IMG/VR virus record: IMGVR_UViG_3300037851_001014
Coordinates: 18,823-82,822 of that record
Strand: one strand, 5' to 3'
Source: a virus
Taxonomy: Duplodnaviria; Caudoviricetes
DNA: 64,000 bases
The position numbers and the translations under genes were made by a program. The notes beneath the pieces are model-generated. The model saw only the letters and a list, made by a program, of their open reading frames with translations. It was not told the DNA's origin and searched no databases. The first letter of the stretch is position 1; every line of letters begins with the position of its first letter. Positions 1 through 64,000 of this stretch are shown here, piece after piece.

Positions 1-848
1 GCCTTTTCCGGGCCTGTTAGGTCCATCTTTGAAACGATCTTGTACCGCCCGGAGGCGGCCAAGACCGTGAAAGGAACGAGGTGCATTTCCTCGCCCTCTC
101 TCGTTTCAAAGACAGTCCTTCCATCAAGGATCGCTGCCAGTACGCTAGCGTGGTGGTCGATCTGATCGTCCACCAGCCGCTTTGCAGCGGCGATCTTATC
201 GGCGGCCTGCTTTTCGAGCAGGCCGGCCTGTTCGGCGACCGCGGTGCGGTCGCGCTTCAGGAGAGCAGCTACGGTCTTATCTGACCGTGCTGCCGCGATC
301 CAGGCTTCCCGAGCGGCAATTGCCCGCTCGAGAACCTCTAGCTTAGCCTTGGCGGCATATTTGCTCGCCAAGGCTAGCTTTTCCTTCAGGAGGGCGATTT
401 CGCCCTCCTTCGCCTGGATCCCGGTCACCACTGCTTTTGCAGCGGCGACCTCCGCATCGCGCTCCGCCCGGCGCTTCTCCTCAGCGGCTTTCGCCGTCGA
501 GATGAGCGCATTGATACCCTTGAGGGTATCCTCAAAGGCATCCTCGTCCTGGAAGCAGTCTATCAGGGACTGAAGTTCCGCAGTTCGTACATGGAACTGC
601 AGAGCCTCGGCTCTGATAGTCTTGATTGAGGAGGGTTCAGGCGCAGGCGCAGGCTCGGGCTCGGGCTCGGAGTGGCGACTGCCGTCGCCCTCCAGCAGTC
701 CGACAGGCTTTGGGGCAGGTTTCCTGCCCCGGACAGGCTTCTGGGCGGGAGTTGCGGTCCCTTGCCCAGCGGATCTCGCGGCGTACCGCGAGTTGGCTTT
801 CATCTTAGCCAACTCGGCCGCGATTTCCTTCGCATTTCTTCCGGACAT
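1..848 (-). CDS. Hypothetical coiled-coil protein with PE/PA linker; runs off the left edge (partial)
   Basis: ATG at 848 behind AGAAAGG; frame open to position 1 (MSGRNAKEIAAELAKMK...EPEPEPAPAPEP...AEEKRRAERDAE). Absent from the ORF track because no stop falls in the window. Confidence 0.65.
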   Translation of the reverse strand, partial: MSGRNAKEIAAELAKMKANSRYAARSAGQGTATPAQKPVRGRKPAPKPVGLLEGDGSRHSEPEPEPAPAPEPSSIKTIRAEALQFHVRTAELQSLIDCFQDEDAFEDTLKGINALISTAKAAEEKRRAERDAEVAAAKAVVTGIQAKEGEIALLKEKLALASKYAAKAKLEVLERAIAAREAWIAAARSDKTVAALLKRDRTAVAEQAGLLEKQAADKIAAAKRLVDDQIDHHASVLAAILDGRTVFETREGEEMHLVPFTVLAASGRYKIVSKMDLTGPEK

Positions 849-1325
849 GTTTGCCTTTCTGGGGCCAAAGACCCCATGAGGTTGGAACTAGCAGGTAACC
901 ACCTGCCGGGGTGTATTTCCCTAACCCCCTTTGCCGACCTCGAGCTTGCGGATAACCTGATAGCCGTGCGCGGATTCTTGGGTACTGCGCCGGTTCGCTC
1001 GACCAGGTCTTTCATCCAGCTAGTGCTGGGCAATGTGCAGCATTAGACCATCGCCAGGGATTGTGTGAGCAAGCGCTCTGGGTTTGTGCGTGTCGTTCTG
1101 GTGCGCATGGTCTATGCTGCCTATCCTTCTCTCTCCGAGAGAGAGAACTGCGGCCTTGCACCGCCCTCGGGCTCTCACCGAGACACCCCCTTGCGGGGGA
1201 TGGGGAGTTGTTATTATTGGGTGACTCCTCCCACCCGTGTTGAAGACGATCTGGATCGTGGGCATCCAGGTTCGTCAGCACCCGTAAGGGTGCAGAAGCC
1301 AGCACACTGGCGTTATGTACGCCGC

Positions 1326-1658
1326 TTAGCGGCGATTGGTTCGCATGAGGCGTGGGAAATGGATATATTTCCCACACACCTCACACGTCTCACCGTATAT
1401 GTGAGCGTGTAAGGTGCGGGGAACACCGCACTTCCCACGCCGCAGGGCAGCCAGGTCCCGATTATGGACCTCGACCATTTCTGGTCGATAGTCCATCTCG
1501 GGTAAGGCCAGGACCATGTCTCTTATGGCCCAGACCTTTGTCTCTTCGACCTTGGCAGCCTGCGGCATCGCCACAGGCTTTGGCTCCTTGCGCCCAAAGC
1601 CTGTGGCGTGACGCCTCGGATAACGGTACTTCGGTTTCCCGAAGTTTCGCTTTCCCAT
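1326..1658 (-). CDS. Hypothetical basic protein with C-terminal Cys/His motif
   Basis: AGAGGAG RBS; CEVCG motif. Confidence 0.5.
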   Translation of the reverse strand: MGKRNFGKPKYRYPRRHATGFGRKEPKPVAMPQAAKVEETKVWAIRDMVLALPEMDYRPEMVEVHNRDLAALRRGKCGVPRTLHAHIYGETCEVCGKYIHFPRLMRTNRR

Positions 1659-1667
1659 GGCTCTCCT

Positions 1668-1940
1668 CTAGTACATCCACTTGCAGAGCCTATTGCTCTG
1701 CTTGTGGGCGAGTGCGTTTTGTTGCTGCTTACGCAACGCAACGCATGCTTCGACTAGCGATTTTTCGGCCATCCCCTTCGAGAAGAGGATTTTAGCCTCT
1801 TTCTCCAGGGACAGGGCCTCTTTGTAGGACTTGTACAGTCCCCAGGGGCCCCGGTGCCGTTTTTCGGCACTGGCTGAGATTTTGGGATTAGCCATTCGAG
1901 CTTTCGCTCTCTTGGCCTTTCCTTTCTTCTCGTTAGCCAT
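1668..1940 (-). CDS. Hypothetical basic protein
   Basis: AAGGAG RBS; contiguous with the next - strand ORF. Confidence 0.55.
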   Translation of the reverse strand: MANEKKGKAKRAKARMANPKISASAEKRHRGPWGLYKSYKEALSLEKEAKILFSKGMAEKSLVEACVALRKQQQNALAHKQSNRLCKWMY

Positions 1941-2480
1941 TTCTATCTCCTTCTTTCTGGGATACCTGCCCGTAGTTGGTCTACGCCTCTCCTGGTGGTG
2001 CGAGGCGCACTGTGGCCAACAGTTGCACTCCTCTACCCAGGCGGGCAGGCTTGCCGTTCATGCAGTCAAAGACTGTGTGCTGCAGGCTTGCACGCACATG
2101 ACCAGGGACAATCCACCTACTCCTATTAGTAGATTGCCCCTGGCTTCTGCCTACAAGCGAAACGGAGGCTTACTCCAGAGAACATCTAGGGGACAGCGCG
2201 CATGTTGTCCTCTATGATCTCCTCTGAGACTCGAACTCAAGTGTTCCACTCGGGCATAGCAATAAAGTGTTATGGGGGGGGAGGGGGTATGTTCACTTCT
2301 CCTCTCCACCACCCCCTTATATAGTCGTGCGAAAAATATTATGGCGAAACAGCCTGTTACCATTTGCGTCTATCCCGAAAACAGTCGTTGGGGGGTGGGT
2401 AATAATCTTTGCGGCTTGTTATTATTGAGTGTTTTGCATACTGGCAATTGTGAAAATTACCGATTGTGTCTACGGCAATC

Positions 2481-2489
2481 TGATATACT
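2481..2489 (+). promoter_or_regulatory. Extended -10 promoter candidate for the + arm
   Basis: TGaTATACT about 20 nt upstream of the ATG at 2510, with an AGGAG RBS in between. Confidence 0.4.
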
Positions 2490-2509
2490 GAAGTAGGAGA
2501 CAATATACA

Positions 2510-2704
2510 ATGGCAAACATACAGAAGGTGAAGGTTCAGGTGAAAGTGGACTATGTGGAGGCCAGGTTGGTGGATGTGCTGGTCGATGGGAAGTCGATAG
2601 AGTTCGAGGGGGCGCAGTTGTACTGGAACACTGATGGGGAAATTGACTGGTTGGCTCTCCAGATACCGCGGCAGTATCTGGACATACTGGCGAGGGTGGT
2701 GTAG
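2510..2704 (+). CDS. Small hypothetical protein (paralogue of 2943-3146)
   Basis: AGGAG RBS; DVLVDGK..W..D.L.LQIP aligns with the 2943 ORF. Confidence 0.7.
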   Translation: MANIQKVKVQVKVDYVEARLVDVLVDGKSIEFEGAQLYWNTDGEIDWLALQIPRQYLDILARVV

Positions 2705-2942
2705 GAGATGGCAAATATACCTGCAAGAGCAGAGATAGCGATCTAGATTGATGAAGATGGCGAATATTGCAATGAGTTATCCTCATGTTTCTGCACCTGA
2801 AGCAGGCTTAAGGAGCCACAATAAATCGTGTAAGTAAATACATGATATTGATTGATATTCATCGATAATTCACCATATTTTTTGTCTAAGTATCACTTAA
2901 ACAAAGCGGCACGTCTGTGCCATCCTTCCCGCAAATACTGAG

Positions 2943-3146
2943 GTGATGGAACTTGGTGGTACGGGGGTGCCGAAGATAAAGGATGTGTTAGCAGACGGCA
3001 AGAAGATCATCTGCGATGGTGTTGAGATGCGCTGGACTGCGGACTATAAAGATCACTTGTTGATACAGGTGCCTGCAAAATTTGTGCGGGTGATGTATGA
3101 CATAGCAGTTCCGAAGGACGAAATAGATGGCGGCGATAGTGATTGA
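2943..3146 (+). CDS. Small hypothetical protein (paralogue of 2510-2704)
   Basis: GAGG RBS; DVLADGK..W..D.L.IQVP. Confidence 0.6.
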   Translation: MMELGGTGVPKIKDVLADGKKIICDGVEMRWTADYKDHLLIQVPAKFVRVMYDIAVPKDEIDGGDSD

Positions 3147-3164
3147 TCCATTTGATCACTTTGA

Positions 3165-3380
3165 TTGGGACGACGAATGACGATCAGAGTGAAAGCCAGG
3201 GTGATGAAGAAGTTAACGATGTTGCTTCAGCCAGATGATGTGCTGGTGACGCATGAGACGCTTGGGCATGACATCATCGCCATAGAGAGAGACGGAAGCA
3301 TCATCGGGCACTTGGATCTCGTGAAGGCGAAGGTGGTTTACCAGGATAAAACTGAAAGTTTTTGGATAGACTCGCCGTAG
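3165..3380 (+). CDS. Hypothetical protein (start may be ATG 3177)
   Basis: ORF in the + arm with operon-like spacing. Confidence 0.5.
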   Translation: MGRRMTIRVKARVMKKLTMLLQPDDVLVTHETLGHDIIAIERDGSIIGHLDLVKAKVVYQDKTESFWIDSP

Positions 3381-3518
3381 CATTGTAAAAAAATGACAGA
3401 GATGTTACAATATTGACATCTCCTTGAATTGGGGTTTTGGGAAAGAACACGCCTGCTCTCCTCAGGCGTGTTCGCATTTATGGTAGAATTTTTGCAAACA
3501 CACATGGAGGATGCGACA

Positions 3519-3740
3519 ATGCCAAACACAGCAAGTTTGCTAGTAGAAGGACCCGAGTGGGAAAGGTTGGTTACGATATGGCTGGAAGAAAAGAAACCAG
3601 CCTTGATGCAGGTCGGCCATATCACCTACGAGGTAGCGACGCCGGACGGTCAGGACAGTCCGGTTTTTATTGCCAAGGGGAACGAACAAGGGATGTACAG
3701 CAGCACCAGCTTTATCTCTGGTGGGAAGGTGAGGAAATGA
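3519..3740 (+). CDS. Hypothetical protein
   Basis: GGAGG RBS before ATG 3519; ATGA overlap with the next gene. Confidence 0.6.
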   Translation: MPNTASLLVEGPEWERLVTIWLEEKKPALMQVGHITYEVATPDGQDSPVFIAKGNEQGMYSSTSFISGGKVRK

Positions 3741-4015
3741 ATGACGACTGTTTTGAAACTTCCCTGGAGGATATTGCGACTGCGCTGGATGCCCGTGGTT
3801 ACCCGTTTACGGTAAGGGTACAGCCATCGCCAGGGGCAAGCAAAATCACCTTGGTTTACGTGTTTGGCATGGAGGCTGTGGCTAACGATCTGGCCATGAT
3901 ACATTCGGGTAGAGCGGGTGAGTTGCAGGTAAGCATAGCGTCTGTGTGGGAGGCGCGAGATCGATGGCGGCGCAACCTGCAGGTTCATGGCGGTGTCCGT
4001 GAAAAAGCTAAGTAA
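3737..4015 (+). CDS. Hypothetical protein directly upstream of terL (no TerS features recognised)
   Basis: ATGA coupling at 3737; overlaps the terL start. Confidence 0.6.
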   Translation: MNDDCFETSLEDIATALDARGYPFTVRVQPSPGASKITLVYVFGMEAVANDLAMIHSGRAGELQVSIASVWEARDRWRRNLQVHGGVREKAK

Positions 4016-5639
4016 GGCGGAAATTGAGATTATCCAGGTTGGGCTCTCGTCGCCAGATAATCTCGATTACTTTTGCAAGTATTGGTACAACAAGGGCGGG
4101 GGAGAAGAGAGCTATTTCAAGTTCGACCGAAACTTTACGTCTGAGGGTGCGTGGCAGAATAAGTTAGTGTTCGCCAGCCAACCCCTTATTGTGGGCGTCA
4201 TGGGAATTGGCAGCGGCAAGACGCTTGGAGTCGGGATGGCCGGCTTTACATGGGGGATGTCTACTGAGAATTTCCGGTTTATGAATGGGGCAAATTGGGC
4301 ATACCAGAGCAAGCTGATGAAAGATCTGGTTATGGAACAAATCATTGACACACCTGCAGAGGATATGATCGAAAAAGAGGTAGATACACCATACCCAAAG
4401 ATCTCCCTGGCATGGCGCATTGGTGGTGCAACCATCCGCTCGACAATGGAATTTATGAGCATGGACGGGCAAGCTGCTAAAATCTTCTCCTGGCGCGGTG
4501 ATTGGATTAATCTGGACGAGGCTGCCCTGGTCAAAGACCTGGATATTGCCCTGATGAATCTCTCAACACGTCTTACCGGCAAGACTTCCAGAGGCAGAGA
4601 GTATCTGGGGCGCATGAGTCTGATGTCTAACCCTTGGGATAACGATTCCGCTTTGCATTTGTACTATTTCTACGACTTGGCGATTGACAGTCCAGGGGAT
4701 TGTTTAAGCATCAGTATTCCAACAAGCGCGAACAAAAACGTCACGGATAGGCAAATCAGCAATGCATTGCGGTTCGTGCCCGAGAAAGGGGAACAAGAAA
4801 GGTTACTTGGAGGATTGAGACCGGAGGGGAAAGGGCGTTTCTTTACAAAATCTGGTATAGCGAGCTGCTCGGATCCGTATATAAGCGAATACATTCAGAT
4901 GAAATCTGAACAGAACACGCCTGGATACAGGACAATCAACGAAAGCGTGCTCGGATTGGTCGAATATGAGCTGCCGCGCACGTCAGATTACTGTTTTCTG
5001 GTTGGGGATCCGGGTTTTGGTAGCCTACCAGCACGCAACGCCCCTGTTTGCGCCGTTATTGATGCGTCCAGGCTCCCAGATGCTCCTGCAGCGGTTGTTG
5101 CCTTTTGGTGGGGGAATGGAGGAGGTTCAATCGGCCCATTTATCGAGAGATTTTACTCCTGGCAGGCAAAATATCGCCCTATTTTCAGCGGTGTGGATAG
5201 TACGGGGCCTCAATCCGGTATGGTTCAGGTGCTTAATATTCAGAGATTCTGGGATAGTGGTAACATGGAGAACATGCGAGCGTTTGGGGCAGATAAAATG
5301 ATGCCTATAATTGGTCTGGATTTCTCTACAGGACGCAAAATGAGCATGCTTTTGAGCCTCAAGAACATGATAGAGCTGGGTTTGATCGTCTGGCCGTCAA
5401 GCGCGAAGGGCATTCGAACCCAGCTACAAAGCTATGATCCCCTGCTGGACAGGGGAGGAGAGCCGAAAATTGCGCAAGATATTGTGGCTTGTCTCTCAAT
5501 GGGTGCGTTTGTTATCCGTGCATACTACAACCTGGCTTTCGAGGTTGAGCGGAAAGACAGCGAAGCGATTGCAGCAGACCTCGGTGAAGTTTTACGCAAT
5601 ATCCGAACGCCTCAAGACACCCGATCTTACAGATCTTGA
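3987..5639 (+). CDS. terL: Terminase large subunit
   Basis: Walker A GIGSGKT, Walker B INLDEAA, RNase H-like acidic motifs (LVGDPG, GVDSTG, AQDIV); upstream of portal. Confidence 0.9.
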   Translation: MAVSVKKLSKAEIEIIQVGLSSPDNLDYFCKYWYNKGGGEESYFKFDRNFTSEGAWQNKLVFASQPLIVGVMGIGSGKTLGVGMAGFTWGMSTENFRFMNGANWAYQSKLMKDLVMEQIIDTPAEDMIEKEVDTPYPKISLAWRIGGATIRSTMEFMSMDGQAAKIFSWRGDWINLDEAALVKDLDIALMNLSTRLTGKTSRGREYLGRMSLMSNPWDNDSALHLYYFYDLAIDSPGDCLSISIPTSANKNVTDRQISNALRFVPEKGEQERLLGGLRPEGKGRFFTKSGIASCSDPYISEYIQMKSEQNTPGYRTINESVLGLVEYELPRTSDYCFLVGDPGFGSLPARNAPVCAVIDASRLPDAPAAVVAFWWGNGGGSIGPFIERFYSWQAKYRPIFSGVDSTGPQSGMVQVLNIQRFWDSGNMENMRAFGADKMMPIIGLDFSTGRKMSMLLSLKNMIELGLIVWPSSAKGIRTQLQSYDPLLDRGGEPKIAQDIVACLSMGAFVIRAYYNLAFEVERKDSEAIAADLGEVLRNIRTPQDTRSYRS

Positions 5640-5711
5640 GCCTCCGGACACTTCGCGGAGCTTCAGAGGGGGAGATTCCACGCGTCCTGATAGAGGTTAT
5701 CGTCTTTAGTA

Positions 5712-5739
5712 TTGACATATTCGTAACTAATCGTACAAT
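5712..5739 (+). promoter_or_regulatory. Near-consensus sigma70-type promoter upstream of the portal/structural operon
   Basis: TTGACA-N16-TACAAT in the terL-portal spacer. Confidence 0.65.
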
Positions 5740-5813
5740 AGCTTTACACACACCTTACACACCTAAAAACACCATCTTAGACAAAGCACACACGCCCATG
5801 CGGATGGTGCTTT

Positions 5814-7439
5814 TTGTTTTCATCGCCGGCAACAACTTATCCAGACCAGATGATAGGTCAGGCCGCACCCGAAGGCATTGACCTTGGCCCATTTAACCTA
5901 GAAAACCTGCACGGATTTCCTGATGACTTGTATCAGGCACAGCGCACGCGCTATGCCAACCTGGAATACTGGTTTGACGGTCGGAAATTCGAGGAAAAGC
6001 AGGTTCAGGGCGGGCGCACAGTCGACAAGTATCCCATACGCCTTAATCCCATCCGCGGTGCCGTTTTCAAACACGCCTATGCCCTTTTTGGAGTAACCGA
6101 GGACGATTCAAGACCCCTTGCTCCTGCAGCGATCAAACTTGCAGACAGCAAGAAGGACAAGGCGACTGTCACGAAAGGGCAGGAGTTCCTTAATCGTGTA
6201 TGGTATGCCAGTCATGGCAGATCCATCATGATGCGCAATGCAATTATTTCTCAGATTTATGGGGGATGTATCTACAAGGTATCTTATGTTCCCAGGCAGC
6301 TTTACAGGCGGATCCCGATCAGTGTCGAGAGCGTGCACCCAAGCAACTTCGTTGGCGTCCCTTTCAGCGGTGATGAGTTCCGACTGGAAGAAGCCTGGGT
6401 AGTGCGGGCGATATCCATGGACGAAGCGGAGCGCAAATACGGCGTTTCGATCAAAGTATCTCCCGGTGAGCCGGTGTATTATATCGAATACTGGAATCCA
6501 GAGGAATACAAGGTCACGATCAATCGAGAACCAGTCTGGACTGGTGCCTACGATACCGGTGGCAAGAAAGTTTACTACGATGGTGAAAACCCTTACGGAA
6601 TTGTCCCGATGGTCTATACCCCGCATATCCGAACGACCGGTTTCTACGGCGACAGCCTTATCAGCAGTAACGTCCAGGGGATTGTCGAGGAGCTCAACAA
6701 GAGAGTGGCAGATTACGGTGATGCTGTCTCTGATGACAGCCATCCCTATTATTATCTTACCGGTTCGTCTGGGCGTCCAGATCTTTATGAATTAGCACCC
6801 GGATTGCGCATTATTCAGCCCCCAATCACTCCTGCGATCACTGGTAAGGAGGCACCGGCCGAGATAGGCAGCCTGGGGCAAACCAAGTCAAGCGCGGCCA
6901 CCAAAGAGCTCACCGAGGAACTTTATGACCATTTCCGGCGCGAAGCCTTCATCCCTGCTGTTGCAGATGGTGAGGACGAGGGCAGCCAGCGGTCTTTCTT
7001 GACCCTGGCAATGCGCATGTGGCCGCTGCTCTCCCATACTGCAATCGAGCGCATTTATCACGGCGATGCGCTCAACTTGATTGACGAGTACATTTTTAGG
7101 ATAGGCAACAACTGGAATCCCTCGGAAGTACCCGAGGTGCTTCTGGATGCGCGCATTGAACGTCGCTGGGCGCCATTACTGCCACGCGATAGCGAGACAT
7201 TTGTCAATGGACTGGTGAGTCGAGCTGGTGCTCATCTTGGATCGCTGGAACACCTTCTGTCTCAGCTACCCGATATCGAGGATGCCGAGGAAGAGGTTAC
7301 CCAGATTTACTCCGAGATGGAGAAACTTGCCAAGATGCAAGCAGCGGCTCAGCCCAAACCCCAGCCGCAAACACCGCCCAAGAAGAAAACTATCGGAGGA
7401 ACAAGTGGACGAGATACAGGAAAACCTAGCAGCAACTGA
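5814..7439 (+). CDS. Portal protein (start uncertain, possibly ATG 5850)
   Basis: ~540 aa after terL; portal-like segments (GGCIYKV, NPYGIVPMVYTPH, GFYGDSLI). Confidence 0.85.
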   Translation: MFSSPATTYPDQMIGQAAPEGIDLGPFNLENLHGFPDDLYQAQRTRYANLEYWFDGRKFEEKQVQGGRTVDKYPIRLNPIRGAVFKHAYALFGVTEDDSRPLAPAAIKLADSKKDKATVTKGQEFLNRVWYASHGRSIMMRNAIISQIYGGCIYKVSYVPRQLYRRIPISVESVHPSNFVGVPFSGDEFRLEEAWVVRAISMDEAERKYGVSIKVSPGEPVYYIEYWNPEEYKVTINREPVWTGAYDTGGKKVYYDGENPYGIVPMVYTPHIRTTGFYGDSLISSNVQGIVEELNKRVADYGDAVSDDSHPYYYLTGSSGRPDLYELAPGLRIIQPPITPAITGKEAPAEIGSLGQTKSSAATKELTEELYDHFRREAFIPAVADGEDEGSQRSFLTLAMRMWPLLSHTAIERIYHGDALNLIDEYIFRIGNNWNPSEVPEVLLDARIERRWAPLLPRDSETFVNGLVSRAGAHLGSLEHLLSQLPDIEDAEEEVTQIYSEMEKLAKMQAAAQPKPQPQTPPKKKTIGGTSGRDTGKPSSN

Positions 7440-8052
7440 GGCCCAGAACACTGCTACGGCTACCACAGTGGTCGAGAAACCGACCGATTGGCAAGCATCC
7501 TATAAAGGCTTGCAAACCGCCTACAACAAGCAGCAGGCATCATTAGCTGCCCTGCAGGCAAAGTTTGATGAGCTTAACGAGAAATATGCCGAGGTCGACC
7601 AGGCCGGAAAACTGTACTCTGCTGAAAAGCAGACCCTGCAGGGACAGATTGCAGAGATGCAGTCTGCCGTCAATGCCCTTACTGCCGAAAAGGCCAGGGT
7701 CGAGGGAACCCTCGCTCGCCAGAAACTCGTGATGAGCGACTACCCAGATCTTGCACAATTCGAGGCTGCAGGGCTTACCCCGCAAGCAGAAAGCCTAGAG
7801 GAGCTGAAGGCCAAGATGGAGCAGTTCCGTGTCCTGCTGAAGAATCAGTCTGCAGCAGATATGTCTCGTGTTATGGCTGGTGCTGTCCCGAGCGGGACCC
7901 CAGCAGCACACTCCGACACATCTGAGGAGGCCGAATCGGAAGATTACCTGTGGTCAAAGGTCTCTGAGCATGCGGGAGATTTCAACCGAACCGAGTTTGA
8001 AAAATATCGCTCGCGCCTGGATGCACTCCTGGCGCGTAGACGTAAATCCTAA
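7405..8052 (+). CDS. Capsid scaffolding protein
   Basis: GGAGG RBS + GTG 7405; Q/A/E-rich coiled coil; basic C-terminus (LARRRKS); lies between portal and capsid, no protease gene seen. Confidence 0.8.
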   Translation: MDEIQENLAATEAQNTATATTVVEKPTDWQASYKGLQTAYNKQQASLAALQAKFDELNEKYAEVDQAGKLYSAEKQTLQGQIAEMQSAVNALTAEKARVEGTLARQKLVMSDYPDLAQFEAAGLTPQAESLEELKAKMEQFRVLLKNQSAADMSRVMAGAVPSGTPAAHSDTSEEAESEDYLWSKVSEHAGDFNRTEFEKYRSRLDALLARRRKS

Positions 8053-8063
8053 GTGAGGTTACT

Positions 8064-9434
8064 ATGGCTGATCCCATTACCGATTACTACGCCGATAATC
8101 CTGTCGAGGTCCTCGACAAGAATCAGCGTACCTGGTATGACCCGGACATCCTGAGCCTTTTCCGTCAGCGGAGTTTGTTTACACCAATTATCCGCTACAA
8201 GAAAAATCTGGGCGATGTCCGTGCTACCACGATGGTTGTCTCGCAGTTGCTTGACCCCCATCCTAACTACAATCCGGTCGCCGCACGCCTGTTGTGGCTG
8301 CCTGCCATGCACATCGACTCTCGCAGTGTCGAGATCACCTTCAGCCACTATGCTGGAAAGATTGCTTTGCACGAGTACGATGATTTGGTGACCTACTGGC
8401 AGCAGAACGGCCAGGCTGGCCTGCGCGGTATCCTGAATGGTGCTCTTGGGCAGCACATCGTGGATGTTCACGACTTCGTTGCCCGTAATGCCCTGATCGA
8501 AGGCGCGCTCGAAACGACCGGCTATGTGTACTATGCCGGAAACGCAACCACCTTTAACGATATGGATGCCTCGGATCTGTTCGTGCCCGAAATCGCGGCA
8601 CAGATTCAGCTAGGCATGAAATACCGTGAAGTTGCAAGCGCCATGAACCCCGATGGATCTCCTGGTGCAGTTGTTTGCTACACCAGTCCTGGCGTCATCT
8701 ATGACATCCAGAGTGATCCCGATTGGATTGAAGCCAAGAAGTATGCTGACCCCAATAGCCTGTTGCGCTACGAGGTTGGTACCTACAAGTCGGTGCGGTT
8801 TGTGGAATCGCCCCGCTTGACCCTGTGGAATGCCGGCGCACTGACCGCCCAGGCACCCATTTCTGCAGCCGCACACGCTGGCGATGGAGCACCTGTTCCT
8901 GCCAGTGCGAAAGTCGATGGCGTCTATCGCGTTGGTCAGTCCAGCGGTGGTATCGTCAATTTCCTGCAGCTCGGTGCCTTCGGGACTGGATCGATCAACG
9001 ATATCGCAGTCAACGATATTGTCACTATCCACACTGCTCGCACCAGCGGGTACGGTGTAACCAATGGCGTCGATCCTTTTGATGGCAAGTTGCACAACCG
9101 CCGTGTCATCAGCAAAGATGTTGGAAATGGTCGCATCACCTTGGACAAGCCGATCATGGAAGACTTCGCCACCGATTTGGGCGGCGGCGTCTACGGCTAT
9201 GTCACCAAGGGCTTTAACGTCCACTCAAGCATCTTTGTTGGTGCCCCGAACGCAATTGTCGCCGGTGTTGCACGTCCTGTACGTCTGCACACTCCTCCCC
9301 CGATCGATGACCTGGAAGCGATTTATCGCTACTCCTGGGACTCTCGTGAAGGGATGCAGCCCTATGCGCCCGAGGTCTTCGAAGTTGTCTTTTCGAGTGG
9401 ATCGGTCCGCGTCAAGGGCGCAATGACCGTGTAA
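8064..9434 (+). CDS. Major capsid protein (HK97 fold inferred) with internal insertion
   Basis: GAGG RBS; size and position; capsid-like segments (LRYEVGTYKSVRFVESP, DDLEAIYRYSWD). Confidence 0.85.
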   Translation: MADPITDYYADNPVEVLDKNQRTWYDPDILSLFRQRSLFTPIIRYKKNLGDVRATTMVVSQLLDPHPNYNPVAARLLWLPAMHIDSRSVEITFSHYAGKIALHEYDDLVTYWQQNGQAGLRGILNGALGQHIVDVHDFVARNALIEGALETTGYVYYAGNATTFNDMDASDLFVPEIAAQIQLGMKYREVASAMNPDGSPGAVVCYTSPGVIYDIQSDPDWIEAKKYADPNSLLRYEVGTYKSVRFVESPRLTLWNAGALTAQAPISAAAHAGDGAPVPASAKVDGVYRVGQSSGGIVNFLQLGAFGTGSINDIAVNDIVTIHTARTSGYGVTNGVDPFDGKLHNRRVISKDVGNGRITLDKPIMEDFATDLGGGVYGYVTKGFNVHSSIFVGAPNAIVAGVARPVRLHTPPPIDDLEAIYRYSWDSREGMQPYAPEVFEVVFSSGSVRVKGAMTV

Positions 9435-9444
9435 GGAGCCAACC

Positions 9445-10503
9445 GTGACTAGCTGGATTATTAACGTCAACAAGATCCGCAACCTGTTCAAGACAGGTGC
9501 GGCTGGTACTGTCAATGGCCGCAACACGCAATCGCTGGCGACCGTGCTTGAGGACCTGGTGACAAGCCTGTCTGAACTGTACACCGGTGGAATGCTGCCG
9601 TACTCCGATGACGTGAGTTTGCCATCGGCCACTGGACTGACTTCTACCTTGTTCAGACGCTATCTGAACGCACCAGATGCCGCAAGCGCAACTGCTGTTC
9701 ATGCTGCCGCGAACCTAGCAGCAGATGCCCAGGATGTCGCAAGTAATATTACAAACCCAGACATTCCTCGCATCGTTACCGTAAAAGGCAATGTTTCCGG
9801 CATCGCCGGCAACGTTGTGATTACCGGAACCAACATCGCGGGGGCGGCAAAGACAGACACGATTGCCTTGAACGGTACAAGCGAAGTTCTTGGTGTCAAG
9901 GCCTTCAAGACCGTAACGAATATCAATTTGCCGGCGCGCACGCATACACCTGTTGCACAGGTGGAAACCGCCACTGCAGTTGGTACGATCACCGGAAGCG
10001 GCAACGCTGCTGTTGTTGTGACCGCAGCCGGTATGACCGGATCCCCCAAGACGCTGAACGTTGCTGTTCTGGAAAACGATACTGCAGCCACCTGGGCCGG
10101 CAAAGTGCGTACTGCACTTGGTCTCGACGCTGCAGTAACCGCTCTGTTTGCCGTATCCGGTTCTGGCGCAGAGATCATTTTGACCAAGCTGCTGCCCGCG
10201 GCCAACGACGCAACGCTGAATATCTCGCTGGACAATGGTACCTGCACAGGCATCACAACTGCCGCAACCTCAGCTGACACTGCCGCTGGTGTGCCTTATG
10301 ACACCGTATCAGTCGGCATCAGCAAGAAAATCGGCATGCCGGCAATCTTGCCCTATGCGGCCAACCTGCACCTGCACTACTTCGATGGCTCCAATGATGC
10401 CGGAGCACTCACAATCGACAGCGATGAGCTGGAGAAAAACGTGTATGAAGTAGCAGGCACGCCGGATGGCAGCAAGGAACTGGATCTCTACTTCTTCTTG
10501 TAA
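9445..10503 (+). CDS. Ala/Thr/Gly-rich structural protein, probable capsid decoration
   Basis: AAGGAG + GTG; follows the capsid gene; beta-rich composition. Confidence 0.6.
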   Translation: MTSWIINVNKIRNLFKTGAAGTVNGRNTQSLATVLEDLVTSLSELYTGGMLPYSDDVSLPSATGLTSTLFRRYLNAPDAASATAVHAAANLAADAQDVASNITNPDIPRIVTVKGNVSGIAGNVVITGTNIAGAAKTDTIALNGTSEVLGVKAFKTVTNINLPARTHTPVAQVETATAVGTITGSGNAAVVVTAAGMTGSPKTLNVAVLENDTAATWAGKVRTALGLDAAVTALFAVSGSGAEIILTKLLPAANDATLNISLDNGTCTGITTAATSADTAAGVPYDTVSVGISKKIGMPAILPYAANLHLHYFDGSNDAGALTIDSDELEKNVYEVAGTPDGSKELDLYFFL

Positions 10504-10506
10504 AAG

Positions 10507-11151
10507 ATGGCTACGCTCGCTGATCTCGTAAGCAAGGTGCGCAGGTTGATCGCTGATGAAAATTCGGCACTCTACTCTGATGCCCTGATAACCGATGGGC
10601 TTCTGACAGCAATCGATGCGATATTGCCGTGGATGCCCAAGCAACTCACGCAAGCCCTTGTCGGAGATGGTGTTGCGGTTTCGTTTGCGCTGCCGTCAAA
10701 CTGCTACAGAATTGTGGCGGTGCTCGACTCAAGCTCTGGTGCTTTTATCCCCGCTCTGCGCATGAACGCCTATGGTTCGCCTGGGGATAATCTAATGACA
10801 AACCAGGACTGGTGCGAGTATCCAGAGGGCTACGTGACGTTTGCTAATACAATTCAGGTCGATGAAAGCATGACTGTTTACTACTCAGCAGTGTGGCCAA
10901 AACCGTCAATCGGTTCAGATGTGATCTCTGTTCCGTCCTATGCACATCCCGCCCTGGCGTACTATGCTGCCAGCTACACCTTGTTGAACAAGGCTACGTC
11001 TGGCGCAAGTCTAAATCAGTGGGATCAGGCAGGCGTCGATAGTGGTACGCCCGTGATGAACCCGATGAAAGACATGTCCAGTTACTTCCTAGAGCGGTTT
11101 CGCATAGAAATGGATCGCTTGCCACATCGAATACGAGGAGCTCATGGCTAA
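10507..11151 (+). CDS. Head-tail adaptor (neck) protein
   Basis: N-terminal TLADLVSKVRRLIAD..YSDALI pattern; position. Confidence 0.7.
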   Translation: MATLADLVSKVRRLIADENSALYSDALITDGLLTAIDAILPWMPKQLTQALVGDGVAVSFALPSNCYRIVAVLDSSSGAFIPALRMNAYGSPGDNLMTNQDWCEYPEGYVTFANTIQVDESMTVYYSAVWPKPSIGSDVISVPSYAHPALAYYAASYTLLNKATSGASLNQWDQAGVDSGTPVMNPMKDMSSYFLERFRIEMDRLPHRIRGAHG

Positions 11152-11707
11152 TCATATCGTACCAATGGTCGTTGATCGTATCATAGAGGTTCTTCAAACA
11201 GTCCTCATTACCAATGTTGCGTTTGGCGACCCCACCCGTGTAGACTTGGTTAAGTCTGGTCGTATTCAGGCTGACCCAAGTGTGACTGGCCCGCTACGTA
11301 TCAGTGTAATGGGTGGCGACCCAGAAGATGTCAATCTTATGGACAAGATTGCCGACCCAGACAGCGATGATAACCGAATGGCTTTCACTATACCGGCCCG
11401 AGAAATCGGCGGTGGTGAAATGTGGTGGCACAAAGGCACGGTAAAACTAGAGCTCTTTTTCCTTCTAACGGCAAACGCTCCATCTGAGGAAGATGCGCGT
11501 GAGTACGCCTACACAATCCTCGGCAGAATAACAGACACATTTGCAGACGGTATCTTTGTCGGAGATCTATCCGATGACTTCGGCGAACATGCTGTGTTGC
11601 TACTTAGCACACAACACTCACTATTTCAGGCCGGAGGACCCTCAAACTCCTACCTCTGGAGAGGTAGAGTGGTTTGGGAGGCACTCGCGGAGCGCAATTC
11701 TCTATAA
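11144..11707 (+). CDS. Tail completion/terminator-like protein
   Basis: Position between adaptor and tail tube; acidic, 187 aa. Confidence 0.6.
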   Translation: MANHIVPMVVDRIIEVLQTVLITNVAFGDPTRVDLVKSGRIQADPSVTGPLRISVMGGDPEDVNLMDKIADPDSDDNRMAFTIPAREIGGGEMWWHKGTVKLELFFLLTANAPSEEDAREYAYTILGRITDTFADGIFVGDLSDDFGEHAVLLLSTQHSLFQAGGPSNSYLWRGRVVWEALAERNSL

Positions 11708-11719
11708 GGGAGAGTAAAT

Positions 11720-13105
11720 ATGGCTGTTACTGCACAAGCTGGGATTTTCGGGTTTGGACCTCAGGGACAGAAAGGCACCGAGGCGAGTACGTACTACAAG
11801 CACAAGGCGATGGATATCGACCTTGGGCCGATCGATGATACTCGTTTGGGTGCTCTGGAAATTGGCTCTGGGCCATTCCCGACCTTTCCATACAAAGCTG
11901 GCTATGTGGTCGCCGGAGGCGCTGACCTTCAACCTCGCCTGGAAGATACCCTGGGATGGCTGTTTTATGCAGCTATGGGTGATCTTTCTACTGTTCAGGT
12001 TGGTGGCGATGCTGCCTATGACCACACCTTCAAGCCTCTCGCGGCAGATCTGTCTGCAGTGAAATGGCTTTCTGCTCGGAAGTATATTCCGAAGAAAGAC
12101 AACAACGCAACGACTGATCTTGGCGAGAAATTCGTTGACTGCAAATTGCTGGGTATCAACCTGGCTTTCGAAAACGATCAACCGGTTCGTGCACGCCTCG
12201 ATTTTGAGGGACTGGCCTACGAACCCGTTCCGGATCCCTCCGGATGGGGATGGGGCAATGCTGCCTACGAGGACTACCAGTCCGTTCCGGTTGGCTGCGT
12301 CGCTGGCGGATACGTCAAGTTCACCGGCGCTGGCTTGACTGACGAAGCATTGCCCGTTGTTCGAGCAGCTGTGAGTATCCAGAACGTTCCCTTGGATCTT
12401 CGCCAAGAAAAGATCATTGGATCGCCAACCCCCGAGGACATCACTGTTGTCGAGCGGCGTGTAACTTTCGATCTTTTGGTGAAGTGGAACAAGCCTGATA
12501 TGTACTTAGCTGTTCAGACCAACGACTTCGACGGCACCGCCTGGAGCTCAACACCTTTGGTTGGTGAAGTCGAGTTGTACATGCTGGCATCGTCTGTTAT
12601 CGGCGCGACTTCTCACAAGTACGCCTTGACGATCAATGCCCCAGAAGTTATGATGCAGCTGAATGGGCCTCCGACGATGGCAGCCGGGCAGGCAGTTATG
12701 CTGCGCTTGCTGGGTACTGCAATCGAGCCCAGCTCCGGCAGCTACACGACCGTGGTCATTCGCAACGGCGTAACCTCCTACTCCTGGCCTGCCGGCGGCG
12801 TTGATGCCCTGGCTCTGGATAGCAGCGTTCCGACCGACGGTGGAACTGGCATCTCCGTGTCTGCCGATCAGACCCTCACCTTCAATAACCAACTCATCGA
12901 GAGCGCACCCACTCACGTGGTGTTGATGAAGGCCTCCGATGGCTCGATCGTTGCTAGTACCAAGACGCTCAGCGGCAGCCGCCTGGTTGTCACGATCAAC
13001 CCAACCAGCAACCTGAGTGCGTCCACCGAATACATCATCTCGTACGCGGTGGAGGACATCTACGGCCAAAGCCTGGTCGGTGCGATCAACTTCACGACTG
13101 CGTAA
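11720..13105 (+). CDS. Major tail tube protein with C-terminal Ig-like (Big_5-type) domain
   Basis: Tube-like N-terminus (GFGPQGQKGTEA..VAGGADLQPR); C-terminal SSVPTDGGTGISVSADQTLTFN..VTINPTSNLSASTEYII. Confidence 0.85.
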   Translation: MAVTAQAGIFGFGPQGQKGTEASTYYKHKAMDIDLGPIDDTRLGALEIGSGPFPTFPYKAGYVVAGGADLQPRLEDTLGWLFYAAMGDLSTVQVGGDAAYDHTFKPLAADLSAVKWLSARKYIPKKDNNATTDLGEKFVDCKLLGINLAFENDQPVRARLDFEGLAYEPVPDPSGWGWGNAAYEDYQSVPVGCVAGGYVKFTGAGLTDEALPVVRAAVSIQNVPLDLRQEKIIGSPTPEDITVVERRVTFDLLVKWNKPDMYLAVQTNDFDGTAWSSTPLVGEVELYMLASSVIGATSHKYALTINAPEVMMQLNGPPTMAAGQAVMLRLLGTAIEPSSGSYTTVVIRNGVTSYSWPAGGVDALALDSSVPTDGGTGISVSADQTLTFNNQLIESAPTHVVLMKASDGSIVASTKTLSGSRLVVTINPTSNLSASTEYIISYAVEDIYGQSLVGAINFTTA

Positions 13106-13119
13106 CCATACAGTCTTAA

Positions 13120-13147
13120 CCCTGGGGAGGCACGCTCCTCCCCAGGG
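13120..13147 (+). other. 11-bp GC-rich hairpin after the tail tube gene (no U-tract; mRNA stability or pausing element)
   Basis: CCCTGGGGAGG-cacgct-CCTCCCCAGGG. Confidence 0.6.
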
Positions 13148-13173
13148 ACAATCTTACACACACGAGGTAAACA

Positions 13174-13656
13174 ATGCCATTTACTGTAATTGCTCCGGAA
13201 CAAAAGACCTTTGTTCTTACCAGTCTCGATGCTTATGGGGCGGTTGATCCAGAACATCCCACAACCATATCGATTAAACAGGCACGAGTTAAACAGAACG
13301 CTGAGCGCTCACAGCTATTGAGCACCTTTAGAACAGAACGCGCTCGCAGCAAGGATGCTTACGGCGACGAGGTTGAGGCAACTGTTATCCAGTTGCCAGT
13401 GTATGACCTTGTTCTCAAAGAGATCTATCTGACAATGGTAGACTGCAATATCGGCACGCCGAACGGCAAGCCGCTTTTCACCTTTTCAAGGTCAAAAGAT
13501 GGCAGTTACCTGAACATGACCTGGGCAGCTTTTGCAGACGCAGCAGGCCTGCTGCCCGATGAGGCCCTTGAGGAAATCCACGGCAAGGTTATTGAGGTAA
13601 ACCCTCACTGGCGCATCAGTCAGGCAGACGAGGACTACAGCCTGGGGGAAGAATAG
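13174..13656 (+). CDS. Tail assembly chaperone (lambda gpG analogue)
   Basis: GAGG RBS; between tail tube and tape measure. Confidence 0.8.
   Translation: MPFTVIAPEQKTFVLTSLDAYGAVDPEHPTTISIKQARVKQNAERSQLLSTFRTERARSKDAYGDEVEATVIQLPVYDLVLKEIYLTMVDCNIGTPNGKPLFTFSRSKDGSYLNMTWAAFADAAGLLPDEALEEIHGKVIEVNPHWRISQADEDYSLGEE
13644..13650 (+). promoter_or_regulatory. Putative -1 programmed frameshift site GGGGGAA
   Basis: CTG GGG GAA GAA TAG at the end of the chaperone gene; the -1 frame is open into the 13668 ORF. Confidence 0.65.
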
Positions 13657-13667
13657 TATCCCGGAAA

Positions 13668-13973
13668 TTGCGTGAGCTCGAAGCAATTCTCTGGGACTAC
13701 TACGGGCAGCTAAACGAGATAGCTGCTGGCGTAAAGCCCAAGCCAGAAGATGTCATAGAGAAACCGGAAGCCTTGATGCGCTATGAGCAAGTCAGGGCAC
13801 TCAACATTCCTTACGTAGCCGGTGGCCTTGAGGATCAACCCTACATAACGCTCATGGAAGACGGCGTAGTTGAGATGTTTCTGAAAGCGTGGAAGGGAAT
13901 CCAGAAAAGGCAGGAGCAACAATGGCAGCAAGTATCGGACCACCAAGCGGAGAAGACTTTGCTAGGACCCTAG
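13668..13973 (+). CDS. Second tail chaperone frame (gpT analogue), probably made as a G-T fusion
   Basis: IPYVAGGLEDQP motif; no RBS before the TTG; -1 frame relative to the upstream gene. Confidence 0.75.
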   Translation: MRELEAILWDYYGQLNEIAAGVKPKPEDVIEKPEALMRYEQVRALNIPYVAGGLEDQPYITLMEDGVVEMFLKAWKGIQKRQEQQWQQVSDHQAEKTLLGP

Positions 13974-16900
13974 AAGAACTTATGGGGGACGAGTATCGTG
14001 TTCGCTATATGGGCGAAACCAGATACAATATTGTGCGCTCCAGCCCGCGAGGTGGGCCCAATGGGACTCCTGCTACCATTTCTGGGAACTTCAGTTTTGA
14101 CTTTTGGTCTGCGACTCGTTTCAAGAGCCAGTTTGGTGCAAATAAAGGTTCTGTTGAATATGCTCCGGTGGTGAAGCCAGATCCTTACGAAGAGAGAGGC
14201 TTTGTCGTTCCTGGTGGCATCACATCTGTTGTCGAGAGAAACGAGGAAGATAGAAAGAAGTATATCTCTTCTCACTTCGTAGAAAATCCAGTAACGAGGT
14301 TGGTAAACACACTGGTTTCTGCGTCTGATAGGACTCTTGAAGCAAGGGCGCGCGGCAGAGCAACCAGCACCTGGGAAGGCGCTGCCATGAACATTCTCTC
14401 CGAAGGGGCTCCTGGATCGGAAGAATATGCAGATGTAGCAGGCGGAACGCGGTTTGTAAATAGAAACAACATGTCGATGGTGCGTTCTGCATCAAACATG
14501 CTTATTCTGCAAACCATTACCCCAGAGGATGCCGGAAAAGACGAAAGGTCGATGCGTTCCAGCGCACTGGAATCGCTCAAGTCCTGGATTAGTACTCCGG
14601 CAGTGGCGCGCGATAGCGGAAATTTCCTGGCCTTCAACCAACTTGGTCTGGCGATTGGGCGCAAAAATGCCAATACACTGATACCTTATTCTCAGGGTTA
14701 TAGATCTGTAACTGATCCGTCCGGCCGCGAATACGCTGAAGTTTATCTCCCTGGCGACCCCTCTAAGTCGAGCAAACACTATAATGTCATGTACGGCCGA
14801 CGCGAGGGCGTTACGCCGTTAGATGCCACAGGTGTGCCAATTCAAGCAGGAGCTATTCGGGGCGCTCGGGGGTGGGGCATCAGGAGAACTACAGCAGATT
14901 ATCGTGGGCAGGTACCGCAAGAGAGTTGGATTGGTGGCTTGCTGATGACCAGGTCGCTGCCAATTCCGGGAACCGGACAGTATTTTCCACAGAATGTGTC
15001 TTCTGCTGGAATATCGTCTGTCGGGTTTGATACCGTGCGAGAATTGCCCGTAACCAGTGATATCGGCGGGCTTCTTTCCGGGACTGTCAAATACACACCC
15101 GCGTCCGACTTGATGGGCAGGCATCACCCCGGAATGACCAGAATGAGCTATGGCACACTGGAGGCACAGGGAGAGCTGCCAATTTCTCTCTCGACGAGAA
15201 ACAAGGCGGGCGGCTTCAGACCAAGTAATCAGCAGTTGGTGTTGCCGCAGTATTACGATCCAAAAACCGGCCTGGGTATGGTCTACAGCGAGGGAAACGC
15301 CAGGCTCGGGACAGAGATCACCGAGACACAGGCTGCGGCATTGTCCAAGTCGCTGGGAATTGACGTTCGGCTTGACCCCTTTTCTGATCGTGCGATGTGG
15401 CGTTCCGAGGGGTTCCTATCCACGGGCGCGAAAGTTGCCGGTCTTGGACTTAAGACGGCCTTGACCGCCATGCTTGGAAGACCGTCAATTGGGATTGGGA
15501 AAACTGATCTTCCTGTAGATATAGCCACCGGCGAAGTGAAGTCATTCCCCACGATGCTTCTTTCCAACTTTCCCACTCTTTCCAGGGCAAGGCAAGCCGA
15601 TCTTTTGCGTGAAACTGGCGCGCGCCTGAATAACCCCGCTTTCACACGAGCGGCGTCGCGTGTCCAGAAAGGCGGATATGGCGAAAGATTGGACATGGAA
15701 AGACTTGCAGAGGACATTTATGGCGTTGGAGCTCCAGTAAACGAGCTCATGAAAGAAGTTTACGGCACTGTCGTTCCCGGACTAGGAGAGAATCCTACCC
15801 AGGTGGAGATAGCCAGATACGCAGCGAGCGATGTTAATCTACGCAATCTTGAGCGGTACGGTATAGGGTTTATCGATCCCTCAATGGAAAGCAGGGGCGT
15901 TCGTGTTCCAGAGCTTAGTTGGCGTGTATCTAAGAAACAGTTCGTAGACCTTGAGCAGGCTTATCTTGCGGCAAACCGAGAGCGCGTTATAGCTGCCGGT
16001 GGCGATCCTAGGAAAATCTCTATCAAGGACGCACGCCAGGCCTTTTTGACAGAATATGGTCTGACGCCCGTGGCTAACGAGCCCGGGATGTGGCAAGCGC
16101 ACACTAAGGCAAGCGGTTTTTATATACGCGGGGCTTTGCCACTTGGGGTTGAGTGGTATGGTGCCGGACAAGTGCACGCAGAAGAGGCCCAGCTAGTCAA
16201 TGCTATCTCACCAGAATGGGCTTACCGACTTGGGATTGGGTTGACGCCAGGATCAAAAGGGCGCGGTGGGTATGACAGAAACATATCACCAACTCGACAG
16301 GCGAAAATACTTGCCGCAAAGACTGTTGCGGCAATGTACGCAGATACTCCAATGGGCATAGAGCATTCTGTTGTGACGGATACAATGGCCGGCAATCTGG
16401 TAGCAGATACTGATTTTATGGCCTTGCTGGAGAGAAAGCCAGATAATCCTGGTACTGTTGCCGACTTTGATATCGTAAGGGAAAGAATGCAGAGGGAGAT
16501 GGAGATTGCCTACGGGAATAAGGCAGCCAATGTGGACAAGGTTCCTTTGCAGTTCGGAGATCTTGAGGGCGCCTATCTCCTGCCTGCTGGATCAATCCGG
16601 GCCACTATGGCGGTGGATCAGGCTACAGGACAAGATCAAGCCAGACTTCTTGACAGATATTTAGGTACGCTTGGGCGCGCCTTGAGAGGGCAAGTAGCAG
16701 GCAAGCCAGGGGAAATTACGCATAGCCTGTATGGTCTCGCGGACACCTACGCCGAGTCGATGGGCGTAAGCTCACACACGAAAAGCGACATGGTAAAAGA
16801 TTTGATGGGTTCAGATCTCGGATGGTCTGTTGGTCGCTATGGCTGGGCAGGCGAGGTCCAGCAGCACCAAGTCACTGGCAGCAAGGCAGTCTGGCTGCAA

Positions 16901-19900
16901 CAGATCAGGGCAGAGATAGCTGAACAGGTTGGCGTTGATACAGAGAACAATCCGCTCACAGATGCCGAGATCGAGGAAATATATGGCAGTGTTGCAAATG
17001 TCTCTGCGTTTTCAGAGGGTGTTCCTGGCCTAGCAATGCGCTATCCAATCGTTGGCGGTTCCAAAGAATCTGCCCTGGGCGTTCGTTTTCTAACCCCCGA
17101 ACAAGCGCAAAAGCAAGGTGTCGCTACTGTGGATACCCCCTTTGGGGATTACTGGAACATATCTACCGGGTTGTCTTCTATTTTCCAGGGCGACTTCGAC
17201 TTAGATCAAATGGCGACGCTTATGGGTATAAAAGCGTATCGAGACAAAGGGGGCAAGCTACGCCATTCCTGGACGCAACTGGACGAGAAAGGCAATATCG
17301 ATCCAAAGTTAATGGCCTCTATCAACAGAAGCGCAACCATGAACTACCAGGACCTGCAGCGGAAAATGTTCCCATCGTCCGCTATGCAGAACAGGTTCAA
17401 CCCGCTTCTTGGAGCGTTCTCTGATCGGTTCGCCGGTCAGAATGTTGGAGATCTCGGTTTTTCGTACAGGTTGATGCGTAAGCAAATGGCCGCATCCAGA
17501 TTTTACAATATAGGCGAGCTGCTCACCGGAACGCATATTGTCCAGAAGGCAGCTGGCGAGGAAATGGGTGCGTCATACAACCTGACGCGTGCTCTTGAAT
17601 CGGCATCTATCATGTCTCGTTGGTCGACGGCAAGTATTCAAAAATCACGCGTCTCGCGTGCGCCAGTCTATCAGCCGTACCTTGACAAAAGCACGTCTAT
17701 TCCGGTATCGATGACTGAGATGTTTAGAACGGCGTATCTCAGCACTCCAGAAGGAGCAATGGCTCCTGAGCTTGGCTGGGCAACCCCAGAGGCTAAAGAG
17801 TTGTCTACCGAGCCTCAGTGGACAAAGAGAAAGATAGCACTGACTCCCGAGAATGCCATGCCGTTTCTGCGAGCTTTAACCGAATCTGCCGCGCGTCCTC
17901 ATGTTGTGCCTGGAAAGTTCGCTGATCTTCCATCGCCCAACCTGCTTGCCCGTGCCCTTGCGCCATACCCAGGGATGGCTTTTGGAACAATCAAGCCTAG
18001 GTACCTGAAAGCCTACAACAGCCAATTCAAGACATGGGAAGATCTTGTCGTAGGTGGTGGTACAGACGAGCAAATAGCACAGGCGGGAAAATTCTTCAAG
18101 GGCGTGCCACTGGAGGCAGCTATTAAATCTGCCCAGGAGGCTACCTGGGGACTTGGAGAGAGCGATCAAGACTTGCTGCTCGGCAGACGCACAAAAGGCA
18201 CTGCGGATGTAGTTGAGGCATGGTACAAACAGAACATTCCAGAAGATTTGCAACAGGTCTATGCCAGTACTCTTGCGCAGTCCATGATCGGAAAGGCCTA
18301 CTTCTCGGCGCAGGCTGATGCAACCAAGACGATACCATCCTCATGGGAAAAGTCTGATTTTGGGGCAGAGACTGTTCAACGGGCGCGCCGGTGGCGGGTT
18401 GGATACGACATGGCGCGTGGCATTGTCCCCGAAATGGGTGCGTTCAAGGAGACCTACGATTGGCTAAGTGGCATCGATAGAAGTGTGCGATCCCAGGGAG
18501 CGGAGCTTATCTTGCGCATGGGCAAGCTCTTTGGCGCAGCCGAGGCTGTACCTTTGTCAATGGCCGGCTCTCAGATGCTCTATGAGAAAGCAATGGCAGC
18601 TCCAATATCCTTGCGCTCAAGTACCTATGGCGATATCGGGAATCCTGTTTATACGAACAAGCTCGTCGGAGGGAACAAAAGAGTCGACTCGGGATTATAC
18701 TCGTCTGTTTTGAGCACGGTGGCGAGCACGCTCAATCTTGGCGGTATGGATGTTAATGCGCTGCAGGCTGCTTTCCTTCCAAGTGACGAACAAGGGCTTG
18801 CGCACATGAGACGCGGGAACAGGTTCGAAGACCGTCTCGCTAAAGTTGCTGGCGAAGCCATGTATCACAGCGGACTGTCTGGATACGCAAATCTTGGCTC
18901 GGGCGATCCAACGAAAGCGGTTTCGTCGGCTTTCTCTCTTGTTGAGGACATAGAGCTTGGGGACGGCCAAAGAACGACAGTCGTAATGCACGGAACGCCA
19001 GACTTTCTTCTCCCAATTGGCGGCAAACTGTACGAAGTTGAGACCAAGAATCCCCAAAAGCAGGCCGGTACGAAAGCTGCGCAGATGGAGAAGTACAAGG
19101 CGCAGACTGATATGGTTCGCTATATCATAGAGAAAAAGGTTGGTCGCATACTTAATCCAAATTTAGCGCAAGGCTTTAGGGACAAAGAGGCTGCCGAGCT
19201 TAGATCATCTTTGCGTTGGTATATGCCAGAAGAGCAGATTGATGAGGCATACGAAATGCTCCTCGCCCAGGGTGGCGCTGGCTCGATCTTGTTCAATGTT
19301 GGCGCTGACACAGATCTGTACAAAAGCATAATGCACGGGAAAATCGACAAAGCGCATGCTCAAGTCATGAAAGAAGTGGCGTCTGAAGATAGCCCGTATG
19401 TGGTCGAGAGGGTAGAACCTCTTGCGGGCGGACAATACGCAGAGCGTTTTGAGAAAAACAAAATGCGTGCTATCCGGGAAGTTTACAGCAAGCGCGGCGG
19501 TGTCCTCGAAGAGCTTGTTGGACTGTTGTCGCCTGCACAAAAGTTTCACAGAATGCGCCTTGGGCAAAACCCAGACCTGGCGACCACGTGGCAATCGAGA
19601 CGAGCAATGGATGTTCTTCAGCGCGCTCGGCATGGACTTCTGTCTCTTGGAAAATACTTCTACGATCTAAGGGAGGCGGCTCATGCCGCCAGCCCTGGAG
19701 CAACGAGAGCGGCAACTCCCGAGGAACAAGCCGCAGCTGCATCTACTCCTCCCCAGCCACCTCCAGTGGCACAAAACGCATCATCGCCGCGGGCACAAAC
19801 AGCAACCCCAGGAACAGCACCCGCAAGTCAGACACCAATTACCAACGCCGCAGATATGCCTATTGAGGAACTACGTGCACGGGCTAGCATGCTTGGATTA

Positions 19901-22900
19901 TCCAGGACAGCTGCTGCGAAGAAAACAAAAGAGCAATTGGTTGAGTTTCTCGATCCAGCAAATAAGGACAGGACACCAGTAGGCCAGAGGCTGAGCAAGT
20001 CAAGCATAAGCGATCTTCAGAGAGGTCTACTGGAGGCAGATTCAGCAATGGCTTATGCACCTTACGTGCCTCCTCCTGCCACGCCTGTTCAGGCAAATCC
20101 TGGACCGACTGCAGGAGCCGCGCCCCCTCCTTCAGTCCCGCCAACGCCTGGTGTCAACGCTGCTGCTGCAGCCGCAGCAACGGCCGGGCTTGCGGCGATG
20201 GCTGGTGGTGGTCAACCTGGTAGCCCTGGTGATACAAGTGGTTCCCCGGGACAGCCACCCGAGGGAGGCGGGTTTATCAAGCCGACCTCAGTGGCGCAGC
20301 AGATCGTCGGACTTTACCGCACGCGGGGACAGGCAATCCAGGAGGCAGCAATTGCCCTGCGAACTCAGTTTGGCGTTACAGAACGTGGAACTTTGAGGAG
20401 AGGTATTACGGGACGCGAGGAAGAATTTGCCCAGGCAGCCCTAAAGCATCAAGAGGCGATTATGGACGCCCAGGCTCTGGTGGCTATGGGAGTGGCTTTC
20501 CAGAAAGGGCCGCGTGGCGTCGATATGGGCTTTCTTGACAAAGATGCTGCTGATATCATAGACAAGGTAACGACAACTGGCACACCTATGGGGAAAGATC
20601 TGTTAGATCTGGAGGGCGCCGGGCAGGAGATGACCAGATATAGCAAAGCGGCGATCAAGAGAGCCAGGCTTGCAAACCTCGAAAGAAGGCTTGCCACAGG
20701 TGGTGTCGGCGACCAGATATCTAGTTGGTTTGGGGATGGTGTTACTCCCATGGATCCTGACGACCTGGCTGCCCAGATAGAGAAAAACCCAGCAGCCGCC
20801 GAGGCTTTCAGAATTGCTAGGAACTTTTCCAAAAAAGATGCTACCCGTATGGCGAGCGAGTTCCCAAGATCCGCAGCACTCATACAGTACACAGAGGGCA
20901 TGAAGGGCCATCCTGGGTTTGATGCCGCTATCAAAGAAAAGCCCGCTGCGACCAAGTCTCTCATTGCTGATGACGTAAAGGCGACGTGGGCGGAGAAGTT
21001 TACCAGGGCCGCTGACGAAGCCACTGCAGCGCTCAAGAAGTTTAGTGGAGCCGCCCAAAAAACAAGTGATCTCCACGAGAAAACAGCCCAGGCGTTGAAG
21101 GCTCTGAGCATAGAGGAAGCCTACGGCAAGCTCATTACAGCTGCCGCCAAGGTTGGCAAGGAGCCAGAGAAGGACAACCTTGGCAGACTCAAGCTATCGC
21201 CTACGGGAAGAGCACAGTACGAGAGTCTGACAGCACAGGAGGCCGCCGCGGCTGAGATTGGCGATGTCGAATCGTACCAAAGCGCCCTGACTGGATTCCA
21301 GCAGGCTACTACAGCCCCCACTACCAAGAAAGGGGCTATTGGGAGGCTTGTTGACAGACTTGCTGGGCCTCCTGAACCAGACGATCCGGCGATCAACATG
21401 CGCCGATTCCTGGGTGGCTTTGGCCTGATGTACCTTCGCAGTCTGTGGGGCATTGCGACTGGCGGTCTTGGATACGGTATGCAGGAGCGCGCTGAGACAA
21501 TGCAGCAGCTTGGCGGTCCCTCGGCGCAGATGTTTGGGGCGATATACAGACCGAATGTCCCTGGTGTTGCTTTGAGAAACATTATGGGTGCTACTGGCGT
21601 AGGCGGAAACCCGCTGCTGCAGTTCCAGGAGATGTATGCACGCACCCCCTTGCTGCAGGACGCAGGTACCGCACTTGGCGCAGGGCTAGGAACCTATGCT
21701 CTTGCCCAGCAGGTCGGAATGTGGAGCGGCAGCAATACCCTAAAGAGCATCCTTGGTAAATGGGCTGTTCCAATCGCAGCTGGGGTTAGCGCAGCAACGT
21801 TGCTGTCTTCCGCTGCCGGAAAGCTGTCAGACACAGAGAGCGTTGGCTACCGTCTTGCTACGGCGCCTGTGCTCGGAAAATCATTCACCGACGAGTGGGC
21901 ATACTTGATGGGCAGTCAGCAGCAAAAGGAGCAGATTGGCATCGCAATAGGACAATATGAAAGAATAACAAAGGGTGGATTTTCTCAAGGTAGCACCAGG
22001 AACATTCGGTCTGTGTCGCAGATGATTCCCGTCGATACTCCAGTAGGAGAGTATTTTGGAACAGTTGAGGAGAAGATCAGCCTGGCTGCGACCGGACGAC
22101 CGGACTTGTACAATACTCTTACCGAGGGCCAAAGAGCTAGCACCTATCAGCGTCTGACGCAAGCCCAGATATCGCATTTTGCCCCACAGTTTTCGGCAGA
22201 GGCGAGTCAGGCTGCTATGGATTTTGCCTTTAGAACAAGAGCCGTTATGGGGCAGACAGGAATGCAGACGCTCACGGCACGCATCCAGCAGGGTTACTCT
22301 CCGCAGATTGCCCAGGCATACATGGCAGCAAGTGGTTATTCTGTAGCCGGAATGTATGCTGGTGCTGCTGGCCCTGGGACGCAAGCCAACCTGATGAACT
22401 ATTACAATACGCTTGCTCCAATGGCCACAACGCAGAACTTGCCGTATCTCGAAGCGGCCATTGGCGTCATGGGAGCGACAATTCCCATGAATACCTATAT
22501 AACCCAGATGGGCATGCGTGGTGCGATCGGCATGGACACCGAGGCATATCAAAAGGCATTGGCTGCCCTGGTACCAGGAAGCTCGCAATACAACCAATAC
22601 ACTGCCGCAGGTGCTCAATGGGCGCGGCTGCAGGAATTTGGACGTGCAGCATCACCGCCGAATCCTGTAGACTTCACAACTATGAATGCTCAGGAAACGC
22701 GCCTTGAGGAGCTAAGGCAGGCTGAAATGCAAGAAAGCCTGAACACAGAGGATGCTCTGCAAAGAGCATTGGTTCTCAGGGGCTTCTCCGCCCAAGACGC
22801 CTACGCCTTCACCAGGGGGATTTATACAACAGCGAGGGGCGGCCAGCTGAGCGAGTATGAAACCACCACCGAGCTTGGCAGAGAACTGGAAAGACAGCAG

Positions 22901-25042
22901 CGACTTGGGCTAGTGGAGAAGTGGTTTACCGATCGCGGTGTTTCTGCTCGACAGCGCAAGCAGATGTATGCCCCAGAATACGAAAAAATGAGCATCTCTC
23001 AACTGCAGCAATACATGCAGAAGCAGAGCGTCGCAGAAGGGCTAGAGAGTGCACTTATCGGTGCAGGCGTAAGCTATAACATCAGCGACATTCTGGCCAT
23101 ACCTGGTGGCACTATGCAGCAGGCAGCTGTATCTGCTTCAGTGGCCCAGGAGATTCAAGCGCAAGCTGCCAGCGGAGTAACTGGTTTTAGCCTGACGCAG
23201 CTTTACGAAAACGCAAAAGGAGCGGGGCCTCAAGAGTTTGCTGGTATGGTTTCTACGCAGCAGTGGATGCGCGAGACAATGGCTCCCCTGATGCGGCAAA
23301 CAGGCAGGATGCCAGGATGGGCTGCTGATGCATGGGCAACTAGCGGCCAGAGTGCTGCAAACTGGGGAGCGAACGTTCCTCGTGCATGGCGGGATATCTA
23401 TCAAGGTGTTGCCCAATATGACCCCTGGGCATCTACCCAAATGTATGCCTATCAGCAGATGGGAATACAGCCACCCAACATCGGATTGCCAGAATTGACT
23501 AATCTCCCGTCCGAGATGGTAACACGGGACATCTGGCAAACCGGCCCGATGGCCGGACTTCCGCTCAATGCGCCAATGTGGACAGTCTCCGGTGCGTCGC
23601 ACCCCAACTTCCCGCTACTGCAGGCTACTACTGGCGGAGCAGTGAATTGGGGTACTGGCGTAGGCAAGGCATTCTCTCAGGGATACACGATACCCGGAAT
23701 GAGCTTCCCCGTTGCAGGCATTATGGGTATGCAGAGTTACATGCAGCAGCTGCAGTATCAGTCTGGCATGGCGCAAATCGGCAACCAGCTCGCTCAGCTT
23801 AACATGTCGATGGCTTTCCAGACTGGCGTTGGCCTGGATGCATATGCGGGAATAATCAACCCACAGACCAACAAGCCGTTCGGATTCAATACCGGCCCTT
23901 CTAGCTGGAGTATTCCTGGCGTTGGCAGATACACATCTGAGGGCGGTGGCATGTGGGGCATCCAGGATGCCATGCGTAACCTAGGTTATGCTCAACAGGA
24001 ATGGCAGTTTGGTTTTCAGGAACGCCAACTTGGGATGAGTCGCTCGCAGTTTGCCGAGAACTTCTCTCTCAACAGGCAACAGACCTTGATGCAGCGTGGC
24101 TGGGCAATGCAGGATTGGGGCTACCAGGACACCACCCGCAATCTGCAGTGGCAGTGGCGGCAAGAGGACTATGCCGAACAGGCAAGATTCATGACCGGTC
24201 GCGATCGGCGTCTTGCAGAGCGCGGAATGAAGCGCGAGACCACCATGTTCAATCTTGAGACTGAACAGATCGATAAACAACGCGAGCGGCAGAAAGAGAT
24301 GTGGAAACTGGAGGACGAGCGCTTCAAGCTGCAGAAGAAACACTTCGAAGAGCAGATGGTCATGCAGGAAGAGCAGCAAGATATGATGCGCAAGTTCTAT
24401 GCCGAGCGTATCGCCCTTGAAGAAGAGCAGATCAAGCTGCAGCGTGCCCAGCAGGTTCAGCAGGCGGAATATCAGAAGCAATCCCTGGGTATCCAGGCGG
24501 CCATGCTTGCGGCCCAAAAGGAATACTCAGAGATCCAATCCGGGATCGAGCTTGCTAACTTGGCGATCCAGTCTGGCATTGCCGATGTTCAGGCCAAACA
24601 GTCCGGACTCGTCACCTTAACCGAGGATAATATAGAAGCTGTGTTTGCCTCGCTAAACGACTGGATTGCTAGAGTTCTCGGTACTCTAGGCGGGGGACCT
24701 CCTGTGCCCACCACCACGAACCCCCCGCATAGTCAGAGTGGCTATATACCAGAAGAGGATATAGAGTCAGATCCGCCCACTCACGGCGGTGCGCACGGCA
24801 CTTTTGTCAGTGCTGGTCAAGGAACCGTTGTCAGCGAGGAGGGGCTAATCGAGTTCTTTACTCCCCAGAACAGCGGCACGATAATCCCGCTCAAGTCGTT
24901 CAATGCCTGGACAACCACTGTGATGCCATCGCAAAAGCCGGTTGTTGAAACGAGCACACCCAAGACCATAAACATTTTCATTGGTGATCAACACCTCAAG
25001 ACGTTTGTGCTGGACGCGATAGACGAAGCGCTGGAGGCATAG
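13922..25042 (+). CDS. Tape measure protein fused to an N-terminal two-barrel RNA polymerase, a PD-(D/E)xK nuclease and a HeH-like domain (3706 aa)
   Basis: AGGAG + ATG 13922; tape-measure position; C-terminal W/Q coiled coil, hydrophobic segments and VSEEGLIEFFTPQNSGTIIP end motif; RNAP motifs at 15425-15454 and 17192-17206; nuclease motifs at 19001 and 19040-19048. Confidence 0.85.
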   Translation: MAASIGPPSGEDFARTLEELMGDEYRVRYMGETRYNIVRSSPRGGPNGTPATISGNFSFDFWSATRFKSQFGANKGSVEYAPVVKPDPYEERGFVVPGGITSVVERNEEDRKKYISSHFVENPVTRLVNTLVSASDRTLEARARGRATSTWEGAAMNILSEGAPGSEEYADVAGGTRFVNRNNMSMVRSASNMLILQTITPEDAGKDERSMRSSALESLKSWISTPAVARDSGNFLAFNQLGLAIGRKNANTLIPYSQGYRSVTDPSGREYAEVYLPGDPSKSSKHYNVMYGRREGVTPLDATGVPIQAGAIRGARGWGIRRTTADYRGQVPQESWIGGLLMTRSLPIPGTGQYFPQNVSSAGISSVGFDTVRELPVTSDIGGLLSGTVKYTPASDLMGRHHPGMTRMSYGTLEAQGELPISLSTRNKAGGFRPSNQQLVLPQYYDPKTGLGMVYSEGNARLGTEITETQAAALSKSLGIDVRLDPFSDRAMWRSEGFLSTGAKVAGLGLKTALTAMLGRPSIGIGKTDLPVDIATGEVKSFPTMLLSNFPTLSRARQADLLRETGARLNNPAFTRAASRVQKGGYGERLDMERLAEDIYGVGAPVNELMKEVYGTVVPGLGENPTQVEIARYAASDVNLRNLERYGIGFIDPSMESRGVRVPELSWRVSKKQFVDLEQAYLAANRERVIAAGGDPRKISIKDARQAFLTEYGLTPVANEPGMWQAHTKASGFYIRGALPLGVEWYGAGQVHAEEAQLVNAISPEWAYRLGIGLTPGSKGRGGYDRNISPTRQAKILAAKTVAAMYADTPMGIEHSVVTDTMAGNLVADTDFMALLERKPDNPGTVADFDIVRERMQREMEIAYGNKAANVDKVPLQFGDLEGAYLLPAGSIRATMAVDQATGQDQARLLDRYLGTLGRALRGQVAGKPGEITHSLYGLADTYAESMGVSSHTKSDMVKDLMGSDLGWSVGRYGWAGEVQQHQVTGSKAVWLQQIRAEIAEQVGVDTENNPLTDAEIEEIYGSVANVSAFSEGVPGLAMRYPIVGGSKESALGVRFLTPEQAQKQGVATVDTPFGDYWNISTGLSSIFQGDFDLDQMATLMGIKAYRDKGGKLRHSWTQLDEKGNIDPKLMASINRSATMNYQDLQRKMFPSSAMQNRFNPLLGAFSDRFAGQNVGDLGFSYRLMRKQMAASRFYNIGELLTGTHIVQKAAGEEMGASYNLTRALESASIMSRWSTASIQKSRVSRAPVYQPYLDKSTSIPVSMTEMFRTAYLSTPEGAMAPELGWATPEAKELSTEPQWTKRKIALTPENAMPFLRALTESAARPHVVPGKFADLPSPNLLARALAPYPGMAFGTIKPRYLKAYNSQFKTWEDLVVGGGTDEQIAQAGKFFKGVPLEAAIKSAQEATWGLGESDQDLLLGRRTKGTADVVEAWYKQNIPEDLQQVYASTLAQSMIGKAYFSAQADATKTIPSSWEKSDFGAETVQRARRWRVGYDMARGIVPEMGAFKETYDWLSGIDRSVRSQGAELILRMGKLFGAAEAVPLSMAGSQMLYEKAMAAPISLRSSTYGDIGNPVYTNKLVGGNKRVDSGLYSSVLSTVASTLNLGGMDVNALQAAFLPSDEQGLAHMRRGNRFEDRLAKVAGEAMYHSGLSGYANLGSGDPTKAVSSAFSLVEDIELGDGQRTTVVMHGTPDFLLPIGGKLYEVETKNPQKQAGTKAAQMEKYKAQTDMVRYIIEKKVGRILNPNLAQGFRDKEAAELRSSLRWYMPEEQIDEAYEMLLAQGGAGSILFNVGADTDLYKSIMHGKIDKAHAQVMKEVASEDSPYVVERVEPLAGGQYAERFEKNKMRAIREVYSKRGGVLEELVGLLSPAQKFHRMRLGQNPDLATTWQSRRAMDVLQRARHGLLSLGKYFYDLREAAHAASPGATRAATPEEQAAAASTPPQPPPVAQNASSPRAQTATPGTAPASQTPITNAADMPIEELRARASMLGLSRTAAAKKTKEQLVEFLDPANKDRTPVGQRLSKSSISDLQRGLLEADSAMAYAPYVPPPATPVQANPGPTAGAAPPPSVPPTPGVNAAAAAAATAGLAAMAGGGQPGSPGDTSGSPGQPPEGGGFIKPTSVAQQIVGLYRTRGQAIQEAAIALRTQFGVTERGTLRRGITGREEEFAQAALKHQEAIMDAQALVAMGVAFQKGPRGVDMGFLDKDAADIIDKVTTTGTPMGKDLLDLEGAGQEMTRYSKAAIKRARLANLERRLATGGVGDQISSWFGDGVTPMDPDDLAAQIEKNPAAAEAFRIARNFSKKDATRMASEFPRSAALIQYTEGMKGHPGFDAAIKEKPAATKSLIADDVKATWAEKFTRAADEATAALKKFSGAAQKTSDLHEKTAQALKALSIEEAYGKLITAAAKVGKEPEKDNLGRLKLSPTGRAQYESLTAQEAAAAEIGDVESYQSALTGFQQATTAPTTKKGAIGRLVDRLAGPPEPDDPAINMRRFLGGFGLMYLRSLWGIATGGLGYGMQERAETMQQLGGPSAQMFGAIYRPNVPGVALRNIMGATGVGGNPLLQFQEMYARTPLLQDAGTALGAGLGTYALAQQVGMWSGSNTLKSILGKWAVPIAAGVSAATLLSSAAGKLSDTESVGYRLATAPVLGKSFTDEWAYLMGSQQQKEQIGIAIGQYERITKGGFSQGSTRNIRSVSQMIPVDTPVGEYFGTVEEKISLAATGRPDLYNTLTEGQRASTYQRLTQAQISHFAPQFSAEASQAAMDFAFRTRAVMGQTGMQTLTARIQQGYSPQIAQAYMAASGYSVAGMYAGAAGPGTQANLMNYYNTLAPMATTQNLPYLEAAIGVMGATIPMNTYITQMGMRGAIGMDTEAYQKALAALVPGSSQYNQYTAAGAQWARLQEFGRAASPPNPVDFTTMNAQETRLEELRQAEMQESLNTEDALQRALVLRGFSAQDAYAFTRGIYTTARGGQLSEYETTTELGRELERQQRLGLVEKWFTDRGVSARQRKQMYAPEYEKMSISQLQQYMQKQSVAEGLESALIGAGVSYNISDILAIPGGTMQQAAVSASVAQEIQAQAASGVTGFSLTQLYENAKGAGPQEFAGMVSTQQWMRETMAPLMRQTGRMPGWAADAWATSGQSAANWGANVPRAWRDIYQGVAQYDPWASTQMYAYQQMGIQPPNIGLPELTNLPSEMVTRDIWQTGPMAGLPLNAPMWTVSGASHPNFPLLQATTGGAVNWGTGVGKAFSQGYTIPGMSFPVAGIMGMQSYMQQLQYQSGMAQIGNQLAQLNMSMAFQTGVGLDAYAGIINPQTNKPFGFNTGPSSWSIPGVGRYTSEGGGMWGIQDAMRNLGYAQQEWQFGFQERQLGMSRSQFAENFSLNRQQTLMQRGWAMQDWGYQDTTRNLQWQWRQEDYAEQARFMTGRDRRLAERGMKRETTMFNLETEQIDKQRERQKEMWKLEDERFKLQKKHFEEQMVMQEEQQDMMRKFYAERIALEEEQIKLQRAQQVQQAEYQKQSLGIQAAMLAAQKEYSEIQSGIELANLAIQSGIADVQAKQSGLVTLTEDNIEAVFASLNDWIARVLGTLGGGPPVPTTTNPPHSQSGYIPEEDIESDPPTHGGAHGTFVSAGQGTVVSEEGLIEFFTPQNSGTIIPLKSFNAWTTTVMPSQKPVVETSTPKTINIFIGDQHLKTFVLDAIDEALEA

Positions 25043-25043
25043 A

Positions 25044-25475
25044 ATGGCTAACCGGTATATTATCATCCAGGAAAACGGGACAGGCGGACTAACGAAGTGG
25101 TTTAGGGCCGTATCCTGGCGTTTGGTTTTGCGCAACAATAAAACTGTAGAGCCTGTAATTGATGCGTCACCGGACGTTCAGCACGGGAGGCAGATGAGAT
25201 TCTTCCAGTATGTGCTCAAGATCCCCTATGTCTTGCGTGCTGGAGAGAATGCCAACTACGGCACGTATGCCGATCTTTGCAATATCTACTCTCGCAACAG
25301 TCCCAATAGCGGAACTCCGTTGCCGTCATTCAAGTTTACCGCACACAACTCCGCCGACGCCAATGCCGTGGATGCCATTTTTGTCAACCCAGAAACAGTG
25401 ATCGAGCCCGCCACGACGATCATCGATACAGACAATGCTGTCTATTTTGTGCAGGTGGAGATTCTGGTACTATGA
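25044..25475 (+). CDS. Distal tail (Dit-like) protein
   Basis: 143 aa immediately after the tape measure gene. Confidence 0.65.
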   Translation: MANRYIIIQENGTGGLTKWFRAVSWRLVLRNNKTVEPVIDASPDVQHGRQMRFFQYVLKIPYVLRAGENANYGTYADLCNIYSRNSPNSGTPLPSFKFTAHNSADANAVDAIFVNPETVIEPATTIIDTDNAVYFVQVEILVL

Positions 25476-28400
25476 GATCTGTAACCGGCACCCTGCAGAA
25501 CGCTATCGAGAGCAAGCAGCAGTATTTTCTTGCCCGCGCTACCTCATATAAAACACGCTTGCTTGGGTCTGACTTCGCATCGTCCAGTTATCCCATAACG
25601 GGATCTGACGATGCTGGATTTGATACATCTCCTCTTTACCAGGTACTCAGCATCAATACAGCAAGCCATCTGGCTGTTACCTGGTATAAGATTGGTGGCA
25701 CGCTGCAGTATTCTATACAGGACAGCGCAACACTTACGGACACCGCGATTGCCATTTCGTGCAAGCCTGGCTATTGCGCAGGGTATCTATGGTATTGGGA
25801 CGGTACGTATATCGTCAAGAGGGCGGTGGACTGGACAAAGGTGACCGCCAGAGACGCAACTCCATTTTCTTCGTCCGCAACGAAAGACATGTCTTCCAAA
25901 GTTATCGTTAATGTCATTGGCCTTAGTACCACAGAGGCTCTGGCGATCGAGGACATTGATGGTGGCTTGCGCCCTGTTTACATCGATGTTGGCGATGATT
26001 TTTCAAGTGATGCTGATTGGCGCTTTATGTTTCCGCAGTTTGCCGACTATACTGATGGATCAACGCCAAGCACTGCAGAGAAACTCGCATACGATTTTGC
26101 TGCAATCAAATTTGGCGACGAGGTATTCATATATGGCACCGAACCGTACCAGATGACCATTCGTGCCAGTGTCTACAATACCCTATACGATTATTGGGAA
26201 GATGCATTTACCCTTCTGCCAATGGAGAAAGAAACCAGTTTATGCTCCCTGGCTGTTACATCGGCTTACATGGGTGAGGACAACAAAATATATCTTGGGT
26301 GCTTTTTTGGCAGGGAGGATGCTGTTGTCCAGAGATATTATTCCCTCGTTCTCAAGTCGTCTAATGGCAGAGTATTCTCAATTGATGCTGCGTCGGTTGT
26401 TGATGATGGCGGATACCGTATGCAGGCGTTTTATTACGATGCCCAGAATAAACTATTTCTTGGAAATAGCAATCGCATCTTAAGTGCCAACGCCACTTAT
26501 CGTTATGGCGTTCCTTTGGCCAGCAGTCCAAGTACGGCCATTGACAGGATAATATCGTTCGATGATAGCAGCTATCAAGCGAGCTTGCGCGTAGCTGCCG
26601 GGAAAGAAGAATACTACGATGATCCAAATATTGTCACAGGCGCATTGTGTATTGTCGAAACTGGCTTAAAAACCGCGTCCGGCGATGAATATATCACCTA
26701 CGGCACCTATATCGTGGCAGAGGTGTCTGAGGGGTTTGCGAATGCGGTACAGACCATGGTGATACGCCTTTTGCACGAGAGCATGTACAAGCTGAACGAG
26801 TCATCCATGCCTTTCTATACCGAGGTTGCTGGCAAGGCGTCTAAGTACCAAGAGTTCAGATCTACCAAGAATGGACTGCTTTACAGCGCTGGGGCCAAAC
26901 ACTTGGACGCATCCTACGAGACAAAGTTCAGAGTCAACTTTTTTACCCATGAGGCGTATACCAATTCAGGAGCAGGGATCACGGGCGTCACCATGATGGC
27001 TGATGGGGGAGTGAGCTGGCATGAGGCAGCAGGCAGCCATAAACTGGGCCTCGTTACGCCGGGCCTGAAAGAATATCGCGTTCTCGACGACTATCCTGTT
27101 GTTGCTCTGCAGACAGTGCAGGTAAACTTGTATGGCTGGAGCCACTCGGACGTCGGGGGTGGAAGCACCAATGATGCAGTGGACTTGGTCATGATCCTGG
27201 AGCTGCCGGATGGCACAGAGGACACAATCATTACCACAGACCACTACAAGTGGCCCAACAGCTATCCTGTAGACGGAGGTGGCACGCCGCCGTCCGTGAA
27301 TGACCCGATCGCGTTGTCGGTGACAAACCTCGAGATTGGCAGCAAGATTAAGCAAGTGGGCATGGTCTTCGAGTGTGCCACTGCGACACACTTTTGTCCA
27401 TCTGCTATCCAGTTCGAGTCGGGCATCTATGTGCGCCAGCCATTTGGCAGTGGCAATCTTCCCTGGAGCGACCAGGACGATGGATTGGGTATCATGCTAG
27501 ATGGTGTCGGGGTTCCTAGAGTGATGTTCGCAACAGAGCCATATGCAGTGACCGAGTTCTCTGTCCAGGCTGACTTTTCGGACACAACTGTGTTCACCTG
27601 GAATGATGATATATTCCCCGTGGCCTGGGGCTTGGTCGGGCATGCCACTGACTACAAAAATTACGTTGCGGCTGTTTACGACCGGGCCGATGGCGTGGAT
27701 GGGACTTGGAAGATCTGGCATTACAAAGATGGATTTCGCACGACTCTTGCCTCGGCCACAGGAGGGACTTATAAGCCACACACCGGCGATCTTCCGTACA
27801 GTCCCGTGCGGTTTCTGTTTACTTACAGGGGTGGTACCTACCGCTTATATATGAAGGACTGGCTAAACGCTAAGTTCGTTGAGGTATTGAGTTATACCTG
27901 GGACAAGACCGATCGCTGGATGGTCGAGAATGATGTCCCTCTTAAGGTTGGTATCTTTGGTTTGATTGCTCCGCCAATGTTCAGGATTGCTGGTTATTCG
28001 TATGGGTCTTCGGAGTCTGGCAATCTATCAGATGGAATAGCCTGTATGCCCGAGGAAGACTCTCTCTTGAACAGCTTTGCCGCAAGCGGGGAAGTGGTCA
28101 TTAATGGCAATGTATTCGCATACACAGATATTGCCACGGGTGGTTTGGCGCGCACTGGCCCCTACGCCTATCTGGACAGCGGAAGCTATGGCTCTGATTA
28201 TGGGATAGAACTGCGCTGGTTTGATTATGACATGGAGGATGAAGACCTGGGCTCTGTGGAAATGCTGATCGCAGCCGAGGACGGTGCCTACTTGCTGAAC
28301 GGCATCGAATCCAGAATCGCCGGCGGCGGCAGCGATGATGATTTGCTTAATAGGATGATCCTCAAGACAGCCAACGACAACTCGGCCGGGAAAAAGTCCA

Positions 28401-29677
28401 AGTCGAGTCAGGTCTACTTGGTGCGCGGGCTTTTGGGAATATCTATGGTGGTTGACAATGGCACGTCTATCAGCCGGTGGGACTGGTGTTACCAGAATTA
28501 CAGCGGCGAGATACGCTGCGTGGCCTTTGGCGCCTCTGGCGGAGACGCGGACGAGACAGTAGAGACGCTATCGAGAAAGATTGCAGGTATGTGTGATGCA
28601 GCTCTCGTCTTTACTGGCAACACCACAGGGAGTGGCGATGTCACAACATCTCCTCAAGATATTGCTACGTTGGCAAACAGCGACTCGATAGATCTGTATG
28701 TAGACTACCCGCAACTTGCCACAAACGACTGGATTGGAGTACAGCTAAACATTTCGTTCAGACCAGATTTGAACGACACCTATTGCCGACTCGATATCAT
28801 CAAAGAAATCAGCAACTACAAGGCTGTTTTGCGTACGTATCCATCCAATGGCGTCATGGATGCCATTACCTGGGTAGCGGCGTCCAGCACTGTTAATCGT
28901 GTGCGGGTGTTCGCAAGGGAGAACTTTATAACACTCTACCACAATGGCAAGATGATCTATACCTTTATGGCCAGCGACGTGGACTGGACAGACATGACGA
29001 CCATTACTCTCGTAGGGTCCACAACCCTGGCCGGATGCACCTGGGAGATATCCGAGCAGAGCGACTGGCGCGAAGCGATCTTTATGGATCTTGAAACAAA
29101 CGGTGCGTCTGCCATGGAAGACGTGATCCAAGAACGCCCCGTTGAGAGATACCCGCTTTCAGACGGTTCGATTGCGTTGAGCTATAATCAGACAAGAGAC
29201 AGGGTTGTATTCGGGTATGCTCCTCAGAAGGTTGAACACGCTATGAGCGTTCCATCAGCGCTTGGGTCGGATACACTTATTTATGGTGCCGATGATGTCA
29301 CCGTTATGATGGACGCCGACGCCATGGATGCAGTTGGCTTCAAGACACGTGTTCTCCGGCTGCCAAATCTAAGATCTGGGGCAGCGAGGGCGGCAAATAT
29401 CGTGGTGGATCGGTACATTCAGAGTATGGATATAATCTCTGTCACGGCGCATATTGATTACCGCCCAGAGATAGGCGATATTGTCGTTTCGTTTTACAAT
29501 TTGCCATCGGGCAGATCCAGAACGTACGATTTTATTGTCGAGGATATACAGCTTGACTCAACTCGGCGAGTTGCGCTATACCGAGGTAGACTTCTTGCCG
29601 AAGGAACAACGGCCATAGGCTTGCTTTCCGAGAGCCTTGCGAGCACGACCCTGTCTGCTGCTGGAGATGTAACGTAG
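25472..29677 (+). CDS. Tail tip/baseplate hub (Tal-like) protein, 1401 aa
   Basis: ATGA coupling to Dit; hub-like termini (MRSVTGTLQNAIES; RPEIGDIV); beta-rich interior. Confidence 0.7.
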   Translation: MRSVTGTLQNAIESKQQYFLARATSYKTRLLGSDFASSSYPITGSDDAGFDTSPLYQVLSINTASHLAVTWYKIGGTLQYSIQDSATLTDTAIAISCKPGYCAGYLWYWDGTYIVKRAVDWTKVTARDATPFSSSATKDMSSKVIVNVIGLSTTEALAIEDIDGGLRPVYIDVGDDFSSDADWRFMFPQFADYTDGSTPSTAEKLAYDFAAIKFGDEVFIYGTEPYQMTIRASVYNTLYDYWEDAFTLLPMEKETSLCSLAVTSAYMGEDNKIYLGCFFGREDAVVQRYYSLVLKSSNGRVFSIDAASVVDDGGYRMQAFYYDAQNKLFLGNSNRILSANATYRYGVPLASSPSTAIDRIISFDDSSYQASLRVAAGKEEYYDDPNIVTGALCIVETGLKTASGDEYITYGTYIVAEVSEGFANAVQTMVIRLLHESMYKLNESSMPFYTEVAGKASKYQEFRSTKNGLLYSAGAKHLDASYETKFRVNFFTHEAYTNSGAGITGVTMMADGGVSWHEAAGSHKLGLVTPGLKEYRVLDDYPVVALQTVQVNLYGWSHSDVGGGSTNDAVDLVMILELPDGTEDTIITTDHYKWPNSYPVDGGGTPPSVNDPIALSVTNLEIGSKIKQVGMVFECATATHFCPSAIQFESGIYVRQPFGSGNLPWSDQDDGLGIMLDGVGVPRVMFATEPYAVTEFSVQADFSDTTVFTWNDDIFPVAWGLVGHATDYKNYVAAVYDRADGVDGTWKIWHYKDGFRTTLASATGGTYKPHTGDLPYSPVRFLFTYRGGTYRLYMKDWLNAKFVEVLSYTWDKTDRWMVENDVPLKVGIFGLIAPPMFRIAGYSYGSSESGNLSDGIACMPEEDSLLNSFAASGEVVINGNVFAYTDIATGGLARTGPYAYLDSGSYGSDYGIELRWFDYDMEDEDLGSVEMLIAAEDGAYLLNGIESRIAGGGSDDDLLNRMILKTANDNSAGKKSKSSQVYLVRGLLGISMVVDNGTSISRWDWCYQNYSGEIRCVAFGASGGDADETVETLSRKIAGMCDAALVFTGNTTGSGDVTTSPQDIATLANSDSIDLYVDYPQLATNDWIGVQLNISFRPDLNDTYCRLDIIKEISNYKAVLRTYPSNGVMDAITWVAASSTVNRVRVFARENFITLYHNGKMIYTFMASDVDWTDMTTITLVGSTTLAGCTWEISEQSDWREAIFMDLETNGASAMEDVIQERPVERYPLSDGSIALSYNQTRDRVVFGYAPQKVEHAMSVPSALGSDTLIYGADDVTVMMDADAMDAVGFKTRVLRLPNLRSGAARAANIVVDRYIQSMDIISVTAHIDYRPEIGDIVVSFYNLPSGRSRTYDFIVEDIQLDSTRRVALYRGRLLAEGTTAIGLLSESLASTTLSAAGDVT

Positions 29678-30589
29678 ATGAGCAAAACATCCAGGCGCAT
29701 CCTAGATATTACACAGGCAAAGCTGCTGCCGGCTGTTGTTATCGAGCCGATTGGCAACGGTTTGCGTGCGACGGTGCGTGTCTCGAACGGCAGTATATTC
29801 CGCAATCTTTTTGTCGTGGGTGGGCCTGCCTACGTCAATCTGCCGGGCCAAGTTGATTTTAGCGGCTCGATTCCTGTATTTCTTGCGTCGGCGGTGCCGG
29901 ACATAACAGTTGGTTCAACCTATGGCACAACTCTTGATGACGTTGTACAGAGAGAAGATCAACGCCAACCACCCCCAGGATCGTCGTCTCAAGTCCAGGA
30001 GGGGCCAGGAATCGACTTGGTCAGCAGTACGATCGGGCTGGGTGGGGACACGATCCTGCTGTACGACAGCGGGGGGCAGCCGGTGGCAGAGTTTGCAGCC
30101 ACCTCCGCGGGGCTCGATGCAGCCATTGCTGGCGCGGGCAGCGGAGATATCGTTTTGCTTCCTGCGATTACCGTCGACGGAAACCATACCGTTGTAGACG
30201 GAATTACTGTTATGGGCATGGATAGAGACAGAAGTGTTCTATCTGGCCTGATAACGGTCGGCTCAGCTGCTGCCCTTGATACCCTTTCTGTAATCAGGAC
30301 AGCTAACGACGCAAACGACCTAGTTGGTGTCAAGAATACCAATGGCAATAATCCGGCGTATATCAGGAACTGCACGCTCGACGTGCGGCAAAGTGGGGCT
30401 GGAGGCGCATACTGTATTTATACAGATGGCGGGCTAGACACACTCAACGGGTCAGTTGATGTCCGATATTCTACCCTGTACGCGTCGTCAGTCGGCGGGT
30501 ATGGATATGCCGGCGCATCAGCGGCTGGACTCATATACGCCCGCTGGTGCCAGGTATATGGCTCAACGGACAGGTGGATAGTTATATGA
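29678..30589 (+). CDS. Tail spike-like protein with probable C-terminal beta-helix
   Basis: Position; DIVLLPAITVDGNHTVVDGITVMG-type rungs. Confidence 0.55.
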   Translation: MSKTSRRILDITQAKLLPAVVIEPIGNGLRATVRVSNGSIFRNLFVVGGPAYVNLPGQVDFSGSIPVFLASAVPDITVGSTYGTTLDDVVQREDQRQPPPGSSSQVQEGPGIDLVSSTIGLGGDTILLYDSGGQPVAEFAATSAGLDAAIAGAGSGDIVLLPAITVDGNHTVVDGITVMGMDRDRSVLSGLITVGSAAALDTLSVIRTANDANDLVGVKNTNGNNPAYIRNCTLDVRQSGAGGAYCIYTDGGLDTLNGSVDVRYSTLYASSVGGYGYAGASAAGLIYARWCQVYGSTDRWIVI

Positions 30590-32511
30590 CACGAGCACTT
30601 GTAGCATTGTGCGAAGCAACTTATGGTGGTGTGTATTACACCGACAACCTTAATTTTGGGAACCCGTCCGCACAGCCAGTATGGACAAGGCTGAGTACAA
30701 GCGGCTTAGCTAACTTGATGATACAAGTAATGCAGGTGGATCCAGTCGACCCCTACGGGGTTATTTACGTGCAGCTAGTGAACCGAGATATTTACAAGTG
30801 GAACGGCTCTGGGTGGACGAAGATCATGGACCTGGCGACAGCCAGAGCATGGATAGGGGGAGTTTATGATAACGGTAATGCCAATTTTGGCTTTATTGCT
30901 GCGAACAAGGCGGAATCGCACGCTGGGCATATATATGTCATGTTTGGATCGGGTCCTGCGACGGGAGGAGGAATTAAGGTACTGCGCTCTGTAGACTATG
31001 GCGAAAACTGGACATATCATGCCTATTATGATGCGATCACTGCCAGTCCCACGGCATGGGTGTCCGCATACGGCAACGATATATTTATGTCGCATGGCCA
31101 TGGTTCGAATAAATTGCTCGGCAGGTCTAGCGACAACGGGTCTAGCACGCCATACTTTTACACCATATGGGGAATCGGTGGCAGTGGCGACCAGATAAAC
31201 ATAGACCCGACAGAGGTAGACAAGGTTTATTACTATGATTATTATGACAGTGCGCTGCATCGCTATACGGTTTCGCCTAACGCAACCACGCAACTGCAGG
31301 GCAGCATAACAGATTTATCTCTTGTGTATTCGAATTTGGCTGCTTACGCGGATTTTGCGGGAGCGCAGTGGTTTGACAGGCAAGCTAATGGACACCAGAG
31401 AATACTTGCAGACGGCAAGCTCTATGTGACATATGACGAGTGGGCAACGATCGAGGAAGCCACACCGACAGACTGGAACTTCACTGTATTCAATGGCGTA
31501 AAGGTATCCAATATAGCGTCACCAAAAGAGAATGTTGATTACATTCTGATCGGACTATCGGAGCCATCGGAAGCTGGTAAGCCGCGTTTATTTGCGAAGT
31601 TAGGAGAAGATACAAGTGAGGCACCGTGGCACGTGGCAGGGACGAACCACAATACGTCACCCTATACAGGTGCGCTGCCTTCGGTGGCAGGCATGGAGGT
31701 TGCGACCTATGGGATCTACGTTGGTGCAGGTATGGCGAGCAGCGGAGTATATGTTTATGCCAATGAGCAGGGAGACATAACCAATATTCCAGATGCGAAC
31801 GGGCTAGGGACGCCGCTGTTTGGCGACCGGGGGAGCTGGCGAGACCTGCCGGCAGACGGGTATGACATTTACCACGCGGAGGACGTGAACGCAGCGACGC
31901 CACAGATTCATGCACCCTGGGATGAGGCCAGTCCGCCGGCAGCAGGATATGGAATCGTATCAGACGGGAACAAGTGGGAGGTATCCAGCGACGAGATCGC
32001 CCTGGTGAGCGATCTGCACGATGCGGTGACGCTGGATGCGGATGCGGCGACGATCCTGGACCTGAGCACGCAGGAGATCGGGCTGGATACGCAGACGGCG
32101 AACACGGTGCTGGCAGGACCGACGACAGGGGCGGCAGACGAGCCGACTTTCCGGGCGCTGGTGGAGGCTGACCTGCCGGCGACCACGATCGTAGAATCGG
32201 AAGCGCACGAGCACATAATCAACGAGGATCACAGTTCTGAGTGCGACGGGATCGTGGACACATTCGCGCTTCAGGTTGCATTTCGGTACAAAAGTACCCA
32301 GGTATATTTATCTGGTCTGCGCCAGATCTTTGGGGTGGATTACGATGAAGTGGCTGATAGCATTGTTTTCGTAACGCCACCCGCAATAAGCGACACGCTG
32401 ACCGTGGACTACATCACGACATACGCTGCCTATGTGGCATTCGGCTCGTTATTACTTTCCTCTGGCGACTACTTGCTGCTTGAGGACGGCGACAATATTT
32501 TTACGGAGTAG
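30586..32511 (+). CDS. Receptor-binding protein: beta-propeller-like N-terminus, fibre-type C-terminus
   Basis: ATGA overlap at 30586; BNR-like LRSVDYGENW and RSSDNGSS; ANTVLAGPTTGAADEPTFRALVEADLP; terminal LLLEDGD. Confidence 0.65.
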   Translation: MTRALVALCEATYGGVYYTDNLNFGNPSAQPVWTRLSTSGLANLMIQVMQVDPVDPYGVIYVQLVNRDIYKWNGSGWTKIMDLATARAWIGGVYDNGNANFGFIAANKAESHAGHIYVMFGSGPATGGGIKVLRSVDYGENWTYHAYYDAITASPTAWVSAYGNDIFMSHGHGSNKLLGRSSDNGSSTPYFYTIWGIGGSGDQINIDPTEVDKVYYYDYYDSALHRYTVSPNATTQLQGSITDLSLVYSNLAAYADFAGAQWFDRQANGHQRILADGKLYVTYDEWATIEEATPTDWNFTVFNGVKVSNIASPKENVDYILIGLSEPSEAGKPRLFAKLGEDTSEAPWHVAGTNHNTSPYTGALPSVAGMEVATYGIYVGAGMASSGVYVYANEQGDITNIPDANGLGTPLFGDRGSWRDLPADGYDIYHAEDVNAATPQIHAPWDEASPPAAGYGIVSDGNKWEVSSDEIALVSDLHDAVTLDADAATILDLSTQEIGLDTQTANTVLAGPTTGAADEPTFRALVEADLPATTIVESEAHEHIINEDHSSECDGIVDTFALQVAFRYKSTQVYLSGLRQIFGVDYDEVADSIVFVTPPAISDTLTVDYITTYAAYVAFGSLLLSSGDYLLLEDGDNIFTE

Positions 32512-32517
32512 ATAAAG

Positions 32518-33036
32518 ATGGCAGATGTCAAGGTAGAAGATCTAGCGGCAATCGCAAGTCCGGCATTAACAGACTTGCTCTACGTCGTGGCCGATCCGGG
32601 GGGTACGCCGGCAAGCAAGAAGGCAACCCTGGCGAATATTGCCCTGGCGCTTGGCTTTGGGGCGTTGACAGACTGGACACCCACCATTACACAGAGCAGT
32701 ACGATAACTAAGACAATAGTGGGTGCTAAATATTGCAGGATCGGGCAACTGGTGTTTTTGGATGCTGCTATGAACATTACAGGTGCGGGGTCAACTGGCA
32801 ATGCGATAATAATATCAAATCTGCCAGTTGCGGCTGCCGCGAATGGTGTTTGTGGTACAGCAAGGATAGATAATACTGGAACACTACTTTATGAAGGTGC
32901 AGCGTACATGAATGCAGGTGCAGGGCAGATAACATTTAGGGCACACCTGGAAACAAATGATATCGGGGCAGATCCCAGCTTTGCACTAGCGAACGGGGAC
33001 GTCATTAAGTTTCACGCAATGTATGTGGCAGCTTGA
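32518..33036 (+). CDS. Tail fibre tip paralogue 1
   Basis: MADxKV..DPGGTPASKKATLAN N-terminus; tandem triplication. Confidence 0.75.
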   Translation: MADVKVEDLAAIASPALTDLLYVVADPGGTPASKKATLANIALALGFGALTDWTPTITQSSTITKTIVGAKYCRIGQLVFLDAAMNITGAGSTGNAIIISNLPVAAAANGVCGTARIDNTGTLLYEGAAYMNAGAGQITFRAHLETNDIGADPSFALANGDVIKFHAMYVAA

Positions 33037-33050
33037 CAAAGGGAGCATAA

Positions 33051-33563
33051 ATGGCAGATACTAAGGTAACTGGACTCACGGAAATAACCAACCCTGCACT
33101 AACAGACTTGGTGTATGTGGCTGCCGATCCGGGGGGTACGCCGGCAAGCAAGAAGGCAACCCTGGCGAATATTGCCCTGGCGCTTGGCTTTGGGGCGTTG
33201 ACAGACTGGACACCGGTCATTATGCAGGGTGTAACAGTGGCTAGCACGACAATATATGCCAAATACTGCAGGATTGGGCCATTGATGTATATATGTGCCA
33301 GTGTAGCTATCGTGGGTGCGGGAACATCTGGCGCCGCTGTCTTTGTAACAGGTATGCCAGATAATCCTGCCTATATAGGCGGCTTTGGTATAGGGCTTGT
33401 GGAAAATGCTGGAACAGCGTTCTACGCGGGCGAAGCAGAATGCAACACAAATGGCACCATCGGATTTATTTGTCACCTAGAGATATCTGCTATAGGCATA
33501 GACCCAAACTTCGCATTGGCGAGCGGGGACGGCCTTTATTTTTTCGCGGTTTACCCAGTCTAG
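33051..33563 (+). CDS. Tail fibre tip paralogue 2
   Basis: GGGAG RBS; 92-bp block identical to paralogue 1. Confidence 0.75.
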   Translation: MADTKVTGLTEITNPALTDLVYVAADPGGTPASKKATLANIALALGFGALTDWTPVIMQGVTVASTTIYAKYCRIGPLMYICASVAIVGAGTSGAAVFVTGMPDNPAYIGGFGIGLVENAGTAFYAGEAECNTNGTIGFICHLEISAIGIDPNFALASGDGLYFFAVYPV

Positions 33564-33582
33564 GCAAAAGGAGATAACCGAT

Positions 33583-34104
33583 ATGGCAGACACTAAAGTA
33601 TCGGAACTTGCGGAAATAACTAACCCGGCATTAACAGACTTGCTCTACGTCGTGGCCGATCCGGGGGGTACGCCGGCAAGCAAGAAGGCAACCCTGGCGA
33701 ACTTCAAGCTGGCGATCGGCTTCGGAGCATTGACGGACTGGACACCGTCTATTACCCAGAGCGTATCTGTTAGTAAAACAGTCACATACGCCAAATATTA
33801 TACTATTGGGCCATTGATGTATATATGTGCACTTATGTCGATCACAGGCGCGGGAACCGGGAACAACAATATTTTTATTGGGAACTTACCTGCTCAGCCC
33901 GCCAGCAATGGGGTTTATGGTACGGCATGGATACTAAACAATGGAACAGCCTATTATCACGGACCGGCTTATTACACAACCGGGGCAGGAGGCGCGTTCT
34001 ATTTCATTTGCCATCTAGAAGTGGCTGGGTGTGGAATAGACCCAAACTTTGCACTAGCGTCTAGTGACATGATCGCATTTTGTGCGCTATACCCCACAGC
34101 GTGA
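33583..34104 (+). CDS. Tail fibre tip paralogue 3
   Basis: AGGAG RBS; 77-bp block identical to paralogue 1. Confidence 0.75.
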   Translation: MADTKVSELAEITNPALTDLLYVVADPGGTPASKKATLANFKLAIGFGALTDWTPSITQSVSVSKTVTYAKYYTIGPLMYICALMSITGAGTGNNNIFIGNLPAQPASNGVYGTAWILNNGTAYYHGPAYYTTGAGGAFYFICHLEVAGCGIDPNFALASSDMIAFCALYPTA

Positions 34105-34112
34105 GGAGCCCC

Positions 34113-34349
34113 ATGAGAAACAGATACAGTATAGCCATAAGGTTTGTAGCTTTTGTAGCGGCGTTGGCGGTTGGAACATTTGCTCTTGGGCTGTTCTACC
34201 ACGATGTCAGTCCGCAATTAAGAGTTGCATTTGGAACTGTTCTGTTCTGGTCTGCCATTTACGGATCGACTGCCTTCCAAGTAGAACTCACAAAACAATT
34301 ATTCAAGACAAAGACAACCGCCAAAAAAGAACGGCAATACGATTCGTAG
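34113..34349 (+). CDS. Small membrane protein (two hydrophobic helices)
   Basis: GAGGAG + ATG 34113. Confidence 0.6.
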   Translation: MRNRYSIAIRFVAFVAALAVGTFALGLFYHDVSPQLRVAFGTVLFWSAIYGSTAFQVELTKQLFKTKTTAKKERQYDS

Positions 34350-34364
34350 AGATGGAGGTTTCCT

Positions 34365-35402
34365 TTGATAACACCAAACCAATACTCGCAGATGCAACAT
34401 CTGCGAACTGCCGGCAATACCTACAGCGAAATAGCCAGCGCCACTGGTCTTTCTTACGATCAAGTGCGCAGGGCTATTGAATCGGATTTGGCTATTACGG
34501 TTGAGAAGTCGCCATTTCCAGTCTTTGATGATCCACTGGAGGCTGAGGGGGATGCACTGGTTCTGCCAGACGTCGAGGCACCTTTTCATGACAGCGTCTT
34601 TCTCGAAAAGACAATTGACTTGGCGGCGGCATGGGGAATAGAGCGCGTAATATTCGCAGGCGACGCGCTGCATTTCAACAGTCTGTCTTCGTTCTCGCCT
34701 GGCTACACATCAGCAGAAGCAAAATCGAAACTCGACCCGGATGCTGAAAGAAAACTACTTGCCTTTGCCCATTCTCTTCCCGAAAAGGAGCGAGAAGAGA
34801 TGATTATGTTTGTTGTAGATCTCTCGAGTAACATTGCCGACGAAAATTTCTCGTCCGAGCTGCAGATTTCTCGCAGGGTTTTGCAAGATGTGACCATAGC
34901 TTTCCGACATGTCGACTACGTTCTGGGTAATCACGATACCAGATTTCTGAAAATGATTGGGACGCCAATCTTTCCGGAAGAATTGTTGCGCTTGCTGGAA
35001 GTAAAAGACAAGTGGCGCATTGCGCCATACTTCTATATGAGGTTGCATTCCGGTGAACGGACATGGCTTATCGAGCACCCAAAAAACTCAGCCAAGAGTT
35101 CTGCCCAACGTCTGGCAAGCAAGCATTTGGCCAATGTGGCCATGGCGCACTCGCACAGGTGGGCTGTAGAGTACGACGCATCAGGCGCATACTATGCTAT
35201 ACATATGGGATGCTGCGTGGATGAGACGCGTCTACCTTATGTGGCGCAAAGGCACAGCACAGTAGACAAACACAAGCTGGGTGCGCTGATTATCAGGGAC
35301 GGCTTTCCGCACTTGTTGGGAGAGGAGACACCGTTCACTGCGATGAAGCGCATGTACCGTGCTAAAAACACAAAGACCAACCAGAACAATGGCAATGGTT
35401 GA
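34365..35402 (+). CDS. Calcineurin-like metallophosphoesterase with N-terminal HTH
   Basis: LPDVE, GDALH, GNHD, IEH, AHSH motifs; TYSEIASATGLSYDQVRRAI HTH; GGAGG RBS. Confidence 0.8.
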   Translation: MITPNQYSQMQHLRTAGNTYSEIASATGLSYDQVRRAIESDLAITVEKSPFPVFDDPLEAEGDALVLPDVEAPFHDSVFLEKTIDLAAAWGIERVIFAGDALHFNSLSSFSPGYTSAEAKSKLDPDAERKLLAFAHSLPEKEREEMIMFVVDLSSNIADENFSSELQISRRVLQDVTIAFRHVDYVLGNHDTRFLKMIGTPIFPEELLRLLEVKDKWRIAPYFYMRLHSGERTWLIEHPKNSAKSSAQRLASKHLANVAMAHSHRWAVEYDASGAYYAIHMGCCVDETRLPYVAQRHSTVDKHKLGALIIRDGFPHLLGEETPFTAMKRMYRAKNTKTNQNNGNG

Positions 35403-35558
35403 TCTTTGTTCGACTACCACCCAGGAGAGCCTTGCACTCCCTTTGCGGACTCGCAGCACCGTGCCAGCGGGCTGCAGTAGGTTTCCGCTTTCGGCCTTTC
35501 ACAGATGGGCTTCTGTCTGGTGTACACAAGCACATTATACTATTCCTGGAGGTGTGTC

Positions 35559-36029
35559 ATGGCCCTGAGCGGATCTGACAAAGCGGAGATTGAGAAGATT
35601 GTTGCAGCACAAATACAACCAACAAACAACAGAGTGGAGGAGCTTGTCAGATTACTCAAGGGGAGCAATGGCACGAAGGGGCTGGTCGTGGAGGTGGCGT
35701 TGATAGCGCAACAGCTAACAAACCTAGACAAGTCACTCCAGCAGTATAGCGCTATTGCCCTGGAGGCACGACAGGATATTGTCGGCTGTAAAATGGAGGA
35801 ATTTGGGAAGATGGCACGGCTGTCATCCAGGATGGATGTAATTGAGGCGATTGCTCTTCCAGAAGAAGAGCAGACAGCCACAGAGCATCTCCCTACCGAG
35901 AAAAAGGATAGGTCAGAGGAATTTGGCGGCTGGGTATGGTTTCGCGATAAGGCAGTATGGCCAATTCTCTTTGCGATTACCCTCTATGTTATTATGGAAA
36001 TCGTAAAGATACTTCTGAAGCATTTATAA
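35559..36029 (+). CDS. Coiled-coil protein with C-terminal TM helix, lysis-associated
   Basis: GGAGG + ATG 35559; immediately upstream of the endolysin. Confidence 0.6.
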   Translation: MALSGSDKAEIEKIVAAQIQPTNNRVEELVRLLKGSNGTKGLVVEVALIAQQLTNLDKSLQQYSAIALEARQDIVGCKMEEFGKMARLSSRMDVIEAIALPEEEQTATEHLPTEKKDRSEEFGGWVWFRDKAVWPILFAITLYVIMEIVKILLKHL

Positions 36030-36055
36030 TATAGGGCACAAGGAGGTGCCCGACC

Positions 36056-37039
36056 ATGAAACTCGTGATTGATATTTCCCATTGGCAAAACCTGACGGAT
36101 GCCAACTATGTAGAGCTGAAGGCGCATGGCGTGTCGGGGGTTATCGCCAAGCTGGGGCAGGGGCGATACGAAGACAACATGGCAGAGACCCACGCCAGGA
36201 TGGCAGCCAAGCACAACTTGCCGTTTGCTGGATATTTCTGGCACGATCCCATCGACCAGATCCAGCCCCAACTGGACAATGCAAACCGCCTTATCAACAA
36301 GTACGATCCCGCTTTTCTGGCAGTCGATACCGAACAGTGGTGGCTGTCTTGGTCGGAGTGGTACAACTATTATGTGCGCAGGAACGGTATTCGCCCACGA
36401 GTTATGTCGCCCGACAAGATCTACGAGCAGGCATATGGTTTCACAACCCAGCTGCATACTGCCATGTCCAGGGTGCTGCCGATTGGTGCCTATACGGGCG
36501 ACTGGTTTATCAAGAGTTATTGCCGCAGACTGCCTTCTCTCATCAAGATGGTGGACTTTTACTGGCGAGCATGGTATCCAGACATTGACGCAAATGACAA
36601 TCGCGTCATTGAGTGGGTCGAGCTACTTAAGCCACGCCCATTCCAGGTTGAGCCTGGGGCACCACACTACGAGATCTGGCAGTTCGCCGTAGCCGACCTT
36701 CCTGGTGCCTTGCCAAGGCTTGACTACAATTGGTGCACCGAAGGTTTTTATGCAAATACCTTTGCCAAACAGTTGGCCGAGGAAGAGGCAGAGAATGAGG
36801 ACGATGAGGTTCAGAGCCCATCTGAACCTGTCTGGCAGGTGCTGGTTGACGCGCTTAATGTTCGTGCCCACCCAAACAAGCGTGCTCCAAAGGCCGGGCT
36901 TTACAAACGGGGCGCTCTTGTAGAGGGCACCGAAGTCCCTACTGAGGAAGGTCGCTGGATCAAAGTGGGCGAAGAGGGCTATATGTGCATCGAGCTCAAT
37001 GGCAAGATATTTCTAAAGGAGGTGGATAGTGGCGAGTAA
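36056..37039 (+). CDS. Endolysin: GH25 muramidase plus C-terminal SH3b-like domain
   Basis: IDISHWQ, VDTE and IWQF GH25 motifs; LNVRAHP..GRWIKV SH3-like. Confidence 0.85.
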   Translation: MKLVIDISHWQNLTDANYVELKAHGVSGVIAKLGQGRYEDNMAETHARMAAKHNLPFAGYFWHDPIDQIQPQLDNANRLINKYDPAFLAVDTEQWWLSWSEWYNYYVRRNGIRPRVMSPDKIYEQAYGFTTQLHTAMSRVLPIGAYTGDWFIKSYCRRLPSLIKMVDFYWRAWYPDIDANDNRVIEWVELLKPRPFQVEPGAPHYEIWQFAVADLPGALPRLDYNWCTEGFYANTFAKQLAEEEAENEDDEVQSPSEPVWQVLVDALNVRAHPNKRAPKAGLYKRGALVEGTEVPTEEGRWIKVGEEGYMCIELNGKIFLKEVDSGE

Positions 37040-37238
37040 ACTGTTTGGTAAGCCGCGCAGCCAGGTCATCAAGCGGCCAGGAGCCTTCAAGGCAAAGGCT
37101 AAGAAAGCGGGCATGAGCACGTCCGCTATGGCCGCAAGTGTGCTCAAGAAGGGCAGCAAAGCATCTGCCCGTACCAAGCGTCAAGCCAAATTGGCTAAAG
37201 CGTTTGCAACCATGCGGCGCAAGAAGAAAGGAGGCTAA
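37029..37238 (+). CDS. Very basic 69-aa protein
   Basis: GGAGG + GTG; 22 K/R and no D/E; IKRPGAF motif. Confidence 0.7.
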   Translation: MASKLFGKPRSQVIKRPGAFKAKAKKAGMSTSAMAASVLKKGSKASARTKRQAKLAKAFATMRRKKKGG

Positions 37239-37240
37239 TT

Positions 37241-37642
37241 GTGGAAGAGTTATTAAAGTTGATCGAGTTGCTCAAAGGAGTCGGCATCACGCCGAATGTC
37301 AATATCGAGATCTTGGTTGATCTACCCGGAAACGAAGAAGAGGAAGCCCCTCCGCCTGCTGACGAAAAATTTGTGTTCAAAACCGTGACAGCGGAACCGC
37401 GGGCGAACCTGCGTTTTGCTTCCAGCTATAACGCTGCCGGCAGGCCGGTCATGCAGATCTACCCAAAGGACACTGCGCCGGTAAGCGACCGGGTTCAGTA
37501 CAATTCTGGGACCGGGGTTGTGCTGAAGGCTGATGTTGTCAAGGCCGATGGGGGTGGGCTGTATTGGGCGCTTGACCCCAATCACACCGAATTCGGTAAA
37601 ACGTTTCCGCAGCTCTACCTGCGAAACGAGGACGTTTCTTAA
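37241..37642 (+). CDS. SH3-like cell-wall-binding protein
   Basis: GGAGG + GTG; PRANLR..ADGGGLYW. Confidence 0.55.
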   Translation: MEELLKLIELLKGVGITPNVNIEILVDLPGNEEEEAPPPADEKFVFKTVTAEPRANLRFASSYNAAGRPVMQIYPKDTAPVSDRVQYNSGTGVVLKADVVKADGGGLYWALDPNHTEFGKTFPQLYLRNEDVS

Positions 37643-37653
37643 GGAGAAAGACG

Positions 37654-37986
37654 ATGGATGTAACTTTTGATATGCTTCCGGTACTGGCTGTCTTGATGGT
37701 TTTCCTGCCCAGCATTGTGCCTGGGTTCAAGGGTTGGTTCGAGGGTCTCTCCCCGGAAGGTAAACAGCTCTTTCAAGCAGGAGTCCTGCTGCTGATTACC
37801 CTGGGCGGCGTACTGCTGAGCGTGCTGGATATCCAGCAGATCTACGGCGGTGACACCTGGCAAGCCTGGGTACGGGCACCGTTTATTGACTTTTTTGTTG
37901 CATTGGCGATGAACGCCGGGGTCTACAAAGGTACCAATTATATGGCCAACGCTGCCTTTAAGCTCAAAAAGTCTAACGTGGCATAA
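37654..37986 (+). CDS. Holin
   Basis: 110 aa with about three hydrophobic helices and a basic C-terminus; AAGGAG RBS; last gene of the + arm. Confidence 0.7.
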   Translation: MDVTFDMLPVLAVLMVFLPSIVPGFKGWFEGLSPEGKQLFQAGVLLLITLGGVLLSVLDIQQIYGGDTWQAWVRAPFIDFFVALAMNAGVYKGTNYMANAAFKLKKSNVA

Positions 37987-38173
37987 CCTTCACGTAACTC
38001 CCCCTGATCTGCTGCGGCTCAATCACAAATCCCTCTCTATCTGCGATGATAGAGAGGGATTTATATTTGCATCCTCTAGAATTACAGGGGCGGTAAATGA
38101 TGTTACGGCTCACGTACTCAACGCTTTCGAGCACTAATTCAACCCCACAGGATGGACAATAGGCTACGGTCAT
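37973..38173 (-). CDS. Zn-ribbon protein
   Basis: CPSC..CNSRGC; coupled to the upstream gene. Confidence 0.6.
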   Translation of the reverse strand: MTVAYCPSCGVELVLESVEYVSRNIIYRPCNSRGCKYKSLSIIADREGFVIEPQQIRGSYVKVMPR

Positions 38174-38826
38174 TGAGTGTACCTCGTCTGTTTGCCGTAT
38201 TCCAACTCATACTGTTCGATGAATTTCTGGCAGAAGCGTTCGCCGGTAGGCGTCCAGCTCCATCCAGCAGCGTGGTGGTCGGGATTCTTCCAGACCGCAA
38301 GATCTCGATCCATCAAGTTGGCTCGCAACTCGCGGAATTCCAGTCCGTACACTCTGCCCGGACCCATCCATACGCCCTCTGCGGTCTGCCCAGACAGACC
38401 ACCGCCGCGCAGGAAAGCATAGAACTGATCCTCGGTGCCAGGGATGTTGATGCGTTTCTGCGTGGGCCGAAGCGTATCTGGCTTGACATCTAGCATCCAC
38501 ATGGATGTTTCCGGCTTGCCAACTACGCCATCATTGTTGATATCGACGCCAGTAAACATTTCAAGCTGGCTGCGGATCCTCACCCACAAGTGAACCAAGA
38601 AGAACCACATCGCGTTTGCCCCCGCCGCACCGGCAACCAGCATGGACACGATCACCCATTTGAAAGACAGCCCGGCGGCAATCGCCAGGGCCATAGACAG
38701 CACTGCCAGAAGGCCGCCGGTGAATAAAGCGAAGACGATGTTCGTTACCGCTGCCTGAGTGCTCAGGTAGTGGATGCGAACGTCTGGGGAATTAAGCTCC
38801 CTGTTTGTAGATGTGTCTGTTCCCAT
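38170..38826 (-). CDS. Membrane protein (PDVRIHY N-terminal motif, two TM helices, soluble C-terminal domain)
   Basis: GAGGG + ATG 38826; N-terminus similar to the 59755 gene. Confidence 0.65.
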   Translation of the reverse strand: MGTDTSTNRELNSPDVRIHYLSTQAAVTNIVFALFTGGLLAVLSMALAIAAGLSFKWVIVSMLVAGAAGANAMWFFLVHLWVRIRSQLEMFTGVDINNDGVVGKPETSMWMLDVKPDTLRPTQKRINIPGTEDQFYAFLRGGGLSGQTAEGVWMGPGRVYGLEFRELRANLMDRDLAVWKNPDHHAAGWSWTPTGERFCQKFIEQYELEYGKQTRYTQ

Positions 38827-39152
38827 AGTTCCCTCACGGCATGTCTCATTTGCTTGTCTGGTAGAGAGCTGCCATCCCGAGAGAAACCAAACCACCAGGT
38901 GGCATTGTCTATAGGATAATGCACATTCCAGTATTGTGCAAGCAGGAATAATGCCTGTGGATCGCCTGTGCGCACCCACATCGTACCATCGTGTTCAGTG
39001 CGGGAAGGGTTGAAGAAATCAATAAAGATGTGCACCAGGTGCCATTTAGATCTCTCGGTCTCTTGCAAGGGCGGTCTCGATACAACGAACCACACACCCG
39101 CCTCACGAAACACATCTTTCCGGTATTTCCATGCGTACTTGCTATCGACCAT
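38763..39152 (-). CDS. Hypothetical protein
   Basis: AAAGGA RBS; in the - arm operon. Confidence 0.55.
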   Translation of the reverse strand: MVDSKYAWKYRKDVFREAGVWFVVSRPPLQETERSKWHLVHIFIDFFNPSRTEHDGTMWVRTGDPQALFLLAQYWNVHYPIDNATWWFGFSRDGSSLPDKQMRHAVRELWEQTHLQTGSLIPQTFASTT

Positions 39153-39327
39153 CGGTCTTTATTTCCTTTGGTCTGTGTGTTGGGCAATAGCATTTTTTAT
39201 CAGGCGTTATAGTCCAGCCACGCCCTAGCGCTTCTATCACGGCCTCGACTTTCCGGTTGGTGCCGTATCTCTCCATCTGTCTACATCCTTCGCAATCACA
39301 TTGAATTAACCAGTATCTTTTAATCAT
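39142..39327 (-). CDS. Small Zn-binding protein
   Basis: CDCEGC..CYCPTH. Confidence 0.6.
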   Translation of the reverse strand: MIKRYWLIQCDCEGCRQMERYGTNRKVEAVIEALGRGWTITPDKKCYCPTHRPKEIKTDGR

Positions 39328-39908
39328 TTGTTTGATCTCCGAGCAATCTCAACCAAGAACTCCGCCAGGGCTGGTGTGGTACGTGCCCTATACTTTTTGG
39401 TTACGAACTTCTTGGTGCGCCCAGCGTGTGCGCTGGTATCAATCACATGAGTAACGGCATCCAGGGTAAAGGTGTATGTCGGCAGCTGGACTCTTTCTAT
39501 GCCGCAGATGTAAAGCCACGTTCGTTTGACTGCAAGAAAGTCAAACCACCGCTGGTCTATATCAAGGGTCCAGCCACCATACTCGTCGTATTCCGACTGT
39601 TCTGGTCTAGGAAGATCACAATATGCCCATAGCTTAGAGTATGCCGGATGTTCCAGTACGCCGCCCCATAGGCGCACCTGTTCGACTGCCCAGGGGGAAT
39701 ATGCCATGATTTCCTTTGTGCCCTGGACAGTGGCGAGCTTATACATTCGTCCCCAACCAGCACACGGAGGATGGGCGACGACAGGCATCCCATCCGGAAA
39801 TGCCAAGGCGTTTCGCTCGGCATCGTAGCAATCCACCCCAGGCATAGTTTTGTAATGCGAGTCTTTCAGGACAAATAGAGCTGCAACATTGTACCGACTG
39901 TTGGTCAT
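39324..39908 (-). CDS. Short phage C5-cytosine methyltransferase-like protein
   Basis: VAALFV..VVAHPPC (catalytic PC), VLEHP, KRTWLY. Confidence 0.7.
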   Translation of the reverse strand: MTNSRYNVAALFVLKDSHYKTMPGVDCYDAERNALAFPDGMPVVAHPPCAGWGRMYKLATVQGTKEIMAYSPWAVEQVRLWGGVLEHPAYSKLWAYCDLPRPEQSEYDEYGGWTLDIDQRWFDFLAVKRTWLYICGIERVQLPTYTFTLDAVTHVIDTSAHAGRTKKFVTKKYRARTTPALAEFLVEIARRSNK

Positions 39909-40231
39909 AAGTATTCTGTCAACGCGGGGAGTATCTCTATTGCTTTCTCGATGGGAACCTTTTTGACACACGCACTGCCTCTACTTATATACACAGTGGA
40001 CGCAAGGCAGCAGAGCCGTATAGAGCCAAGCACAAAAAACTTTCTAGTGAGCGCGATCACCCGGGTGTATCTTTCCACCTTAAAGTGAGACGGACCTACT
40101 GTTCCGTCATTCCGCATACCCCATAGGGCAATTTCGTGCAAGTGCGACTCGATATACGCCACCCTTAAGTTTGGGCAAATATTCAATATTAGGCGTTTCT
40201 CGAGTCGGGCTACATTCAAGTGATCTTTCAC
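39905..40231 (-). CDS. Hypothetical protein
   Basis: GTGA/ATGA coupling at both ends. Confidence 0.5.
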   Translation of the reverse strand: MKDHLNVARLEKRLILNICPNLRVAYIESHLHEIALWGMRNDGTVGPSHFKVERYTRVIALTRKFFVLGSIRLCCLASTVYISRGSACVKKVPIEKAIEILPALTEYL

Positions 40232-40560
40232 ATCCACTGGATCGTGTACTTCCCGTTGTAGCTGTAGTCGCCGAAGGAAGCATCTCCCCATTCAATATGC
40301 AGCTGTAGCTTATCGCCTTCCCCCTGCTCGACAGAAAGACGCTCGCACGCAAGCCGCTTATTATCAGCGGGGTTTCCGAGAATCGTTGCGACACAAAAGG
40401 AGGCGCTAACTGTCTCTATTAGTGCGCGTGCATCGAGAAGATGTATTGCAATGGCCGTTTTCCAACCTGACGCGTACCCTGGTGGAGTAGCCGGCCTGGG
40501 CGCTACAGAGTATGCATACTCTGTCAGAATTTCACTTGCTTCAATATCGTTCATATTCAA
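40228..40560 (-). CDS. Hypothetical protein
   Basis: ORF in the - arm operon. Confidence 0.5.
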   Translation of the reverse strand: MNMNDIEASEILTEYAYSVAPRPATPPGYASGWKTAIAIHLLDARALIETVSASFCVATILGNPADNKRLACERLSVEQGEGDKLQLHIEWGDASFGDYSYNGKYTIQWM

Positions 40561-40568
40561 CTCTCTTT

Positions 40569-41252
40569 TTATATCCAGCCTATTTCTGGAGGATGAGGAT
40601 CCTCCAGCCTATCCCACACAAACCAAGCAAAAGCAATCATGCCTCTGTTCTTGAGAGGGGAACCGCCTCGACTTAGTGTAAGACGCTTGCGGAACACCCA
40701 TACACGAGACAGCCCGGTTTCCTCCAGTATCGATGATCGCTTTGCTCCTTCGAGAACAGCTAACTTGCCAAGAAAAGCAAATTTCTTTACATTCAAGCGG
40801 TAGGCAGCGAGAATGAAATCTTCAAAGAACTTGAATGGAGGATTGGTGATTATGCTATTTATGTCAAGAATATCGCGTAGCTGGATAAAATCTTTCCCAG
40901 TATAGCCATATCCATGATCGTGTAGATCTGTGCTCACCACATTATGGCTTCCATAGTAGTGCTCAAGCACCTTTGAGATAGACCCATCTCCGCAAGCCGG
41001 TTCGAGAATAGGGGGCTCGAACACTTCTACATCCAGCAGCGCCTCTGTTGCAAGAAAGGGTGTCGGATAAAAATCATCAATTGGTCGTCCGGGCGACGAC
41101 CCAACAATGCTTTGGGCTTTAATAGTAGTAGCCATAGATAACATCTCTTGGTATGTAACGCCCCACGGCGTGCTTGCAATTACGTCTTTCTCACTCATTT
41201 TTAGAAATGGAGACGGAAAGGCGTCGTTAGGGTCGGGGTATTGGTCCGTCAT
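40569..41252 (-). CDS. Amino (N6-adenine/N4-cytosine) DNA methyltransferase
   Basis: DDFYPTP, ILEPACGDG (SAM binding), IITNPPF (catalytic). Confidence 0.85.
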   Translation of the reverse strand: MTDQYPDPNDAFPSPFLKMSEKDVIASTPWGVTYQEMLSMATTIKAQSIVGSSPGRPIDDFYPTPFLATEALLDVEVFEPPILEPACGDGSISKVLEHYYGSHNVVSTDLHDHGYGYTGKDFIQLRDILDINSIITNPPFKFFEDFILAAYRLNVKKFAFLGKLAVLEGAKRSSILEETGLSRVWVFRKRLTLSRGGSPLKNRGMIAFAWFVWDRLEDPHPPEIGWI

Positions 41253-41257
41253 TCTTC

Positions 41258-41329
41258 TTATAGGTCTTCCAACAGTATAGCCTGCCGATTGTTTCTTGTA
41301 GCAGGTAATTGGATTACATAACTCGGCAT
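41258..41329 (-). CDS. Possible 23-aa peptide MPSYVIQLPATRNNRQAILLEDL
   Basis: AAAGGAG about 11 nt upstream; fills the spacer before the MTase. Confidence 0.35.
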   Translation of the reverse strand: MPSYVIQLPATRNNRQAILLEDL

Positions 41330-41354
41330 ATATTTATACTCTCCTTTGTTATAA

Positions 41355-41387
41355 AGTTACTGCACTTTCTCTTAAAGTGCAGTAACT
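41355..41387. terminator. Perfect 14-bp inverted repeat (terminator or operator)
   Basis: AGTTACTGCACTTT-ctctt-AAAGTGCAGTAACT in an AT-rich spacer. Confidence 0.55.
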
Positions 41388-41410
41388 GATTATTAGGTTT
41401 AACCTAACAA

Positions 41411-41644
41411 TCAATTGTCGTCTCTCGAAACAAGAGAACCGGTTTCAACAAATGTATGCAAATAGGGTAACAGGCTTTTTGCCTGTTCCCTGCTCAAATG
41501 CATCCGCTTATTGCCGACACCGAGCCAGATAGCATCTTCACTGGCTAAACTACTCTCTTGAATCGAGCAGTCATTCCCGTACAAATCCTCGAAATCCGCA
41601 CGTAAAAAACCCCGATCGGTTATTTCAAAATGTAGTTTAAACAT
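41411..41644 (-). CDS. Conserved phage hypothetical protein
   Basis: RGF..F.D.YG..CSIQESSLA.EDAIWLG..RMHL pattern. Confidence 0.7.
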   Translation of the reverse strand: MFKLHFEITDRGFLRADFEDLYGNDCSIQESSLASEDAIWLGVGNKRMHLSREQAKSLLPYLHTFVETGSLVSRDDN

Positions 41645-41690
41645 TCTGGTTCCATTTCCACCTGTACCGCTTCCGGCTTTTTTCCACCTG

Positions 41691-41966
41691 CTATCCAGAG
41701 GCTATCGCAGCTACTATACTAATGGTGATTTGCGCAGTCTCGCTGCGGCCACCCGCTGTGGTGATTGTGTTGGTCAGGGTGTATGCAGTACCTAATGTGC
41801 CGCCACTCAGCCAGATCGTGGTTATCTTAGTGGTATTGGACCTGGTGACTTCGGTTATACCCGCCGGAACTGTCCATGAGCTGGTTGCGATCGTGTCGCT
41901 CCCGAGCCAGTTGGTCCAGTCTACACCAAAATCCTTAGTCGCTGTTACGCTTTTGCTTAGTCCCAT
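41691..41966 (-). CDS. Fibre-tail adaptor-like protein
   Basis: AGGAG RBS; DFGVDWTNWL..TIATSSW..TTIWLSGGT.G..Y..TNTITT.GGR. Confidence 0.7.
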   Translation of the reverse strand: MGLSKSVTATKDFGVDWTNWLGSDTIATSSWTVPAGITEVTRSNTTKITTIWLSGGTLGTAYTLTNTITTAGGRSETAQITISIVAAIASG

Positions 41967-41976
41967 CAGGTTGCTC

Positions 41977-44900
41977 CTATTTACGAATAAATCGGTTTTC
42001 GATCGGTATGCCCAAGTCGCGATTTTCTTCCTTTACCGCTATTTCGTCCTGTTCAGATGCTATCTGAATATTACGCTGCTCGTTCTGAGCACGGTAGAAG
42101 TATGGCAGCTGTGCCAATGTTAGTCGGTGCCCAGGCAAATAGCTTACTGTGCCGTAGCTTCGTAGCGGATCTAGCACTACGCTCAAAGTACCAACCCATG
42201 CCAGTTGCCCTGCCGATTGCAATGCAGTAGAGGCAAGAGTAACGTGCAGCACGCCTTCCATGGTGGTTGCGGACCCAGCGGCATCCAGCGACAATGGATC
42301 AAGGGTACTTGACAGATCGCCGGCAAGGTTGATAAGCGTCTGGGACGAGAGCGATGTATTGTCAAGGTTCTTCGCTGTAACCCCAGAGATACTAACGTTC
42401 CCAGATCCAGCAACAGACACGCCAGTAAGCGTGGCCAAGAGAATGCCGGTTAGCGGTGTTTCCGTTTCACCAGATGCGTCGAGAGACACATCCCCAAGCG
42501 AGCTTGTCAGTGCGCCTGATACAGACGCCGTAGCACTGGACAGGCAAGTTATTCCAGCCAGGGCGATTGTAGCCGAACCAGAAAGCGAGACAACGCCCAG
42601 ATTGGCGGCCTGCAGATCTGCAAGCTGTTTGTCAAGTGCCCCAGATACTGCCCCAGATATAGCTCCAGACGCATCCAGGTCAACGGGATCCAGGGCCTTG
42701 GCTAAAGACCCAGATACTTGTACGGATCCGAGCAGCGACGTTGCGAGCCCCACAAGGGTCACGCTCAGCATACCAGTTATATCGGTCTCCGCAGCTATCC
42801 CTTCCGCAACAAGGCCTATCCCACTTAGGGATAAATTAAGCTCGCCGCTTACTGAAACAGTGCCATCCCCGGAAACGGATATCCCATCTAGCGACTTGTC
42901 GGTTGTGCCCATTGCCCGGGTTGCACCACTTGCGTCCAGTTGGACATCGGACAAGACGGCGTCAAGCGATCCAGAATGCCGTGGCGTTCCTTCGCTTTCG
43001 AGCATCAGCCCACCCAGGGTTTTCTCTGCAGATCCAACGACCTGTGCTGTTGCCTGGGAAGATAGAGCCGTGTCGCTTAGAGTCTTCGCGACTGCGCCAG
43101 ACAACGAGACTGCTGCTGAGCTTTCCAGAATGGCGCCGTCAAGGCTTTTGTCCAGAGATGCGGCTACGCCAATATTGATGCTTGCCAGCAAGCCAATGCC
43201 ATCAAGCGTCTTGTCCAGGTCACCTGTTATATCTGATACTGCTACGCCCTCGGCATCTAGCAAAACTCCGTCTAGGGTTTTAGATAAAGCACCAGAGACC
43301 AGTGCGCTTGCAGTCGCAGAGAGAGTAGTGTTGTCGAGCGTTTTGCCGAGAGTGCCCATTGCCTGGGCGGTACCTGCTGACTGAGCGATTGCGGCGTCAA
43401 GGGTTTTGGTAAGAGCGCCGGAAGCTGCAACGCCTCCAGCTGCACTTGCTAAAATACCGTCCAGGGTCTTGGCAAGCGATCCGGTGTGGTAGACCAATCC
43501 ATCGGAACCCAATGCAATATCGTCGAGCGTTATTGCCAGAGACCCTACGGCTACAACAGCGCCGGTTGAACTTATACCAATGCCATCAAGAGTCTTGGAG
43601 AACGATCCGGCCAGGCTTGTTGCACCTGCGGCAAAGACCCCTATTCCATCAAGCGTTTTCGAGAATGTACCACTCAGGATAATCGTGCCCGCAGAAGCCG
43701 AAAGCATACCCGCCAGGGTTTTGTCTAAAGAGCCGGCGGCTGCCAGCGTCCCATCGGCCTCAAGAGTTGCGGTAGCAAGAGTTTTGGATAGAGATCCTGC
43801 TACCTGAACTGTGCCTGCGGACACCAGTGTACTTGACGCCAGAGTTTTGGATGTTTGCCCCCACGACGGGACCGTGCCAGCAGATGAAGATGTTGCACTG
43901 GCAAGAGTCTTCGAGAGAGTTCCGGTTACCGCTGTCGCAGCTGCCATAAAAGTTGCAATCGCCGCCGCCCAGTCGACACTATCTGTTCCGGTATGCGCTG
44001 CCGTTTGAGCAGTAGTGGCGCTGACAACCTCGGCAGCAGTATATATATTTACGTTACTTGCATCGCCACCACCGGTTGTCCCAACTTGTTGCTCGTTCCC
44101 ACTGACGTTTCCAGAGCCGGTTGTCCAAGAGCCTTTAAGGTCTCCCGCATCACCGCTATCCTCAGTCCCAGCAACTCCAATAACAAGCTCATCAGCCTGC
44201 GAGAGGGTTGCGGTTGCGCCCGACGACTGAGATGTCCCCGTTCCGGTTGCCGTTGCAGATTTGTCAAACGGCATCTCCACCGTTGCGCCAGTAAAGTTGC
44301 GGTAAATAACCGCGTTTACAGACTGGCTTAGATAGGAGGTTGTGTATAGCGTTCTGGCCGTTAATCCATTGTACGTGCTGTCGTTTACGTCAAGCCTGAC
44401 ATAATTGCTTGCCGTTCCATCGCCATATTCCAGCAAGACGTAGACGTATTCTCCAGCAGTTAGCCCAACCGATCCAGAATTGAAGGTGTAGAAAGTTGAC
44501 GATGTTGTTAGCGTTGACACATCTATCGTTCCGAGTGTCCCCAAGATGCTGTCATCTGACGCTTTTCTTATCCTAAGTGTTGCTGTTCCGGTTGGCGATC
44601 CACTTTTTTGTAGCAACAAATCAATTCGCGAAACCGTGCAACTTCCCGGAACAAAACCAAAACCAGCCCGCTTTTGGGTATCATTTAAGAGCACTAGTAC
44701 AGTTGATACCGAATTGATTTCGTCGGGCATTGTCATATATCCAGACAATCCAGTTACTTTGTATACAGATGCTGCTTTTGCCCCACTCGAAGATAAAACC
44801 AATGTCTTGCCTGTTATATTTGACAGAACTTTGCCAGCCAGGATTGTTGTTGCTACATTCCCGGAGTTAACAGAACTTGCAATCATGAATAACGGCAGGG

Positions 44901-45063
44901 CGTTACCAAGATAGCCGGCTTCCGACACATAGCGCGCAGAGACCTGTGAATCTCCTGCGTAGCAGGCAACAATCCAGTCGCCAACACTGGAACTAATAGT
45001 AACGCTGACGGTACTGTCGACTTTGTTTTGATTTGTGCCCAGGGGAGTGATGCTGATCGCCAT
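41977..45063 (-). CDS. Long fibre protein, 1028 aa, with about 28 repeats of ~21 aa
   Basis: Repeat consensus xGxLxKTLDxxxLxxxGxV; beta-rich N-terminal domains. Confidence 0.75.
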   Translation of the reverse strand: MAISITPLGTNQNKVDSTVSVTISSSVGDWIVACYAGDSQVSARYVSEAGYLGNALPLFMIASSVNSGNVATTILAGKVLSNITGKTLVLSSSGAKAASVYKVTGLSGYMTMPDEINSVSTVLVLLNDTQKRAGFGFVPGSCTVSRIDLLLQKSGSPTGTATLRIRKASDDSILGTLGTIDVSTLTTSSTFYTFNSGSVGLTAGEYVYVLLEYGDGTASNYVRLDVNDSTYNGLTARTLYTTSYLSQSVNAVIYRNFTGATVEMPFDKSATATGTGTSQSSGATATLSQADELVIGVAGTEDSGDAGDLKGSWTTGSGNVSGNEQQVGTTGGGDASNVNIYTAAEVVSATTAQTAAHTGTDSVDWAAAIATFMAAATAVTGTLSKTLASATSSSAGTVPSWGQTSKTLASSTLVSAGTVQVAGSLSKTLATATLEADGTLAAAGSLDKTLAGMLSASAGTIILSGTFSKTLDGIGVFAAGATSLAGSFSKTLDGIGISSTGAVVAVGSLAITLDDIALGSDGLVYHTGSLAKTLDGILASAAGGVAASGALTKTLDAAIAQSAGTAQAMGTLGKTLDNTTLSATASALVSGALSKTLDGVLLDAEGVAVSDITGDLDKTLDGIGLLASINIGVAASLDKSLDGAILESSAAVSLSGAVAKTLSDTALSSQATAQVVGSAEKTLGGLMLESEGTPRHSGSLDAVLSDVQLDASGATRAMGTTDKSLDGISVSGDGTVSVSGELNLSLSGIGLVAEGIAAETDITGMLSVTLVGLATSLLGSVQVSGSLAKALDPVDLDASGAISGAVSGALDKQLADLQAANLGVVSLSGSATIALAGITCLSSATASVSGALTSSLGDVSLDASGETETPLTGILLATLTGVSVAGSGNVSISGVTAKNLDNTSLSSQTLINLAGDLSSTLDPLSLDAAGSATTMEGVLHVTLASTALQSAGQLAWVGTLSVVLDPLRSYGTVSYLPGHRLTLAQLPYFYRAQNEQRNIQIASEQDEIAVKEENRDLGIPIENRFIRK

Positions 45064-45064
45064 A

Positions 45065-45358
45065 CTACGCAGCCGCCGGGTACTTAACTTGCACGACGTA
45101 ATTGCCCATCATAATTCCCCCGTTCACACTATCCCACCCAAGCTGAATGCCAGTCACGTTCCAGCTTGTCGTTGCGTTGGGCGGCGCAACTGCCGTAAAC
45201 GCTTCCACTCCGCTATCCAGGATCGCCGCAGCCGCACTAAGGTTGCTATTGTTAGTGCACCTGACGCGTGAAACGCGCCAGTTCGCATCGTTAACATCAA
45301 ACTCGACGCGAACTATCCCGCCCGCAAAAGATGAATGCTCGAATGTTAGGGTAGCCAT
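45065..45358 (-). CDS. Small beta-rich protein of the fibre cassette
   Basis: Tightly packed between cassette genes. Confidence 0.6.
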   Translation of the reverse strand: MATLTFEHSSFAGGIVRVEFDVNDANWRVSRVRCTNNSNLSAAAAILDSGVEAFTAVAPPNATTSWNVTGIQLGWDSVNGGIMMGNYVVQVKYPAAA

Positions 45359-45376
45359 TGCCTACCCGCACTTGGG

Positions 45377-45781
45377 TTAATTGCCGTCAGTCAGGGTGAA
45401 CGTAGTAATCGTCACCGTCATGCCAACATCCAAGTTGATGCTGGACAGTTCCATGTCGCCGCCACCGCCAGTTGCGGTGACGGTGCCCTGGATATGCTGG
45501 GTGGTACCATTAGACGCATAAATGCGGAAGTGGCCAGCTGCGCCCTGGGCATCGGCTGACGCGTCCTCCCATGTTCCCGCTTTCGCCTTGCTTCCCCCGC
45601 TGGCAGCAGCCATCCAGTCAGACGGCAGAGTCAGGGTTGCCAGGACGGTACCAGAATCGGCATCACCAATGTTGGTTGGCGGTGTTCCGGTTCGGATCTT
45701 GAGGACAGCGCTTGTTCCGATCGCGGTTTCAATTGCGTCGAGGCGAGCATCTTTCACTGCGTTTGATATCTTTATAGCCAT
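45377..45781 (-). CDS. Fibre-associated structural protein
   Basis: AAGGAG RBS; ARLDAIETAIG.SAVLKIRTG..DSGTVLATL.LPSDW..GGGGDM, a pattern typical of phage fibre modules. Confidence 0.75.
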   Translation of the reverse strand: MAIKISNAVKDARLDAIETAIGTSAVLKIRTGTPPTNIGDADSGTVLATLTLPSDWMAAASGGSKAKAGTWEDASADAQGAAGHFRIYASNGTTQHIQGTVTATGGGGDMELSSINLDVGMTVTITTFTLTDGN

Positions 45782-45811
45782 TGGGAAACTCCTTTTGTAG
45801 AATAGCCTTTA

Positions 45812-45964
45812 TTATACTATCCGGTGCGAAGTCATGTGATACGCACCACACGTGTAGCACCAATAATAGTCACACTCTTTTCGACGTGCGTTTTTTCTCT
45901 TTGCGATCCTGTGTAAGGCCGCCTTAACCTCTGCCAATCGATAGAATTTCTTCTTTTTGCACAT
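45812..45964 (-). CDS. 50-aa Zn-finger-like protein (below ORF-track cutoff)
   Basis: GGAG + ATG; MCKKKKFY..KAALHRI..ECDYYWCYTCGAYHMTS. Confidence 0.65.
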   Translation of the reverse strand: MCKKKKFYRLAEVKAALHRIAKRKNARRKECDYYWCYTCGAYHMTSHRIV

Positions 45965-46279
45965 TGTTATTCTCCATACTTGCCGGATTACACTATCCGG
46001 CTCGGCTTACCTTCTCCTAATAAAATTGTCAATGGTGTCAGGCGTTCGCTTTTTGAGGAGTACGGGCTTTCACCTGCCTAAGTACCTTTCTCTACCTGAC
46101 CTTACGTGTCGCCCGTTTGGTGTGACCCACATTGACCACTGACACATATTATTTTGCTGACTGGCTGGCAACCCTTTCGGGCGAACGCGTTGTCTACGCT
46201 CGCTCTCTGCCGTTTCTCGAACACAGGCATCTCGTCCCAGGAGAGTTGCGCCAGTTTCTCAGCCGATGCATAAACAATT

Positions 46280-46585
46280 TTACTTTAGTTTTAGCAAGGC
46301 ACCAATCTGGCTGTCGAACATTAGCCAGTCAATGTCGCGCCTTATGCATGTCGGAAATGGAACGTAGTATTCCCGCCTGTTCGTTTTCTTCATGCCTATA
46401 GCGCCAACTTCATGAAGCCGCACCATCGCCAAGTGTACCTCGGAAAGGCTGGAATAGATTCCCAGCTTGAGCAGCTCGCGATAGGTCGGCTGACGCCCCT
46501 CCTCAACGATGAACTGTGTCATCCTGCGATAGAACTCGATCAAGGTATCAACCGTCTCTGGTTGCATGCCGGGCGGTCTGCTCAT
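46280..46585 (-). CDS. LexA-type winged-HTH regulator (no peptidase domain)
   Basis: FIVEEGRQPTYRELL..SSLSEVHLAMVRLHEVG. Confidence 0.7.
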   Translation of the reverse strand: MSRPPGMQPETVDTLIEFYRRMTQFIVEEGRQPTYRELLKLGIYSSLSEVHLAMVRLHEVGAIGMKKTNRREYYVPFPTCIRRDIDWLMFDSQIGALLKLK

Positions 46586-46809
46586 CGTATTGCCTCTCTG
46601 AGAGCATCTGTAGAGATCCACTCCCTACCGGAATACATCACGCACTCACCATCGAATGACACGCGCAGCTCAAGCTGCTGCCCGGCTGTCGCATTTTCTA
46701 TTGCGCTGCAGTCCAACAGGGCATCAAGATACCTGGCAGTCAGCAGGAATAAGCAGAAAGCGATCGAAAGAATAAGCGCCAGATACACACAGTTAATTGG
46801 ACGGTACAC
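46582..46809 (-). CDS. Small membrane-anchored protein
   Basis: N-terminal hydrophobic helix; GGAGG RBS. Confidence 0.5.
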   Translation of the reverse strand: MYRPINCVYLALILSIAFCLFLLTARYLDALLDCSAIENATAGQQLELRVSFDGECVMYSGREWISTDALREAIR

Positions 46810-47203
46810 TTGTTACCTCCAAATCGTGCGCATGCCACCATTTCCAGTCTGGACGCACGTAATAATATAAGTGGTTGCCGCTATAAGTGTATGACTTTTT
46901 GCAATACAAATGGAGACTGGATATTAGCTGTGCCATAAAGTCGCCCGCTTTCGCCAAGTCGGCATCGTTCAATTTTGATTTCACTTCGACGGTCGTACCC
47001 TGCGGACCCGCTACAAAGTCCACGCTCCTGGCGATCTTATCAGCAACAAAGTAAATACTTACGCGCAGGTCAAACCCGCGAGCATCGGTGTTGACATAAA
47101 GGCCGTCTTTCAAAAACGACAGCCCTTCCACTTTATTGAAAGCCTCGACCAATTCTTTGTAAACAGATTCCGATAACACTAATTTTCTCCTTTTCTCGCA
47201 CAC
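46793..47203 (-). CDS. Hypothetical protein
   Basis: ORF in the - arm operon. Confidence 0.55.
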   Translation of the reverse strand: MCEKRRKLVLSESVYKELVEAFNKVEGLSFLKDGLYVNTDARGFDLRVSIYFVADKIARSVDFVAGPQGTTVEVKSKLNDADLAKAGDFMAQLISSLHLYCKKSYTYSGNHLYYYVRPDWKWWHAHDLEVTSVPSN

Positions 47204-47233
47204 ATGCGCACACGCACGTTAATCAACCGTGTT

Positions 47234-47476
47234 TTATGGCACATCATCATTGTAGTGGGGGAGGACAGTAAGGTTGCTTATCCGAACTATGTTCTTGCAG
47301 TATGGGCAGGATCCCCATTCGTCGCTCATGCCGGACACTTCAAGCCACTGCTGGGGTACCCGCCCACACCCCGGGCAAATCCGATTCTTTGCGCTGTGTT
47401 TCTCTTTGAAACTTTCAAACCAATCACATGCAGCTGCATACGCTGCGCCGAACACGAGGAAAATATCATCAGGCAT
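47234..47476 (-). CDS. Zn-ribbon protein
   Basis: AAGGAG + ATG 47476; CPGC..CPYC. Confidence 0.6.
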   Translation of the reverse strand: MPDDIFLVFGAAYAAACDWFESFKEKHSAKNRICPGCGRVPQQWLEVSGMSDEWGSCPYCKNIVRISNLTVLPHYNDDVP

Positions 47477-47687
47477 TGATTCTCTCCTTGTCAAACTTGT
47501 CCACTGGTATAAGAGCCAGTATGAACGGCCCGAGCACTGGTCCTTGATGGTACCTGTATTTGTTTGGTACGGCAGCCTTCGGCCCAAACGTGAACAAGTA
47601 ATGGTCTGCGCCATTCTTTTTGATGAGGCCCTGGCAAACGCCAGGACCCCATCCAAAGCAAATTGTGTCGTGAAATTTAGGTTCCAT
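47469..47687 (-). CDS. Hypothetical protein
   Basis: Abuts both neighbours. Confidence 0.5.
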   Translation of the reverse strand: MEPKFHDTICFGWGPGVCQGLIKKNGADHYLFTFGPKAAVPNKYRYHQGPVLGPFILALIPVDKFDKERINA

Positions 47688-48278
47688 TTATATAACAAAG
47701 TGTACGTAGGTGATACCTGCACTGGTAACCGTTGCAGAACGCAGCCAGTCGCAATCTTCCCAGGGACTTATGTCCATAGCAAAATATGCTGTGCGCCCAT
47801 TCTTGAACACTAGCCACTCTGCAGCCCTGTAACCGGCAAGGTTCTTGCCGATTGAGCGCCGGACGATCTCCCCAAATATCTGGACAAGCGTTTCCCTGCG
47901 GCTAAACAGCAGCAACAGAACAGGCTTGCTGACGCCCCTCTTGCTTTCTTCATATGTGTCTGCTTTGGTCACGAGGCCATGTGTGCCAACCGGAAAACTC
48001 TGGTCTATCCCATTTGCAATACAGTATTCGAGCAATGTAATCGGATAGTCCTTCTCTCCAATGACGCCACGATCAACCAGATGTTTTCTGGCGATCAGTC
48101 TGTCTTGCATACCGAGCTCGGTACAAGTAATTGTATCCAGAAGCATCATCTGCTCTACAATTGCCTGATCTAGTGGAAGGTGGCCATTGCCGTGGTGCGC
48201 TTTTATCCAGGCCACCGAGTACAGGCTAACATTCTTTGCCTTGAGCGCATCAATCATTTCCTGCGTGTATACTGTCAT
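47688..48278 (-). CDS. Hypothetical protein
   Basis: GAGG RBS; ATGA coupling. Confidence 0.6.
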   Translation of the reverse strand: MTVYTQEMIDALKAKNVSLYSVAWIKAHHGNGHLPLDQAIVEQMMLLDTITCTELGMQDRLIARKHLVDRGVIGEKDYPITLLEYCIANGIDQSFPVGTHGLVTKADTYEESKRGVSKPVLLLLFSRRETLVQIFGEIVRRSIGKNLAGYRAAEWLVFKNGRTAYFAMDISPWEDCDWLRSATVTSAGITYVHFVI

Positions 48279-48598
48279 GCCAACCTCGCTAAGTTCACAT
48301 AGATAAGGGATACAATCTCGCGAAACATTTCTTCCGGCTTAGAATAGCTACTGTACATAACACTAAACTCGAATACTGTTTCGCTTTCGTTTCCTCGCAT
48401 ATTTATGTTTGCGGCACCCTGTTCGCGGTCAACAACAACCGACCAGTCTGGATAATCGACCATCCATGTTTCGCCGGCCCGCAAGCAAACGCACATAGCG
48501 GCTATGCGCTCACTTGAGGACTTGAGCCGGGTTCCCCAGCTCTCTCGAAGTTCATTTTCTGTTATGCCGTAGTATTCGTTATCCATAGATGGCGTCAT
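48275..48598 (-). CDS. Hypothetical protein
   Basis: AGGAG RBS. Confidence 0.55.
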   Translation of the reverse strand: MTPSMDNEYYGITENELRESWGTRLKSSSERIAAMCVCLRAGETWMVDYPDWSVVVDREQGAANINMRGNESETVFEFSVMYSSYSKPEEMFREIVSLIYVNLARLA

Positions 48599-49097
48599 AT
48601 AATAGTTCTCCTGCTGTCTCTATACGCCCTTGAATAGGTTTATTGTATCGGAAATCAAAATCGCTTATGAGCCTCATAACGCCCTTGCGGATTGCAATGA
48701 TACCCTCGTATCGGATTAGATACATGATGCACTGCACTTGTCCGGCACCGCCTTCTGTAAACGGGTGGCATTTTCGATGCACAAATCCGCAATTCCAGTC
48801 AACGTGTATCTCCAGGCGGAGCTCATCAGAACCGCCCTGGACATCGCTTCGCTGTACAACAAACTCGCCAACATCCATCTCGGCAAGAACACCGCTCTTG
48901 CCACAATATGCACACTCATACGCTGGTTCCAGCAGTCCCCGGTGTCCTTCGAGAACGCTGGGCGCGACGTTCCCTTCGCTCAGAAAGAATACGCGCTTGG
49001 CGCGCGTCTCGCTCAGCCTGGCGCGCAGCTCGTTTCTCTTGAAGGAAAGCTGCCCTCGATACAATTCCGAGTCTTGTATTAATTTCTTCCGATCCAT
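48579..49097 (-). CDS. Zn-binding HNH/NinG-like nuclease candidate
   Basis: CAYCG..NCGFVHRKCH. Confidence 0.5.
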   Translation of the reverse strand: MDRKKLIQDSELYRGQLSFKRNELRARLSETRAKRVFFLSEGNVAPSVLEGHRGLLEPAYECAYCGKSGVLAEMDVGEFVVQRSDVQGGSDELRLEIHVDWNCGFVHRKCHPFTEGGAGQVQCIMYLIRYEGIIAIRKGVMRLISDFDFRYNKPIQGRIETAGELLYDAIYG

Positions 49098-49386
49098 TAT
49101 CTTTGTACCATCCTATCAGCACGCTGGCTTCCCATTTTGTCAGGTCTCTGGATGTTTCCACTGGCGTGTGTCCAAGCAGAGCACCAAGCAACGCATACCG
49201 GTCTTCGTCGTTAGCTATGTCCATAAGCCCTACCAGATACCCAATTTGGTTTTCCGTTGCGGGACCAGGTCCCCAGGACGGAGTACTAAGTTGGTCTTCA
49301 ATAAAGCTGAACTGGTCAATCAGCCATGCCACATCGGCAAGGTCCTTCGCGCGCTCTCCAATATACGTAGCTGTGATTTCGTTCAC
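48916..49386 (-). CDS. Hypothetical protein (ATENQIGYL..LTKWEASVLI); 3' end overlaps the next gene by 182 bp
   Basis: GTGA coupling at the start. Confidence 0.55.
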   Translation of the reverse strand: MNEITATYIGERAKDLADVAWLIDQFSFIEDQLSTPSWGPGPATENQIGYLVGLMDIANDEDRYALLGALLGHTPVETSRDLTKWEASVLIGWYKDNGSEEINTRLGIVSRAAFLQEKRAARQAERDARQARILSERRERRAQRSRRTPGTAGTSV

Positions 49387-49616
49387 CGAACCGTCACTCC
49401 GGTAATGCCAAGAACTGCCTGGCCCTGTGCAGTGGTCACGGGTATTCCTTCCACGCGCCTGATAAACCCATCGCTCTCAAGTTGTTTTAAGAGCTTGAGC
49501 ACCCACACGTGCGATTTGCCCAGCAACATGGCATCTTTCCGGATCGGAAATATCGGATGGCTGTTGCGCGTCAGCAACAAGGCAATTTCAGTTTCTGATA
49601 AAAATCGAGTTGTCAT
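49383..49616 (-). CDS. Winged-HTH DNA-binding protein
   Basis: PIRKDAMLLGKSHVWVLKLLKQLESDGFI; AGGAG RBS. Confidence 0.65.
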   Translation of the reverse strand: MTTRFLSETEIALLLTRNSHPIFPIRKDAMLLGKSHVWVLKLLKQLESDGFIRRVEGIPVTTAQGQAVLGITGVTVR

Positions 49617-49645
49617 GTTTTATCTCCTACCATATTGTAACATAT

Positions 49646-50500
49646 TTAGCCAGGTCTGTTCGGCTCAGTTGGGCCAGTGTAAAATTCACCCATCTTCGAT
49701 AGCGCACCATTGAAGTGGAACATGCTGCTATCTTGCGCACCAAAGCGCGCTTTACGGATGACAATCTCTCTGCGATCCGGCAGTGGCTTGCCAGTAGTGT
49801 CTGCTTCTGCCTTGACCTCAACGATCAGATCTCCATCCCGATCAGGGTCTCTTGACCATAAAGGATTGCCGTCATCGTTCAGCTGGCAAGCAGCTACAAC
49901 GGCGTACTTGCACCCTTTTGCCGCCTTACCCTTTGCGAGCTGTGTCAAAAACTTGGATGCCTTGGCAACATTCTCTGTTCCCGTTATGGCATTGGGCATC
50001 TGCATCAGCTGCAGGTAATCAAGATAGACCACCTTAACCTGAGCGATCTCTTCGTTCGCCACAATCGCTGCGATCTCTGGCGCGCTCCAGGCATCGTCGC
50101 AAAAGAAAGCATGGAAGTCTCCCACCTCGGACGCCACCTTGTATACCTTCGGCCAATCCTTCTCGTCCAGGGTTACATCCCTGAACTTGATCCTGGAAAT
50201 ACCACTCATGTGAGCAACAAACCGCTCGATGCTGGATTCAACACTTTCCTCGAGGGCAAGGTATAGGAACGGAACCTTATCTATCCCATTCTGAACCGCA
50301 CTTGTAGTTAGAAAAGCAGTCTTACCTATACCGGCTTTGCCGTACACGTAGCTGATCCAGCCGGGTCGAAACCCACCGGTAACCTTCATGAACCACGGAG
50401 AGGGAAAACGAAACCCACGATGCCTTTCGGGGTCCCTGTGCTTATCCTCGGTCTCCTCTACCCAGGTCTTTGCCGCCGTTGATGATTTATAGACTGTCAT
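49646..50500 (-). CDS. DnaB-like (SF4) helicase, C-terminal ATPase domain only
   Basis: GKAGIGKT, YLDYLQ, ACQLN, IRKARFG. Confidence 0.8.
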   Translation of the reverse strand: MTVYKSSTAAKTWVEETEDKHRDPERHRGFRFPSPWFMKVTGGFRPGWISYVYGKAGIGKTAFLTTSAVQNGIDKVPFLYLALEESVESSIERFVAHMSGISRIKFRDVTLDEKDWPKVYKVASEVGDFHAFFCDDAWSAPEIAAIVANEEIAQVKVVYLDYLQLMQMPNAITGTENVAKASKFLTQLAKGKAAKGCKYAVVAACQLNDDGNPLWSRDPDRDGDLIVEVKAEADTTGKPLPDRREIVIRKARFGAQDSSMFHFNGALSKMGEFYTGPTEPNRPG

Positions 50501-51402
50501 TTAGTCGCATTCTTTCTTCGATAATCGTTGCCGGTTACTGCCAGCCACTCAACCCTACCAGGGTTTTCGCTCAAGCGCGAGCCGATACGGGATACCCCGC
50601 CAGGACCGACAAACCGTGCAATGATTTCGCTCTGCCTGATGTTCGTTCCAAACACAGTGATCTTGTCGAACCAATGAACATCACGCCCGCGATACTCGAT
50701 CAAGTCTTCTAGCTTTTGGCGGATCCACGGCGTGGAATATTCGATCCCCAGGTCATCAATGATTAACCCAGGCGTGGTTTGCAGTGCGTCCATAACCCAC
50801 TGCACACTGCGAGCTTCATCGTTAAGCCCGACTCGTAGCCAGCGTTCCAAATCGTTGGCTGTGACGTACAGAAACCATGGCGACCACCAGGACATGATTG
50901 CTTGCAAGATATGACTCTTGCCAGTACCTGTTTGCCCAGACAGTACCAACCAAGTATCTGGATATTGGATAAAGCGAACCATGCGCTGCACAACGCTGCC
51001 CATTCCGGGATTGAATTTCCTGTCCAAGGCAGCCAGTGTCTTTTTTTCCCAGACGCTTTCTGGACGCTCCGCATATGCAAGCTCGTCGCGTCTCCTGAGC
51101 AAAGAGCAGAAACAATAAACGGCGTGGTTTGCACCAACAAAGGCACCAGCTCCACGGCAGAGCGGACAATCTTCGGGAAGATCAAAATCCATGTGAATTG
51201 CATCTACATAGTCGGCATAGTTTATGTCCAGATCTATGTGTCTCCTGTTGAATATCTGGTACAACCATTCGTAGCTATCCACTGTACCAGCTTTAACAGC
51301 ATGCCAGAAGATCAAACTCGGCAGGTACGCCGGCGCAGGCGGGTGTTTCCCGCCATTTGTTATGCACTTAGTCGTAACCAGATCTATTTTCGGTGGTTCC
51401 AT
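50497..51402 (-). CDS. DnaC/IstB-like AAA+ helicase loader
   Basis: CPLC..YCFC Zn motif, GQTGTGKSH, LIIDDLG, TVFGTN. Confidence 0.85.
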   Translation of the reverse strand: MEPPKIDLVTTKCITNGGKHPPAPAYLPSLIFWHAVKAGTVDSYEWLYQIFNRRHIDLDINYADYVDAIHMDFDLPEDCPLCRGAGAFVGANHAVYCFCSLLRRRDELAYAERPESVWEKKTLAALDRKFNPGMGSVVQRMVRFIQYPDTWLVLSGQTGTGKSHILQAIMSWWSPWFLYVTANDLERWLRVGLNDEARSVQWVMDALQTTPGLIIDDLGIEYSTPWIRQKLEDLIEYRGRDVHWFDKITVFGTNIRQSEIIARFVGPGGVSRIGSRLSENPGRVEWLAVTGNDYRRKNATK

Positions 51403-51754
51403 CTTGAGTATTTCTTTCTATCCATAGTGCAAGCCGATCAGTATTCTTGATCGCAGACATCACCTTGTCAAGACCAATAATCGGATAGCCCTTTGCTTCA
51501 TTCTTGCCTTGCGCCCATTTTAGGCATTCGTTAATCCAACCCTCGGGATAATACTGAATTTTGCCGTGCAGCATGATAGGCGATCCGTCAAGAGGACGCA
51601 CTTTCTTTTCGAGTTTCTTCACAATCTCTTTTTGGGCAGTGGTCTTAAACTTCTGGCGCAGGATTGCAAGCAACACTCTCTGCTGAAAAACAGTTTCAGC
51701 AGAGAGGTCGCCTGCATCATCGAAGGGATTAGTTACGTAGATAGGGTCTCGCAC
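51368..51754 (-). CDS. Hypothetical protein upstream of the loader (initiator-like position)
   Basis: Position only. Confidence 0.5.
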   Translation of the reverse strand: MRDPIYVTNPFDDAGDLSAETVFQQRVLLAILRQKFKTTAQKEIVKKLEKKVRPLDGSPIMLHGKIQYYPEGWINECLKWAQGKNEAKGYPIIGLDKVMSAIKNTDRLALWIERNTQDGTTENRSGYD

Positions 51755-52239
51755 CGCTCCGCCTTAGCATCAAATGCCACCTTGAGCAACCCAACCTTAT
51801 ACTGAATGAAGTGCTCTTTGCTTTCCAGACAGCGCCATGCAAATGGACTGCCGTACATGCCATCGCGCCGATGATCGGGCTCAACTGCGCCACCACACAC
51901 CGGGCATACTGGAGGATAGTCTCGCAGTGCACCTTTCAGGCTATCGCTCCGACCGGCTTCCCAACGCAGGAGAAAACAATACATTCCCCATTGGGAGACC
52001 TTAAAAGACTCGAAACCATAAAACTTCATAATGCTCCGGACCCGTGCTTCATCAAATCCAAGACGTTCGCCGTAGGCGAGCAAGCCGTGGATATTTCGAG
52101 CGTCCGGGCAGTTCAACTCATTGCCAGGGGTAGGGATGAGAAACCGGTATATTCCTACACCGGTCTTGTCTCTCTTAATCCACTCCTGGTCAGCCTCAGT
52201 CAAGATACCGTGCACGTATTGTGGTTTAGGTTGCTTCAT
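51733..52239 (-). CDS. Hypothetical protein with C-terminal Zn ribbon
   Basis: CPVCGG..WRC..H. Confidence 0.55.
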   Translation of the reverse strand: MKQPKPQYVHGILTEADQEWIKRDKTGVGIYRFLIPTPGNELNCPDARNIHGLLAYGERLGFDEARVRSIMKFYGFESFKVSQWGMYCFLLRWEAGRSDSLKGALRDYPPVCPVCGGAVEPDHRRDGMYGSPFAWRCLESKEHFIQYKVGLLKVAFDAKAERCETLST

Positions 52240-52540
52240 TCTCGCCCCAATATTCTACCGCCACTGGCCCACCGGTCAGCACAGATGCAGCATATACAGA
52301 GATCCATTGTCCAGGCGCAAATGCCAAATTGGCAACAACGGGCTTTTCGGTACCCTTGTTGTTCCAAAAGACGATACCTCCGCTTGCTGTAAACTCTACC
52401 TCATCCGCTACCAACCAGATCACGTTCACCTTACCCAACTTGGAAACCGGCACCGTAACGCAGAAGTAGTGCCTACCATACTGCTGTGTGCCTGTACCGA
52501 TTTGCGATCGGGGCGATACTTTTACCGGTTTATCACCCAT
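52226..52540 (-). CDS. Hypothetical protein
   Basis: GGAGG + ATG 52540. Confidence 0.6.
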   Translation of the reverse strand: MGDKPVKVSPRSQIGTGTQQYGRHYFCVTVPVSKLGKVNVIWLVADEVEFTASGGIVFWNNKGTEKPVVANLAFAPGQWISVYAASVLTGGPVAVEYWGENEAT

Positions 52541-53279
52541 CAAACACCTCCGCGTCATTCGTATCCTCAACAACCACAACTGCTTTTTCCTCCGGGCGTA
52601 GGTTTTTATAGTCTGCAGGATGCTGGTAATAGTGCATCATACGAGTAATCGAGTACTGGTGGATCGATGGAGGCAGGTAAGGCATCCGCTGGGATATGGT
52701 CTTACTGTCTGGATATTGATTGTTGATATCCCTCTCCAGCAAAACGGAAAGGCTTGCCAACTCCAGTACACTCGGATTGCAGCGCGGGGAGGCCTGACCC
52801 CTGTACTCCCTGTAATGGGCAGTGAGGATTAGACACCTCGACTTTGCCTGCAATGCAATCAATGTTGATCGTAAGCGCTTGCGGACATCGCCCCATAGCA
52901 CCTGGGTCATCTTGTCTGACTTGCCGCCAAACACAGATTCAGACACCCAATCGCCCCACTGGCCAGCAGTATCAATAATAATGGTGCCATATACCTTGCT
53001 ACTCTCGTTTATCTCCATTATCGTGTTCTGAAACTCAGAGTAGCTGCTGACCCCAACACGCTCAAAAGGAGCCTTGATGTATCCGTGCTCGATCAGGTCT
53101 TTCTGGTTTGTGTGATACTCTAGTGCAGAGTACTCTGTATCGATATCCAGTATCGGCAACCAGGGACTGTTGAGCGCGGCAAGCGTTTTGCCAGCGCCTT
53201 TCTTTCCCCATATCATCAGCGGCCCAAAGGGCGCTCTCTCGGGCAATTGCACTTCTGGTGTTTGCTTTTTGTCTGTCAT
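52533..53279 (-). CDS. AAA_24/Sak4-like ATPase (single-strand annealing recombinase family)
   Basis: GKKGAGKT, LDIDTE, IIIDT, LILTAH; AGAGGA RBS. Confidence 0.75.
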   Translation of the reverse strand: MTDKKQTPEVQLPERAPFGPLMIWGKKGAGKTLAALNSPWLPILDIDTEYSALEYHTNQKDLIEHGYIKAPFERVGVSSYSEFQNTIMEINESSKVYGTIIIDTAGQWGDWVSESVFGGKSDKMTQVLWGDVRKRLRSTLIALQAKSRCLILTAHYREYRGQASPRCNPSVLELASLSVLLERDINNQYPDSKTISQRMPYLPPSIHQYSITRMMHYYQHPADYKNLRPEEKAVVVVEDTNDAEVFDG

Positions 53280-53302
53280 CGGAGTTCCTCTTTGTAAAAA
53301 TC

Positions 53303-53869
53303 TCATCCGGGTTTGGTGTCGAGACCCTTAGTAACATAGTACGCGGTTTCCCACTCGGGCTCTACCTTGGATAGAAATGCCCTCATGCTCTTGTTAGGCA
53401 TATCCAAGGTAAAGGGAGCAAAAAATCTCTTGAATACCGGCCAGTAGCTTGTCAAGATTCCATGACGGCGTGCGTATGGATGGAGCCACGCCCAGGACAT
53501 TTCCCATCCAGGCTCAGCGTTAGCCCACTCTACCCATCGAAACATAACACCACCAACCCAAGATTCGGGTATTGTGTTGGTAGCAGGGAGCAAGAACCCA
53601 ATATAGGGATGTTCTTTATTATCACATCCCTGATCGTATCGATACAGAGTGAAGTCCAGCTTAAGCTCTCGGCGATGATAAGTAGCCATTATGTCAAGCT
53701 GCTTTCTCAGCACCAACGGTGAAAGATACGTGACTGGAGTCGCCGTGTAAAAAGCATCAAGCACCTCACCAAAGATCACTCTTTCCTGCAGCGATCTTTC
53801 TGCTGGTCTTACTCTTACTGCCTCGGAAATTACAATGTTGTAATAGGGACTTTTGAGAAGTTTGTTCAT
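53303..53869 (-). CDS. GNAT-like acetyltransferase candidate
   Basis: WAWLHPYARRHGI acetyl-CoA-binding-like motif. Confidence 0.5.
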   Translation of the reverse strand: MNKLLKSPYYNIVISEAVRVRPAERSLQERVIFGEVLDAFYTATPVTYLSPLVLRKQLDIMATYHRRELKLDFTLYRYDQGCDNKEHPYIGFLLPATNTIPESWVGGVMFRWVEWANAEPGWEMSWAWLHPYARRHGILTSYWPVFKRFFAPFTLDMPNKSMRAFLSKVEPEWETAYYVTKGLDTKPG

Positions 53870-54042
53870 CGGACTAGACTACTTGTATATCCTTCCCTCG
53901 ACTTCCACCCGGACCTATTCCCCAGCTCGAGCACATCGGCTATGTCCTGCCTGGTAAAGCCATCCAGCCCGCCGGCTTGCTCTACCAAGTAGTAGAGGGC
54001 TGCCAAACATGCCGCCTTGTGTTGTATGCTGGTAGTCATCAT
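53866..54042 (-). CDS. 58-aa protein (below ORF-track cutoff)
   Basis: GAGG RBS; ATGA overlaps at both ends; FTRQDIADVLEL. Confidence 0.55.
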   Translation of the reverse strand: MMTTSIQHKAACLAALYYLVEQAGGLDGFTRQDIADVLELGNRSGWKSREGYTSSLVR

Positions 54043-54473
54043 CCTCTCAGCAGCTCCCCCGCTTTGCGCCCTACGCGGTCACCCGCTCGGATCGCAAACA
54101 GGTCTATCAGTACAGGGCGGGGTATAAATGCGCCGGGGTCAGGTTGCAGCTCGTCAAGCCGCGGCGTCATGCCTGCATCGTTTAGCAGCTTAGCCGCCTG
54201 GGTTACGTTGCCGCCGGCTATCGCCTCAGCCACGCCGCCCAGGTAGTGAAGTTTATGGTTGGCACAATCCCGCCCATAGTTCACCAGGGAGCAGGTAGGG
54301 CAGTTGCCCTCGTTTTGTGTACAGTAATCAGGTTTCATGTTTACCCCTTGTTTGATTTCTGCCTGGTAGAGTCGGTCAACAGCCAGGGTCAATACCTCGG
54401 TTTTCGACGCGCCCAGGACTACTTCCAGCTCGTTCAGTTGCTGGTGGGTTAGTTCGCTTGCTCGGATTGCCAA
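54039..54473 (-). CDS. Ribbon-helix-helix-like N-terminus in frame with a Cys-rich MKPDYCTQN domain (possibly two genes; second start 54338)
   Basis: IRASELTHQQLNEL..SKTEVLTLAVDRLY; CTQNEGNCPTCSLVNYGRDC. Confidence 0.55.
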   Translation of the reverse strand: MAIRASELTHQQLNELEVVLGASKTEVLTLAVDRLYQAEIKQGVNMKPDYCTQNEGNCPTCSLVNYGRDCANHKLHYLGGVAEAIAGGNVTQAAKLLNDAGMTPRLDELQPDPGAFIPRPVLIDLFAIRAGDRVGRKAGELLRG

Positions 54474-54645
54474 CAGTTTTTTGTGTCACCATTTTGCCGC
54501 CAACCCAGCTGCGCTGGGTCTCGTTACACGTCATACACTTGTAGGTAACCCAACCACCTGGCTCAGTGTGATACAGGAAGTGTTGTGTACTCCTTCCGTT
54601 GCATTTCTTACTTCCGCAAGTCATGTACTTATATTGCTCGGGCAT
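54376..54645 (-). CDS. Zn-ribbon protein
   Basis: AAGGAG RBS; CGSKKC..CMTC. Confidence 0.55.
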   Translation of the reverse strand: MPEQYKYMTCGSKKCNGRSTQHFLYHTEPGGWVTYKCMTCNETQRSWVGGKMVTQKTVGNPSKRTNPPATERAGSSPGRVENRGIDPGC

Positions 54646-54711
54646 TAGCTTTTCTCCTTAGTGTCTTGCCTGCGCCTTAAGTATACCGGATGGTATCTTT
54701 TTTGACAAGGG

Positions 54712-55116
54712 TTAAAACATGCTGAGTTGTGTGCCATCTTTTTCCTCGCGATCGTAGACAAGACGGGGTCGTATGCCAGTGGCCTCGACTTGTCCCAGGT
54801 CTATCATCGAATCAAACCATTCGTGTTCGTGCCACTGCCGCCAGTAGTGGTCTATCCAGTGGTCAAGTATCTCTGGTGCAATTTCCTCGACATCAACATC
54901 GTCATTGCAAAATGCCTTGATCTTGGACTGCACCTTAAGTAACAGCGGTTCGTATACAAGCTCGATGAAAATCAATTCATCCACCTTCATCAATGCTAGT
55001 TCCAGATCCTCTAGCCTTGGCGTGCCATCATCGTTCCAGGATGAGGGTTGATTAAGAAGATGACACAACAGCTCATGCTTAGCTGGCTTTTTCGGAGGCA
55101 CTTGAGTATGGCTCAT
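54712..55116 (-). CDS. Hypothetical protein
   Basis: ORF ending QLSMF. Confidence 0.55.
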   Translation of the reverse strand: MSHTQVPPKKPAKHELLCHLLNQPSSWNDDGTPRLEDLELALMKVDELIFIELVYEPLLLKVQSKIKAFCNDDVDVEEIAPEILDHWIDHYWRQWHEHEWFDSMIDLGQVEATGIRPRLVYDREEKDGTQLSMF

Positions 55117-55537
55117 CGACTTCTTCCCTCCAGGCATAGTGCCTATTCCAAAATTGGCGGGTGAGCTCGCCTGCCATTGTGGCGTAGATCTCGTCGTCAT
55201 CTTCATCACCGGTATCGCGTATCCAACACAGCATACAGTGCATCAGCTCATGTGCTACAACACCAGCACCATAAAATCCACTGACAAGGTGCACCTCTCC
55301 AAATTTTAGCGGTAGACACTCTAGGCCATCCACCGTCACAACCGGGAGTTCGAGAAAGCACGCAACTATATCGTGTTTAGCGGGAGGCTGACTTGCCCGA
55401 AGATCCACATTCTCCTTCATAGCATCAAAGCTGTCCCAAATATACACATGAATATAGTGAGCACCATTCAGACGCAATCTGAATTTAGTCAGCAAAGACG
55501 CGATATTTTTGTTACGAATGTAGCCGGTAGTTGCCAT
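55079..55537 (-). CDS. Hypothetical protein with a HExxH motif
   Basis: VVAHELMH. Confidence 0.55.
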   Translation of the reverse strand: MATTGYIRNKNIASLLTKFRLRLNGAHYIHVYIWDSFDAMKENVDLRASQPPAKHDIVACFLELPVVTVDGLECLPLKFGEVHLVSGFYGAGVVAHELMHCMLCWIRDTGDEDDDEIYATMAGELTRQFWNRHYAWREEVDEPYSSASEKAS

Positions 55538-56061
55538 CAGAACCCTAGTCCTCTCTGCTTTAGAGATACAAACCGACCATCCCCAACAACAAGATGATCT
55601 AATACCTGAATATCCAGCAGCTTGCCAGCCTGGACAACCGACTTGGTAATTGCCACATCATCCGTGCTGGGCGTGGGATCGCCCGAGGGATGATTGTGGG
55701 CAATGATAATGCTTGCCGCATTATAGATTAGCGCAGGTCGGAAGATCTCGCCCACGCGCACCTGAGATTGGTTTAAGCTGCCACGGTACATTTGATCCAT
55801 ACGAATTAGCCTATTGCGGGTATTGAGACTGCATACCCAGAGCTCCTCTCTCTCAAGAGCGCTTAGCATAGTCACAATAACATTCGCGGCATCCTCTGGC
55901 GAGTGGATATATATCTTCGAATCCGGATCACCGAGAACATCATTGATCTTTCCATAAATACGGTTTGCCTGAGCAAGCAACTCATGTACAGAGCGAAGCT
56001 CACGGGTGTCAGACTTGTATCTGGTAGTACGCGGCAATCGCGGCGAGTATGTAGTAACCAT
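55537..56061 (-). CDS. radC: RadC-like JAB-domain protein
   Basis: EELW..AHNHPSGDPTPSTDD..LDH. Confidence 0.9.
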   Translation of the reverse strand: MVTTYSPRLPRTTRYKSDTRELRSVHELLAQANRIYGKINDVLGDPDSKIYIHSPEDAANVIVTMLSALEREELWVCSLNTRNRLIRMDQMYRGSLNQSQVRVGEIFRPALIYNAASIIIAHNHPSGDPTPSTDDVAITKSVVQAGKLLDIQVLDHLVVGDGRFVSLKQRGLGF

Positions 56062-56063
56062 AT

Positions 56064-56321
56064 CTATTTGCCTGGAAGAGTAGCAATCTCGTAGCTTGCA
56101 TTACAGTAACGGCATATCAGACTGCCAGGAAATTCATAGTCCGCTTTTGGGAATTTGTCGTGCACTTTGCAGGACGGACAAGTCATATCGCGATCTTCGA
56201 GGTTGTCCCAATCCAGAATATACACCTCGACATTATCTGGGTGGAATATCACATCTGCCACCCCGCCAGAAACCTCAATATAGACAAGATTGTTTGGAGT
56301 ATTCATAGCTTTATTTGCCAT
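56064..56321 (-). CDS. Small Zn-ribbon protein
   Basis: IEVSGGVA..CPSC..CRYC. Confidence 0.55.
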   Translation of the reverse strand: MANKAMNTPNNLVYIEVSGGVADVIFHPDNVEVYILDWDNLEDRDMTCPSCKVHDKFPKADYEFPGSLICRYCNASYEIATLPGK

Positions 56322-57747
56322 CACCGAGCCACTTCTTCCCACGAGCTGCAGCGACATTGAAGTCTTTCAGCAACTCCGGATCCCTAAACGTCAAGTGGAT
56401 AGTTCCCTTGTTGTAGCATCTGATCTTGAAGTGGGTGCTTTCAATTTCCATCCCCGAGGATAGCGGGAACATGCGCCGTTGCGAGCATGCATCACAAGCC
56501 TCGACAACTGTAACAATATCGCTGAGTTTTCTTTTGCGAAGAACACACAGAGCGCGATCGAGATCCTCCAGCCTCGCTTTAGCATTGTAGCGCAGCCTCA
56601 AAACATGATAGCTGCAAATATCGTGTTCAACTGCATGCGGCAGCACAACCTTTTTATTTACATACCATGCCTTGTCGTGTGCCCAGCCCTCAACATGAAC
56701 ACGGTTGTCTTTGTAATAGCGAGTCAGCTCATCAAAGGCATCAACGATACACTCGTTCAAGAGATCCTCGGTCATGCCAAGTAACTCATTCATCATCATA
56801 CGGATATTGTAGGGATTGAAATCCAGCTGTCGCTGAGTGCGCCGGAAGTCATCTATCATTTGCCTTGCACGAATGGTCAATACCTCATGCAGCTTAGGAT
56901 ATTCAAGAAGAACATCCCAGGCATTGTTTGTCATCATTGACACAAAGATATTGTATTTTCCTTGCGGAGTCTCGGCTCTCTCTGCCTCGGTAAGCGGATT
57001 GTCTTTGCTACTACTGACAAAGGGTGCAACATACCGTTGTATCTTGTCGCGCTCGTTCAGATAGTTTACCAGTGCCCCTTTACTGGCATTGTAATGAGAT
57101 AGCAAACTCTCTACAAATCCATCGATATCTAATTCCGCACCAGACGATGCAGAAGTATAGCCGCTGTCATACTCGTTCTTCGGTTCAAAGTTAATGCCAA
57201 ACGAGACCTGGTCTTTCTTCTCAAGATGGATAATCGCTACTTCTACTCTGGTCGGGCGCTCTGCTGTCGAAAAGGCGTTGCCAATCCGCTCTACTCTTCC
57301 ACCGTTGTCCTCGATCAGCTTAAGCAACAGCTGTTCTCTGGCATTCTTTCCCTCTAATGCGCTGGCGTCAATCAGAGAAACCAACCTCCCAACACGCAAG
57401 CAGTTATTCCAGGCGTGCATTATGTGCTGCTCGGCATTGGCAAACGGAGGGTTCATGAAGATGTAATCAAAATACGACTCTGGGAAATACGTTAAGAAGT
57501 CGTCGGCCAGGATAGGATAACGCTTTTCTTTCAGGATTGCACGCAGATCGGCATTGATCTCGCACGCAAGCAGAATACCACCAGGCACCTTCTCCCTGAT
57601 AGCATCCAGGATGTCTCCTTTCCCTGCAGATGGATCGAGGATACGCTTATTATAGAAGTCGTTTCCCCAACCACAACTATAGATATACGGCTTCAACATC
57701 TTGTCAACAACGAATCTAGGCGTGGGATAAAAGGTGTCATTAAACAT
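56311..57747 (-). CDS. N6-adenine methyltransferase-like domain plus DUF4942
   Basis: FYPTP, ILDPSAGKG, MNPPF; C-terminal FDELTRY..HFKIRCYNKGTIHLTF. Confidence 0.8.
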   Translation of the reverse strand: MFNDTFYPTPRFVVDKMLKPYIYSCGWGNDFYNKRILDPSAGKGDILDAIREKVPGGILLACEINADLRAILKEKRYPILADDFLTYFPESYFDYIFMNPPFANAEQHIMHAWNNCLRVGRLVSLIDASALEGKNAREQLLLKLIEDNGGRVERIGNAFSTAERPTRVEVAIIHLEKKDQVSFGINFEPKNEYDSGYTSASSGAELDIDGFVESLLSHYNASKGALVNYLNERDKIQRYVAPFVSSSKDNPLTEAERAETPQGKYNIFVSMMTNNAWDVLLEYPKLHEVLTIRARQMIDDFRRTQRQLDFNPYNIRMMMNELLGMTEDLLNECIVDAFDELTRYYKDNRVHVEGWAHDKAWYVNKKVVLPHAVEHDICSYHVLRLRYNAKARLEDLDRALCVLRKRKLSDIVTVVEACDACSQRRMFPLSSGMEIESTHFKIRCYNKGTIHLTFRDPELLKDFNVAAARGKKWLGDGK

Positions 57748-57962
57748 AGGCTAATTTTCTACAATTTTCTGAATATAAACAGGCTTGTCCTTGACAGGCG
57801 GAAAGCGAAAACATATATCGTCCTCATAACACCCTATTCAAGCATCCAGGAAATCGCATCTTTTTTAGTCAGAAACAGGGAGGATAAGCCTGGTTTCCCT
57901 GTCAGTCATCCATTCTCGATGGCCGGCATTAAGACTGATGCCGCTGCCATCGCGGGTAACCG

Positions 57963-58169
57963 CTACTGACATTTCTTATCCCTCTCAACTGCATTGGCGT
58001 ATTCCATATCCTCGATATCAATAAGATCAACATCGGGTTGAATTTGCCCAGACAAAAAAGCATCATGGCATGTTGAACATAAGTACAGTCGACTCTTGCC
58101 AATAGGTGGTTGGTTCTCTGATGCCCACACAGCCTCGGTGTCACAAAAAGTACAGTATTGTTTACTCAT
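57963..58169 (-). CDS. Small Zn-binding protein
   Basis: AGGAG RBS; CTFC..CSTC. Confidence 0.55.
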   Translation of the reverse strand: MSKQYCTFCDTEAVWASENQPPIGKSRLYLCSTCHDAFLSGQIQPDVDLIDIEDMEYANAVERDKKCQ

Positions 58170-58210
58170 TTTTGTTCTCCTGGAAATTCATTCCAAACTT
58201 GGTTGTCAAG

Positions 58211-59158
58211 TCAAACCGCAGCAAAGCTATGAAACTCCGGGTATTCGCTCCACTCCCGCCCGTCAAGCAGGCGGTCAGCGGCTTTCTTACCCACTTTCCA
58301 TGAGCAAACGCCTCCATTCCACTCGTTGCTCTTGTAGTCGCCTGCTGTCTTTTTGTCAAACGGACGAGTCGGAAACCACTCTCCCCACTGCTTGAAAAAG
58401 AAAGGCACCCTCGCTGCCTGGCATTGATCTCTAATATCCCTGAACCAGTCTGGGTGTGCCGGTCGAGCATGTGGACCGCTTTCGCCGCCGGTAACAACCC
58501 AATGTATCTCACTGCTCTTAAGCCATGAAAAACCAAACGGAATTATCCCGGTGCCCTCTGCGTGTCCCGTCGCCACTGCTAGATCTATTTCGCTCAACAA
58601 CGGCTCAAGCGATAGAAATCTGACCACGGCATTGGTAGCCTGCAAGACTGGTATACGATCATTGGCTGCTGATTGATTTTCCACAGATACGCCTAGCCAT
58701 ACATTAGGTAGCACCAACGCTCCAGCACTCGGAACATCCGAGTATCTCGAATTGATGTACGCCCGCATTCTATAAGGACGTTTAGTCAAGATCATAAATG
58801 TATGCCAGTAGGCAAGGTGCATCGTTTCAAACACCTGGTCAATAAATTCGTCTGGCACACTTTCGTGAAACAGGTCGCTCATCGAGTTGACGAAAATTCG
58901 CCGCGGCTTTCTCCAGTGGAGTGGAATACCCAGCCGCTCCGTGTGACAGCGTACATCGGTAAATTTGCGCGGAACCCATTGTTCTACAACAACATCGTTG
59001 TTGTTTATATCTTGAACGTGTACCTCTTCGAGGTGATCTTTGCGCCAAAACCGTTCAGCTATTCGTTCCGCATAGCAATTTTTACACCCCTGGCTGACCT
59101 TCGCGCATCCCGTAACAGGATTCCATACTTCGTCAGCCCACTCTATTTTAGTTGGCAT
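58211..59158 (-). CDS. Phage Gp37/Gp68 (DUF5131) radical-SAM-like protein
   Basis: WNPVTGC..S.GC.NCYA, FVNSMSDLFH, FLSLEPLL, GGESG, FFFKQWG. Confidence 0.9.
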   Translation of the reverse strand: MPTKIEWADEVWNPVTGCAKVSQGCKNCYAERIAERFWRKDHLEEVHVQDINNNDVVVEQWVPRKFTDVRCHTERLGIPLHWRKPRRIFVNSMSDLFHESVPDEFIDQVFETMHLAYWHTFMILTKRPYRMRAYINSRYSDVPSAGALVLPNVWLGVSVENQSAANDRIPVLQATNAVVRFLSLEPLLSEIDLAVATGHAEGTGIIPFGFSWLKSSEIHWVVTGGESGPHARPAHPDWFRDIRDQCQAARVPFFFKQWGEWFPTRPFDKKTAGDYKSNEWNGGVCSWKVGKKAADRLLDGREWSEYPEFHSFAAV

Positions 59159-59405
59159 TTTTCAATTCCTCCAGGATGCCCTCAATTGCAACGGCGATTC
59201 GGTACAAACTCTGCTCGGTGTCGGTGCGGAGGTTCAATACCTCAGGAGTGGTAGTATTGTAGCCATAATAATCATCCAGTGTCAGTTGGATTATGAAAGT
59301 ATCATGTTCTGACATTTTCGAATCTAGCCATTTTTGCGTTGGCTCGCTGTTTAACCAATACCGTCTGACCGCCGCTATAAAACTATTAAACTCTATTTCG
59401 TTCAT
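59148..59405 (-). CDS. Hypothetical protein
   Basis: GGAGG RBS. Confidence 0.55.
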   Translation of the reverse strand: MNEIEFNSFIAAVRRYWLNSEPTQKWLDSKMSEHDTFIIQLTLDDYYGYNTTTPEVLNLRTDTEQSLYRIAVAIEGILEELKNAN

Positions 59406-59414
59406 CTCGCCTCC

Positions 59415-59747
59415 TCACAAATCCATCTTGCTCAACAGCTCCAGTAATACGTCTGCATGGCAAGGCTCATCAAGCCTGCACCAGCAAGCAAGGTCTTTTC
59501 CTCGCAGTTCTTCGATCCCTTGCAATTGACTAGCGTATTGCTCAAACAAACTTACTGCGTGATGTCTTGCTCGATCCTCCGATTCAAACGAAAGATAAAA
59601 ATGTAATTCGGGACTCTTGACTCTCCACAGTCCGTTATAAAACACTACTCTATATGGATTTCCCCATTTTGACGGTCTGCCAACGTAGACCGTGTTCTCT
59701 GGCATTTTCCAGCCTTTAATACGTTTACGTTGTATTCGTTGTGACAT
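59415..59747 (-). CDS. DUF4326 protein
   Basis: VYVGRPSKWGNPY..LRGKDLACWC..CHADVL. Confidence 0.9.
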   Translation of the reverse strand: MSQRIQRKRIKGWKMPENTVYVGRPSKWGNPYRVVFYNGLWRVKSPELHFYLSFESEDRARHHAVSLFEQYASQLQGIEELRGKDLACWCRLDEPCHADVLLELLSKMDL

Positions 59748-59754
59748 TTTTCCC

Positions 59755-60207
59755 TCACAAATCCATGACAAAATGCGCCAGGTCTGCGATAGCCAGACCC
59801 AACACCGCCCATAACATAGCAGGGTATTGCCATGCCCACCATGTCATGGGTAATAGGTAGACCAGCCTGCCAATCGTGCCGACCACCGGCGCATGGCTCA
59901 ACCAATGCCGGTGAGTAATCAGCCTGGAGTATGGATACCAATACAACCGCCATAACTGGCGCAACCCAAACCGCCTGACGTTGCCGGTGGCGAGTAGATC
60001 CAGGTCTGGCGTGATGACCATCCCCGCCAGGATACCGACCGCCAGCCCGATGAACGCACCCGTTACCCCAGCCCGGATGATGTCGCTGAAGACCGACTCC
60101 CGGCTCTGGTAATGGATGCGCACGTCCGGCGCATCGTGATTATCAGGCTGGGGGAGTGGAGCCTGCGGCGCACCGGTGGAGCTGTAGCCGTGTGAGCCGA
60201 ATTTCAT
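59755..60207 (-). CDS. Chimeric membrane protein: PDVRIHY N-terminus plus DUF2227-like C-terminus
   Basis: TPDLD..WYPY..HRHWLSHAPVVGT.RL.YL; ATGA coupling to dcm. Confidence 0.65.
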   Translation of the reverse strand: MKFGSHGYSSTGAPQAPLPQPDNHDAPDVRIHYQSRESVFSDIIRAGVTGAFIGLAVGILAGMVITPDLDLLATGNVRRFGLRQLWRLYWYPYSRLITHRHWLSHAPVVGTIGRLVYLLPMTWWAWQYPAMLWAVLGLAIADLAHFVMDL

Positions 60208-61181
60208 AGGGCGGCTATCCTTCTGGCGATCCATTCGACCACCGGCACGGCAACCGCGTTACCAAGCTGCCTGTAACGTACGCTGTCCGACTGTCCGGCT
60301 GTCCACCCATCAGGAAAACCCTGCAAGCGTTCGCACTCGGTAGGGGTGAGACGGCGAACGCCGGCCATTGCACGTGAATCACCATTTAGTGTTGAAGTAC
60401 TTTTCATGAATACCCCGCCAGTATTTAGCTTACTTGTTATCTGTGCTGCATTCCAGCCAATAATCTGCACATCATCAACCATCCTGCCAGCACCCTGGTT
60501 ATTTAGAGATCGAAGGGTTGGAGCGACAAGGCTTTCGGCTGTATCTAAGGTCGTTCCTGGTGGCCTACTCCCGCCTGTTCTGTTAGCAATTCCATTAAGG
60601 GATGGGGCAACACCTTCCCCCGCCTTTCTGCTCGGCGGAGTATCCCTTGCGCCGCCCTCGCGCTCAAATAGTACTTCTGCGGCGCGTCCGTCTCCAAAAC
60701 TTGCGACAATGAAGACACGCTTGCGCCGCTGTGCCAGTCCGAAATACTGAGCGTCAAGCACCCGCCAGACCACGCCATACCCGCGCTTTGCCAGCCATCG
60801 AATGATGACGGCAAAATCCTTTCCTCGGTTAGAGGATAGTAGACCGGGGACGTTCTCGATAATAACCCATGTCGGCTCAACATCATCAATAATTCGTGCA
60901 AACTCGTACCAAAGTCCTGACCGGCTTCCAGCAAGCCCCGCCCGCTTTCCGGCAATGGACAAGTCCTGGCAGGGGAATCCACCGCAAATAAGATCGGCTG
61001 ATCCTGCATTTTCTTTCGTGACATTCTTCACATCCTCTATTTGTTTTACGCCCGGAAACTGGCGAGATAATAATTTCAGGCAGGCTCGGTCAATCTCGAC
61101 TTGCCCAACACATTCCATACCCGCCCGCTGTAAGGCAAGGTCAAAGCCGCCGATTCCCGCAAATAATGACAGATATTTCAC
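60204..61181 (-). CDS. dcm: C5-cytosine DNA methyltransferase
   Basis: FAGIGG, GFPCQD, ENVPG, QRRKRVF, RRLTPTECERLQGFP, GNAV. Confidence 0.95.
   Translation of the reverse strand: MKYLSLFAGIGGFDLALQRAGMECVGQVEIDRACLKLLSRQFPGVKQIEDVKNVTKENAGSADLICGGFPCQDLSIAGKRAGLAGSRSGLWYEFARIIDDVEPTWVIIENVPGLLSSNRGKDFAVIIRWLAKRGYGVVWRVLDAQYFGLAQRRKRVFIVASFGDGRAAEVLFEREGGARDTPPSRKAGEGVAPSLNGIANRTGGSRPPGTTLDTAESLVAPTLRSLNNQGAGRMVDDVQIIGWNAAQITSKLNTGGVFMKSTSTLNGDSRAMAGVRRLTPTECERLQGFPDGWTAGQSDSVRYRQLGNAVAVPVVEWIARRIAAL
60545..61024 (-). CDS. Out-of-frame gene nested inside dcm (M.EcoHK31I beta-like)
   Basis: Own RBS (GAGGA) and ATG 61024; 159 aa ending KYYLSARAAQGILRRAERRGK.LP. Confidence 0.65.
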   Translation of the reverse strand: MSRKKMQDQPILFAVDSPARTCPLPESGRGLLEAGQDFGTSLHELLMMLSRHGLLSRTSPVYYPLTEERILPSSFDGWQSAGMAWSGGCLTLSISDWHSGASVSSLSQVLETDAPQKYYLSARAAQGILRRAERRGKVLPHPLMELLTEQAGVGHQERP

Positions 61182-61465
61182 AGCCTGCTCCAACCTACCA
61201 TGTGCAGGGCTTCGTCAACATCATGGATCACGTTGACTACCCCGCCCGCCCGCCGGATTTCCAGGTGAGCCTCAATTTCACGGGCGTTCAACGCCTTGCC
61301 AGGCATCTTGATCTCGACCAGGTAGACGCTGCCGGCGTAGATAACCAGCGCATCAAACCCGACTGACTTGTCCAGGTAGATATAGCCTGCACCCACCTGT
61401 CGCAATGCCGCAGCGATTTCGTGCTCGTTTGCATCACGCTTCTGGCGGGTTAGTAGGGTTTTCAT
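61178..61465 (-). CDS. Small PD-(D/E)xK (VRR-NUC-like) nuclease
   Basis: RDANEHEI..GFDAL..LVEIK. Confidence 0.8.
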   Translation of the reverse strand: MKTLLTRQKRDANEHEIAAALRQVGAGYIYLDKSVGFDALVIYAGSVYLVEIKMPGKALNAREIEAHLEIRRAGGVVNVIHDVDEALHMVGWSRL

Positions 61466-61659
61466 TTTTCATCCCACCTGTCAAACTGTACATTCCCGCA
61501 CACCTGGCAAACCCAGCCGTTTAATGCTGGCGGAGCCGCTTCCAGTCGGTCATGCTGGGTACGCGTCCAGCATTTGGGACAGTACCGCCAGCCCTGATCG
61601 CACAGGGCGGCGAATGATTCCCTGATCATCTCGGTAAACTGTACAGTCTCGGTGCTCAT
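61462..61659 (-). CDS. Zn-ribbon protein
   Basis: CPKC..CQVC; ATGA couplings. Confidence 0.6.
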   Translation of the reverse strand: MSTETVQFTEMIRESFAALCDQGWRYCPKCWTRTQHDRLEAAPPALNGWVCQVCGNVQFDRWDEK

Positions 61660-61844
61660 GCGCCTGCGCTCCAATCCCCATCGTCTAATGCCTGGATGTA
61701 TCTCTCATAATCCCGCCCGTGCTGAAAGGCGTCTAACATCATTTCGTAGCGGGTCTTCTGGGTGTTGTTATCGTCAAGGTGCTGGCGAGTTTGAATATAG
61801 TGGTTGTACCATTCATAAAACGGGAGTTCGCCTAAGTCGGTCAT
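61656..61844 (-). CDS. Hypothetical protein
   Basis: ATGA couplings at both ends. Confidence 0.55.
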   Translation of the reverse strand: MTDLGELPFYEWYNHYIQTRQHLDDNNTQKTRYEMMLDAFQHGRDYERYIQALDDGDWSAGA

Positions 61845-63109
61845 GAGAACCACGCCCCTTTCACGTCGTAAACTAATCTCATCATCGTATCCCGCGGACC
61901 ATCCCGAAATTTTCGTACCCATAATTCAGTATCGCTCTTATCCTGTGGGCGGCTTGCCGGGTTATAGTATTCATCCCGATAGATCATCAATACTACATCG
62001 GCATTTTCTTCTATTTCGCCACTATCCCGCAGGTCACTGAGATTAGGTCGTTTATCCCCCCGCTGTTCGGTCAATCGGTTGAGCTGCGCAGCGCATAAGA
62101 CCGCACAGCCGAAAAATTTTGACAGGTCTTTCATTTTTTGGGTTATATATCCCTGGCGTTTATTTTCACTTTCTCCTTTGTCTTTTACCAGCCTCAGGTG
62201 ATCGATGACTACTAAGTCTGGGCGATAATCGGCAGCCGATTTCCAGATGGTCTCGGTTGTTTGTCCGCTGTCGATTATGCGCAGTCTATCTCCGTAGGTG
62301 TAAGCCAGATTTTCCGATTCTTGCTTAAGCCTGGCTATGGTCACAGGATCGCATTTACCAGCTCTGACGTCGCGCCAGGTAGTGCCAGCAAGTGGACAGG
62401 CTGCCCGTCCCCATAGATTGACTGCTGACATCTCCAGGCTGAAGATAAGCACCTTGCTGTTGGCATGAGCAACGTTCCGCCCAATCTGCCAGGCTAGCGC
62501 GGTCTTGCCCATCGAAGGGCGGGCGGCTAGTATCGTCAATGTTTGCCGTTCTAACCCGCCTATGCTGTTGTCAATCTGTGGGATGTATGTTGGCACCGAT
62601 CGCACCCCCGAATCCACTATCTGCGCAAATTGAATGGATATATCCTGGGCGTCTGGCAGGTAGTCGACTTTACCGCTGGTTTGACCTGCCATGCTTTCGA
62701 TCATTGTTCGAGCTGCCTTGTCATCGCCAGAATATACCGCCTTTGCAAGGTCGCCCATCATTCGGGTAACACGGGTGATATACTCGCGCCTGCTTATCTC
62801 TTGAGCGTATGCACCTGGAATATAACCGCCAAAGGGTATCCAGGTCGTCCATTTCATGAGATCACTTTGCAGTCCAATCTCGACGGCTGACTGAACGGCA
62901 ATTTCTCTCATCAAATCATCATTCATATTTGGGTTAATCCGGTCAAGGACAAGCTGCCAGTATTTTTTTATGGCAATATCTGACAGAATATCGGGTTTTA
63001 GCCAGGCACATTGCTCAACCGCCGAACCTGGAGAGACGAAGACTACTGCGGCAAATAGCTGCTCGACTTCCCGCTGGCGCATTGCGATGAGTTCATTCAG
63101 GTCAGGCAT
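61841..63109 (-). CDS. dnaB: Full-length replicative helicase
   Basis: AARPSMGKT, FSLEMS, VIDHL, AQLNR, SDLRDSGEIEENAD, KFRDGP. Confidence 0.95.
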   Translation of the reverse strand: MPDLNELIAMRQREVEQLFAAVVFVSPGSAVEQCAWLKPDILSDIAIKKYWQLVLDRINPNMNDDLMREIAVQSAVEIGLQSDLMKWTTWIPFGGYIPGAYAQEISRREYITRVTRMMGDLAKAVYSGDDKAARTMIESMAGQTSGKVDYLPDAQDISIQFAQIVDSGVRSVPTYIPQIDNSIGGLERQTLTILAARPSMGKTALAWQIGRNVAHANSKVLIFSLEMSAVNLWGRAACPLAGTTWRDVRAGKCDPVTIARLKQESENLAYTYGDRLRIIDSGQTTETIWKSAADYRPDLVVIDHLRLVKDKGESENKRQGYITQKMKDLSKFFGCAVLCAAQLNRLTEQRGDKRPNLSDLRDSGEIEENADVVLMIYRDEYYNPASRPQDKSDTELWVRKFRDGPRDTMMRLVYDVKGAWFS

Positions 63110-63377
63110 GGCGCGCTATCCTCTCCGCAGCCTGTGCTGCAATTCTCAGCCAGTAATATGGCGGTTTTGGCAATCGATCATGAAATTGTCCATGACAAAT
63201 GTCACATAATACGATTAAATCCGTAGGCAATTCATCGCCCAGATTGTCATAGGTGTTATGGTGGACGTGTAAACTCTCGATAGAGCTGCAAACCTGGCAT
63301 TTATAGCCGGCGCGTACCAATGCATTATGCACCTGCATGCGCCATTTATCGGATCTTAGATAATCGTAATAATTCAC
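63102..63377 (-). CDS. HNH endonuclease
   Basis: CQVC..LHVHH..LCDICH. Confidence 0.85.
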   Translation of the reverse strand: MNYYDYLRSDKWRMQVHNALVRAGYKCQVCSSIESLHVHHNTYDNLGDELPTDLIVLCDICHGQFHDRLPKPPYYWLRIAAQAAERIARHA

Positions 63378-64000
63378 TTGATCCTGCCTTCGCTGGTGTA
63401 GACTTCGCTTGCCATTTCAATCGGGTCATAATATTTATTTCCTGAATTTATATTTTTCCTCACCCAGTTGACAATTGAGCCAATGTTACTGATAGCATAT
63501 TTTCCCCCTTTGCGCATCTGCTCGACTGCCAGTTTAATATCACCGGCATTGGCGTTTAATTTCTCTAATTCATGGACAGCCTGCATCCATTTCTCAGGAC
63601 CTCCAACATAGGGCGGGTATCCTGTGACTGTACAAAACGCAATCGTAAGTGGATCAAGTTCATCGGAATTTTCGCCGCGTCTTAACGTGGTTATATGATG
63701 GTTAACTGATGGTTCGGGTGAACTATAGTTCACCACCCTGGTGAACTGGGGTTCACCACGTGGTGAACTGGGGTTCACCACCCCTGGTGAACTATAGTTC
63801 ACTACCCCTAGTGAACTAGGGTTCACCACATTGGGTTTTTGTTTTTCACCGATCGGGATGGTGAGTTTATATAAATTGGTGTTGTTCTTATGGGTATCTT
63901 CTGTCTTGCGTCTCGTAATCTGAATAAATCCATTTTGTTCAAGCTCATCCAGGATGCTGATAATATATCTTCGTGTTACTCCGCATCTGCGCGCCAGACT
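63374..64000 (-). CDS. Replication initiator (lambda O-like; wHTH N-terminus cut by the window edge)
   Basis: Frame open to 64000: LARRCGVTRRYIISILDELEQNGFIQ..TNLYKL; internal iterons; upstream of dnaB. Confidence 0.8.
   Translation of the reverse strand, partial: SLARRCGVTRRYIISILDELEQNGFIQITRRKTEDTHKNNTNLYKLTIPIGEKQKPNVVNPSSLGVVNYSSPGVVNPSSPRGEPQFTRVVNYSSPEPSVNHHITTLRRGENSDELDPLTIAFCTVTGYPPYVGGPEKWMQAVHELEKLNANAGDIKLAVEQMRKGGKYAISNIGSIVNWVRKNINSGNKYYDPIEMASEVYTSEGRIK
63717..63827. repeat. Five 18-bp palindromic iterons (replication origin)
   Basis: (G/A)GTGAAC-N4-GTTCAC(C/T) at 63717, 63740, 63762, 63786 and 63810, inside the initiator gene. Confidence 0.85.

Follow-up and report, generated by a model that had tools for sequence, protein, structure and literature searches.

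A giant tape-measure protein encoded by an uncultured freshwater phage likely contains, between an RNA-polymerase-like N-terminal module and the ruler, a genuine PD-(D/E)xK nuclease domain of the RecB/AddB/Cas4/YqaJ type, highly diverged and lacking cysteine, at about residues 1630-1790. This assignment draws on sequence motifs together with one protein-language-model search, and it is the best available reading of the domain. The phage probably injects the nuclease with its DNA. The fuller reading, in which the diverged nuclease is a second tape-measure cargo that would resect the entering phage DNA end, we consider evenly poised between right and wrong. The window analysed here is a stretch of 64,000 nucleotides (positions 18,823 to 82,822) of an 82.8-kb linear record, IMGVR_UViG_3300037851_001014, which is 80% complete. 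One freshwater metagenome DNA run, available as contigs, is probably its source, and no RNA data set carrying it is listed.

The giant ORF lies in a siphovirus tail module with the following layout in the window:
5814-7439, portal, upstream of the giant ORF
8064-9434, major head protein, upstream of the giant ORF
10507-11151, adaptor, upstream of the giant ORF
11720-13105, tail tube protein with a C-terminal Big_5 Ig-like domain
13174-13656 and 13668-13973, two small chaperone-sized ORFs between the tail tube protein and the giant ORF
13889-25042, + strand, giant ORF, tape-measure protein with cargo domains, 3,717 codons from GTG 13889
downstream of the giant ORF, tail-tip ORFs of 143 aa and then 1,401 aa

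The region 13889-25042 (+) translates as a single uninterrupted frame of 3,717 aa, for which ATG 13922 or ATG 13982 is a likelier start than GTG 13889; the form on record has 3,686 aa (start ATG 13982). The succession of tail tube, two chaperone-sized ORFs, giant ORF and tail-tip ORFs is that of a tape-measure slot, and the identification of the giant ORF as the tape-measure protein is based on this synteny. Tape-measure families were absent among the Pfam and PHROG matches to the giant protein, and comparison with Pfam revealed no peptidase domain. DUF4397, the sole Pfam match (E=0.11), was taken as noise.

From the N-terminus, the giant protein consists of the RNA-polymerase-like module, the candidate nuclease, a first linker, a HeH motif, a second linker and the ruler:
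17036-17206, + strand, RNA-polymerase-like motifs MRYP (aa 1050-1053) and DFDLD (aa 1102-1106), found in the sequence
18776-19258, + strand, candidate PD-(D/E)xK (RecB/AddB/Cas4/YqaJ-like) nuclease domain, aa about 1630-1790, boundaries approximate
19679-19855, + strand, linker 1, rich in Pro/Ala/Ser/Thr, aa about 1931-1989, from a composition scan
19856-19951, + strand, HeH/SAP-type (Rho_N-like) helix-extended-helix, putatively nucleic-acid-binding, aa 1990-2021, from Pfam Rho_N
20039-20278, + strand, linker 2, rich in Pro/Ala/Gly, aa about 2051-2130, from a composition scan, after which the ruler part starts

The polymerase-like assignment comes from motif inspection: DFDLD lies within GDFDLDQM (aa 1100-1107), with MRYP 52 residues upstream. 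A search of the genome with Pfam RNA_pol_Rpb1_2 gave no match, and no RNA-polymerase profile matches the giant protein. The sequence-only reading had placed the nuclease directly behind the polymerase; the two do share a chain, with the nuclease after the polymerase motifs, but nuclease motif I (aa 1643) comes 540 residues after DFDLD (aa 1102), making the adjacency only approximate. For aa 1990-2021, the best Pfam match is Rho_N, with E=0.0012 and 19.2 bits, under the 24.9-bit cut-off. The ruler part contains Gly/hydrophobic segments at aa 2507-2520 and 2621-2639 and a charged, coiled-coil-like stretch at aa about 3431-3550.

Four motifs define the candidate nuclease:
18815-18829, + strand, motif I, G1643-N-R-F-E1647, in a predicted helix, found in the sequence and left unaligned by the custom HMM described below
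18992-19003, + strand, motif II, G1702-T-P-D1705, at the end of predicted strand 2 (TTVVMHGTPD)
19040-19048, + strand, motif III, E1718-T-K1720, in predicted strand 3 (KLYEVETK)
19082-19105, + strand, motif IV, Q1732-MEK-Y1736 (QxxxY) overlapping Y1736-KA-Q1739 (YxxQ), at the start of a long predicted helix

The strings from which the sequence-only reading had proposed a nuclease were recovered at the positions it gave: RRGNRFED at aa 1641-1648 (18809-18832), HGTPDF at aa 1701-1706 (18989-19006, with Asp1705 at 19001-19003), LYEVETK at aa 1714-1720 (19028-19048) and KYKAQ at aa 1735-1739 (19091-19105). Beyond these, the QxxxY motif of the RecB family (Q1732-MEK-Y1736) begins 12 residues after K1720. 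The register of the Gln column is ambiguous, as both the custom HMM and hhalign put Q1739, not Q1732, on the invariant Gln of the family. G1702xxD1705 and E1718xK1720 both lie on predicted strands and are separated by 13 residues, where the family spacing is 10-20 residues. The full putative catalytic set is present (E1647, D1705, E1718, K1720 and Q1732/Y1736), and VVMHGTPDFLLPIGGKLYEVETK agrees with 'L.G.IDRV.....G.....DYK', the consensus that 16 genuine PDDEXK_1 domains yield. Judged from the sequence, the order and spacing of the motifs fit PD-(D/E)xK nucleases of the RecB/AddB/Cas4/YqaJ type. At motif I, Glu1647 stands where 16 of 16 reference PDDEXK_1 domains have His; Glu at this position is the YqaJ/lambda-exonuclease form ('G..hE') rather than the RecB-type form.

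The same motifs could be a chance constellation in a linker or packing region between the polymerase-like module and the ruler, with no nuclease present, an explanation we regard as somewhat unlikely. A test pattern, G..D / [DE].K / Q...Y, was derived from 16 bona fide PDDEXK_1 domains. It has one match in the giant protein, at 1702, and occurs in 9.4% of composition-preserving shuffles of that protein, a frequency that favours chance; with motif I added, the figure is 4.3%. In unrelated bacterial loci (six-frame translation, ORFs of 150 aa or more), the pattern gave 7 matches in about 437,000 residues, so that about 0.06 are expected per 3,717 aa. A version with hydrophobic context, partly fitted to this sequence, occurs in 0.2% of shuffles and argues against coincidence. 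The motif evidence thus appears to exceed chance only moderately. Also against coincidence, the four motifs fall with typical spacing on the expected secondary-structure elements, predicted at low confidence as helix, three strands and helix; in this order D1705 follows strand 2, and ExK belongs to strand 3.

A protein-language-model search with the 135-aa core (aa 1630-1764) returned the very family that the motifs predict: PDDEXK_1 (PF12705) is carried by 27 of the 30 best named clusters, with a best score of 0.95 (recognition 2836). A differently cut query, a 327-aa stretch, gave only Tox-REase-9, VRR_NUC and Tox-REase-7 as named matches, all restriction-endonuclease-fold families judging by name. 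Both results speak against a chance constellation. The matches of the 135-aa core share 141-150 of 256 features, a count that the calibration assigns to 'chance hits or distant relatives' and that leaves room for coincidence. The language-model result may be driven by the same motifs and is then not fully independent of the motif evidence. Beyond the motifs, positive support comes from this one source.

Profile methods were silent on the domain, as would be expected if no nuclease were there. At E up to 10, the candidate domain had no relevant match in Pfam, PHROGs, PADLOC, NCBIfam or PDB sequences. PF12705 had no match by hmmscan at E up to 10 or in a PF12705 search of the genome, and YqaJ (PF09588) had none in the genome at E up to 10 or by hmmscan. 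An HMM built from 10 phage stand-alone exonucleases found no match in the candidate domain. A custom PDDEXK_1 HMM brought the G, D, ExK and Q columns into register at 1.9 bits (p about 0.016; 32 of 2,000 shuffles reach this score), and hhalign placed the catalytic columns in the same register at a non-significant E=0.18. When the PDDEXK_1 HMM was run on 160-aa windows, the candidate region was the best non-low-complexity match in the giant protein; windows of several other ORFs score higher, and the score is thus unexceptional among real ORF windows, which again suits the chance explanation.

Structure prediction was equally uninformative, and both predictions were unusable, a further point for that explanation: two AlphaFold2 runs without an alignment reached pLDDT 37.0 and 42.7 with no confident fold, and Foldseek with the better model (pLDDT about 43) returned only noise. 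The PD-(D/E)xK reading itself therefore stands in part, with the language-model families and the order of predicted secondary structure in agreement and a confident fold and a profile match both lacking.

A tblastn near-match of the motif II-IV stretch to Weissella phage proteins (E=0.1-0.5) was also considered. The protein it aligns to is unrelated and metallophosphoesterase-like, with metallophosphoesterase-type rather than PD-(D/E)xK motifs; the match was taken as chance and counts on the side of the no-nuclease explanation.

The label Cas4-like, which the sequence-only reading had also used, does not hold in the strict sense, as there are no cysteines for an Fe-S cluster. A composition scan counted 0 cysteines in the 3,717-aa giant protein, and a search of the genome with Cas_Cas4 (PF01930) gave no match. 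Cas4 proper, with its four Fe-S cysteines, was excluded on these two grounds.

The giant protein region is an extreme orphan, and the freshwater phage that carries it has a genome of at least about 83 kb. A phmmer search with aa 1487-1893 against 1.84 billion representative proteins found no homologue. Word-indexed searches with regions 1480-1950 and 850-1450 and with the 135-aa core returned only the phage's own record, as did IMG/VR scans with the candidate domain and with the tail tube protein; a JGI metagenome scan with aa 1000-1900 found no relative beyond it. None of 50,697 phage records gave a tblastn homologue for the domain, for aa 1-1500 or for aa 2101-3717. Other fusions were sought through the polymerase. 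DNA encoding ADFDGDQM was located in IMG/VR at 120 loci, most of them ordinary beta-prime genes, and in 44 viral records from these loci PF12705 had stand-alone matches only, in open frames of 259-317 aa. A fused beta/beta-prime ORF matched 51 phage records in tblastn; in the 40 of these that were listed, no match carried a tape-measure annotation.

Tape-measure proteins leave the tail before the DNA and form its entry channel. Because they precede the DNA and form this channel, a nuclease carried on one would be delivered at the entry pore, where the few copies per virion would be close both to the polymerase injected with them and to the end of the arriving genome. DNA ends are what enzymes with the RecB/Cas4/YqaJ motif set work on, and for this reason the likeliest job of the domain would be to resect, 5' to 3' and to a limited extent, the end by which the linear phage DNA enters. 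The resected end could give the virion polymerase a single-stranded template or promoter, and could also be ready for annealing and circularisation by the Sak4-like protein of the phage. We infer delivery, activity, substrate and coupling to transcription, and we offer end resection as the specific job tentatively. The genome encodes a Sak4-like AAA_24 protein, its gene about 33 kb from the nuclease domain, and family profile searches detected no stand-alone RecB/Cas4/YqaJ/DUF2800 exonuclease in the 82.8-kb record. The resection model could be extended to a self-contained 'entry complex', in which the pore-tethered nuclease would make a single-stranded DNA template for pre-early transcription without a host factor, perhaps with pull-in of the DNA; we think this extension improbable. 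Should the design recur in unrelated tape-measure proteins, it would offer virion polymerases a general, so far undescribed answer to their template problem.

Resection of the phage's own end by a few membrane-tethered copies would destroy sequence unless the ends are redundant.

An active nuclease might instead be directed at foreign DNA, be it the host chromosome, plasmids, prophages or superinfecting phages, possibly after release by linker cleavage. It would then be a ready-made weapon for taking over the host or countering its defences. We consider such targets improbable as well. Enzymes with the RecB/Cas4/YqaJ motifs depend on DNA ends and are not known to recognise methylation; no ends are available on a circular chromosome, and the few copies in each virion would be tethered to a membrane-inserted ruler. 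A foreign target would suit the heavy investment of this phage in DNA modification, which comprises a C5-cytosine methylase, a DUF4942 methyltransferase and DUF5131. The last gives no signal as to the host, its relatives being scattered over many phyla. The sequence-only reading had listed, next to resection for transcription and for circularisation, an attack on host DNA with the phage's own methylation marking self; among these options, this one fits an end-dependent RecB-type domain least well. Work on polyvalent proteins bears on the question from both sides: the co-injected enzymes of phages and plasmids are believed to work chiefly at the onset of conflict with the host, and the DNases among them have been proposed to degrade host or rival DNA, while no other DNase domains were found to accompany or replace the ParB-like DNases of polyvalent proteins (Iyer et al. 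2017, PMC5512222).

It is very unlikely that the fold acts on RNA or RNA-DNA hybrids, for instance in transcript release, 3'-end formation or primer generation, or that it only holds or caps the DNA end and leaves it uncut. PD-(D/E)xK endonucleases are fused to the influenza and bunyavirus polymerases and are established in segmented negative-strand RNA viruses, and by analogy a role on RNA could be imagined for a domain that comes after a polymerase-like module on the same chain and is followed by a Rho_N-like motif of the RNA/DNA-binding type. Transcripts of the P23-45 virion polymerase, moreover, end at an unusual conserved motif, from which the authors infer an unusual termination mechanism. 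The set of GxxD, ExK and QxxxY, however, belongs to DNA-end exonucleases and not to the cap-snatching group, and the binding-only variant has to contend with catalytic residues that are all intact.

If the nuclease is real, long-tailed phages would be able to inject a DNA-processing and a transcription enzyme on one polypeptide. The finding would then be relevant to the way in which virion polymerases with a preference for single-stranded templates start on a double-stranded genome, and to the survival and circularisation of linear genomes during the first seconds of infection. The design, if it holds, would be far more widespread and older than sequence searches show.

Among known nucleases, the candidate shares with PDDEXK_1 (PF12705) the order and spacing of G-x3-(H/E), G-x-x-D, (D/E)-x-K and Q-x3-Y on matching predicted elements. 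PDDEXK_1 is the nearest family in the language-model search, yet the domain has no significant profile match to it, has Glu in place of the motif I His and lacks the Fe-S cysteines of the Cas4/AddB type. Whereas the phage PDDEXK_1 matches retrieved here occupy open frames of 259-317 aa, this domain forms part of a virion protein of 3,717 aa. With YqaJ and lambda exonuclease (PF09588) it has in common 'RG..FE' in a helix, 'PD', 'ExK', 'Y..Q' and the Glu at motif I; the short motifs alone would fit YqaJ, but the language-model search favours PDDEXK_1 instead. The usual partner of lambda exonuclease and YqaJ is an adjacent annealase gene, whereas the gene that contains this domain is structural and some 33 kb away from the Sak4-like gene.

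Among known virion proteins, tape-measure proteins are established carriers of cell-wall enzymes. Attachment of an RNA polymerase to a tape-measure protein has been known since 2024 from one Thermus phage group, where P23-45 gp96 (also in P74-26, G20c and TSP4) is a tape-measure-fused virion RNA polymerase whose cargo is proposed to be injected and active at the entry pore (PMC10770324). In a crAss-like phage, the two-barrel polymerase of the virion uses single-stranded DNA as template and hardly transcribes double-stranded DNA (bioRxiv 10.1101/2020.03.07.982082). Polyvalent proteins follow a common principle with the giant protein, that of a multi-enzyme polypeptide entering with the invading DNA and acting before gene expression; their carriers are described as being of the MuF/head or conjugation type, and 'tape measure' is absent from the paper (Iyer et al. 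2017, PMC5512222). We found no paper on a fusion of RNA polymerase, nuclease and tape measure or on a nuclease riding on the ruler; the half that joins polymerase and tape measure is published for P23-45 gp96. Pfam assigns gp96 only Peptidase_M23 and no nuclease, and the paper mentions none either (PMC10770324). BLASTP of gp96 aa 1101-2500 against giant protein aa 1501-2000 found no similarity. Like gp96, the protein described here is a giant tape-measure protein of a long-tailed phage and combines an N-terminal DFDxD polymerase motif with a C-terminal ruler; it shows no peptidase domain, however, and has the candidate nuclease and the HeH motif in addition.

The parent virus record is linear, 82,822 bp long and an estimated 80% complete, and the only sequencing run in which it was located is a freshwater metagenome, probably its source. 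Positions 18600–19300 of the window have even GC content and lie wholly inside one open frame (13889–25042 (+), 3,717 codons). Two opposite-strand frames are taken as shadows because they are much shorter and nested within this giant ORF:

18695–19057 (−): ORF wholly within the giant ORF
19205–19633 (−): ORF wholly within the giant ORF

Gene order around the giant ORF is that of a classical long non-contractile tail module:

Upstream: portal (PHROG 64)
Upstream: major head protein (PHROG 1357)
Upstream, after the major head protein: SU10-type adaptor
Upstream: tail tube candidate, 461 aa, with a C-terminal Big_5 Ig-like domain
Between the tail tube candidate and the giant ORF: two small chaperone-sized ORFs, of which the second overlaps the giant ORF start
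Downstream: a 143-aa ORF and a 1,401-aa ORF

The giant protein as a whole has zero Pfam or PHROG hits and matches no tape-measure profile; its assignment as the tape measure rests on synteny and size. A 550-aa ORF (3987–5639 (+)), directly upstream of the portal gene, occupies the slot expected for the large terminase and matches no Pfam or PHROG family, which underlines the strong divergence of this phage. The candidate nuclease domain (aa about 1630–1790) is part of the tape-measure polypeptide.

Translation of the giant ORF confirmed all four strings on which the sequence-only reading had based a PD-(D/E)xK nuclease, each where that reading had placed it:

aa 1641–1648 (+): RRGNRFED
aa 1701–1706 (+): HGTPDF, with D1705 at nt 19001–19003
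aa 1714–1720 (+): LYEVETK, with E1718-x-K1720 at nt 19040–19048
aa 1735–1739 (+): KYKAQ

A further motif, Q1732-MEK-Y1736, corresponds to the QxxxY of RecB-type enzymes, and VVMHGTPDFLLPIGGKLYEVETK of the giant protein comes close to the PDDEXK_1 consensus 'L.G.IDRV.....G.....DYK ... QL..Y', built from 16 bona fide domains of this family in five bacterial genomes. Searched with the pattern G..D / [DE].K / Q...Y, taken from the same family, the giant protein has one match, at 1702. At least one match arose in 9.4% of giant-protein shuffles (4.3% with motif I added), and long six-frame ORFs of unrelated bacterial loci gave 7 in ~437,000 residues, a control rate of ~0.06 expected matches per protein of this size. 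On their own, the catalytic motifs are suggestive of a nuclease, not decisive.

The candidate domain matched nothing relevant in Pfam, PHROGs, PADLOC, NCBIfam or PDB chain sequences (up to E = 10, several domain cuts), and no match came from searching all six frames of the phage record with PF12705, PF09588, PF01930 and PF10926. A custom HMM from 16 reference PDDEXK_1 domains, run without filters on aa 1630–1790, placed G1702, D1705, E1718, K1720 and Q1739 on the family G, D, D, K and Q columns with a score of only 1.9 bits, equalled or beaten in 32 of 2,000 shuffles; hhalign returned the identical register at E = 0.18. Within the giant protein, a sliding-window HMM test ranked the domain first among regions that are not of low complexity, and several other ORFs had windows scoring equal or above. 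Nothing in the domain matched an HMM built from ten stand-alone exonucleases of phages.

AlphaFold2 without an alignment gave low-confidence models (pLDDT 37.0 for aa 1590–1850, 42.7 for aa 1625–1800). In both, motif I falls in a helix, SLVEDIE / TTVVMHGT / LYEVETK are covered by three or four strands, and a long helix starts near aa 1729, the order expected for the PD-(D/E)xK fold; Foldseek with the better model (aa 1625–1800) returned only noise. Relatives of the domain were absent among 1.84 billion representative proteins (E <= 0.001), and none was found in word-indexed searches of 5.8 billion clusters or in IMG/VR, JGI metagenome contigs and 50,697 phage records.

The sole clearly positive fold test was a protein-language-model search of the ESM Atlas. 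With the 135-aa core (aa 1630–1764), recognition was 2836, the first match scored 0.95, and PF12705 PDDEXK_1 was the common family in 27 of the 30 best named clusters. A 327-aa cut scored lower (0.80–0.85), its named matches being Tox-REase-9, VRR_NUC and Tox-REase-7, which from their names we take to be restriction-endonuclease-fold families. In the tool's calibration about 1 in 100 shuffled proteins reach 0.95 or more, and 141–150 shared features of 256 is its range for 'chance hits or distant relatives'; the result carries weight because the motifs had already pointed to the very family that was returned. The language-model search and the motif order speak for the PD-(D/E)xK reading, whereas profiles are silent and the custom HMM and hhalign weak. 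We consider the domain probably a genuine PD-(D/E)xK fold, and it unlikely that there is no nuclease at all.

The giant protein contains 53 tryptophans and no cysteine among its 3,717 residues, which may be an adaptation to unfolded passage through tail and periplasm. The lack of cysteine excludes a Cas4 or AddB-type Fe-S nuclease, and the earlier label 'Cas4-like' is untenable in the Fe-S sense. Motif I has Glu (G-x3-E) where the RecB-type references have an invariant His, Glu being the form found in YqaJ/lambda exo; the remaining motifs, including QxxxY, are like those of RecB-type enzymes. From these motifs, the domain would work like a RecB/YqaJ-type end nuclease, and we file it as a candidate, not an established, PDDEXK_1 member.

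Upstream, GDFDLDQM (aa 1100–1107) and MRYP, 52 residues before it, are similar to the catalytic loop of beta-prime and its R-x-P strand; Pfam RNA_pol_Rpb1_2 gave no match. The candidate nuclease lies C-terminal of these polymerase-like motifs and starts ~540 residues after DFDLD, so that the proposed position directly behind the RNAP holds approximately. Because the active polymerase fragment of Thermus phage P23-45 gp96 ends 345 residues after DFDGD (PMC10770324), ~150–200 residues would, by analogy, separate the two modules. In viral contigs of IMG/VR, a fused beta/beta-prime polymerase appears to exist as a single 2,060-aa ORF (L152:5866–12045; also L200 and L148) with a beta-prime ADFDGDQM loop at residue 1409; Vibrio phages D181, D148 and D69 have counterparts with 28% identity to it, in a region annotated as several hypothetical proteins.

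Behind the candidate nuclease follow:

aa about 1931–1989 (+): Pro/Ala-rich linker
aa 1990–2021, window 19856–19951 (+): helix-extended-helix (SAP/Rho_N-like) motif, 32 residues, MPIEELRARASMLGLSRTAAAKKTKEQLVEFL, flanked by the two linkers
aa about 2051–2130 (+): second Pro/Ala/Gly linker, after which the ruler part begins

The top match of aa 1990–2021 was Pfam Rho_N (E = 0.0012; 19.2 bits, below the 24.9-bit cut-off), and the motif, situated between enzymatic half and ruler, likely binds nucleic acid. The two linkers separate the enzymatic front half from the ruler, which contains Gly/hydrophobic segments and a charged stretch resembling a coiled coil.

In other siphoviruses, the tape measure leaves the tail before the DNA does and takes part in forming the channel. 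If it is likewise expelled first here and contributes to the channel, a handful of candidate-nuclease copies would come to lie at the inner envelope face, beside the polymerase module and the DNA end that enters first. Enzymes carrying the GxxD / (D/E)xK / QxxxY motif set are end-dependent exonucleases, and the N4 virion polymerase requires single-stranded promoter hairpins. For the two-barrel virion polymerase of a crAss-like phage, single-stranded or denatured DNA is an efficient template, but dsDNA is hardly transcribed (bioRxiv 10.1101/2020.03.07.982082). Resection of the incoming end in the 5'-to-3' direction by a tethered nuclease could supply the polymerase with single-stranded template, a job we propose tentatively, and would also ready redundant ends for annealing by a Sak4-like protein:

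52533–53306 (−): Sak4-like AAA_24 protein

No stand-alone exonuclease partner of RecB/Cas4/YqaJ/DUF2800 type was detected for it in the whole 82.8-kb record, and the adjoining 188-aa ORF (53303–53869) has no family and no nuclease motif; the absence of a partner is weak evidence because everything in the phage is so diverged. An RNA-directed or purely end-binding role of the domain is very unlikely. That the domain attacks DNA of the host or of rivals, or serves counter-defence in some other way, is rather improbable; the strict version, in which methylation protects the phage's own DNA, agrees poorly with a RecB-type domain, even though the phage genome does encode methylases. The window holds a cluster of DNA-modification or anti-restriction-type genes (55537–61193 (−)) and two DnaB_C-type proteins:

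55537–56061 (−): RadC-like JAB protein
56311–57747 (−): DUF4942 methyltransferase
58211–59158 (−): DUF5131, relatives 40–51% identical in genomes of many phyla
59755–60234 (−): DUF2227
60204–61193 (−): C5-cytosine methylase
49646–50500 (−): shorter DnaB_C/KaiC-like ATPase, 284 aa
61841–63109 (−): full DnaB-like helicase, 422 aa

We found no description in the literature of a nuclease inside a tape-measure protein. A search of public viral sequences for other polymerase / nuclease / ruler fusions, which went by way of the beta-prime loop in IMG/VR and of PF12705 in 44 of the records carrying that loop, yielded stand-alone PF12705 matches and no such fusion. Tape measures do not occur in a 2017 survey of co-injected 'polyvalent' proteins, according to which no further DNase domains accompany or replace the ParB-like DNases of those proteins (PMC5512222). 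For P23-45 gp96, Peptidase_M23 was the sole Pfam match, the paper mentions no nuclease (PMC10770324), and BLASTP of its aa 1101–2500 against aa 1501–2000 of the giant protein showed no similarity. A nuclease would be an unpublished cargo on a tape measure, where enzyme cargo is already known: the tape-measure protein gp96 (5,002 aa) has been proven to contain, in its N-terminal part, a two-barrel virion polymerase, proposed by the authors of that work to act at the entry pore (PMC10770324).
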